Source: Nageia nagi
Taxonomy: Eukaryota; Plantae; Pinophyta
Length of the DNA stretch: 64,000 nucleotides
Direction of reading: 5' to 3'
NCBI GenBank assembly: GCA_050084985.1
Contig: JBITNC010000002.1
Location: 12,896,001 to 12,960,000 of the forward strand
Part shown: one piece after another, positions 1 through 64,000 of the stretch
Numbering within the stretch: position 1 is the stretch's first letter
How the letters are laid out: each line of letters opens with the position of its first letter
Notes under the pieces: model-generated
Databases searched by the model: none
What the model was told of the DNA's origin: nothing
Seen by the model: only the letters and a program-made list of their open reading frames with translations
Made by a program: the position numbers and the translations under genes

Positions 1-1471
1 AACCATTGCATTTTTCTTTTCCAAATTCCTCTTCTTCTTGTAGAAGTATAATTCAAGATGAAGCTTCCAAAATTTGTCATGTACATATCCATCCTTGTGA
101 CAATGTTAATCATTTCTATTATCATCTTATTTCTTTATGGTTTTAGTGGCCTTCAATTCTTGTTTCTTTGTTGTTTCCTTTATCTTGAAATTTTCTTCTT
201 TCTTTACATCCCATATTGCTTAGATCCCAATTGGAGTCCTCATATTCCTTTATTTGTATTGAATCTTGTTTTGAATATTGATCTTGGATATTTAATTGGT
301 AAATATTGGTAGGATTTAACAACATTATATTCTTTTTAAAATTAATATGTATCCCTTCACTATACTCCATGAACACTTGAGGATCTTTTAGTGAAATCCA
401 AAGGAAGATTTATTATTTTATAAATTTTGATATATGTATTCATGGACTATTTTGCCTCTTTGCTATTTAAATCACTACGATGTCATAATTTTCTTATTAT
501 GATGATCCAATGGATAGAATTGATATCTATATAGGTTCTCAAATTCCTCCTAAGAAGAGATAGGTGGTATGTTTTCATGCTTGAGGAATTCCATGTGACT
601 CTCTTACAAAATCAAATCATGTACACCAAATTTTATCCTTACAAAAGAGATTTTTTATTCATCATTAATAATATTTTAAATTTAAATATGTATCTCCAAT
701 TATTTTACTTAGTTATTTAATTTATAAGCATCAAATTCTCCTATAAAAGTACAAATTTCAAGTTTGATCTCTATGTTGAATGGTAATTATGTAGTGATAT
801 TAGAAGGAATAACACTAATCGGACTCTTCCTATTACACTCAAGCATTCTAGGCTCCTCCTTGGGTTTTCTTCCAAGCATCAAATCTATGAATCTAGTCAT
901 ATTTTTATCCATTTTAATAAATCTCCTCTCAAAATTTGAATAATACATTCTTGTTTTAGGTTATTTTACTTCTTCTCCTTTAATATAAATTGTTCTTTTA
1001 TGCCTGTTCCCTTTTTTAAGATTAATGGGAACCAACTCAGTTCCTTGATATCTTCTACCATGCATCCATAAGCCTCAAACTATCAACTTTTTCTCTAATG
1101 CCATGTGATCCATAAAACATTATAAGCTAAGCTATTTTGAAGTTCATCAAATACAAATATTCAAATTTTATTGAATCTAAATAAAAGGAAATGGGTTCTT
1201 GATTGTCAATTTATTGAAAAGAAATGAGTTCTTGATGATCCTACTTAGGTAGAATCTATTTATTAAATTTAATATGATTTTGCAAATTATTGAAAGAAAA
1301 TAACTAATAGTAATAAAATCAACAATCAAACAAATCTACATAGGAAAATGTATGCTTATTCCTCCCAATATGGATGTACATCTAGTTTAATGTGATTTGT
1401 TTCTTATTGGTCCCAAATGAAGCATTAAAATTATAGATAATATGGAATAACATTATAAAACATCCACAACA
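1..1471 (-). mobile_element. Degenerate Ty3/gypsy 5' part: LTR (~1104-1471), PBS (1093-1103) and gag remnant running off the window start
   Basis: Minus-strand TGGCATTAGAG (decayed tRNA-iMet PBS) next to an LTR-like segment starting TGTTG at 1471. Bases 60-430 are the reverse-complement homolog of the gag region at ~14000-14400 (e.g. AAAGATCCTCAAGTGTT in both). Confidence 0.65.
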
Positions 1472-1899
1472 CTCCACCCTTCAATTTGCAACACTCCTTG
1501 TATCTATCTAAATTTGCAATAGCTTCTTATACCCTCACCAATGGATTAAGAACCTTTAACAAAAATTGAATAACAACCATAATTAATTCATTAATATCAT
1601 ATTGAAGTAGTTAGAAATATGTATGGAAGAAATCCAATGTCGCTTGAACTAGAAATAACTTTCCAACTCCCAAAAATAATTCCAATCATTGCAACTTCCA
1701 ATGTAACCATAAAAAGACTAGGATCACTTGTAGCTTGAAAGTTATTCATAAAGTACTATTGGTGATCTCTTTCATAAAGTGCCACATCCCATAATTTAAG
1801 GAGAATGTACAATCCCAAGCATGGATGATGTCGGTGATGTCTATCTCCATTCTTGGTGACCAAACCTCCAAAATGATCCTTTTTTTGATAGATAAGAGA

Positions 1900-2200
1900 T
1901 GGGAACCAATGTAAACAGAATGCGACTTAGTTTCTCATCAAATGATTAAACTAGAAAGAGGAGAATTATATTTAGAAGTTGTAATATATTCTCTAGCAAT
2001 TTCTAGCTTTGAAAAGAAATCTCTGTGAAGGAAGAGGACATGCAACGATCGTAATATAAGCGTAATATTTATATTGTGATTATTATTTCGATAAACATTA
2101 TAGTATTAATATTATAAGTATCAATTTTAACATAAAAAATAATATTAATATTTGTATATATAATTGTACTTGAAATCATTAACTCATCATCAAATATGAT
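1900..2200 (+). mobile_element. Remnant 3' end of a chromovirus-type gypsy (chromodomain, PPT, start of 3' LTR); paralog of 21050-21350
   Basis: TGTGAAGGAAGAGGACATG (~2025-2042) aligns with TGTGAAGGAGGAGAGCATG (~21165-21183); sequence on both sides also aligns. Confidence 0.55.
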
Positions 2201-5171
2201 TTTTCTTAACATCTTAGTGCACAAACCAGATTATGCCCTTTTGAAATGGCTTTCCATTCTTAAGTTGTAAAGAACATTATGAATTGCTATTTGAACGCTC
2301 ATTACAAATTGCTGCTATTATAGTTATGAATTATGAATATGAATGTTGTGGTGATGAATTACTATTGTTCCTAACTTGTTTCCATCAAGACAATTTTTTA
2401 TTTCTTTGAGGATGCATCCAGCTAGAAACGACTCTTACTATGAATAGATTCAATTACAGATACAATTGATGCAAAAGATCTCTACGTCGGACATATAATG
2501 CTACAAGTCCGATTTTAACCCTGATTAATTACACTCAACTTAATTCCGTCGTTCTCCAACTATCCTATCATGCAAAAAAATAGGTTGACATCTATAATGC
2601 GAGAGCATTATCATGCCTCTTGTAATAATTACGTTAAAGAAAGATAAGTAACTGATGGCTTGAACCTTCAATTGCACTCACTAAATAGTGATGGAATCAT
2701 GCTTTTGTTCTGTGAAATAATCCTTTTTCTAAATCAATATAAAATCTAGGTGAAAAATCTTAATCTGAATAAGAATTATCCATTTCATGGAATTTAATTC
2801 GAGTAATTTTTCTTATATGATCTTGGATTCGTTTAAAACCACCCATACTCCCTCGTCTAGCGATCCAATACCAGATTCTTTTCAAAGCTGTAAAATTTAA
2901 ATAGTTATGTATCAGTCTTCTCATTAAAAAAGGCGAGTTATTTACGCCAGCTATTGTTATCCAATAACTATGGAAAGTTTAGCATCTATGCGGCAATTGC
3001 TATTTTTCTTGGCCAAAATCATAAGGCTTATCCATTCGATACGTTCTGGTCATTACGGACGCTGACGTCCTCGAGAATATTGACCCTTCAGAATGCCTAA
3101 TTATATATCTTGAAGGCCAATGACAAAGAGCCCCAGCTCTCCTAGATGGAGACCACTTATCAAATGCCTGCTGGATTTCTATATTAAGCTACGAAATCCA
3201 ATGTCCAATCTTCGAATGTTCTCCTAAAAGGATTCTAAAAAACCCCATGATGCGGTTGTACGATATGCATATCGACCAATACGAACCACAGAAGTGTTAA
3301 CAAACATAATATACTACAAAGTATGTAAACAAACCCTTTTATACTATGGGAGTTCGATACATACGTTGGATTGCTAATAGCGATCAAGCCTGCAGCCTGT
3401 TATAACATTAATTATCAAGGGGAACATAAAAATGGGCTACAAAAACACTTTTCAAATCTAAAACTTAGCTGTCAAAATACTTCATTACAATTTAAAAACG
3501 AAAAGCAGATTTTAAATTAAACTGTCAAATTTAGTAAGGTGTTTGTCGACAAGAATTATGGATGTTTTGTGTTTTGGGTCTGCAGTAGCATTAACATGGG
3601 TTTTACTTGTGCGATAATTATAAAGACCTACTTAAAAAATCTGAGAAACCCCGTTCATATCAGCGATATATTCATTCAATTTTTATGTTACTGCATTATA
3701 GCCAACCCAAAGCAACTGATTTGTGTATTAAAAATCTTCCCATCAAATAAATGGACTTTCCTTTCATCTTTTGGGATTATTATTCTGAAACGTCTAGGGC
3801 GTGTTTGATCCTTTCTAATGTCTCTGGGAATGATCCACATAGATCTTTTCGTGTTATTGAGTACATAAAATTATCAATTGGAATGATGTTGTATTCTTTG
3901 TAGAAATTGTACTTGTATTTAGCACAGATATAAATATAAAAATATCATCAGAGTTCAGAAAGACTTTTAAATAAAAGGAGAGGAAAATGAGGACAATGAA
4001 AACAGAAATGAAATATACTGACATATACGTTAGATATAATTTACTGCATTATCAAAAAACAAATATTATCTGTAAATTGAGTTTACTCCATCTCAACTGT
4101 TCAAGGAAACTAAAAAAATTCTTTATTTTTTAAGGCCGAAACAGTTATCCTCTGTCTCTAAAAAACTGAAGGCAAACAAAAAATAAGACATCCTGAGGGA
4201 AAGGCCGGTGTCATGGTTATAAGGTCGTATTCCCTTCCATGAGTATGTTTAGTCCTGAACATTGGCCAAAAGAACTGTAAGTTTTTGTAAGAAACATATA
4301 TTTCGTATAATGGTCAGCATTAATTGGTTTCGTTTAGAAATGAAATGAAATATTATTAATGTTCATGGTGAACCAAATATAACCCAAAGAATTTGAAAAA
4401 TATAGACAATGAAAACTACGAAAGTGCCCAACCAAAAAGTTATAACTTCCAAGCATTAGAGTTCTATCAGTGAGCTAGGTTTCCTATTGAAGATAATTCT
4501 GTGAGACCCACAAAAACGTAATCCATAAATTATAAAAAATTTAAGGCACGTTAACATCATAAGCACTACGACTCTGCTTCTAAGAATTTTCTCCCATTCC
4601 ATACAAGGTTAGAACCCACAAATAAGTTAAAAAGTTCAATTTTTATATTGTTTTCCAGAGGTACATATATGGTGGTGTGATAGGATTGAACAACAACAGG
4701 GATGGTGAGATTAGTAATCAATCTTCTACTATGGAAAATATCTATTTTATCAATTCAGTTTTCTAGAACTCGCCATGTGTATGATGATGTTAAAATCCAT
4801 ATATCAGATATGTCAATTAAAAATAAAAATTATATTAGAATCCATAGATATGATAAGATAGGGTAAAAATTAACCATTGTGTACGTTGTACTCATCCACA
4901 GGTGGAGACAAATGCCCTGAAAACAAACAAACATCTGTATGGCAATTATATGACTACAACGTACACGATGGTCGTTAAGATAGTACCGCGATCTATGGTA
5001 TTCTAAACACTCAACTACTGAAGCACAAAAGGAATTGCAAGAGAATTTGTGTTGAAATATGCATTCACCTGTAAACAAACTGCAGTTGTATTGTCAATAT
5101 GGATTAACATCCAACGAGCCTTTTTCTAAAGCTCTTGTGAATATGGATTAACATCCAACGAGCATTAATGC

Positions 5172-5378
5172 TTATACTGTACCATTCCCAGTTATTTCAA
5201 ACCTTACTATCGCCAAAGCCAAACGAGAAGAGAGAGAGTACCTCCTGTGGCTTGCTTCCCGTCCGACTCTGAAATAGTTAGCGTAAATAGCCAGGCGGTA
5301 CTCTCTCTCTTCTCCTTCGGCCTTCGGCGATTCCTTCAAATCATCTATGAAATAATGTAATTCACTAAGTCCTCGCAT
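5172..5378 (-). CDS. Candidate pri-miR529a-encoded peptide (68 aa, MRGLSELHYFIDD...) overlapping the hairpin
   Basis: First ATG after the TATA; open frame through the hairpin; first 10 codons homologous to the copy b ORF. No direct evidence of translation. Confidence 0.25.
   Translation of the reverse strand: MRGLSELHYFIDDLKESPKAEGEEREYRLAIYANYFRVGREASHRRYSLSSRLALAIVRFEITGNGTV
5209..5331 (-). ncRNA. MIR529: pre-miRNA, miR529 family (copy a); predicted mature AGAAGAGAGAGAGUACCGCCU at 5313-5293, star arm 5246-5226
   Basis: Mature differs at one position (17) from the recalled monocot/gymnosperm miR529 AGAAGAGAGAGAGUACAGCCU. The 21-bp duplex has one mismatch. The ~17-19 bp lower stem AUCGCCGAAGGCCGAAGG/CGUUUGGCUUUGGCGAU has G:U pairs that form only on the minus strand. 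TATA box ~80 nt upstream. Confidence 0.9.
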
Positions 5379-5399
5379 GCCCCGTGCTCTATTGTTGCA

Positions 5400-5660
5400 C
5401 AAATCTCTCGTATATATAGCCCATTTGTCAACTGTCCTTCACACAATCAAACCATGCAAATTCTGGAGGAGAAGATAACGGCAGACCTTTCAACAGAATG
5501 CACATGAAGAGTATGATTGAAAAGGCCACGAATTCAAGGTCGAAGTGGCTCCATACCCACTAAATAGTGATAATTGCTTAATGTGGTGTGTACTCCATTT
5601 CTGCATCCTTTGTCAAAGCCATCATTATGACCTATTGAATCTAACCACACATTGAACATT
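5400..5660 (-). promoter_or_regulatory. Pol II promoter of MIR529 copy a, TATA (CTATATATA) at 5419-5411
   Basis: TATA in the expected orientation. The upstream ~250 bp is strongly conserved with 25060-25310 (GAAAAGGCCACGAA, AAATAGTGATAAT, TTGTCAAAGCCATCATTATGA, ATTGAATCTAACCACAC); TTGAC motif just upstream of the TATA. Confidence 0.7.
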
Positions 5661-6151
5661 TTACTTTTAATCCAAGTAGCTTGTGTTCGACTTTTAGTTT
5701 CCAGATCTTATCTGCCATCAAATTTTGAAATAGTCGATGCAAATAATAATGCTTTAGCCCCACTTGGAATGGTTTAAATAATTTGAATGTTAAAATTATT
5801 TTTCATATTGGAATTAAAACTAGTTTAAAAAAATTTAATAGAGGAAACAAGTTTCTATATCATTATATTAAAAAAGGACATTTATTGTGATTAAATTATG
5901 ATAGTATTTTAGGGTTTTTGAAATATATTTTAAAAGATAAGGTTTTTAATAAGAAATTTTAAATGAATTGATAGATATGGAGTTGGAGAGGTGGTAGATA
6001 CAGGAGGTTCAAGTTTAAAATTCTCTGCCTCTAAAAATTGATTAAAATTCTCTATCTCTAAAAGTTAAAATATACCTAAAAGTTGATGAAAGATGTAGAT
6101 GATACGAGAATTAAACTTAAAAATTCATGATACCTTATATCAAAAGACCAA

Positions 6152-6153
<2 letters not shown>

Positions 6154-6204
<51 letters not shown>
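6154..6204. repeat. (TA)n microsatellite
   Basis: Perfect TA run. Confidence 0.97.
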
Positions 6205-6207
<3 letters not shown>

Positions 6208-6539
6208 TATTTTAGATTTGCAATCTTTTATCATATCATAATAGAAACTTGCCATCATATTGAATTGGCATCTGAAAATCACTCCTCTTCACGTTGTTGC
6301 AACTCTTTTGGTATCCCCCATGAGCCATCTTCACTACGCCTGCATTCATTCTAATCGAGACTCATCTCACCCTATTTAATGCAAGGAATAATATAGGGAA
6401 ATAGATAACAATGACACTCTAGATAAGCCTCAAGGTGTGCAATTCCTCCATATTGAATGAGAGATATCCTCTGTTCTGGATGAAATGATAAGGAAAACAT
6501 TGTTATGAAATTTAAAGAACTCATCAGATTAGTGAAATG

Positions 6540-6540
<1 letters not shown>

Positions 6541-6600
<60 letters not shown>
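6541..6600. repeat. (TA)30 microsatellite
   Basis: Perfect TA run. Confidence 0.97.
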
Positions 6601-6604
<4 letters not shown>

Positions 6605-7279
6605 CAGGGGTATTCTTTAATATTGGTTATTCAAGGTAGTTTATGGATCAGTTAAAGGCAATATAAAGTTTAGGGGTTTCGACCTCATCTTCTATTCAAC
6701 AAGTTGTTACGAAATTAGGGCATTTATTAATTCGACATGTAGTCGAATATGCGTTATTGGAATTGTTATCTACCAAATGGTTATTCAATGCCAGAATAGC
6801 ATCCTTCCATGGGGGATAAAATGGAGCTATAGCCTCTAACTATAACATTTAGGCTAGCCTTGGGATTATTATAAGAGATTCTATCTTCTTGCCTGAATAT
6901 TTAGTTTTTGTATCTCATAATTTGAAGATCTTTTATAAGATGCATCAATGTCTTCTAAAAGTTTTATTTTCACAAATAAATTTCCTATGTGATAGTTTTA
7001 TTTAATTAATAATAAAAATTGTATTAATATCTTATCTTTCAATGCTTAACAAGTCTTAAATGAAAAAATATGTTGCCTCATACCCAAGCGTATAGTGATG
7101 TGTCTTCGCATTACTAGTATATGATCACTATAAATATTAAATTATTTACACTAAGAAACTTTAATGGGTATATGATAAAATGTACGTTACTTATATTCTT
7201 ATTATAAAATAAGATAAGTCCTTGAACATTAATTTAAATCTATGGTTTTGTAGGACCTAATACTATAGTTTAGAAGTGA

Positions 7280-7395
7280 ATGCATATCAATTAATTATTT
7301 GAGTATTTGAATAAATCAATTAAGTATTTAATTATTTGAATATATCAATTAAGTCTTTGAGTAATTGAATATATCAATTAAGTATTTGAATGATT
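7280..7395. repeat. Short degenerate tandem repeat (ATATCAATTAAGTATTTGA core, ~4 copies)
   Basis: ATCAATTAA recurs about every 30 bp. Confidence 0.6.
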
Positions 7396-10300
7396 GTTTT
7401 AGACATAAGTAATTTTTGTTATCTTGGTTAAACATTTATGGATCTAATTGAAGTTACAAATATCTTTGTAGGTTTATCCCATGTGTTTATAAAGTATATC
7501 TAATTCATACTTTATGGAATATACATTGCAATTATTACTAATTCTTTTATCCCTATGGTATCTTAGGTGTTGTTGATCTACTCATTATGTAAATCATCAG
7601 AATTAATTCTTAATTTTGTGATTACAATTTTATTTTTCATACTAGTAACCTATTGTGTGTAGGAAGCAAGTTAGGGTTTTGGATTAATGATATTTTTATA
7701 GTAAATTAGTTCTTTTTTACTTTTTTCTTTATATATATGTATCTTTGATGTTGTCATCATACCAAAATTTTTCATTTACTTTATTTTTAATTTGAATTTC
7801 TAACTTATCACTATCAAAAGGGGTTATGTTATTATGTAGGTCCCAAAAATCAAGCCACTTATCAAAGTATTTTATCCAATCTTTTTTAAGACATTGATGA
7901 GTTAGGAAAATTTGTTGGGCAACTACAGGAAATCTAACTTTGTTAATTTATATTTTATAATATGTAACATTTTAAAGTTTCACTTTTAATAAAGAGTAAT
8001 CTAGTTTCCATGAGGTGGATAGGGTAGAGTATGTTATATCTGATTTTGAAATTATTAAGGATAAATTGTTTTTGAATTTGTTCAATTTTTATTAACTTAT
8101 TGTAGATTTACTAAAAACATGCATATGAATTATTAGAGACATTAGCTTTCTTATTTCTAATTATCATCATTGGCATTGTAAGTATCAAATATCCACATTT
8201 CAAGACTATTTCCTAATATGAATCATTGGCCTTTCTCAAGAAAAATATGCATAATCCTCCATGTTATGATGATTGTGTACCTCTATAATTATAATAAATA
8301 TTTTATTAATAGTTATTATATTTCAATACTCCTAGATAATTTATTTGTTATACTTAAGTTTTTATCTCATGACTTTCAATTTTAAAATTGATTAGTAGTA
8401 CATGCATCATGTTCTATTGAAGTAACTTTTCTTACCTATTATTTGCAGTTCATCCAATACATAAAAATTAAAATAGAAATAAAAACTTTGTTTTCATCCT
8501 TCATGAAATTATAAAATTATAGTTATATTTTTTCATAGTATGTTTATATTTTCTTTGATATACTTATACTTGAATCTTGATCTTGATGGAATTATATTTT
8601 TGTTTGCAAGGTCTCTTGTTTTATCTTACAAGTAGAATTGGATTCAAATAATTACAAAAACCTCATCTAAGTTATTATTTATTATTTTCCTTGTTATGTG
8701 TTATATACAAGTTTAGAGTTTTTTTTTTTGTGTAGAATTGAAAATTCTTGAGAATCTTATATTGGCAAAACACTCATAAAATATAAACAAGGAAAAATAT
8801 TTGTATCATTATTAATGATTATACTAATTGTAAATTCATGTTTATATTCAATTGGAAATTCATATTTATATACAAGGGTGAATTCTAAAATTTTGATGTG
8901 ATCCTTCATAAGAGATATCAAACCAACGTAGAGAGGATATATATTGAAAGGTAATACTTAAATTCTAAAACTTTATTCATACAAACTTTGAAATTTAACT
9001 ACCTTCTTTAAAATTTGAAACAATATGTAATAAAAATTAATATTTTCTATATATATATATATATAATTGATGATAAGATTTAATTAAGTTAGTAATAAAT
9101 TGAAGTTGTTTATTTTTCAAATTATGGATAATATTATATAACATGTCAAAGTTTAATTAGAATTATAAAAATTTATAAATTCAAAAGTGAGATGGAATAT
9201 CTAATATCACATGATATTATAATATAGAAATTCTTTTAATATGTTCTAAAAATAGATCTTTTACCTAGACATGACTAACGAATTAACTTGAACAAATGTT
9301 GATAGATATGAAACTAAACAGAAACACAATGATATTTTGTAAAGCATTATAATGATATATAAGAAATTTTGTATCGTGTACAAGAAATGGATCTAATTGA
9401 AAATGAAGTAGTTGTTTGATTATGATCAAATCTACTTGTATATTTGTGATATGTTATGTATAAATCTTAAATTCTAATTCATTTTTATTATCAATATTAA
9501 TAAGTTTGATATTGGATCAAATGGCATCATTATATAGTGTGAATTATGGTTCTTTTAATTTATTATACCATGTGATTCACACCACCTTCCCTAAGGGGTT
9601 ACTACAATAGTTAACTCTTTGACTCTTGGAATGGTTTTTCCAACATGTTGAAATTCATTCACCCTTTGGCTATAGAAAATAATTTTCTTAAGATTAAACT
9701 TAAAAAAGTGAAATCACAACAACATTTTAAGTATTCTTGATAGTTCGATTAAATATTTTGCAAGATTTATCATGTAAAAAATAATATGTATTGAAAATAG
9801 ATATTGTATAATACATACTTTAATGTTAATCCTATTTATTATGATTCATCAACTATGAACCATTGTTATGAGTGTTAGGTATATATTTACCTGTAAATAA
9901 TAATGTCAAGGGATGGTTATTGAATATTATCTTATTTTCTTGCATGATTACATGTAAGATTTCGAGATTGACCTTCTTGAAATATTCTTTAGATATATTT
10001 TCTTGAAGTGGTGATTGCATTTGAAGATTTCATAGTATATTAGATATTTTAAAAATCTCCTATTTTAATTTCTATTTACTAATTATTCTTTTCAAATGAA
10101 ACATCAAATTGTTTCTTCTTATACTTTACCTAGTTGAATAATTTCAAGTGCTATTGAAACAAGAAATTTATTACTTATGGAAAAGAAATTCAAGAGAAAC
10201 AAAGGTTGTTATTAACAAGATTTACTTACATTATTTACATAAATATTTCTCTTTTTCTTTTCTTTGTTTCTTCTTCTAATCAAGGATAACTGTATTAATT

Positions 10301-10662
10301 AATTTCACATTTTATTTGGATAGCATGATGGATGGAATTTTTCTATGAGCGAGTAAAACATATAGGAATGTGGTTCACTCTAGATCAATGGTAGTCAAAA
10401 GGATGGAAACACAAGTAAGGATGAGTCAATGATAAAAAGGAAGATATGAATATGGATGAAAAACAACGACATTGCTGATACATATGACAGACAATAAAAT
10501 TGGTGGGAAATAATGTGTCAAGAGCATATGAACTAAGACAAAAGAGCTCTTCTCATTTAATCTATTTCTTTTTTCTTGATGATAAAGTGCAAAAATTCAT
10601 TTTTCTGCTACTACTTAAAATGCATCATTAAAGGATTGTGGATTGCATTAACAATTGCTGCT

Positions 10663-10810
10663 TCTATTACAAAAATCTAACAGAGTAGATAAATAAAAGA
10701 GTACCTCCTATGTCTTACTTTCCATGCGTTGGATCTTTCTCTCTGTTCAGAATCTGATGATTCTATCACAAACAAGCAGATCCTGAATATACAACGATAG
10801 CTAGATGGAT
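10663..10810 (-). pseudogene. Decayed third MIR529 paralog (star arm and lower stem recognisable, mature arm lost)
   Basis: AGAGTACCTCCTATGTCTTACTTTCCATGCG matches copy a AGAGTACCTCCTGTGGCTTGCTTCCCGTCCG at 25/31. The preceding CTATTACAAAAATCTAACAGAG resembles copy b CTATCACCAAAACCAAACGAG. ATAGCTAGATGG resembles ATAGCCAGGCGG. Confidence 0.5.
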
Positions 10811-11755
10811 ATTGAAAATACTTAGAAACCTGAATACATTATCATACAAATTATGTTTCTCTCGCCTCTCATAAGGATGCATTCACCTACCTATTGTTTC
10901 TGGTCTTATACGACTGTTAGGACAAGTCTTTTGGAGGGAAAACTCTTCGTAATTATGAGAGACTGTAAAGCTGTGAATGTTGCAGTCAAAAATAGTTGTG
11001 GGGAAGGTTATGATTGAACAATCCATAAATTACTCTACAGCAAGCACCGACAAAACTATCACAATTGATTATTCTTGGGGTTTCCAAGGTCAACAGCAGC
11101 AATGATGATCACTCCCACCTTTCCAAGGTCCCTTCTTCCAAAGCTCTTGTCACGAAATCTGATAAAACAAAGGCTTTGGAAGAACTCTTCCAGTTCCAAT
11201 GCCTCACGACGGAGGTGGAGGACGCACTAGTTTTCCAAGATTATTAAATATGAGATACAGTGACGAGCAGGTGGGATAAGTTTATTAATATATTTAAAAA
11301 GCAGACTTGGCCCCATGATATAGTCTCTTCAAATCAAACGCTCTGAAGTATAGTTCATTCATGGCAATGGTAATGAAATGATTAAAATATTGCTCCAATT
11401 TTGAAATTTTCAAACAAATAATTAAAATTAGAAAGATGGAGCATGCGTGGGCTTTTTAATAAATTTGTGACGTATGCGGCATTTAGTAGTCGATATGATG
11501 ATTCAAATTATAGGTGCATGAAAATGGGACTTCTGTAGCGTTAACTTTAAAGCTTGCAGTCATTTATCAGTTCGCTGCTACTCGACACCCTTTCAAATTA
11601 TCAATTGGGGCTAGCTTGGAAGGCTTATGTTTTGAAAGAATTAGATGATTCAAAACTTGACAAGAAAATTTTCAATGACACGGTTTTATATCAATAAAAA
11701 TTGATATACGTGTACGGGTGGAGAAAATTATATGTGGTATGGTTAGTAGGTGGGA

Positions 11756-11758
<3 letters not shown>

Positions 11759-11820
<62 letters not shown>
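11759..11820. repeat. (TA)n microsatellite
   Basis: Perfect TA run. Confidence 0.97.
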
Positions 11821-11825
<5 letters not shown>

Positions 11826-11889
11826 CATCTACTGGTATTTCACAACATCACTAGTTTAAACATTACGAAACATATTCTAACTTCATCAC

Positions 11890-12370
11890 AATTGGGAATA
11901 AATACGAATGCATTAAATACCATTAAGAGGAGGGGGTAGTGGTAGGGTGCATGCTTGTTGGCATCGAAATGGCAAGTTCATTAATAGCTCCAACATTCTC
12001 CATATTCTCATTATGCTTCCATGCATTGGCAAGGATCTATGATCAATGCGTAGTCTCCAATGTTTCTCGGATGTCATGCCAACTTGGGCCACCTATGTGT
12101 GATCAATAGTAAAAGACTATACCACCCATCCATTTGTAGTTTCCTTCTCTTCATTAATTGGAGGAGCTCATATGATCACCCTAGCCATGCTAACAAGGAG
12201 AGTTGGGATGAGAGTCCCACCCTCGAGTACTCCACTCAACAGTAGGAGGAGGATTCGATGGATCTTGAGGCAAAGGGTGAGGTGTACCCCACCCAACACT
12301 GGGAGGAGGATTCCATGGATCTTAAGGCAGATGTGGGGGGAGGATGATGACACTGCCTAAGCACCGATGA
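11890..12370 (-). other. Decayed proline-rich coding fragment with an internal 57-bp duplication, probably transposon-derived
   Basis: GC-richer island; GTAC(T/C)CCAC(T/C)CAACA...GGAGGAGGATTC.ATGGATCTT.AGGCA repeated with a 57-bp period (~12227-12340); reads PPHLP*DPWNPPPSVGWG. Confidence 0.35.
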
Positions 12371-13869
12371 ACTAGGAAGGAGGGGAGAACAAGAAAACTT
12401 ATTAAACATATATAATGAAAATGAAATGAAATGTAAATATTTTTAATGGAGTAGGAGGATAAAGTTTAAATTATAGAGGTTTCGATAATCAAGTTTTCAA
12501 TGAATTTAACATAAAAACTACCTCTATATGCATGACTTTCAAAACTAAAAGTTAAATTTTAATCTCAATAAGTATGTGACTTCTTAAAAAATAACTAAAA
12601 ATAAATCTATTTTTGAAATTGAATCTTTATTTTTGTAAATTTTGAAATTGATTTTATGAATTTTAAGAATCTTATATATTTTATAATTTGATGATTTAAA
12701 ATATTAAATTTAATTAAAAAAACATTATTTAATAGAATGAATACCATCAATTGTAGTGAGATTCTATAGTATTAATATTGAAATCAAAGGAAAATTAGAA
12801 AATGAGGAAAAGACTAGAAGGTTCAATTTGAGAACTTAAAAATTAGTAAACTATGTTTGTTGAAAAGTTGTAAATATTTATTATGAATAGTAGAGTTAAA
12901 TCTACCTTTTACAATCTCATTTTAAATGATTGCAATTTGATATTTTTAAGTTCAATTGTGTTTATAAACTTGTAATTACTACCACTACAAGATATATGAT
13001 ATTATATTTTGAGGTGGGTATCTATAATGTTCAACTTAATTATATTTTAATAATTATTTTTTAGCAATTGTTGTTAAAACTTCAAAATCATGATTTGTGA
13101 TGATAATTTGATTTAAAATGAAATGAATAAAAGTAAAAATTGTCATGTTTTCTATGGAAATGATAGTAAATATTATTTATAAAATAGAAATTAAGAATGT
13201 AAATCATGTTTTTCAAATAGTAATGTAGTTTTAATAATTATAAAATTATTACATATTTATGTAAATCATCATGTTAGAAGCATTTTTTTAAATAGTAGTA
13301 GTCAAGTAAAAGAAAATAAAATAAAATACAATGCTAAGAAAAAATTTCATAATAATAAATAAAATAAATGATCACATATTCAAATGCCTCAAAATAACTA
13401 GACTTAGCATACCCACATACATGTGAGAGGAGAGAGTTTTAAACCTAAGGCCTCTCTTTTTCCACTTGAAAGTTTTGAACTTCCCCTTCTCTCCAACTCC
13501 CCTAACATGATTGGATTCCAAAATAAACTTCTATTTCAAAACTGTAATTATAAATTTTGTACTTTTTTATATAATCTTCAATGCATTTTTTCTTTGAATA
13601 TAGTAATAAAATCGTTGTCCCTTTACAATAATTTATGTATTAGGCAATTGGTAATTGAGATCGTACATAGTCATCATTTAATTAGAAAATTTCGAAGTAC
13701 CTTTTCAAGCTATCAAAATAACTATTGGTGTTCTTAGTGTCATATTTTATTATGCTTGATCTATTTTTTTTTTTTACCACCAAATCTCCTTATCCCAAGA
13801 TGAGGTCAATCATATTAAAATAATTCCAATCTTCAAATTCTTGTTAGTAACATAGTCTTGCATTTAGTA

Positions 13870-16800
13870 TTTTCATGAAATGTTTTAGAATGTTTTAGAA
13901 TGTTTTTCTTTTCTTGCATAAATTCACCAAAGTATCTACATGGATATCAACATAAGAAAATCATGAAATGATAAATTTTTAAATAGCAAAGAGGGCAAAC
14001 AATCCATGAATACACAAAAATAATTTAGAAAATAAGTAACCTTGCATGGGATTTGTCTTAAAGATCCTCAAGTGTTGATGAAGTATATTGGAGGGCCACA
14101 TAGTCATTCACAAAATATTGTAATATTATTTAACTCTATCAATATTGACCAAAAGAGTTATAAAGCTTAATATTTGGAAGAAGATTAAAGATAAAGGTAG
14201 CAATATGTGAACTCCAAGAAAGATCAAAACCATAAGGGGAATGAAGAAGGGCATAAATTTAAATACAAAGCTAAGAGAAAATAATGAGAAATGAAGACCA
14301 TCAATACCATAAAGAGAGAATGTAATAATAAATATTATTCTCATTACAACAAGGATGGACATATAGATGACAAATATTTGAAGCTTCAACCTAAATTGTA
14401 CCTCTATAAGAAGAACAAGAATCAAGAAAGCAAGAATATAATTGTCACTAAATGTGAGGATGTTGACAATAGTTCTTATGTAGATGATAAAACTAGTTAG
14501 GTAGTAATATAAATAGATTAAGATGATAAGTAATTGTGGATAAGTAGGTACATCTATTCCATATCAAGATCCAAGAAATCAAAGACAAGAATTAAGTCCA
14601 TTATTGATCCTAATTCTCTAGATAACTTGATTACTACATATTTGAAGAACAAATTAGGAAAAAACACATACAATAAAACTTGTACATAATCTTTGGGTTG
14701 GGTGTATAATGATGTTAGGTTGAAGTTCATTGCATAATGTAAATATAAATTTATTTGTTAGATTTATTTATGAATTTCTAGTTGATTTGTTACCTTTAGA
14801 TATATGTGGTATTTTTAAAAAAAATATATTTATTTGATAATGATATTATTTATTTTGAGAGAAAGATCAATATAAGTTGATAAAAGATGGAAAAGCATAT
14901 AATATTTGTACCCATAAAAGAAAATGTAGATACCTTTGGTAATAATTAGCTAGGTGAAAGGATTGGTTAATGCAAGTAAGATGTTTACACTAGTCATAGC
15001 CTAGAATTCTATGAATAATACTATCAATATAAGACTCCTTGCAATCTATTCCTATGTATTATCTAGATAGTCCACAACCTATTTTCAAAATCATCAGGGA
15101 TAGAAACTTGCATAAGAGTTTCAAAAAGTATTTTATGAAAAACTAAGACTACCACCTAAGTAGGATATTAAACATGAGATTTAGTTATTTCCTAATGCAC
15201 CTCTTCCAAGTATATAATTATATAAGAAATTAGCTTTTGTGAGTTGGAAGATTAAAAATCAGATTCAAGAATTGGTGAATAAGGATGTGATCAAACCTAA
15301 CACATATCCATGTGGATTACATGTTGATTTCATGCCTAAGAAGAATGGTTCTTAGAGAATGTGTTTTGATTATAAGGTATTAAACAAAATCAATATCAAG
15401 AATTGCTATACATTACGTTAAATAGATTATATTATGGATCAATCATAAGGGGCAAGATACTTTCCCAAGATGGACTTGAGGAATGGATATAATCAAGTTA
15501 GAATCAAGAAGGATTAAATTTGGAAAATAGCTTTCAATAAAAAAATAGGGTCTATATGGATACCTTTTATTATTGTTTACACTATGATAATCACATGTAT
15601 AATCATAATTTAAAGAATCTTTTGATATATCTTCAATACATTCTTTGAACTTCATAAAAATAAATGTTATAGTTCAAAATGATTAAATGTGGGTTTATTA
15701 AGTAGTCTTTGGTATATTTTGGACATATTCTTGGTGTAGGATAGATTAAAATAGACACTAAAAATATTAAAGAAATTGTATATTAGTCAAGGTTGAGAAA
15801 TGGAACTAAAACAAGGAGCTTATTAGGGACTATTCAATGTATTAGGAATTTTGTTTGCTAAATTATTTTTATATTAATTCACCTTTGCATATTATTTTAG
15901 GAAAGAGTCAAAGTTGTCAATGGGAAAAGAAGAAATATGCATATTTTTATTTACTAAAGTAAAAGATTAATAGTGCACATATTTTGGCACTCTATAATTT
16001 GTAATAGCCTTTTTGAGATTGAGAATAATGCTAATTAGTATCCCATGGGACCAATTTTGATGCAAGGAAGGAGACCTATTTATTTCCATTCCAAAAAGTT
16101 TAGTGTGATAATTTTCAACCATCCTACACATGAAAGGGAGTTGTTTGTACTAGCCCAAGTAGTGAAGAAATAGAATTAATATCTCATTGGAAAGGATATA
16201 ATAATTTATACTAATCATTAGTTTTTGTAATACTTGCAAACTCAATTAAAGTTTCAACAAATAAAGTACTATATGTGGATTAGTTTTCTAAATAATTCCT
16301 TCTAAATCTAAAATAGGTAAAAGGTAGGATAGATAAAATAGCTAACATGCTTTTTAGATATCCTATTATAGGAAGAAAGACCATCAACAATCCACATTCT
16401 ACAAATTTTGGGCTATCAGTGGTCCTCTAGTAGAAGATATTTACAATTATGAAAATAAAATAAATTATTCAAGATACTTTATAAGAAGTATATGTCTAGG
16501 ATGCTTGCTCTAGAGAATTTTATCAAAGATTAAAATAGTCATCTACACTCGATTTTGAAGGTATGGATTAATATCACTTACAATATAGACTTATTTGAAA
16601 GTTGAATATTATGTGTGTTCCTAAGAGTGAAAGAATTTAGTTAATTAGAGAGGCACATACATAGAAAATTATTTTTCATTTAAGATTTGGAAAGAAAAGT
16701 GTAAATTTGCAAAGGTATATTTGTTGGCATAAAATAAAATAATAAATTGCTAAGTATATTTAAGAATGTGTAATGTGTTTCATAGGAAAACCCAATAAAA

Positions 16801-17610
16801 GCAAATTAAATTTCTACTAGCCACTTCTAATTCCAAATTTCTATTGTGAGAGTATATCTATGGATTTTTTAGGTGGATTACATATGCATTTGAGGAAATA
16901 TGTATATTTACTTATTATGGTGGACAAATGTTTTAAGATGTGTATTTTTATTATATGTAAGATGACCATTCCATTACAAGCTACAAATATTTTCTTTTAT
17001 CATGTTAGTATTCATGTTTTCCTACCTAATTCAATTTTTTTAGATAAATATTCAATGTTCTTACTCTTATTTTATATTTTTTTTATGGGATAATATGGAC
17101 ATAAGGTTGAAAAGAAGTGTTACTTTTCATCCTTGAATGGATGGTCAAACTAAGGTAGTGAATAGAATAGTAAATTATCTCTTGAAAGGTTATTATGGTA
17201 AAATTGTAAAGACTTGGGATGAACATCTAATTAATATCCAATATTCTTACAATAGGTTAATTCACACTTATATAAGTACTAATTTGTTTGAAACTTATTT
17301 TGGTTATATTCTACCATCATCTTTTGATTGTATTTTAGGATACAAAATAATAAAGAATATTCATTTCTAAAATAAGAAGAATAGGTTTATAAATTTATAT
17401 ATAAAATTATGAAATTCATTTTAATATACAAAAACAACTCAGATAAGTCAATCCAATCATAAATTTGGATATGAAAAGCATAAATTTGACCATAAATTTC
17501 AAGAAGAAGATAGTTTGTCACATTTTAATAGGGATATATTATAAGGAATAACTAAGAAATTGTGCCTATAAGATATGGACCATTTTTATTATGGACCAAG
17601 TAAGTCAAAA
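13870..17610 (+). mobile_element. Degenerate Ty3/gypsy internal region: gag (zinc knuckle), protease, RT, RNase H, integrase
   Basis: Decayed motifs in gypsy order: YSHYNKDGHIDDKY (CCHC), IIDP protease, DYKVLNKINIKN RT (~15370), FPKMDLRNGYNQ, ENNAN (ETDAS) RNase H (~16020), integrase SISMDFLGGL (16860 ORF) and DGQTKVVNR (17137 ORF). Many stops and frameshifts. Confidence 0.9.
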
Positions 17611-17699
17611 TAAATAATGTAAGGTATTTAAACATTGTCCATCTAGAAGAATCATGCAATTTTAAAATCTAATTCATTTGAATTCAACATTGTTGTCTA

Positions 17700-18850
17700 G
17701 CTTTAAGTTTTGAATTTTGAATCCATGTAACATCATATTATCCTACCCATAGCTTGGGATTTTGGATGAAAGGTCCAATAGATGGTTTCTACATTTGTTC
17801 TTTGTTCTTCTAATATCCTTTGAATATCAATTATGTCTTACGATATCTCTCAGTACCATCCTTCATATTTTCACCATTATATTTTGTTACTTCTTTAGTT
17901 TTTTTTAACTAAATTTTCTCACATTCAAGTTTATCTTCACCTTTCTCATCTTGTATATTTTTAACTATAGCATTTTCTTTATCTACTTTCTTTCTATTCC
18001 CTATTTTTCATCTTCCTTATTTTTCTCATTTTATTTCTCCTCTTTCTTATGAGTATCATATTCCTTAGATGTCTACTCTTCTAGGATATGAGTCCTATTC
18101 CTTTTTATGTTATTATGAATCTTATGTCCCATTTGTTGATAACAATAGCACTTGATGGAATAACTCGCATATTCAATATTTTGTACATAGGATCCCCATC
18201 TTGAAGAAAGGAAGATAATTTTTTTCCATGGAGTAGATAAGTTCATCCATACAACTGATCTCGCTTTTCTCAAATCAAAATGAGTTTTTACATTTTCATC
18301 AATATAATCATCTAAGCTATGAAATAATCAAATAAATCTACCTATATTTATTAAGTCTTTTTCACTCTAGAATTCCATTGATAATCCATACTAATTGATC
18401 TAAATTGAATTTCCAGTTACCTTCTTAGTAAGGGGGTTAAATATTTTAGACCATTCTTGCATATATCTCCCCCATTTCCCAAAGAACTAGTTAAATTTAT
18501 GCTTCATAGCCCATTTAAAATAATCAATATTTTCAAAAATGTATACAAAAAAATGGAAGGGAGTATCCTCAAATAAATCTCACCCTCACACTAAAACTTA
18601 TTTATTACATATTGAAATAGGTATTTTCTATCTAAATGTTGATCCATGATCTTGTATATAATAACTCTCATTCACAACTCTTTGAGATTCATTATTATTA
18701 CATCATCCTCAAGATTAACAAAATTTGATGTTCCTCTGTACTAACCTTCTCTGATTCCTCATTACTATTTATTTACCTTTCCTATTCTCACTTCATTCTT
18801 CTCCATTCTTTTATTTACCATATAATTTGACTCCTACACATGATTCCAAT
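17700..18850 (-). mobile_element. L1 LINE ORF1 fragment (DUF4283-like region plus zinc knuckle)
   Basis: ORF 18073-18273 reads SSRWGSYVQNIEYASYSIKCYCYQQMGH; upstream QEWSKIFNP; typical of plant L1 ORF1. Confidence 0.7.
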
Positions 18851-19059
18851 AGATCTTGATTTTATTTGAGCCATCAATTCTAACCAAAGAAGAAGAGGAA
18901 ATGGATCAAGTTTTGTCATCAATTGATGACCTATTGCCTAGGATCATTAATGCACTTAAAGAGGATTCAATTTTTTTTAAAAAGGTTAGTAATACAATAA
19001 GGGGTGAACAATAAATTTGATCTATTTGATATAATGGATATATGCCTAAGAAATTCAAG

Positions 19060-21500
19060 TGGTATCAAAGAACCAAGGTAGGTGATATTTTCTCATATCC
19101 TTCAAAAATAATAATTTGCAACATGTTGACCAAGTCTTACATTTTTTGAAAAGGAAATAACCTAATGCAAAAAAATATAAATATTTAGTGTTACTAAAGT
19201 TGAGTGTTTATGTAATATTATGTTATTAGATAGATTGAAAGTGGATCAAAAGAAGAAAAAAGTAATTTAGAACTAGCCACTTCTAAAAATCCTAAATAGC
19301 ATAATAGTTTTTTTGGGGCATATAGTTTACTATGAAAATACTATGAGAGATTATGACAAAACTATAGGACCATCTATAAAGAAATATGTCTTTAAATTAA
19401 AATATGAAACTACTTATGCATTCAATATCTTAAATAAAGGTATGTAATAAACCATAATTTTAGCTACCCTTAAATTTCTAAAGTATTTTCTATTGAATTG
19501 GATGCTTTAGGAATTTGGTATAATTAGTGTATTAGCTTATTAAATAAGTAGCTTTCAACAAAAAAATTGGGTATATCCATATATGAGAATGAAATTCTAC
19601 AAATTTTAAATGAAATTAGTAAATAGATCTAATATTTTATGGGCATAAAATTAAAACATATCATAGAATATTTCAATATATTTTGTAATAACATATTTCA
19701 TCTTTAGTGCAACACAAATGGATAACCAAGATGTTCGACTATGATTTAGAGAGAATATAAAAAATTGGGAAAACATTGTGGCTAATGGTCTCTCTAGAAA
19801 ACATGAATATTTAAGAATGGTATATTGCATATCATATCACATACTAGTGTGGATAAAAAAATTAATAATGGAAAATGATCTAGATATATCTCATATTATT
19901 CAAAGCTTATCGTTAGATCAATATAGAAAATGAATATTAATGTAGTGAGGGAATTATAAGAATTAAGGTTATTATTTTTGATAAAATCATTTAATGTAAA
20001 AAAAAAAATTATGTTATAAAATTTATGTGTAACTTTTAGTGTGTTGTTCAAGATTTCTCAAAACATACTAAAGAGTGAAGCAATTGTTTTTCTATAAATG
20101 TAATGAAAAATGACATAAAAAGGATTGTAAAAGAATGTGAGGTATTTCAAATGAATAGAGGAGAAATTATACAAAATTCCAAGACTAGTATAACAAATTT
20201 CTATTCAAAAAATAATAATAGGGAAACATATGCTTGGACATCATTAAAGTTGTACATATATCTAAAGTGAAAATAATGACTTTTATAGTATTTGATAAAC
20301 TTTCCAAATATGCATATTTTTTGCACAACAACATTTAATCATAGCTAGTAAAGTAGGAAAGGTATGTTTCGATCAAATTTTCAACATGCATATTATGCCT
20401 AAATCTATTATATATGATAAACATCCAATTTTCATCAACACATTTTGAAATGAACTTTTTGCTTTAAGTGTCACAAAACCTAAAATTAGCTTAAATCATA
20501 CCAACTACAAATAGATGGGTTGAACTAAAGTAGTCAATAAATGCTTGGGTACTTAGTTGAGATGGTTTTTCATAACATAAGTAATAACATTTCTTGTTCA
20601 AGAGTTGGAGGACAAGTTTGTGTTAAGGTAGTCACATTGAAATTTTTATATTCAACTCCCACAGTGTACATTTGTGATATTGAAAAACCAGTGATAGATC
20701 TTAAAAAATAATAGGTTTCAAAGTCATATGTTAAAATTTACATTGCATTTATGTTTTTATAGCACCTACCTAACAAGATGCCTCCATTTGTAGTTTTGTA
20801 TGGTCAAAATCCTCATACAATTGTAAATTATTTATCGACTATTAAAGACACTCAAAGATAGTTTGAGTTGAGAATAAAATATTATATAACAACTAAAACA
20901 TCAAAATAGGAGAAAATACATTTAGTTTTGCATTTTTATATATAGTTTAAATATTTTCATTTACAATACTAGACATTGATTATTGAATTGAATAAGAAGG
21001 ACAAGTAACATTGTAGCCAAAAATTATGTTTTAGAAAACAGAGATGCACTTAAGAGAACCACATATGATTGAGTTTCTTATCATGAAAAGACTTACCAGA
21101 GGAGGGTGCTACATGGGAATCAGAAAATATGGTGAAGAAATTCTTGGCTTTTAAAACAAATTCTTGTGAAGGAGGAGAGCATGTAATTATCCCAATATAA
21201 CCATAGTATTTATATCGTGATTATTGGTTTGAGCTTTTATATTGTCAAGATTATCTTGAAAATAAGAACTAGCAGTAATATTAGTATATATAGGTGTAGT
21301 TGTAATCATTAGCTCATCATTAAATATCACTTTTATTAATTCTACCTATCCTCATGCATATATGAAGATTTACCCTAATTATTAATGCTTATTATTTCTA
21401 TTTTAAACCACATTAAAAATTATTATTTAAATGTTAATCATAAATTACAACTATTATAATTAGTAAATATTATTTTTATGATTATAAATTATGAATGTGA
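19060..21500 (+). mobile_element. Degenerate chromovirus-type Ty3/gypsy 3' half: RT end, RNase H, integrase, chromodomain, PPT, 3' LTR from ~21182
   Basis: IELDALG, SIYENE, KWITKMFDYD, ENIVANGLSRK; integrase remnants 20050-20560; chromodomain-like IEFLI..DLPEEGATWE (~21070-21120); PPT GAAGGAGGAGAGCA followed by TGTAAT. Confidence 0.8.
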
Positions 21501-22769
21501 ATGGTGATGAATTACTTTTATTACTAAGTTATTTCATTTCTTTGGCCAAAATATTTTAAATATATTCTTGTGAGGATTCATCAAGCTACAATGACGTCTT
21601 GCTATGAATACATTCAATTACGGATACAATTTCTACAAAACCTCGCTAGTGCCCCTCACATAATGCTTCAAATAAATGTTAGTATTTTAAAGGCATATTG
21701 TAAACTTGAAAGTTAAAAACAAGGCTTTTCAAAAAATACAAATCTATTGCTATCAACATAAAAGTTTATAGTCGCTCACAGTCACCAGCCAACACATCAC
21801 TTTTACGGGTTAGTTGACAACTTCCGTCCTTTAATGGGTCAAAATCACATAGTTGCAGGCTTGCTGCTGGGTTTTACTGTGAGTAGTGGAGAACCGCATG
21901 CTTATGGGACGGACAGTCATTACATAGCATATATGTCTAGTTCCAGCAAAATCAACACATTCCTAATAAAACAAAATTGACCAGTCAGATTTGAATCCTG
22001 ATTAATAATACTGAACTTAATTATGCAATTCTCAAACTATCCTTTCATGCCGCAAAATAAGTTGACATCTATAATGCCAAAGCATTATAATACTTGTTGC
22101 AATCATTACGTGAAAGAATGGTATGTAGCTAATAGCTTGAGCCTTCAATGGCATTCACTAAATTGTGATGGAATCATGCTTCTGTTCTGTAAAGTATTTT
22201 TTTTTTATTTGAGTATTTTTTATAAATCAATATGAAATCCACGTTAAAAATCCTAATCTGAATCAGAATTATACATTTCATATAATTTTGTTTGAGTTTT
22301 TTTTCTTCTATGATCTTTTGGATTCGTAGAAAACCACTGTCAGTCCCTCATCTCTGGATATGATATTAGATTCTTTTCAAAGCCGTAAAATTTTAATCAA
22401 TCACATATCACTTTTCATCTAAAAAAAGCTTAGATATTTAAGCCAGCAATTCTTATGAACTAATTATGGTAAGTTTACCATCTATGCCAATTGCAATTTG
22501 CCTTGGCCAAAATCATACGGCTTATCCATGGCATGCATTCCGGTAATTACGGACCCGACATCCTTTAGAATATTGACCAGAGGCTAATGAAAGAAACACC
22601 CACCTCACCTGGGTGGACACCACTTACGGGCTTTACCCAATGCCTGGATTTCTATTTAAGCTACGAAATTCAATGTTCATTCTTCCGATTTGAAGATTGT
22701 CGTCAAAGGAATCCAAATAACCACACGATGCTGTTGTACGATACGTATGTCGGCCAATAAGAACCACAA

Positions 22770-22941
22770 CTATGTAAACAAACCCTTTTACGTATTTATT
22801 TTCGGAGATACTATGAAATTAGAGGCAGATTTTATTGTCTTTTCAGAAGTGACAGCTATGTAAATAAATCTTTTTACTAATTTATTTTGGGAGATACTAT
22901 GAAATTAGAGACAGATTTTATTGTCTATTCAGAGGTGATTG
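22770..22941. repeat. Two-copy ~87-bp tandem duplication
   Basis: CTATGTAAA.AAA...GGAGATACTATGAAATTAGAG.CAGATTTTATTGTCT.TTCAGA.GTGA occurs twice. Confidence 0.9.
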
Positions 22942-24881
22942 CTATATATTAATATTTTTCAATTATAAGGATCAACGTTGTATAGGATTTTACATCAGAA
23001 AAGTAATTCATTTTAGTCAGCAGCAGAGCTTTCATACGCGAGTCTCTCATCCTCCACAATCTCAGCTTATCACAAACTATTTCATCAGTCTGATAAGATG
23101 GATACAGAAGTTGACTTGGCCTCAAAACATAAATCAATGATTTTTTAAGCAATTATTCATAAAAACATTGATTCTGAATTATCTTTATCTTTTAATAGCA
23201 TGTATTACATTCTTTGGATTTATTTTCTTTTTTTTTTTATTAAGCATTTTTGATCCACCTATTTGTAGTTTACACTGTCCTATTTTACCAATCCATTTTA
23301 ACCCACCATAAACATTAATAATATTTAATTTCATACATATGTTGGATTTCTAATAGCTATCAAATATGCAACATGTAATAACATTAAAAATTAAGGATAG
23401 CATACAATCGCACTCTAAAAAAAAATCAGAATTAAAACTTAGCTGTTAAAATAGTTCATTACAATTTTAAATTGATTAGTCTAAAATTCCACTGCAATTG
23501 ATTTATGAATTGTGCTAAAGACAAATATAACACATACTGCACCGGATTATTTGTATTGTACTATTTTACATTCTCAAATAATGTTTTGTCTAAGCTGATT
23601 AACTGGACCTTCCTTTCAGCTTATCGGATGATTATTCTGAAACGACTGCAGGCGAGTTTGGCCGTTTTTATGGCTCCCATACAATCTTTCAGTGTTATTG
23701 AGTATATAAAATTATCAATGGGAATATTATTGTATTCTTTCGAGAAATTGCATTTGTATTATGTAGTACAGTGTTATAACATTAAGTAAAAGTTATAAAT
23801 TAAAAAGTATCACCAGATATCAGAAATACTTTCATACAAAAGGAGAGGCAAGTAGAGAAGAGAGAGAATGAAATGAAATATACTTACATATAATTAAGAT
23901 ATTGTTTATTGCATTATCAACACACAAAGATCATCTGTAAACTGAGTTTACTCTATCTCATACTGTTCAAGCACAGTAAATAATTGTTGTATTTGGTAAG
24001 GCCGAAATAGTTATCCTCTATGAAAACAAATAATGAGACATCCCTGAGCGGAAAGGCCATTTTCAGTGTTGCAAGGTGGAATTCCCTTACATGAGTAGTC
24101 CGTGAACATCGATTAAGAGAACTGTAGATTTTTGTCCAAAAAAAACAAACAAAAAACATCTCTCGTATAATGAAGGCAAAACATAACTGTCCCGTGGGTT
24201 TTACCCGTTGGACGGGCGTTCTACACCCATCCTGCGGGGTCCACATAGAATTTGCAACATCCCGGCATTAGAGTTCTGCAATTAATCTACCTTTCTTCTT
24301 ATAGATAATTATGTGAGACCCACAAAAATGTAATGCATAAATTGTAGAAATTAAGGGACAGGTTAATATCATAGGCAGTAGAACTGTGCTTCCAAGAATT
24401 TCTCTCTGTTTTTGGTTGGTTGGGTTCTCCTTCATACAATGTTAGAATCAACAAATAAGTTAAAAAAAAAAGGTATTTTTTAATTGTTTTAAGGGGTACC
24501 TATATGGTAATTTAAAATTAAAATAAATGTAGAATCCATTGATAAGATAAAGCCTACAACCTTGGGTATTCTTTACCACCCTCAGCATAAACATGGCATA
24601 GACAATTTACTACTGAACCACAAACGAATTGCAGCAAAATTTGTCTTGATGTGTGCATTGACCTCTAAATCAATTGCACTTGAATTCTCAATGGATATTA
24701 ACATCTAACGAGCATCTTCCTAAAGCTCTTGTGTTACTTGTATGAAAAAACTACAACAACAAAAAAGTTCATAAATAAAAGATATGAAAACAATTATCCC
24801 AGTCCTATGATAAAATAGAACTTGGAAGGCCAATCAAGAATCTTAAGCTATATCAGTCCCTCTTACTGCCACCATTATTAC

Positions 24882-24997
24882 TATCACCAAAACCAAACGA
24901 GAAGAGAGAGAGTACCTCCTATGGCCTGAATCCCATCCGACTCTGAAAGAGTTAGCCAGGCGGTGCTCTCTCTCTTCTCCTTCGGACTCCGGTGATA
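24882..24997 (-). ncRNA. MIR529: pre-miRNA, miR529 family (copy b); predicted mature AGAAGAGAGAGAGCACCGCCU at 24978-24958, star arm 24920-24900
   Basis: miR529-like mature of the C14 type (as recalled for moss miR529). Duplex has two mismatches. Lower stem UAUCACC/GGUGAUA is a compensatory version of copy a AUCGCC/GGCGAU. TATA at 25068-25075. Confidence 0.9.
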
Positions 24998-25035
24998 CAT
25001 ATCTGAAAATAATGTAACGCACTAAGTCCTTGCAT
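24952..25035 (-). CDS. Candidate pri-miR529b-encoded peptide (27 aa, MQGLSALHYFQICITGVRRRRERAPPG)
   Basis: First ATG after the TATA, at the same position as in copy a; translated by hand; no evidence of translation. Confidence 0.25.
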   Translation of the reverse strand: MQGLSALHYFQICITGVRRRRERAPPG

Positions 25036-25059
25036 TCCCCTTGGTGTAATGCAGCAGAA

Positions 25060-25310
25060 ATCTCTCCTATATATAGCCCACTAGTCAACTGGCCCTCAGG
25101 CATTCAAACGATGAAAATTCTGGAAGATAAGTTAACGGCAGACCGTTTAACGGAACGTACGTGAAGAGTGATGATTGAAAAGGCCACGAACTGGAAGTCC
25201 AAGTGGATCCATACCAACTAAATAGTGATAATGGCCTAGTGTAGTGTCTACTCCATTTCTGCATTCTTGTCAAAGCCATCATTATGAACTCATTGAATCT
25301 AACCACACTT
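25060..25310 (-). promoter_or_regulatory. Pol II promoter of MIR529 copy b, TATA at 25076-25068
   Basis: GGGCTATATATAGGAGAG; conserved with 5400-5660; W-box-like TTGACT and a CGTACG motif at 25156-25161. Confidence 0.7.
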
Positions 25311-25879
25311 TGAATTTTTTGTTTTTAGTCTAATTCACTTGTATTCCACCAAGAGCTTATCTAGAACCAGTTGATGCAAGTAAAACCGCTTTAGTGAAGT
25401 TAGAACCGTTTCAAGAATTTGAAGTTAAAATGATTTGCCATATAGAAGTTGAAAAATAATTATTATTAATTAAAAATTAAAAATATTAGAGTGATAAGGT
25501 ATTTTAGTTTAAAATATTGATTATGTATATTGTATAATAGTATTTTTTAATTACTATTGTTATTTTAAAAAGAGAGAGGAGTGCTTGGTTGGTGGTATTC
25601 AACATTTTTTAAGAGAAGTTTAGATTAAGAGGGATTGATATAGTTTTTCTCATAAGATGGGCATTTGAGTTGAAAATGCTTTGAGTTGTCATAGGTGATT
25701 AGAGAATATGATGACTTGACTTCCAATAGACATAGTGAATTGCATATGCAATAACTTACTCTATTATACTTGACAATTGGAGCGACTTATGATCCATGCA
25801 ATATAGTAATATTAGGTGATTGCCATAAGGAATCTTTAGAGCACGCATAGAGAAAAGACAAGTTTTAAAATTGTGTGGG

Positions 25880-26324
25880 TAAAATGAAGACCTATACATG
25901 TGAATGGATGTGTTTGTCCCCATTCATAAGAAGAATAATTATGTGATATGTCAAAATTGTTGGTTGCAATCTACATATTACTAGATAGTCATAATGATAA
26001 ACTAGTTTTCTATGATTTGTATGCTAGTATATTGGTTTCATAGAGTGATTGGTTGTGTTTGTCCCCGATCACAATTGTTGAATATGATTGGTTTGTATAT
26101 CCCAATCACATGTCGTAAATAGTAGTGTATGTCCCTATTTATGACTTTGATTTTTGGATAAAATGTGTGTCCTTATCTAGATATATGTGATTGGTTGTGT
26201 GTGTCCCTAATCACACATAGGTTTATAGTAGTATGTTTCCTTATTCACAACTATAGTATTTGGATAGTGTGTGTGTCATTATCTAGTTGAAGTAGTGAAT
26301 TATGAATGGCTAATTATGTCTCTA
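25880..26324. repeat. Degenerate repeated GATTGGTTGTGTTTGTCCC motif region, probably part of an older LTR element interrupted by the copia
   Basis: About 8 variants of TGTGT(T/G)TGTCC(C/T); a similar motif resumes after the copia near 31470. Confidence 0.45.
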
Positions 26325-29300
26325 TGAAAAGTATTCTACTTTTATTAATATAAAAAATGAAATCATTACATATATAGGTTTTGGACAAACCCAAAAATAA
26401 ACTTTGTTAAATATAAACTCAAGTTGCATGATCACAACTTGTTACAATCCAATGCAAAATAACACTAAAATATCCTAAATCTATCCTATCATACTAGATG
26501 ATAACTAGGCAAAATATCAGCCCAAAATAGTAATAACAATGCTAAAAATGAGGACAAAAATGGTAGTCCCATATATGTTAAATTTAGCTTGCTAAGTTTT
26601 ATTTATAGGCATGATGCACCTCATGCTCAAGAGGCTAGGCACAGTGCACCTAGGACTAGGCATAATGCACCTAGGGTACAGTGTGTTAGGCATAGTATGC
26701 CTAGGTGTAGGCTCAATGTACCTATGAACAAAAAGTAGTAATTATCAAAAAAATAATACTTATACCTCTAGTAGCGAGACATGATTCCAACCTTCTCCCC
26801 CTTGATGTTGAGGGGACTTACTAACATGCTTTTTAGCTTTAGAAACTAAGTTTTAATAACTCCTTTGGTGAATATATTTGCAACATTTTTGAGGGTGTTA
26901 TAATGTTTCATTTTAATGATGTCCTTCTCCACCATATCCTAGATGAAGTGATACTTCATATCAAAATGTTTGGATCTACTATGATGGACTAGATTAAGTG
27001 CTAATTGGATGATAATTTAGTTTTCATGGAACAAAATAATGGGGCCACTTTGTTTCTCATTAAGTTCCTCTAGAACATTTTGTAACCATAATGCTTGGGC
27101 ACTAGTACTTTTGATTGCAATATACTTTACTTCAATAGATGAAATAGCAATAATGGTTTGCTTCTTTGCACTCCATGAGATGAGTCTAGAACTAAAGCTA
27201 AAATAATGTTCAGATGTAGACTCTCTATCATCCAAGTTACTCCCCCAATGAGATTCACTATAGCCACAAAGTTTTACCTCATCATGCTTGTAGTAGTGTA
27301 TGCCAAATTCTGATGTGCACATATCTCAAAATCATCTTGCTTACCTTCATGTGTTCTTCAGTAGGATCACTTGTGTACCTAGACACAAGTGAGATACCAT
27401 GAGCAATATCTGGCCTAATTTTGATGAGAAACATCAAGCTCCTAACTAGGCTTCTAAATAAGGTTACATCAACCTTCATCTTTACATACTAACTTATCAT
27501 GATATATTGGAGTGGAAAGTGTTTGGCATTCATCATACTAAACTTCTTTAACACGTCATTAGCATATTTGGATTGAAAAATGAAAATCTCACCTCTGCTT
27601 TGAGTTATCTTCATGCTAAGGAAATAGTGCATCAATCCAAGATCTTTCATCTCAAATTCTTGCATCATATATGTGTTGAAATTATCATTCAATTTTGTAC
27701 AACTTCCCATATAGATTATATCATCAACATACAAGCACACAAGTAAGATATTTTAATATTTATTCATGATGTAGAGAGTGGGATCACTCTTTCTCCTTAT
27801 GAAACCATAATGATGAAAATAATCATCAATCCTTGCATACCAAGCTCTTGTACCTTGCTTGAGACCATACAAGATCTTCTTTAACTTATACACAAGATTT
27901 TCACTCCCTTCTACTCAAAGCCTTTAAGTTGTTGCACATAGACCTCTTCATCCAAATATCCATTAAGGGTTGTACTTTTGATATTAATATGATTCACTAG
28001 CCAATCTTTATGGGTAGCTAAAGAAAGAACCAACTATATTATCTATTGTATTGCTACTAGAGAAAATGTCTCTTCATAATCGATGCTATACCATTGGGTG
28101 AAGCCCTTTACTACAAGAATTTTTTTGTATCTCTCATTGCTTCCATTAGCATTGTATTTGGTCTTATAGATCTATTTGCACCCAACATGATTCTTTCCTT
28201 TTGGAAGCTCCATAAGTTCTTGAATATTATTCCTATTGATGGAAGAAATCTCTTCACCCATAGCCTTCATCCACAAATCATTAGTGCAATCTTAATCATA
28301 GTTAGATGGCTCAATCTCTATACTAGTTACCAAATCATAGTTAACTACATCACCTTTGGGTTCATCATTATCTTCATCACCATACATATTCAAATTTTCA
28401 AACCTTTTTATAACTTGATAAAGTTCACTTCCTTGGCTCCTTATGAATCTCCTTGAGAAATTTTTATCCAACATTTGGTTGGATGGGTGTGCTTGAAGTA
28501 TTCTTTTACCTTGCTTTTCTTCTTATACCTTGAAAAGTGAAGATTTTTCTTTGTTGGTTTGATCTAAAGGCTACACTTTAGAGAATCTATCTTCAATGGA
28601 TTCATCATCACCAATTAGTTTTTCATGATCCCATTCTCCCCCTTCATTAAAACTTACATCTCTAGACACAACAATCTTATAATTTTTTCCATTATACAAC
28701 CTATACGCCTTTATTTTCTCATAATAACCAAAAAAAATATATGCTTGACTCTTAGGATCAAACTTTCTCCTATTTTCATTAGGAATGTGAGCATAAGCAA
28801 GACAACTGAAAACTCTAAAATGTTTAACATTAGGTTTTTTCTCATACCATACCTCATAAGTTGTTATGTCATCCAAGCTTGAATTTTTACTTATATTCAA
28901 GATGTATACTATTGTCCTTACTGCATCTACCTAATATATATTGCTCAAAACATTTTTTTAGAACATGCTCCTTTCCATCTCCACTATGGTTTGGTTCTTC
29001 CTCCTTGATACACAATTTTGTTATAGAGTATAGAGAGCTATGAGTTGCCTCTTTATTCCATAATCTTTGCAAAACTTAAGAAATTCATTATAGCAAAACT
29101 CTTCTCCTCTATCAATCCTTAAACAATTTACAACACATTCACTTTGCTTTTCCACATGAGTTTTTAAATCTTTAAAATAGTCAAAAGATTAATCCTTGGA
29201 AGTTAGCAAATAAATCCAACACATCCTTGTGTAATCATCTATTAAGGTAAGAAAGTAAGAGTTCTTACTAATACTTTGTGTTTACATGGGATCAAAAATA

Positions 29301-31404
29301 TGGGAATACACCAATTGGAGGGGATAGATAGCTGTCCAAGCTTGGCCTCTTGGAAACTTCATCTATGAGTGCTTTCCCAAAGCACATCCTTCACACACTA
29401 TCTTGTTTTCTTTAATCTTGGGAAGCCCATGAACCATTTATTGAGATCTCAACAATTTCAAACTTGCATAGCTTAGATGGCCATATCTCATATGCCAAAT
29501 TCAACTCTTGTTCTCCATAAATACATTTTCTAGTTTGTCATAATCTCCTCTAAAGTTAAGTGGAAATAATCTATTATTGGTAATTTGTACTATAGTGACC
29601 AGCCTATGACCATTGTTCTTATCATAGATTACATACTTTCCATCTTCAAAAATAAGCTTATAGTTCTTCTCCATAATTTGTTCGACACTTAAGAAATTAT
29701 GTTTGAGATTGAGAGTATAGTAGATGTTATTTACCTTCTTAGTGCCTTCTTTGGTGTTGACCTCCATGGTTCCCATGCCTTCCATAGATAATGTATTTTC
29801 ATCCCCAAGCTTTATCTTGGATTTGAAAGAGGTTTCCATTGAAGCAAGCAACTCTTCTTTTATGTTCATGTGATTAGAAGCCCTAGTATCAAGAATCCAT
29901 GTTTCATAGAGATTTTTATTTATCTTTCCATAAGATAAAAATAAATTGAAGGTATCATAATTAGAGGTCTTATCCTCTTCTCCACAATTGGCCACACTTG
30001 CTTCTTCTTAGGTGGCCTTAGCTCTACACTCCCATTCATAGTGCCGAAATTTATTATAGTTGTAATATTATTTATTTTTCTTATCTCCCCTTCCATTCAA
30101 GCCACCTCTTCCTCTTACATGGGAAGCTCATCTCCTTCCTCTTCCTCTTCTTCAACCTCCTCTATTGCAAAATCCTTCTCATCATCCATTACAACTGGTG
30201 ATTATGTAGATTCTTGGAGCCTCTCTTCATGGGACATCAAGGATCCAATGAGATGATCATAGGTGAGAGTAGATAGATATTTGTCCCCTTCAATTATGAT
30301 TGTTGCATCGTTCTAGTTGGGAAGAAGTATTCTCAACACTTTCTTCTTATATTGGAATTCAAAATCTCTTCTCCAAGGATCTTAATCTTATCCACACATG
30401 CTTTTACTCTCACATAGTAATCCCCCATTATCTTACTAGCTTGCATCTTGAGATTTTCAAAATCTCTTTTTGAGCATTTGTAACCTTAATTACTTCACTT
30501 GGGTGCTACCTTGATAGATCACTTTGAGTGCTCTTCATGCATCTTGGGATGAAGTGCATGAGGCAATGTAAGGGAAGATGCTCTTATCCAAGGTAGCTTG
30601 TAGATGATAAAGTGAAAAATTCTTCTTCTTTTGAGCCTCCTTCTTAACAATTTTATCATTGGTCAGAAGAGTACTCTAATCAGTTGGATCACTATATCCT
30701 TCTTCAACTACATCTTATAGCCTCTTTCCTATGAGTAATGTCTTCATATTAATAGATTAATACTCATAATCCTCTCCATGGAAGTCTACAATTGGTAGAA
30801 TATTATTATTTGCATCCATATTGCTTAAACATAGTAAAAAAATACTAGATTATAGTCTATTGAAAGAATAAAATAAATTCATATAATTACACCCACTAAC
30901 TCTAACCCAATAGATATCCCTAAGGCTCTGATGCCATAATAAGAACTATTCTACTTTCATTAATCTAAAACATGAAATCATTACATACATTGGTTTTGGA
31001 AAAACCCAAAAATAGACTATGCTAAATATAAACCCAAGTTGCATGATCATAACTTGTTACAATCCAATTCAAAAGTAAACAAAAACATTCCAAATCTATC
31101 CTATTATACTTGGAGATAACTGGATGAAACATCATCCCAAAATAGTAACAATAATGCTAAAAATAAGTACAAAAATGGTAATTTCATACATGCTAAATTT
31201 AGCTTACCAAGTTTTGTTTATAGGCATAGTGCCTGGTCCTTAGGAGACTAGGTATGGTGCACCTAGGGTTGGGTGTGATGCACCTAGGGCATAGTGTGCT
31301 AGATGTAGTGCATCTTGGTCTATGCATGGCACACCTATAAATAGAGAGAAGTAATTCTTCCAAATTTATACTTGGACCTCCAACAAAGAGCCAAGTTTCT
31401 AACA
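26325..31404 (-). mobile_element. Near full-length degenerate Ty1/copia retrotransposon; LTRs ~30940-31404 (5') and ~26325-26792 (3')
   Basis: Two ~465-bp homologous LTRs; PBS TGGCATCAGAGC at 30936-30925; PPT AAGGGGGAGAA at ~26803-26793; gag CCHC, protease WILDTRASNHM, integrase, RT LYVDD (ORF 27489-27740), RNase H (ORF 27017-27322) in copia order. No clean TSD. Confidence 0.95.
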
Positions 31405-32893
31405 CCTTTTCCATGGTCAAATGAAAAAATGTAGTGAAATGAGTTCCACTATTGCTCATCATGAATAGATGTTTAAGTCCTTATTCATACTTGGTATATT
31501 TATGAATAAGAATATATTCATCAAGTAGTTATTAGCACACTATCTCCATTTAGATATTGATGCAATAATGGGGAAGGATGTTAGGAATTATTATATCATA
31601 GGAGTCTCCTATTGCAATTATAGATATATTGTGTTAGTTTGTTATAACCCATGTTTATAAGTATCTAGTGAAATTTTGTTAGAAGTAAGAAGATAACCAA
31701 GTTGGTTGTATGATGTAACTATAAATATATGGAATCTATAATGAAATAATAATTGAAGTATTCTAGAATCCTCTTTTTTTATGTCATAATTTGAATATGT
31801 ATTATACGAAGCATTATGACCTTGTAGAAATAATATATTGTGTAAATAATTTTTGTATGGTACAATTTTATTTATTAATTCATGAAAATAGTTTAGGAAG
31901 AGTATCAAGAAAATTATATTTATATATCACATATATTTAAGGTACTTTCAAGGTGCATTGTAAATCTTTCTTTTAGTCAATATAATTATTTTCATTTTTT
32001 GGTTTTATTTATTGACTCGAGAGAATGGTATAAGAGTAACATGCTAGCATAAAAATATTTGTATGCTTTTTATAATATAGATATGATATATTATGTTATC
32101 TATCTTTTTTGTGAATGTTATTGACATATAATTTGACATCCTTTTCATGCCAAACTACATGTCACATAACTCTCACTACACTAAGATGAATATGATATTA
32201 TTTTATACTTCACATATTACTTATGATCCATTAAAGTTACTTCTCATGTGTAATGCTCTTATTTTGTATTTTGGACCACCAACATCGGTGCTAGCATGCA
32301 AAGGTGAATTAAGATACATTGCTAAACCTATAAAATAACAATTATATGCATGTAAAAATTATCAAGGTTTCATATTAATAGGATTGTACATCTCTCACAA
32401 ACTTACTCATGTTTCTTAACATTAGCTATCAGTATTGGAATATGTTACATCCTAGAGTTATCTATCATTATTTCACCATATATTGAAGGCTTGGTTCATA
32501 GATCCAAAAAATTATGAGATTCAAGGGGAAGGATCACTAATGCTAGGTCGCAAAGCATCCCAACATTAATGCTAACTAATAAAGGAGGTATGTAGGTATA
32601 TACCTACATTTTAACTATTTTTTTGTATCTCAATACATTCATACTAACATTTAATGATCATATAGGTAAGGTGCATGGGTGTTTATCATTTCCTCTCTCC
32701 TAGGTTTTTCAAGTTCTTCAATTTAGTTATATTGCTACTTTAATTATATTATTTCCTTTCCATTAGCTAATTATATTATTTCCTTTCCATTAGCTACTGA
32801 GTGATCCCAAGAATGTATGCACCTTTGTACTTTAATTAAGTAAATATAATTCCTTCATATGTAGTTTAGGGATACATTTGATCATCTATATAT

Positions 32894-33980
32894 TGGTGAA
32901 CCTCACGCTTTTAATATTATTGCAAATCTTAAATTAAGGTGTGCAAAAATTATTATTTATAATTTTTTATTCAAAACATCCTAACATTTTTGGATGAATT
33001 TAATCTTCAAAATCTTATGAGTATGAGAGAAATGATATAATCTCATAATACAACTTCCTTCCTTAAGAACTTAGCTAATGGCTTCGATAAGGATATCTTT
33101 GCTCGTAAATTCCAATTCTAAAGATAAGTGTAATCCTCTCAGCATTGAAATTTAAAATACCTTGATTAATTCAAAAAAGAAGATTAAATTTGAGAATTTT
33201 AATGGTGAAGGAGATCCAAATATTTATTTGTAAGGATTTAAGTATCTCAGGGATCTCAAATGTGGCATAAAAAATAAATTAAAATATAAGTATTTTTTGC
33301 TTAATCTCAGTTGTTAAGCTAGGAAATGGTTTTATATATTAGAACCAAGATAGGTTACATCATATAATCAATTGAGAAAATTATTCAAAATATATTTCAT
33401 ATGCAATGTTCATAAGGCTACACCATTGACAAATTTCATGAACTGCAAGTAAGGACCTTATCAAAAATTGGAAAGGTTTGTGCTAAGATATTAGAAAATA
33501 TAGAGATTATTGAATGCTTCCATAATTGAAAAATATATTATATAAGTCTTGTTATAAAGTATCAACCCTACCTTAAAGTGTGTTGCAATTGATTAAATGA
33601 ATCAACCATTCATTGAGATGATGTACATAGTTATATGAAAAGAAAAAAGCTTTAGTGGAATTAGTACAACTCAAATACACATCAACCAATAAATATTTTC
33701 CCAAGAAGATATATGCAAATAAGGAGGGTACCAAAGTTTGTGTTGCTAATATGAATACCACACCACCTCATAATCTAAAAATGTCAAAAATATTTATTCA
33801 ACTTCCTACTTGTCCTAGAAAACTATTTGATGATTGCATAGTAAAAGTCTTAATTGAAAAGGTTTAAGGGAAGGAATTGAAATATGAAGAAGAGAAGTCT
33901 AAGTGGTATAGACATGGTTCATATTATGGTTATCATCAATTCATGAGTCATTAGACTAATATTTGTGTAGATCTTGTTGA
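32894..33980 (+). mobile_element. Degenerate non-chromovirus (Tat/Ogre-like) gypsy 5' region: tRNA-Trp-type PBS and gag
   Basis: TGGTGAACCTCACG at 32894-32907 resembles the complement of the plant tRNA-Trp 3' end (TGGTGAACCCGACG); gag-like KFENFNGEGDP and ARKWFY. Confidence 0.6.
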
Positions 33981-33989
33981 GTATGGAGA

Positions 33990-34850
33990 CTAATTTGTGG
34001 GATAAGTTTGAATATCTATGAATCTATTTTTGATTGATCCTTAGAGGGTCGATCCAAGAGGGATTGACAAGCCGATTATCTAACCAATATATCGATCAAT
34101 GTTGGGGGTGTTTTAGGGGTTGGAGTGATAGTAGGTATTATAGAGGTCAATCAAGATGTCATAGTAGGCTCGATCCATGATGATCAACAAATAGAGAGCA
34201 TTAACTCAATTTTGAGAATTCAAAAATATGCCTCATCAAGCCATAATTTCATAGTTAAACTCATAGTATGAAGGTGGATAAGTGAATTTTGGCAATAATT
34301 ATGGAGCCAATATTGTAGGAAGAGGTAATGTTAAGCTTGGAGATGGGAAGATTAAATTAGAAGAAGTGTTATTTGTGGTTGGATTAAAATATAACCCGTT
34401 AAGTATGAACCAAACATGTCACAAAGGTAATGATGTTATCTTCAAAAGGAAAGGCTATGGAATTAAAAGGGTAAATAGGGCAAGCTAATAGTTTTTAGAA
34501 TAGGGATATCTAAAATTTTATATAGTCTAAAAAAAACCATAATGTGATCTTGTTTACTTGGTTAGGAGGATGTGAATTAGTTGTGGCATAATAGACTTTT
34601 CCATGTTAACTTCAACAATATTGTAAAACTAAGATCAAGGAAGGTAATAAGAGACATACCTAGCATATCAAAGCCATCAAATAATAATTGTTATCCATAC
34701 CAAAAGGGTAAGAAAACTAGAAAATATTTTAAATCTAAGGAACATTTTACTAAAAACCATTGGAGTTAGTAAATATTGATTTATGTGGGCCAATGAGAAC
34801 TTAGAATTTAAATAATCATAGATAATTTATGTTATGCATAGATGATTTTT
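33990..34850 (+). mobile_element. Ty1/copia pol fragment (protease, GAG-pre-integrase, start of integrase)
   Basis: ORF 34282 VNFGNN...VLFVVGLKYNPLS; ORF 34581 WHNRLFHVNF; LELVNIDLCGP; truncated at ~34850. Confidence 0.85.
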
Positions 34851-34864
34851 TATACAAATAGGGT

Positions 34865-35785
34865 AAATATATTATTAAAAAATACAAGAGAGGTTTTGAC
34901 AAGGATCCCAAAGCCTATTACAATGAAATACTCTCACTTCTATCCATTTCAAAAAAAAAGGATCAGATAATACACTATTAACTACTTACATATCACTTGA
35001 TTGTAGCTAAACTATAGCCACCCTATATACTAAAATAATAGCCATATAATTCAAGCCTAACACAATAAAATGGCTAGGTCCATCATATCAACAATAAAAT
35101 GACTAGTATCTACCTAAGCTACATTTGACCCTCCCTTAGTCTTTGTTGTATCTATGACTAAATCTCTCATTTTCTTCTTTTTCAAGATCTTCTTCCTAGT
35201 CTTTGGAGGGGCATGAGTTTTTGGTTTCCTTATGGATAAGGGTTTCACTAATGTTTTCTTTTTCTTTATGTAACTCTACTACCTCCCTTTGCATATGGTT
35301 CTTTATCTAGGTCCTTTGGATGGGTAGGTCTTACTACTTATTACATGTAGGTTACTCTACAATTGATGAAATCAATCAGTTCCTCTAGGTTGGGTGTATG
35401 CATTATCTAAATTGGCATTAGGGTAGGGCCCTCCACTATAGGATCAAGTTGAGCCTTTCCCTTCATTTTTCCTTTAGGATCAAAACCTTTGGGAAAATTA
35501 GTAGGATCCTCCCCCTTAATTAAGTCCTTGTATGGACCTTTCATATATAATTCAATAATTGAGGTATCCTTCTACTTTTAGGCTTCATTTTTTTGGGGAG
35601 GGTTTTTTACATCCTCAACCTCAACTATCTCTTCTTACAGTGCCACTACATCTTACTTCTAATATGAGTTGACCTACTATGGGAATCAGTCACATCTTCT
35701 CCCATGGTTTGGTGTTGAGGTGTTTCCTCCCCCTCCTCTTAGTCTAACTCCTATGGGTGGAAGTAAGAAGTTTGTTCCACTTAAA
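34865..35785 (-). mobile_element. LTR retrotransposon 3' end fragment (PPT and 3' LTR, preceded by a K/E-rich extra ORF remnant)
   Basis: Minus strand AAGGGAGGGTCAAA-TGTAGC at ~35139-35119 looks like a PPT-LTR junction. Confidence 0.45.
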
Positions 35786-36244
35786 GAGGAAGTGCAGAGT
35801 AAAAATTTGGGTCCAAAAAAATTAGAATACTGATATTAAACAAATTAGGATCCCAATTTTTTGAGATCTTGATCCTAAAAGATATTGAGATCCTGATATT
35901 GGTTTTTCACCTAAACCCATATTGGGATTGTAAAATATACAAATTTCAATATCATGATGCAAGCTATGGAACTTATTTTTGATCTTTGTGACCTACACCT
36001 CCCAGCAAGCTTTAAGCAATGGACTTGCATTTTTGGGATACCAATTTTAGTGTTCCTCTTACCCTCCTTTGCCTTTTTTTCACCCATAATTTTATAGGTA
36101 AATTAGAGAAACCATTTTCATTATTATTTTGGGTTTGTTTTGCTAAAATATCATACTTTTTTAGGTTTTTTATGCTAAAATATCATATGTATTTTTGCCA
36201 TTTTGTTTGTGATTTTTTTTATATTTTTTATAGAATTTAGTTTA

Positions 36245-36560
36245 AATATGATCATTAGACTTAGAAATATAACAAACATATATACTAAACACATAAACTA
36301 AATTCATAGGTTCTTGATACTAAAATAACTCATTAGACCCATAAAAGTTACAAACATAAATTCTAAACACATAAACTAGACATACCTCTTGATACTAAAG
36401 TGGCTAATTAAACTCAAAAATGTAACAAACATAGATGATAAACACATAAACTAAACACACCTCTTAATACTAAATTAGTTTATTAGACTCATAAATGTAA
36501 TGAACATAGACACAACATATAAATGAAACACGTCTCTTGATACATAATTGAACACAACTA
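36245..36560. repeat. ~4-copy ~75-80 bp minisatellite
   Basis: AAACATA..T.CTAAACACATAAACTA...CTCTTGATACTAAA recurs. Confidence 0.8.
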
Positions 36561-38572
36561 AAAGATAATCTGATAAGGCCACATTCTATGTGAAAACAAA
36601 TCCAATATAATCTTTATTTTTCCATCAACCAAGCCAATATCAGGTGTGTGATATACTTCCCAACAATTGATTAAAATTAATCCAAGAGTTTGTTGAACCC
36701 ATAGAATGATAAGATTCAATGGTGGAGAGCATTGATGTTCTTATATTTTAGAATATATCAAGCATACATGATTATGACATTGATATGGTTTGGATCTATA
36801 GAGAAAAAATACTAGAAAATATAACATAATTATAATTTTCCATATTCAAAATTGTATATTAATTTTAAATAATTATAAAGTTTCTAAAAGAAAGAGGATG
36901 TTGGGGGAATCCACCAAAAATATTTATTTCCATGAAAGACATTGGGAGTATATGTTTTAAAAAAGTGAAAAAAATCATTTATAGGAATCATTATCCCTAT
37001 TATAAATCTAGAAGAGATGTTTAATGTGTTCTACAAGAGTGATAAAATGGCAAAAATGGCTTATTATACTAAGATGTTTGAGGTAATTTCTTATTGGTAG
37101 CCCATGAAATATTAAAATCTTGATAAAGAATTATTAATTTGGTTCCAATTAAGATGTTAAAAGTATTTGAAATCATAAACTGTATATGAATTTAGGTGTT
37201 AAATCCCCACCTTTCATTTATTTTCTTAACATTGGGATATACGTGTCAAATTACCATCAACATTCCTCCCACTATGCTTTTTGAGAAAATAAAATACCAA
37301 TTTTTTGTAACATGATAATAAGTACATTCTCTTTTGTTACTTGAAATATCTTATTGTATGAATTAGCAAGTTTGAATGATAATTTCAAGGTCTCCTATGA
37401 TAACTAGTCCCTTATATGATGGAAACTTATTTTCATTTATATGAATACCTTCCTTATAAAATTTTGGGCATGTATATATGAAATTTAAGAAAATGGAACC
37501 TCTTGGAAGTTCAATACTATGGACAACCAAAAATTAGTAAGTTAAGAGATAGCTCATTTATTCAATTGATACTTATATGAAAGTTAGGGTCAAATGGCTA
37601 CTATAAATTTATCATTTATTCAATTGATACTTAGGGGTGATTATGGGAAACTTATAAGAGGAAACTAGAATAGTTCAAAAGTTGAGAGTAGGTAATTGAT
37701 AGAGAAACACTAGGTGTACTACATGTAGTTGATATGTCAATAAAAGTTGAAAAGCTAGGAGAAACTAATAAGTTAGGAGTAATTGGGTGGACCTTAGAGC
37801 AATGGCTTTCATGTAGGCCCATCTACATCAAAAATACTAAAATCATAAAAACTACCACATACATAAAAAATTTACATTTTATTTCTTTATCCTTTTCATA
37901 ATATTCATCAATCAATTGTAATACCTATTATATGTATAAAAACTTTTCAATACATAATTATCATTAAAATTTTAGGTACATTAAAATTGGATGAGTTTTA
38001 TTTGTTTAAATTAGATGAACTTAACATTATCTTGGTGGTGGTGGTTTGACTTGTGGTTTTATAAGATAATATGATGATGATTATCTGTCTTCCCCTTTAA
38101 GAAGTGATTTGATAGGGAAGAGGAAAGAACTAGCCTCTATAATGTTTCTTGATAAAAGAGATTTGGAAATTAAAAACATGAAAGTAAATATATTAGTGAA
38201 GGGGATAAGCATAGGAGAGAAATCAAATTTATGGATCATAACAAGAAGAAAAATAACTAATAATTAGGCATATGATAGACTTTTCTTAAATATTTTTACT
38301 TAAATAAATAATTGTTAGGAATATATGCTTCTACCTCCTATTGTTTTGCTTTTCACTTTAGTGTAATAACTAACTTTGGATTTAATTATAGTCCTTTAAG
38401 TTGAATATGTATAGTATGCATCTTCTTATATATATATATATGATAGTTGTTTAGTTAAACATGTGATATCTAATTTATAAGTAATGCACTTTATTCGATT
38501 ATTATCTAATTTAAATTGAGTTTATTTATATTCATATGTAATATCTAATATTTGTAGGTACCTTTTTATTAT

Positions 38573-40750
38573 CATGGATGAGTCATCTCATGACTTTTCT
38601 CATGGTATATATGAGACATTGGATGATGTGAACTAATACATCCCATAAAAATTCACCCCCTCCACATGTTGAACCTCACACCCCTCCACCCTCTCCACCT
38701 CCACCCCCATACCCATCCCCACCCCCACCTTCACCCTCACCCCTCCCATCACCATCCCCACCCTAACCCCCTCCACCACCCCAACTCATTCTTGTAGATG
38801 AGAAATACTTATAAGATGTTATTGCTCATGATAACAATCAATTACTAAAAAAAATACATCATACATAAAGTATTCATAGTTGATGCTATTAGGAGTGTTA
38901 ATGGGGATATAGCTCATGTTATACGATTTTCATATTTGATGCTACCTATAGTTGATACTATTATGAGTATTAATGGGGATATGTATGGTTTTAAGATATG
39001 AAGAGATCGCATGAGATAACATTATTCAAATGGTCACTCCACTTAAGAGGCAAATAAGTTAGGTATTACTAAAGCCACCCTTGTTTCACACTTCATTGAT
39101 CTATCTACTGGATAATTTATACCACCTAATAAAGAAATAATTCCCTATGATTGGTTCACATATCCTATGATAGCTCAAAATTTTTCATATTGATGGTGGA
39201 TGATGTTAATACACCACCACATTCCAATTTTTATGTCTCATATCCCTTTGTAGTTTTAGAAGAAAATATATGTTGAGTATGTATTAGGTAAACATGTCAA
39301 TTATTTTGACATGAGGCATAATCAAGGGATTTATCATGGTTCAAGGAAAAATAGACCAGAGGCATAGGTCAATCTAAGTTAACTTGTATGTCTTACACCA
39401 CTCATCCCTCCTCCTACTCCTATTCCTACCCTAGCTTTTCATTAGGTAGTTATTTCTGCATTGAGAGCATTGAATCAAGTGATCTAAGCTCTCATTGAAT
39501 AAGCTACACATGTGGTAGCTAATATTAGTGACCCTAGAGATGATACTAGAGTTAGTGGAGTTGCTCCTCATTTTTACTACAATTATGGTAGTATATGTGT
39601 TGGTCCCCCTTTAGATGATCATGAGATATTTATATGAAGATGATTTCAATGGATAATGTTGACCTTACTCAAAGAGAGGTATATTTTTCATATTTTTTGT
39701 ATGTTTAATATACATATATATTTCTAATTAAACTTGAATTATATATATACCTAATTTAAATTTTAAATACCTTTATATTTATTTATCATATATGATGGAA
39801 GCCTCCACTTTAGGTGTATCTCATAGAGCTTTTATGACATTGAATCCTAGATCTACTAGCACACCTTATGAGGTAAACAAATATACCAAGTTTAAAAATT
39901 TACATGTTAATTTTGTTAGATATTTGTCACATTTGAATGTGTACATGTGTATGCTTAAAAAACATTTCCTATTGTAGGTATATTTCCATCCTGAGATGAT
40001 AATATTTGACCAACAAGAGGTTATATTGATGTTTGAGCCTTCAGTGTCCATCACTCCATAGTATATCACTTAGATGTCTTCCTCATTTTAGGTAATTTTT
40101 TAACATACATTTTTATGTGTATGTATGCAATTTGTAGGCCTTAAAAAATTTCATGTTAATTTTTTTATATATTATTCACATTTGAATGTGTACATTTGTA
40201 TGCTCAAAAATAATTTCTTTTTTCAAGTATAATTCCATCCTGAGATGACCACATTTGATTGATGATAGGGCATGTCGATGGATGAGCCTTCAGTGTCCAC
40301 CACTACATAGTTTGTCACTCAGATGTCTATTTCATTTTTGGTAATTTTTTAAAATACAGTTTTGTGTATGTATGCAATTTGTAGGTCTTAAAATATATTT
40401 ACAAATTTAAAAACCTTATTTTTATTCAATAGTTCTTTATTTTATCTTGTAGGGTGTTATTTGTTATACATTTCATACCAATGAAATGGGTACATCATCT
40501 ACATAGCTAGATATTGTTATTAAGGGAGGATCTTAGCAACATGATATGTTAATATTTATGTGCATTTTTAAAACTTTTAGATAGATTAAATTTATTTTAT
40601 TAAATATTTAAAGGATTTACAAATATGAATGATAATATATGATAAGTTAATTTTATTTATGTTATACAACATGGGGCATCTTCATTACTTGAAAAGAAGA
40701 GGAGGATCGATGATGGATACACATCTAATCCTAGATAGATAGATCTAGGA
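38573..40750 (+). pseudogene. Decayed multi-exon ORF of unknown function with a poly-proline N-terminal region (transposon cargo)
   Basis: Acceptor TTTGTAG at ~38558, ATG at 38573, CCN-rich tract 38655-38785, coding-like EYVLGKHVNYFDMR, GT-AG introns near 39679, 39871, 39978, 40091, 40452; multiple stops. Confidence 0.5.
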
Positions 40751-41339
40751 TTGATTTTGTAGTTTTTTTTGTATGTTAGTTGTAGATAATGATATATGTA
40801 TATGGACTTTGGACATTATTGTGGGCATTGGATATTATTATTATGATGTTATTATGTTATTATTATGGAATTTATACATTGTTATTATGGACATTGGACA
40901 TTTTTATTGTGGACATTATTATGGACTTTTGATATTATTATTGTGTACTTTGGACATTATTATTGTGGACTAGATGCTATTATTACATGAAATATATAAT
41001 TTGAAAATATGTTATTATGATGTTGTTATGTATTTTTCACATAATTATTATGATGTTGTTATGTATTTTTCACATAATGATTATAATGTTGTTATGTATT
41101 TTCATCTCCCCTTCATCTTTCCCTCTATTTATAATATTTATCCCTTCACAAAATTATAATCATAGGATTAATAATTTTTTGATAATGTTCAATTTTACAC
41201 ATGTTGTAATATATATTACTAAACAATAATTAGATAACAAGTTTACAATAAGATAACAAATTTACAATTATTGTAATATATTCATAGAATTAATAATTTT
41301 TAGATAATGAGTTTATAATTAGATAACAAGTTTAATAAT

Positions 41340-43050
41340 TGGTGTGAGTATGATGTAGAAGGGGTGGTTAAAAAAATTTGGATATAGGAAAGGAATGAAA
41401 AAAATGCAGAAATAATACAAGGTTCAAAAAAATAATAGGTAAGTTTCTTTTCTCCTTAGCTTCGACATTCTTTGTAGGGGAAATCAGGCCAATATTAGTA
41501 TTGAAAAATGTTTGGGTGAAAGCCATGACATTCATCAATAAAGTGTAGAAAATATCCCAAGGGGAGATGCCTCAAGCATAGATGATACCTCCTTTACAGG
41601 TGGAAGAAAAAGGGAACAAAATCTCTCTAATGATCTTGGGTGATGTAATAACATAAGAAAAAGAAAGAAGTCAATTAAATGTAATCGGTAAAATGCATGG
41701 TACAAACCAAATATTGATCTTATTCAAGAATGGATTAATTCATCATGGAAGGTGAAGAACAAGGTATAAGTGGCTTCCATGCCAAATAATTTCATTATGT
41801 TCATGCTCAAGTTAGAAAAAAGATAGAGATCAACTCTTGAGTAGAGCAGGGTTTTTTGGAAAGAGAGGCATGATTCTGTAGAAATGGTATCCAAGATTTG
41901 ATCCATAAAAGACCTAGAAAATGGAGGCTATAATAGTGTATTGGTGGAATTTTAGAATCAAATGGTATATTAAGGAACAACAAATAGCTTTGTCAAGTTT
42001 ATCTCTACAAACTCAATTACAAAAACATGCACCCAACTCATGGTAGCTAGACTATGTGTCATGATGGATTTTGTTACTAAATTACCCACCAACATTTTGC
42101 TTGAATCAAAAATGGTTGAGCATAAAAAAAGGATCAAGTATGGGAAAAATATTTATCTATGTCAAATTTGTACTTAGGTTGGATACAATGAAGAAACATG
42201 TCTGACCAAAATCTCTATAGAGAAAAAGAAATGGAGATTGACAAGAAAGCATGAGGATCATGATCAAGAAAAAGTGAATTCAATGGATAGAGAGCCTAAT
42301 GGAGTTTAGGTCTCCCTTAGATCACTTCCTAAAATAAATTTAAGTGTAAATTAGATGAAATCAGTGAATCAAGAACAAGGATAAGCCTTTGGCCCATAGC
42401 AAGAAATAGTTGAAAGCACAAAGGAGTTGGATTTGGTAAATTAGAAAATAGAAGAAGTGGCCATAAGGATGGTTATGAAGAAAAGAAAGCAAGTTTGCTT
42501 ACTAGTTAAGAGTCACCAAGTTGACTCAAAATAAACAAGTCTTATCAGAGAGGATTGTAGAGTCACCAAAAGTATGTCAAAAAGAATGGACGTAGGCCAA
42601 CATCTTGTGGAAAATTAAACAATAGCAAGGTAAGAGATAAGTAAAATTCTAAATACATTTTCAATGGTAAACATGCCTCCCTACTTAGGTTTGGTCAAGT
42701 TTTCCTCCTCAAACTTGATAATAACTAGACTATGAAAGAAAGATAGATTAACCATGGACTTCATAATTGGTACTCTTTGCAGATTAGGAATAGAATTTTA
42801 TTAAACATAGAAATGGATTGTACCTAGTATCTAGCATGTGGATTACCTTGATTCTCTCACATCTAGAATTGCATAAAATAAATAAGGAATGATGATGAAC
42901 CAAATTTGCTTCTTATGGGTGGGTTTCTATAAAGAAAACCCTTCCAATTTAACCTTACCAAAAAGAAAAAGTTTAGCAATTGTTTTAATTGACTAGTATT
43001 CTTCAAAAATATGTGAAATAATGTGTTTTATAAGAATATTGTTAAATAGA
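41340..43050 (+). mobile_element. L1 LINE ORF1 fragment nested in the DNA transposon
   Basis: EWINSSWK..ASMPNNFIMF, KWYPRFDP and knuckle CQICT*VGYNEETC (~42160-42202). Confidence 0.65.
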
Positions 43051-44460
43051 GAATCATAAGTATCTAAGCTAATAATGAAAAATGATTTACAAAATTGATA
43101 TTTATTGATCAAGTAAGATAAAATTTATATTTACTTCCTTTAATGTTATCTTTTGTTGAATAACAAGAGATTCTAGAAACTATAAATGCTTCAAGACCAA
43201 GATAATGTATCATATCCTAGTAATGCAATCTATCTGTCCATATATTCATATGATAAAAATTATACCATACAAGGTAAAACTATCAATTACCATATGCATC
43301 AATATAATATAACTAATGATTCACCATACTTCTCTTAAAGTATATACAAAGTTACAACATTGTAGAATGTAATCTTGTAGCTTAATAGTTATGGCTTGTA
43401 TAAATTGTACTATTATATGTCCTTAAATAAAATGCAAATTATGTCACATATTATTTATACCTATCATACTATTTCTATTACATATGATTTTTATTTATAA
43501 TTTTGTATGTAATGTACTATAATTGTTCATTATCATAATATAGTGAAATGCTTATGTTATACATATCATATTCTAATTCCTATATAATATTTATATATGA
43601 TCAAACATGATGTTATCTTAACTATACAATCTCATACACATCTATTATCGCATGTTATTTCATGCAACATATTACTATGATAATTTTATTTGTAAGTTAT
43701 ATTATGCAAGATAACAATATTATGTTCATTTATTTACAAGTTCTAATATGTGAAATATCTTCCAAAAATTTACAATTTGTTTATGCAAACTAAATAAATT
43801 ACAACTTAGTCAAATCAAAACAAATTTATTGTTGTAATGGTCATACTTAATTCAAACATACTATTACAAGCCTTTAATGTAATATTTAAATACCTAAAAC
43901 ATATGAAATTCATAGTGAAAGTGGTAGATGGGCAATTCCTCAAACACCATAGGATGAAAGAATTTCTAAGTTTCATAATATTTGATCCATAGAAGATGAG
44001 ACTTGTTTTCTTTTTATTCATTTTACTAAGATACTAAGAAAACCTACAAGGATATTTGTAATTACACTTTGATCCATGAATTCTTAAATCAAGCTAACTA
44101 AAATAAGCTTGATGATTTTATTATGCATCTTAATTCTATTAAAAATAATTATTTAAATATATAATTGATATTTTTGTATCTTGACAAATTTTGATACATC
44201 CTTGAAATCAATAAGTAAATACAAATTTTAGCTTACTTGATCAATAAGTAAATAGAAAAAGGTTTACAAAGAGGTTTACAAAATAGAGAAATCTTTAATC
44301 CATTACTTAGATATGGATTCACATATGGTTTCATGTGCATATAATCATATATATTAGATATGGATTCCATGTGGGTGATGATGACATACATATTGAAAAT
44401 ATTTCTTTGAATAGATGAATGATAATTTTTAATAAAATTTAAATATAATTAGGAAAGGTA

Positions 44461-44532
44461 TTTCATCTATAGGAATCAAACCACAACAACATGGTGAAAA
44501 GCCATGTGCTCTACCAATTGAGCTAAGACAGC
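44461..44532 (-). pseudogene. tRNA-Lys(UUU)-derived pseudogene
   Basis: GCTGTCTTAGCTCAATTGGTAGAGCACATGGCTTTTCACCATGTTGTTGTGGTTTGATTCCTATAGATG aligns with the recalled plant cytosolic tRNA-Lys(TTT). Anticodon stem CATGG/CCATG and A-box intact; CpG-decayed; A37>C; damaged B-box and acceptor 3' end. Confidence 0.8.
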
Positions 44533-44533
44533 T

Positions 44534-44773
44534 GAGGGGAAGGGGAGATAAAGGGGTGAAGGGGTGAAGGGGTGAAGGGAAAGGATAAGTGGTGATGAAG
44601 AGGTGAAAGGACAAAAGGGAAGGGAAAGTGGAGATAAAGGGGTGAATGGTTGAAGGGGAAGGTAAAGTGAAGATGAAGGGGTCAAGGGGAGTAGGGGAAG
44701 GGGAAGTGGAGATGAAGGGTGAAGTGGTGAAGGATAAGGGGAAGTGGAGATGAAGGGTATGTGGAGAAGGGGA
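44534..44773. repeat. Purine-rich low-complexity tract (GAAGGGGT / GGGGAAGTGGAGA variants)
   Basis: Many GGG/GGGG runs, e.g. AAGGGGTGAAGGGGTGAAGGGGTGAAGGG. Confidence 0.9.
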
Positions 44774-44789
44774 TATAAACTTATATATA

Positions 44790-47560
44790 TTTTTAAGTCA
44801 ATGATACCATCTACATCCTCTTTTTCATGTAATACATTCATAATTATCTTATGTTCTTGTATTGAAATGTTCCACAACACTTTATTAGTAGACATATTTT
44901 TATATCTTAATAGTTTAATATTTTTTTATCAATATCAAATGAGAATAATGAATAATTTTTTATGTGCTTCATAATATTTGTATGCTTTTAAATCATTCCT
45001 TCTTAATACTAATTTTCATAGCCATGTGCTAACAACCACTACAAAACCTGTTAGATACTCAAATCTATCATCATCATATCAAGGATAAGTTAACTTATTT
45101 TTTCTCTCAAAACATTGAGCCAACCAATACTCTATTTTCTCTTCATTCCCTGCAGGTTCCATAACATAATACACATATCCTACAAATAAATATTATATCA
45201 ATAAAGTGCAATATATATTTAACTAGTTCATATATATACAAAAATGAGCAATCATATAAATAAACTAAAAAAAGAAAGTTTAAATTGAATTAAATTACTT
45301 TCTTGTACAAGGTTAGAAATATGATCATATTCCTCTAATGTAAACAATTGATTCTCATATTCAATGCATATTTCTTATTGATCATGTGATTCTATAGGTG
45401 TTAAAGATCTTTGTTTCCATTCCTCAACCCATTTTGTATTTATACATGCTTCTAATTCAACTGCAATACAAGAATCATAAAAACATACAAGCTTCCTTAT
45501 CCAAATAGTCCATGTGCTTGGATTTAAACTCCTAAATGAATTCCATTACAATGATCCATTAAGTGTCTCATAATCATGATGAATCGTAATATTATTTTCT
45601 TCAACTAACCAAAATAATCATTAAATTATAAAATTCTCTTTGATCCAGTAGATATATTTGTATTACATCAATCCACAATTGTATATGCATCTTGAAATTT
45701 TATTGAATCTTCAATTTGAAGTTATTCTCTACTGAGATCTCTTTTCACACATGCACTAGCTCCATCATGTTCACCTTTACTATGTCTAGATTCAAAAAAA
45801 GATCATATATGGTGGATATTGTGTTCTTTATGCATCCAATTTAACTAATAAAATATTTGTGCATTATTCAATTGTCCTGTATAGGTATCTGACCATATGA
45901 AATGTTGTTCCATTTGAATATTTCTTTCTTTCAAATTATTATAAAATATCATAAAGCAAAAATGGATAAATTTTGGTGAGTATAATCAATTATCACTCAC
46001 ATAAAAATGGTACTTCCTCAAAAAAACTCTATTATCTTTTGTACTATCATTTGCATTTCTATATATGATATGAACAAAAATGAAACCTTGTTGAGAATTA
46101 TAATACTAAGACTGTATTTTTTCTTATGGTGTAAGAGTATAATTTTTTACAAAGTCTACAACTAATAATATAGTTCAATATGGAAGTGTATTTCTACATT
46201 GATAAAATTCAGTATCAAGCCATCAAGGATGTTGGGAATGTTTCACATATTTTGGAATAAAGTTACTCTTAAAATCATCCATTAATGTATGTATATTAAC
46301 ATTTTCAGTGATTAGATCAAAATACTTCCTAGTTTTTTGATCCCTAATGCATACTCAACATTCTTGAATTTTTTTATATCCACTAATGTTTATCCAAATT
46401 TGTGTAAACTACTTTCATGCATACATTCTCCTAAAAATGAAAGGCTCCCACATATACTACATTATCCTGAAATACATGCATTTGAATAAAATGATTGAAC
46501 ATCTAGAATTTGACAAAATAAACTTGCTATAAATACATTGATAGATTAAGGTGGCATATTCAAACCACATCCTTGCATGAAATTGTTAGTATGTAAAGTA
46601 CCATGTATATATAGAAAAATTTGATATTAATAGCTAAATTGCATATAAGTTTTACAACAAAATGCTATCCTTTGCTTGTTAGTTCTAACATACCAAGGTT
46701 AATATTTTTCAAAATATCTTTGACTTAAACTAATATTAAATGTACATAACACTTTATCATTTACAAAGTTTTTATACAATTGAGTTTGAATCATATCTAA
46801 AAAGTGTTTTGGATGCTTAGGTTGACAACATTTTGACCCTAAAGATTTCCTTTCTTTTAAAACATCTTTAATATTAGGAGATACCCTTGTATGATTATTC
46901 CAAGATTTTTCAATTACATATTTTATCTTGTTAGTCAATTTCCTATCATACCTAGGATTCTATACTAAAAATCCAATATTAGTTAGTTGGATCAATTTCA
47001 ATACTTTTTCTTCTCTTTACAACTCTTTGCAAAGTTTTATGGTGTATATTTAGATATCCACTAAGGTTACCAATCATATTTTTCTTTGTAGTTGGTCTAT
47101 TTACTAGAGTAGTTATTATGGCTCATTGTGTCACATTACTATCTTTATATCAACTCTTCTTCCCAATAGAGTCCATGGCACTAACAAAAGTGAATATAAC
47201 TTGTTTTAAGGGTTCCTCTTTTTTCACACAAATACCTAAAGTTTTCATTACTCTTCTAATTTTTTACATTCTCGTTAATTGCAACATGAATTGATATTGA
47301 AATCATATCTCCTTATTAAGGAAAATTTGATCATATATTCTATTTATATGTGTTCTCATTTTTCCACACATATCATACTAGGAACATTATCTAAGATATT
47401 ACATTCAATATGTAAAAAAATATTATCAAGAACAATATTTATATAATTATTATTATCAATATTGTCATTCTTAATATCATTAAAATGTGGATTTGAAGAT
47501 ATACCTTGATTTGTGTCTATAGTTTGTACTCCAAGGCTAAGGGTTAGCTCACCAAAGTTT
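44790..47560 (-). pseudogene. Degenerate Sola2-type DDD transposase
   Basis: Translated motifs: TRVSPNIKDV...KHFL..LYKNF...YFEKY*PWYVR; CCK; ACISG*CSICG; VVDFVKNYT (D1 46156-46154); IQS*YYNSQQ; FYVSD; WSDTYTGQL (D2 45889-45887); FFESRHSKGEHDGASACVKR (D3 45766-45764); CFYDSC. Probable intron ~45299-45150. Confidence 0.75.
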
Positions 47561-47894
47561 ACTACAAAAGGGAAAAAAGGTAACATACAACAATTAATTA
47601 GTGAGTTTTTCAGGACTTAATCAATCATTAAGCTAATAATTAGTTTAAATTTAAAAAATTAAGTAACCAATATATAGTGGCATTATGTAAACTAAAGGAA
47701 AATTATAAACTTTAAGCAATCAATATATATATTTTCTATCCTTATGAGACATATGCTTATCCTAATTTGAAGAGCATTAAAGAGACTATTTACAAGAGAT
47801 GATGAAAATAAAATAAAATTAATGAACTAATTACATTTACATTTAGAGTGGAGATACAAGAAACCATTAAAATAAAATCAATGAACTAATTTTG

Positions 47895-48573
47895 TTTAAC
47901 CCCATTCCAAGGCCAAACCTTGATAGGGTCTACAAACCCTAAACTCTAAACCCTAAACACCTAAAACCTAAACTCTTTGCTACTATAATTTACAAATTCT
48001 TAAACCCTAAATCACTAAACTCTTATTTACTCTTAACCCTTAAAATGTTTAACCCCTTTAACATAACACCTTTAACCCCATTGGACAAATATTTTTAACC
48101 CTATTGGCCAAACCTTGATAAGGCTTAAGGGTTTAGAAAGAAACCCTTAATCCCTAAACCGATAAACTTTTATTTACCTTTAACCGTTAAAATCTCAAAC
48201 CCATGTAACCCTTAAACTCTTAAACCTAAGTAACTTTTAAACTCTTTAATTCATTTAATATAACATGTTTAATCCCATTGGCCAAATTTTGTTTAACCCT
48301 ATTGGCCAAAACTTAATAAGACCTACAAATCCTAAACTCTAAACCCTAAATCCTTAAGTCATAAACCACTAAAATCATATTTACCCTTAACCCTTAAAAT
48401 CTTAAACCCAAGTAACCCTTAAACTCTTAAAACCCTTTAACATAACATTTTTAACCACATATATACTAGATTTTGTTTAACCTTATTGGCCAAACCTTGA
48501 TAGGACCTACAAACCCTAAACCCCTAAACCCTAGATCCTTAATTCCTAAACCACTAAAATCTTATTTACCCTT
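47895..48573. repeat. Telomere-like (AAACCCT-derived) higher-order array, left part
   Basis: Degenerate AAACCCT/AACCCTT heptamers organised in ~185-195 bp units anchored by GGCCAAACCTTGATAGG (near 47911, 48106, 48304, 48488). Confidence 0.85.
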
Positions 48574-54048
<5,475 letters not shown>

Positions 54049-54722
54049 CCCTTAACCCTTAAACACTTAAATCCAAGTGACTCTTAAACTCATTAACCCA
54101 TTTAACATAACATGTTTAACCCATTGGTCAAATTTTATTTAACCTCATTATCCAAACTTTAATAGGATATAAAAATACTAAACCCTAAACCCTTAAAACC
54201 TAAACCATTATCCCTTAAACCCTAAATTGTTAAAACCTAAATACTAAAATGTAAACCCTTAAGCTCTAAAACCTAAATTGTAAACCCTTAACCTCTAAAA
54301 CCTAAATTGGAAACCCTTAATCCCTAAACTACTAAACTTTGAAATCCTTAACCCTTAAACTCTTAAACCCAAGTAACCCTTAAAATCTTTAACCCCTTTA
54401 ACATAATGCTTGACCCCATTATTCAAATATTTAACCTCATTGGTCAAACCTTGATAGGATGTACAAATTCCATAAACTCTAAAATCTAAACCCCTAAAAC
54501 CTAAACCCTAAACCCTTAAGCCCTAAATTGCTAAAACCTAAACATTAAATAATAAACCCTACAACCCTAAACCTTAAAATCTTACCACTAAACCCTTAAA
54601 CTCTTAAATGTTAAACCTTAAAAATATTAAACCCTTAACCCTTAAAATCTTAAACCCTTAACCCTAAAACCTTAATCTCTTAAACCCAAGTAACCCTTAA
54701 ACACTTTAAACCCAAGTAACCA
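54049..54722. repeat. Telomere-like (AAACCCT-derived) array, right part
   Basis: AAACCCTAAACCCT and variants; the unit interrupted at 48573 resumes here. Confidence 0.85.
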
Positions 54723-55289
54723 TGTTGGCCAAAGTCTAACATCATTTGTAAAATGTTTAACTATTTTGACCAAGTGGTCATATTAATCTCCTATTTTTTT
54801 GTGAAAAATAATCAAATAACTGTATGTTTATAAATACTTTTTGATAAACTTTTATAGGTCCTAAAATCCAATTGGTTTTAAAAGGCTATTAAAAGACTTA
54901 TTTATCTATCTATTCACTTCTAGAAAAGCATTGGCAGGTCCTACAAATGATTGTTGATAAAGTTTTCAAACATGTTGGCCAAGTGGGCACATTAATCTTG
55001 TATGTGTTTGTGATAAATAATCATTTAACTATATGTTTTTAAATACTTTTAGATAAAATTTGATAGGTCCTACTGACTTTTTGAGTTAAATAAAAGGATG
55101 TTATTAGACTTATCTATTTATCTATGTATGCATTTCATGTTTAAAAGTGTTATGATATGTATTGATTAAATGTCTTTATTTTTTAAGTTAAAACATTTTC
55201 TTGAAAAAAGACTACAACTTGATCCATGTACATTAATTAGTAAATCATAAGTACACATAGTTCCATAAATTCAACATAGAAATATAAAG

Positions 55290-56061
55290 AGAGAGTAAAA
55301 TCATGTATGACATATTTAGAGGATCCTCTTTTCATCCACTTAAGAAAATATCATTTGTGATTTAGCTTCATTTATAACATTAATCATTTGACTATAGTTC
55401 TCATAACCAAATTCTTATATGATCCATTATTAGTAATTCTCATAATTAAGGTTCTTAAGATAATTAATAGGAGTGTGAAATAACTTGATTTCCTATAGGA
55501 TTTTGTAGTTGTACAAGCAAAATTATAAGAACAACTCTAATAGTAAGAGTACAAACATGAGCTAGATGTGTCATTTCAAGTGGTGTATGGAAGGAACTAT
55601 GTGTCATTTCAAGTGGTGTATGGAAGGAACTATTGAAAGTGGAAATAAACCTAATCAATAATCCCTTATCATGTCAAGAAGTGATTACTAATTACATAAT
55701 TTCTCAATCATTTGAATAAGTTCCATGATATTGTTGAAAAGCACCTAAAATTATTAAAGGATATGAAGATTCGAAGATATACCTACATTTGTTTCCATAT
55801 TCATTGAATTTGAAGCTTCATTCAATGGTGTATTCTCCTTTTCAATGCATGCATCATCTACAATCATATCTACATTCACATTCTCTTTAATTTCCTCCTC
55901 TTCAATTGAGATAGAACTTTCATATGATTCATTACAATTTATTTCTTTATTTTGTGCTCTTTTTGCTATTTTTCATTTTGTATTATTCTCTCTTTATATA
56001 AGAATTTCTTCAAATCACATGACCTTCCTTCCTCTCCTTGTTTGGATTTTTTATCACCCAT
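55290..56061 (-). pseudogene. Probable 5' exon of the transposase gene (acidic, low complexity)
   Basis: ATG at 56061 about 420 bp inside the inferred terminus; SYESSISIEEEEIKENVNVD; a GISSN.H motif shared with the exon at ~47500; in-frame 33-bp duplication at ~55566-55633. Confidence 0.4.
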
Positions 56062-56520
56062 GGTGTTGATTAGCTTTCAAATTTACAAATTCAATATTGT
56101 GTATATTCAAAGGAAATTCATAATTACAATGGTTGATTTAGGATTCGAAACCTTAATTCTCTTCATAAAAAACTTAATTTAGCTTCAAATTAATTGAAAT
56201 GGATACCTTGGGTATCAAACTTAGTATAATGATTGAATAAGATACATGCATATGATAAAACCAAAATATTTTTAATAAAAAAATCACTATCTTTCACACT
56301 GTACTGTACTCTACAAAGGGGAAGAGAAATGATGTAGAACATATCTATCCAAGAAGGTGATTTTTTATCCTAATAATTTAATAAAAATTAGGATCTCAAT
56401 GAACATATCGAGATCCCAATGTGTTTTACAACTGTTACCATTGTAAAATATATCAAGATCCTGATATATTTAAAATTCACTTCCCATATGTACCCATCCA
56501 AACTCATCCATTAGCCTTGT

Positions 56521-59500
56521 TGTAATGACCCTATTTCAACATAAACACATAGGACCATCACTATAACACCCATCCCATACACTTCAAAGATGAGTACAAA
56601 AATGTTTCCCTCTAAGTAAATAAAATAAGTAATTAAATGCAATCAATTCTGAATGTGTTTGGAAGTTGGTTGAGAAAGTTATGAATTATTTTCCACAATA
56701 CTATATGTATTGCTTGAAGCTAAGTCATTCATGATTCTAGACTCATCACTAACTATATATTATTTCTTGTTATTTAACTTCACATGAATTTCCATAGTGA
56801 TTTTCCCAATGGTACCATATACTTACCCATATTTCCCACCATCATCATATCAAGGTAATTTAATAATCTGAGGTCCATTCAACCTTATGAATTTCCCATT
56901 TTACCTTATCCTAACTCACTTGAAGATAAATCAATATCCTTGAAATGAATAATCATGCTTTACATAGAGCTTTGGCCAAGTCTATACTTAGGTTTAAATA
57001 TAACCTCCCATGATTTAAGACTAAATCATTCCCCTATAAGAGATATTACACTATCTCTATTCATACCTATAGGTAAGGGAGTCAGGTCCTAAAAACATAG
57101 TATTTGCACACAATATGGGATTTCCAAAACCATTAAGCATCATAATCCATAAAGTATCAAGTAAGGCTAAGCATCATCACATTTAATTAAGTTAATTCAT
57201 TTACTAAAAAACTCTTTAATAAGAGAATAACACTTAACTATTCAAGGGCTACCCTTTCACAATTCCAAAGATATCAAAATCATACAACAGTAATTGTTGG
57301 TACAATCATCCTAAAAAGGAAGTAATAATTCTTTTCAAAATCTTTTACAAGAACAACAATAACTTTGCTATTTATTCCTCAAATCAAATAGTAAGTAAAA
57401 TCAATTTAGAATCCATAGCAAGAATTTTTTAAACTCCTTTCTCCCACTATGATCAAGGTTTTTCACCTTAGGTTGAATAGTAGCACAAGAATGGTTGGAT
57501 CAGATATAGTCTTGGGTTTCCTCTAAAATTCAACTACATGCTTTGCCATTTTTAGGAAATATTCCAACAACTCTAAGAATTCTATTTTAAAATGTCAACT
57601 CACATTTTAAACAAACAACAACTTTATTTTAAAACATCAATTCCTATTTTAAAATAAATCAATATCTATATTTTAAAATATCTACCATATTTGAAAATAA
57701 TACATACAAACTCTATTTTAGAATACATTAATAATACCATAAAATAATCCACCATATTATTTCAAAATACTACCTTATTTCAAAATAATCAAATAAACTC
57801 TATTTTAGAATATAATATCTATATCCTAAAATAATCACCACTCTATTTTAAAATACTACCCTATTTTAAAATAATTAAACAAACTCTATTTTAGAATACA
57901 ATATCCTAAAATTCTTACAACATTATTTTATAATACATCCCTAGTTTAAAATAAATAAACTCTATTTTAGAATACATTATTTTAAAATACATCCCTATTT
58001 AAAAATAAACAAATTCTATTTTAGAATGCAATATCCTAAAATACTTACAAACTTATTTTAAAATACATATCTATTTTAAAATAAATAAACAACTCTATTT
58101 TAGAATATAATACCATATCCTAAAATAATTACAATTATATTTTAAAAATAATACCACACTTATTTTAAAATATCTAAGAATACATCATTGTCTATTTTAA
58201 AATAATACCACCCTATTTTAAAATAAAGAAATACCTTATAAATATACATTTAAATATCCTTTCTCATATTAACACATTTATTTCATTTCAACACCATCCC
58301 AATACCCTTTCACCTAGATCAAACATACTCTCTAACTTGTAAAATAACAAAGTAAAAGAATAGATAACTAAAACATAATTAAAGAAAACCCCCAAATTAA
58401 CCCATTTATGCACACACATTGAAAAGGGGGAGAAAGTAAAGTCAAAGGGAGGTTCAAATGGGCATACACAATCCCCAAGGAGTTAACGCATCCCATATGA
58501 AGCCACCATTGTAAAAAGGTAAGGGGGAGGGGAGATGTGGGGCTTAGAACCCTCACATCATCCTTGGCTCCACAAGGTGGTGTATGGGGGTGTGTGGGAG
58601 TTCCCAATCCCATGTTACCCTAAAGGAATAAAATGGAGTGGGGGATAGGCCTATGTTAGTTTTAGGAGCTCCCAAGAGCCAATATAAGGCATTAGGCTCC
58701 AAGCTACTCCTTTGCCAACACGAGGCCAAAAGGCTCCACTAAATTCCTTTAATTAGGTTTTTTGACTTGCATAATCATCTAAGCCAAAGTAGGGGTTTTC
58801 TAACCCACCCAAGGTACAATGCCCATTAATGGGGCTTTTTAAAACTTTAAAAACATACTTTAAATTATAAAACCTCCTATCCAACCTATACATGGATTTC
58901 AAAACCATTAGATTTTTAAATCAAAAAATCTAGTATGGGAATAAACTAAATCCTAAACCAATCAAAATTTAGTAATGCTAGGAGGTAAAAATCACTTTTT
59001 GATAAATAAAACCAAGTACTATTATTTTATCAAATGCCTAAAATAATAAAGCTTTCATAAAAATATAGAGAAGCAAATAAAAACAAGAGGTAAACCTCAC
59101 TAAATCTTGCAATTATCAAAGGACTTGGCTCCAAAATTACACAACTTTGCTACTCCAAAAATTAATGAAGATAAGAATGATCCAAAGATCCACCCTAGGG
59201 TTCTATTTATAGTTTTCAACTAGGGCTAGGCTTAGAAAATAACAAGGAGTGACAACACCACTTAAACTCAAGTGAGTGGGAGTTAATTCCTTAGTAGAAA
59301 TATCTTCCCACTTAGTCATCAATCAACACTTTTGTGGATCTAGTTCCACTGATACACCTCAACTTAAAACTGGCACACCTAACTTGTAACTAGGACATAA
59401 TTGCTAAAATTGAGACACATCTTACTAATCAAGTATAATAAATATTATTTAATTATAAATAATATTTTAAAGGTTTAGTTAACTCTAACCTTTATCAATC

Positions 59501-60201
59501 AACCAATCATAATCTATCTAGCTTTATTTATTTATTTTAAGCTAAATAATAATATTTAATGTTAGGGATTATTATTCTTAATTATTAATTAACCTTAATT
59601 AATAAGTAATAAGTAATACATACATATTCTCACAAAATACTTGAATATATATATTTAAATAATTATGCTTTAACTTTTTCATACCTAGTTAGTTCCCTTA
59701 ATTATCTTTACCCTCTAATATTAATTATTAGGGATCCTTAGATAATTATATTAACATCCTTGGCAATCCTTTAAGGCATAAAAATTATTTTCAACTCAAA
59801 ATAAATAACACAACTAGGCAATCATAAACACACATTAACAATCCTAGGGAGCTTATCTTGCCCCATGCTATTATGTATGTATGCAACCACTTACCCAGCT
59901 ATCCTATTGTCTTGATCTTAGCTTGATCATGAGAATCATTGGTAATCATTCATTTCCAAATCATTCAAGAGCATCTCACCTTTTCTTACATGTCACCTAC
60001 ACATCACAAAACCACTTGCATCAGTAACATGTACATATAGGTAGGATAAGTAATCATTGTCCTTATCTAGGATTTCATAACTTTAAATAAATAAAAGCAT
60101 AACAAGTATTTTATTCAAATGACATATATTCATTATATCCTCTCACAATAAACCAAATCAAAATATGCCAATGGAAATCTAGTTTGATTTGGGCTATGAC
60201 A
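56521..60201 (-). mobile_element. Solo LTR (~3.7 kb) of an Ogre/Tat-like gypsy
   Basis: Ends TGTAATGACCC ... GGGCTATGACA; flanks CTTGT / CTCAT (both derivable from CTCGT); minus-strand CTATAAATAG at ~59212-59203; internal CTATTTTA(A/G)AATA tandem repeats 57570-58260. Confidence 0.8.
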
Positions 60202-61010
60202 CTCATATTTAGGCTTGAAAAAGGCTTGGTGAGCCAACCATTTGCCTTGGACCTACAAGTAAATGTCCATGGTTGATTTCACTACAAAAGTGTAACTCCA
60301 TGCATACATTTCATTATGATTTTGATCGAATTTTTCATGAAATTGAAATCCATTTTAGATGAAAGAGTGACAAATTCAAATATGCAATCTTGTTTACAAT
60401 TGGAGTAGATTTTCTATTTTTCTATGAATTTTCTATGAAACTTATCTATATATACTTGAAATATGATGGTCTCATATTTTCTTTATAAGTTTATTTTTGG
60501 AGTTATGAAAAACATTATATAGGGACAAGCTTCAAAGAATTCTTTATAAGAAAAAAAAATTAAAAAAATATTAATTTTAGATCAAATTATGCATGATGGA
60601 CATGAGCACTTTTTGAAACAACAAACATTCTTGAGACAAAATTAATAAAAATAAATAAATATTGATTAAACAATTATAAAACAATATCTAGGACAAGCTT
60701 CAATGTATTAGGTATTTATCCCTAAAAGTTATTTAAAAATACCTTGATTTTAATCAAATTATGCGTGATAGACACTTGCATGATATGGTCCAAAAATAAT
60801 ATATTTTAAAGATTGGTTTTTTTCATCCCTATAAAATTTTAATTTATATGATCTAGGTATTGGAATAAGTTATATATTTGAAAACTAGACTTTGATAACT
60901 ATAGTTTCCCTATAGTTACCTTTTTCATGATTCCATGTCTAAGTGCTTCAAATTTTGAGATGAATCATGCTCAAACTTGAAAATCAAGGAAAACACTTCC
61001 ACTTTTTGAC
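60202..61010. mobile_element. Non-coding repeat fragment, possibly a MULE-like non-autonomous DNA transposon
   Basis: Repeated GGACAAGCTTCAA and ATCAAATTATGC.TGAT motifs; continues the 56486-56520 sequence across the solo LTR; family not established. Confidence 0.3.
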
Positions 61011-61019
61011 CTTAAATTG

Positions 61020-64000
61020 AATCCAACTTCTTGTACTCACCCTTGTACCATAGGTTCTTACTCCTTTACTTCTTTCTCTACATTCTTTGAGATATTTGGG
61101 CTACCCTACTCTACCTTAATGATATCCTCTTCTTGGTTCATAATATCCTTAGCCCCCTATCCTAGAGACACATTCTCCTCCTCCTTAGGTAGCCTTTGTA
61201 ATCGCTTCCATTGAAACTTTGATAACAACAAAACCAATTTTCATAAAATCATCCTCCTAGCCTTATACCACCTTCAAGGATATGATAGGAAAACTCCCTT
61301 AAATTTCTTCCAATAAGCCTTAATTGCTCTCAATTCCTTGATGTTGCTTGACTTTGTTCTTCATACTTTTCCTATATCATCACCTTCATGAGAGAGAAGA
61401 TGATTTTAGAGCCAAATTTGTAAGATTAAGTGTGGGAAAGAGGTGTCATGTCAAGATTAAAAATTTAGAATTCCATCCGCTATAATGTACCCAATATGGT
61501 TGCCTTGTTATACATGAACCACTTATACATGTCATAATCAATAAATACTCATGTGGGGTTGATTCCCATACCTACCCCTCCAATCCTTTCAAAATAATTC
61601 ATCATCATGAGAATGCTACTTATGCCACATACCATCTAGCTTGTGTGGCTGGTGGGCCCTCCAATTGAAGTCATGATAAAAAATTGATGATCTCAATATA
61701 TTTTTTGAATCGATATGCATGTAGATTAATAGATTTCACTTTGCATCTTGGGTGGTTTTTTCTAAGGTTCTTATCACAATTTGTCTACATTCCTAGAAAA
61801 TCCTAATATTTATTTCTTTATAGATATTCTAATAGATATGAGCTATAAGGATACCTTTTGTTTCCCTAGACTTTTTCTTAGTGCCACCTAGATGCCAATC
61901 CTTTATATTCTCTTCTAAAGAGTGGGAAAATTCTTTATTTCTCTCAAATTTGGTAAATATTTCCTCCTATATCTATTTCATTATAACTTAGAAGTATATG
62001 ATTCACTACTTCTTTTTTGCATAAGACATAATGATTTAGGAGTTTCAACCCTCTTTTATTGAGCTTGTCTAGGGTGAATTTTTATTCAAGGCTTCCACCC
62101 ACATGAATTACCAATGTCATTTTGTGTGTAAGCCTTTATAGCCTAATTGTTTTCTAAATCCATCTCATATTATCCTTCATATTGGTATTCAACCAATCAT
62201 ACCCCACCCTAACTAAAAATTCATTTTTTTCCTATGGATCCTTCCACCATAAAGCATTAGCTTTTTTGATATTGAAAATTAGATAGGATAGTAAGGTATT
62301 AAGTAGTTTCATTCCAATTATAGTATGGAAATTATGGGCAAGAGGGAGGACCCATTTTTTCTACCCCTCAATGGTCCTTATGTAGTCTCTAACCACAGAC
62401 CCAATAGTAATTTTTATCCATTCCATAGATGATCTTAGAATGGGGTCATGTGCTAGGGGTTCATTTTTTATACATATATATTTGTAAAATTGGACTCTAT
62501 CCCCTTTTTCTATCTCCCATCTTGAGTTCTTCCAAAGTGTATATCAAATTTCAAGAAGCTAGTTACATAATGCAAATCCTTTAAGGGCATAAAGTAGCTA
62601 AGGAAACTTCATTTACCTTAAAGGTATTTGTTTCTACAAATTCTTTCCATTCTATTTATTGGCCACTAACCAATTTCCAAACAAAGCTTTATTTTGAGGG
62701 CTTTGTTCATCCAATCTATTTATCTTATACCTAGTCCACCTTTTTATTTCTACTTACATAATATTAACTAAGTAGCCAAGGATATTTTCTTCTTCTCCTC
62801 CAAATATGTTCAAAGGAAATTTCAATATATTTGATCTATTTTTTTGGGCTACAAGAACTAAAATTTTAAAGACATTTCCCATATAGATAGATATGCTTTG
62901 GAAGTTTACTTTGACCAACTAAATCTTTCCTAAAAAAAACTAAATATAGTCCATTTCCAACCTTCCAATTTCTTATTGAACTTTTCCATTACTCCTTTTT
63001 AAAAAATCCTTATTTACCCTTCCTTCAAATAGAGGTATTCCAAGATATATTAAGGGAAAGAATTCAATTTGATAGTTAAATATATGTGGGGTTTGATTTT
63101 TCTTTACATAGGGAGAGTTCAAGAAGAAGATTCTAGTTTTATCATAGTTTATATTTTGGTTAGTATCCCTTTCATATAATTCTAGGGTGTGTTTCAATTC
63201 CTGGGCTTCTTTGACACTAGCCTATCTAATCATGATTGTATCATCCACAAATTGATGATGCAACATTAGGTAATAATTAGGCATAAGGGTGATTCCTTCA
63301 ATTATTCTTGAGATTTTATTTTCCTTCAAACTTTTCCCTAGGGCTCCAACAAGGATAATGAACAAGTAAAGGGAAATTAGGTCCCATTTTCTTAGCCCTC
63401 TAGCTATATTAAATAATCCACATGATTCTTGATTTATTTAAAGCAAAAAAGTTACAGTTGAGGTAGATAGTTTAATCCACTTCCTTCAAGTATTCTTAAA
63501 TCCAAACTTATCTAGCACCCAATCTAAAAAGTTCCAAGACCCTAAATTATATTCCTTTTGTTATCCATCTTGATTAGCATGGTTGTATCCTTTTTAAATT
63601 TGATAGAGTGGATTACTTTGTGTATTCCAAGAATCCCATCAACTATTTATCTTCCTTTTATGAAGGCATCTTGTTCTCATGAGATGAGTTTGGGGAGGAA
63701 CCCTTGTACTCTATTTGCCAATATTTTGGTTATAACTTTGTATTAAGTGTTGTAGAGGCTAATAGGCTTGAATACCTTTAAATTGGTTTCTCCATGCACC
63801 TTTGGAATAGAACAAGGAATGTAGTATTCCAACTTCTCACAAGGGGATAATTCTCTTGGAATTCATGGATTGCTTACATTACATCTTCCCCCAAAATATC
63901 CCAAAAGGATTGAAAAACCTAAATGAGAAGCCATCCAACCTAAGGGCCTTGTATTTTCCCATAAGAGAGAGGGAAAATTCTATTTCTTCCTTAAAGAAAG
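61020..64000 (-). mobile_element. Degenerate L1 LINE ORF2 (RT, zf-RVT, RNase H-like), truncated by the window end
   Basis: KAL..DGFS, FKPISLYN, GLRKWDLISL (GLRQGDPLSP), HHQFVDDT, YLGIPL (ORF 62973-63197), RNase H-like ELRAI. Confidence 0.9.

Follow-up and report, generated by a model that had tools for sequence, protein, structure and literature searches.

A stretch of 20.7 kb (35,786 to 56,486) of the window, by which we mean the whole 64,000-nucleotide stretch of DNA analyzed here, is bounded by facing clusters of short palindromes and contains the remains of a transposase gene. The host genome is transposon-rich and AT-rich. A preliminary description regarded the stretch as a giant Sola2-like element carrying cargo genes, a tRNA, and telomere-like repeats. 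Is it indeed a very large transposon with modules of its own, or an ordinary one enlarged by what inserted into it?

A decayed Sola2-type transposase gene

The gene remnant occupies positions 44,800 to 47,586 on the minus strand and was delimited by tblastn and phmmer, except for the N-terminal stretch up to about 47,586, which was assigned by eye alone. From 46,956 to 44,800, it is matched end to end by the ORFs of the conifer-like metagenome contig L004 and by P0030 and P0036 (tblastn; E values of 1e-39 to 1e-90, at about 40% identity), and an 86-amino-acid piece at 46,702 to 46,959 gave 23 phmmer matches (best E value, 1.3e-17). Direct reading of the frame revealed at least 21 in-frame stops, as well as frame changes that coincide in part with the intron positions of intact relatives. 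The same reading placed DFVKNY at 46,156 to 46,139 (D1, 46,156 to 46,154), a WSD motif (D2, 45,889 to 45,887), and an HSKGEHDG motif (D3, 45,766 to 45,764), all on the minus strand, and confirmed the motifs and spacing first described, with 89 codons between D1 and D2 and 41 between D2 and D3. The window's own stop-free pieces matched no Pfam family. A candidate N-terminal exon at 56,046 to 55,757 was rejected, as it showed no similarity to the N termini of the relatives.

Homologues were found in Cryptomeria japonica (LOC131074642 and LOC131066816), Taxus chinensis (KI387_026096), and conifer-like metagenome contigs (L004, L007, and L003), and the gene family is present in Cryptomeria, Taxus, Ceratodon, Calypogeia, and Klebsormidium. 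The Cryptomeria, Taxus, and contig homologues belong to the same family as the window copy, with which they align over the whole length at about 40 to 50% identity. Whereas the window copy is broken by stops, the genes of the conifer-like relatives are intact or nearly so; that of L004 consists of three long open frames with, apparently, two short introns between them. The window copy and the Cryptomeria protein are sisters in the phylogenetic tree (support, 98/91), within a clade that also includes Taxus and the conifer-like contigs (97/90). This gymnosperm-type clade is separate from the members found in bryophytes and charophytes. Public records list the conifer homologues just as "uncharacterized protein." Leads from a protein atlas were arthropod and cnidarian hypothetical proteins, some of them carrying DUF7869, of which we found no mention in the literature.

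In the RNase H-like DDE/D fold, the elements follow the order beta1-2-3, alpha1, beta4, alpha2, beta5, alpha3, and the acidic residues are located on strand 1, after strand 4, and in the next helix. This core is present in the AlphaFold model of L004 ORF2 (pLDDT, 85.8; pTM, 0.83), which places D60 on strand 1, D149 at the end of strand 4, and D190 in the helix after strand 5. The best structural matches of the model were retroviral integrase cores and the Mos1 transposase (VIA-align; Z scores of 10.6 to 9.4, with 140 to 177 residues aligned), and Foldseek alone returned RNase H-like matches that were weak. Together, these results show that the single gene originally specified a protein of about 900 amino acids, a transposase with, as judged from the predicted model, an RNase H-like catalytic core, the three acidic residues of which lie in the motifs DF.ENY, WSDG, and HGKG..DG.

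To which superfamily does this transposase belong? KDZ/Zisupton, CACTA (EnSpm), MULE, hAT, PIF/Harbinger, and piggyBac were rejected for want of a match to their Pfam transposase models, and searches with the three L004 ORFs and with 10 diverse family members returned no Pfam family at E values of 1 or below. The Sola superfamily, with its Sola2 group, reportedly goes back to Bao et al. in 2009. Sola2 elements have short terminal inverted repeats, which measure 12 to 22 bp in dictyostelid families, and a target-site duplication of 4 bp that is usually AT-rich. Compared by eye and without a score, five blocks stand in the same order in our family as in the Sola2_DFa-2 transposase, and the SD..H..YV.H..KLF block is identical to that of Sola2_DFa-2 at 12 of 27 positions. 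The block order common to Sola2 and the window family is RVS..I, F.K..P, C..C, DF.EN, E.Q..Y, SD..H..YV.H..KLF, WSDG..FK, HGK..D. The acidic residues of Sola2_DFa-2 are spaced D-87-D-41/43-D (Sola2_DFa-2 and PPa transposases, Bao and Jurka 2013, PMC3627910), which is nearly the 89 and 41 found here, and each family has one large transposase (about 900 amino acids) and short termini, which in the window copy are candidates. The host, a seed-plant-type genome, differs from those of published Sola2 elements. The Sola2 assignment of the preliminary description is thus supported by motif order and D-D-D spacing (both by eye), by the RNase H-like model, and by the lack of any other Pfam transposase. 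Altogether, our results show that the region contains a single dead copy of a cut-and-paste DNA transposon of the Sola2 type, which is present in high copy number and belongs to a gymnosperm-type clade. The family had also been proposed to be possibly an undescribed plant family, a suggestion that we do not retain, as Sola is a recognized superfamily of plant DNA transposons outside angiosperms (PMC9804982, PMC12973397). For want of a Pfam model, Sola elements rarely receive an annotation. The abundance of the family, its gymnosperm-type clade, and the near-intact copies in conifer-like DNA, with their candidate binding-site palindromes, are of some practical use in annotating the repeats of giant plant genomes and offer a candidate active element.

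Palindrome clusters at the proposed ends

The proposed left end (35,786 to 35,897, plus strand) starts with GGAAGTG at 35,788 to 35,794, followed by palindromic 14-mers at 35,844, 35,860, and 35,884 that are centered on GATC and read as decayed ATATCG-GGATCC-CGATAT sites. Facing it, the proposed right end (56,387 to 56,486, minus strand) has palindromic 14-mers at 56,387, 56,407, and 56,452, followed by CACTTCC at 56,478 to 56,484. Over the whole window, the pattern WTYRRGATCYYRAT matches these 14-mers and nothing else, which bears out the shared subterminal repeats noted earlier, three at each end; 0.18 matches per window are expected, and none of 100 shuffles reached the observed count. When the pattern was derived solely from the left cluster, it still retrieved two of the right-end sites and nothing else. 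As for the short inverted termini, the ends share GGAAGTG in inverted orientation, a match of only 7 bp to a word that is not rare, with 9 occurrences in the window on both strands. Outside the palindromes, blastn detected no similarity between the ends beyond one 24-bp match (E value, 0.03). We found no target-site duplication at 35,786 and 56,486 (AAAG versus ATAT), nor with the borders shifted by 1 to 3 bp. Thus, the 4-bp AT-rich duplication that defines Sola2, and that had been anticipated for this element, is absent at the proposed ends, from which decay could have erased it.

Palindromic ATATCG..CGATAT arrays, with the same arms as at the window ends, also lie upstream of the gene in the conifer relatives. 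Arrays of ATATCGCATATGCGATAT are located about 450 to 570 bp upstream of the gene in L007, L003, and L013, and the relative L011 has an 18-bp palindrome of its own; all palindromes observed in the conifer relatives lie 5' of the gene. GAAGTG stands outside the palindromes in L007 and also at the 3' end of L003, at candidate ends of these relatives. In the intact relatives, the two ends derive from different copies. Palindromes of 18 bp clustered close to the ends do not figure among the Sola2 features consulted here. The two window ends are probably related to each other and to this transposase family. The opposite reading, in which the clusters are the ends of some other family or a chance pair and the gene is a fragment nested in something else, would account for the weak termini, the missing duplication, and the central hexamer, which is GGATCC here versus CATATG in the relatives. 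We consider it very improbable, since relatives of the same gene family share the arms ATATCG..CGATAT and also the layout, with at least three palindromes near an outward GAAGTG, and since so few matches per window are expected by chance.

We favor, with a probability of roughly 0.55, the reading that the locus is a dead Sola2-type copy in which the clusters are the paired ends of one old element, swollen by insertions and repeat arrays. The transposase would bind short ATATCG-N6-CGATAT palindromes clustered near the element ends and would then excise the element and paste it elsewhere. The 35.8-kb and 56.4-kb clusters, both of which have an outward GGAAGTG, are most likely the ends of one such element, which may originally have measured about 4 to 6 kb, like the conifer relatives; these are apparently only about 4 kb long, whereas the window locus spans 20.7 kb. 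Weighing against a single element are the lack of a target duplication, the 7-bp terminus, the dissimilarity of the ends, the 5'-only position of the palindromes in the relatives, and a fall in contig depth (see below).

Nested elements and repeat arrays

The inflation to 20.7 kb would have involved a 5.5-kb LTR retrotransposon, a 1.15-kb inverted-repeat element, arrays of satellite and other tandem repeats, and some 7 kb of decayed DNA that fits no class. The LTR retrotransposon (48,574 to 54,048, plus strand), which lacks recognizable coding domains, has TG..CA ends, LTRs at 48,574 to 49,045 and 53,565 to 54,048 that are 83% identical, the polypurine tract AAAGGGGAG at 53,555 to 53,563, and a perfect 5-bp target duplication, CCCTT, at 48,569 to 48,573 and 54,049 to 54,053. 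Its left LTR is rearranged, with an extra partial copy at 49,403 to 49,749. Contigs from other copies reach 48,574, with a purine-rich tract ahead of that position. The preliminary description had correctly recognized a nested retrotransposon of about 5.5 kb but had called it copia, and copia queries matched only 27,050 to 30,157 and 34,276 to 34,882, both outside the element. As for the nested L1 of about 1.7 kb that it also listed, motif scans and Pfam detected neither an L1 nor any reverse transcriptase between the ends, and a YVDD at 40,505 looks like chance.

The inverted-repeat element (43,099 to 44,250; about 1.15 kb) is delimited by 38-bp inverted repeats that are 92% complementary, with a possible TA duplication, and a contig joint from 43,467 to 44,130 revealed other copies without 662 bp of it. 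A stretch of several tandem arrays without recognizable coding sequence extends from 36,254 to 41,340 and includes a 75-bp unit repeated 3.9 times (36,254 to 36,543), a 249-bp unit repeated twice (39,894 to 40,403), and arrays of 22, 33, and 70 bp (40,836 to 41,340). About 7 kb within 35,930 to 43,099 matched no nested element, which counts against the favored reading.

Three further features adjoin the gene. Directly upstream of it lies the telomere-like satellite that had been described, derived from AAACCCT with units of about 182 to 197 bp (plus strand), in two parts (47,893 to 48,573 and 54,049 to 54,713) that become continuous once the LTR element is removed. Contig joints skip about 185, 385, 410, or 520 bp, or roughly 1 to 3 units, the pattern that a tandem satellite also located elsewhere should give. 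Immediately after the stop codon comes a purine-rich array of about five 39-bp units (44,527 to 44,774, plus strand), with GGGGAAGTGGAGAT-like units, two exact and a third with one additional A, that resemble the terminal motif; a 210-bp contig spans 44,740 to 44,948 at 98% identity. Next to this array, a degenerate tRNA-Lys-like fragment at 44,466 to 44,528 on the minus strand matches Rfam RF00005 at 32.2 bits (gathering score, 29; E value, 0.0028) over model positions 5 to 66 of 71, with TTT in the anticodon loop. ARAGORN called no tRNA. What had been taken for a tRNA-Lys copy is therefore a tRNA-Lys-like piece, but it is a tRNA pseudogene or SINE head and not a functional tRNA. Rfam miRNA matches at 51.0 to 51.3 kb were (TA/TG)n artifacts. 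The cargo genes proposed to lie between the ends were not recovered, the internal stop-free pieces tested having no match to any Pfam protein family.

Extent of the repeated unit

No public run was found to contain this locus (best share of words, 0.09), and the contigs that aligned to 43,000 to 48,990 are paralogues or relatives only. In two runs, 16,190 and 17,460 contigs matched this interval at 80% or more, and contig depth over the gene was 2,000 to 55,000. The family was highly abundant in the four related runs tested, with thousands of matching contigs, and the highly repeated unit was essentially the gene body. Depth fell 6- to 15-fold at about 44,400 to 44,460 and was near background about 350 bp past the 3' end of the gene: from about 700 to 4,800, it dropped to about 125 at 44,200 to 44,399 and to 10 to 80 further left, the inverted-repeat element excepted. 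This fall suggests that the commonly repeated unit may end there.

Such a boundary raises the possibility, which we regard as tentative, of a compact element that owns the gene and has its 3' end at about 44.46 to 44.53 kb, where the purine-rich array carries GGGGAAGTGGAG oriented as in a left terminus. Only the 56.4-kb end would then be its own; the 35.8-kb cluster would, just as tentatively, belong to a different copy of the family as an unpaired end, with ordinary flanking DNA filling the intervening 8.7 kb. Besides the collapse in depth, the recurrence of GGAAGTG in the right orientation at 44,702 and 44,740 and the apparent length of the conifer relatives agree with this possibility. On the other hand, GATC palindromes are absent beside 44.5 kb, the 35.8-kb cluster faces the one at 56.4 kb with no third cluster in the window as a partner, and a few contigs join 44,270 to 44,442, so that sequence past 44.46 kb is common to some copies.

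The upstream unique region (47,600 to 47,893) and the telomere-like array had similar depths, about 700 to 2,200 in two runs, and the junction between the 3' end of the gene and the purine-rich array was multi-copy; therefore, these two arrays at least may accompany the subfamily. Both observations also suit the giant Sola2-like element of about 13 kb, with cargo genes, tRNA, and telomere-like repeats as integral modules. However, we judge that proposal to be very improbable, given the internal pieces without a Pfam match, the truncated and degenerate tRNA piece, and the near-background depth left of 44,400. Nor did the modules co-occur elsewhere: telomere-like, polypurine, or purine-rich arrays were absent from all 15 relatives fetched, and no tRNA was found in any of the 8 scanned. 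The extra DNA is instead the LTR retrotransposon, the inverted-repeat element, and tandem arrays, and the 20.7-kb span is best explained by such later insertions and repeat arrays rather than by carried genes, which makes the element an ordinary member of a rarely annotated group of plant transposons. Our results show a dead, nested wreck and no new mechanism.

It is unlikely, although somewhat less so than the giant element, that the subfamily carries a built-in telomere-like array upstream and a purine-rich array with a tRNA-Lys-like module downstream, its ends being recognized via ATATCG-N6-CGATAT clusters. If the arrays were built in, transposition would disseminate telomere-like repeats to interstitial sites across a very large plant genome, and the use of palindrome clusters to recognize the ends would be an arrangement of binding sites so far undescribed for Sola elements.

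A dead transposase gene of Sola2 type

The window is AT-rich (GC 23-35%) and carries numerous decayed transposons and plant-type telomere-like repeats. On the minus strand, a frame running from ~46,200 to 45,700 and interrupted by in-frame stops encodes DFVKNY, followed after 89 codons by WSD and after a further 41 codons by HSKGEHDG, so the D-D-D motifs reported in the preliminary description are real and had been read correctly. Pieces of this transposase had no match in Pfam. A HMMER search with its longest stop-free piece (86 aa, 46,702-46,959) gave 23 matches (best E 1.3e-17, 62% identity), each of them a short piece of a metagenome or Logan contig, and alignment of these fragments yielded 15 metagenome loci with a GC content of 34-51% (34-40% in 13 of the 15). 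One of these relatives, L004, contains a nearly intact gene (positions 116-2972) whose coding sequence lies in three long open frames, with two short introns apparently between them; it has the motifs DFAENY, IWSDGCAGQFKN, and GHGKGEHDG; near-intact Sola2-type genes were also found in L005-L008, likewise on conifer-like metagenome contigs. Over its full length, the L004 protein aligned with the window between 46,956 and 44,800 (E 1e-39 to 1e-54, ~40% identity), and a Cryptomeria protein matched the transposase region with an E value of 1e-90. The window copy has at least 21 in-frame stops, and no second transposase copy was found within the 64 kb.

We compared by eye, with no alignment score, L004 and the window copy with Sola2_DFa-2, an 888-aa Sola2 transposase given in supplementary material by Bao and Jurka (2013; PMC3627910). 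The conserved blocks occur in identical order: DFKENIAL in Sola2_DFa-2 corresponds to DFAENYTL on the L004/window side, EELSQNFY..Q.SI....Y to NEIQSQYY..Q.SI....Y, KEHFDVFSDVLNHCSSYVIHSIKLFF to KESHFYISDDRTHDIHYVQHCFKLFY (12 of 27 residues identical), FWSDGAKHFKSA to IWSDGCAGQFKNA, and W.F....HGKSDVD to W.Y....HGKGEHD. The D-D-D spacing is 87 plus 41/43 residues in Sola2_DFa-2 versus 89 plus 41 in the window copy, and we counted this visual agreement of blocks and spacing in favor of the Sola2-type assignment made earlier. The AlphaFold model of the L004 core (pLDDT 85.8) showed an RNase H-like order of strands and helices, with D60, D149, and D190 at the canonical positions. Foldseek returned only weak RNase H-like matches; a wider structural search scored retroviral integrase cores, Mos1, Metnase, and IstA at Z 10.6-9.4, ahead of Hermes, the P element, and Tn5. 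Whatever the extent of the element, the window gene is very probably a dead Sola2-type transposase. Sola lacks a Pfam model (PMC5751038). It counts among the eight superfamilies of plant DNA transposons, does not occur in angiosperms (PMC9804982), and is uncommon among recently active plant elements (PMC12973397). As Sola elements outside angiosperms are already documented in plants, the suggestion of an undescribed plant family is not supported.

An abundant family with near-intact conifer copies

The transposase family comprises hundreds of sequences, all lacking a Pfam domain; the hosts named among them are Cryptomeria japonica, Taxus chinensis, the moss Ceratodon, the liverwort Calypogeia, and the charophyte Klebsormidium. 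In a maximum-likelihood tree of the catalytic core, for which the window copy was translated through its stops as X, this copy and the Cryptomeria protein were sisters (support 98/91), nested in a clade with Taxus and conifer-like contigs (97/90) and separate from the bryophyte and charophyte clades. The window copy had a long branch, as expected of a pseudogene. Taken with the absence of Sola from angiosperms, this placement suggests a seed-plant host outside the angiosperms, probably a gymnosperm. Contigs of the L004 type are 99.9% identical across five samples and therefore represent a candidate active element.

No public sequencing run has this locus itself. When contigs of four runs were aligned to 43,000-48,990 at ≥80% likeness, the matches ran into thousands (16,190 and 17,460 in the two large runs). 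Summed contig depth was 2,000-55,000 over 45,000-47,599 and fell to ~700-800 at 47,600 and to ~125 at 44,200-44,399. The window copy differs from all others at many sites, such as the stop at 46,701, where all other copies have T, and is therefore an individually decayed member of a large family. The locus is dead and nested; its modest interest lies in the family, which is abundant, lacks a Pfam model, includes conifer copies that are almost intact, and displays a candidate design of palindromic binding sites.

Among the relatives, a copia polyprotein that looks intact (gag, integrase, reverse transcriptase; L009:9892-13614) lies directly behind a Sola2-type gene copy and is probably inside it. 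The ends of another contig (L012:1-368 and 1367-1734) match one gene segment in opposite orientations, and this palindromic contig is probably an assembly artefact. The 17-bp word TTGCACATTTTCATTGR recurs in direct orientation, just past the L004 stop codon (3006-3022) and ahead of the palindromes of L007 (1608-1625) and L013 (386-403).

Palindrome clusters and the extent of the element

The shared subterminal repeats claimed for an element at 35,786-56,486 were well borne out. Sites matching the palindromic pattern WTYRRGATCYYRAT lie at 35,844, 35,860, and 35,884 and at 56,387, 56,407, and 56,452 but nowhere else in the 64 kb (0.18 occurrences expected versus six observed), and a pattern derived from the left cluster alone recovered two right-hand sites. 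All six can be read as decayed forms of ATATCG-GGATCC-CGATAT, with CpG changed to TpG or CpA. Arrays of ATATCGCATATGCGATAT lie ~450-570 bp upstream of the gene in L007, L005, L006, L003, and L013, as 18-bp perfect palindromes at L007:1629-1760, L003:16-65, and L013:410-570; in L011 a different 18-bp palindrome, AGTGCGTTATAACGCACT (200-335), lies upstream of the gene, and the palindromes vary by subfamily. These palindromes may be transposase binding sites. Since the relatives' arrays have the same outer arms, the clusters are a trait of this transposase family, which ties those of the window to the transposase. Beyond the palindromes, the two proposed ends share no similarity. That the clusters are unrelated to the transposase is very unlikely.

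The short inverted termini claimed for the element are a weak point: GGAAGTG lies just outside each cluster in inverted orientation, but it occurs nine times in the window. GAAGTG is also found 45 bp outside the L007 palindromes and at the L003 3' end. No target duplication was found at the proposed ends, including the 4 bp expected for Sola2. In its 2009 description, Sola was reportedly defined by DDD transposases and 4-bp duplications, with plants already among its hosts.

We favor one inflated Sola2-type element spanning both clusters (probability roughly 0.55), which accounts for the two clusters, their facing orientation, and the lack of further ones, but leaves ~7 kb without explanation and fits poorly with the depth drop at ~44,400-44,460. 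This drop, together with the GGGGAAGTGGAG motifs in the purine-rich array of 39-bp units immediately past the stop codon (44,527-44,774), would be explained by a compact element with its 3' end at ~44.46-44.53 kb. This less probable alternative requires the 35.8-kb cluster to be a stray end of another copy and its own 3' end to lack palindromes. Some 440 bp inside the right end of the favored spanning element, on the transposase strand, an ATG-led, acidic, serine-rich open stretch (56,046-55,757) runs up to AG|GTATAT, which resembles a splice donor; this stretch might represent an ancient first exon, but similarity to the relatives was undetectable.

Contents of the interval

An LTR retrotransposon is nested at 48,574-54,048, with TG..CA LTRs 83% identical and a polypurine tract; a CCCTT duplication, perfect on both sides, flanks it. 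Contigs of other copies reach its first base, with a purine tract ahead of that base. The nested insertion was correctly noticed, but its copia identity is not supported: it has no recognisable coding domains, and all copia matches fall outside it, in an integrase and reverse transcriptase remnant (27,050-30,157, minus strand) outside the proposed element and a gag/pre-integrase fragment (34,276-34,882, plus strand) ending ~900 bp short of the left end. No nested L1 was found; a different nested element, with 38-bp inverted repeats, occupies 43,099-44,250. The tRNA-Lys copy proved to be a degenerate tRNA-Lys-like fragment (44,466-44,528). The remaining DNA (35,930-43,099 and 54,713-56,387) consists of tandem arrays and unclassifiable AT-rich sequence without any protein-family match; no cargo gene was found. 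The telomere-like and purine arrays are absent from all 15 relatives, and ARAGORN found no tRNA in the eight scanned, so the proposed co-occurrence of these modules is not supported. A true cargo-carrying element is the least probable of the readings weighed.

An extended palindromic (TA)n/(TG/CA)n microsatellite at 50,950-51,370 produced many sub-threshold Rfam microRNA matches (mir-297, mir-466, and others), which we rejected as artefacts. The telomere-like array described between the ends was seen as one satellite (units of ~182-197 bp) split by the LTR element into 47,893-48,573 and 54,049-54,713. In four runs, related contigs have joints that skip ~185, 385, 410, or 520 bp of it, so at other places in those genomes the satellite is scattered or variable.
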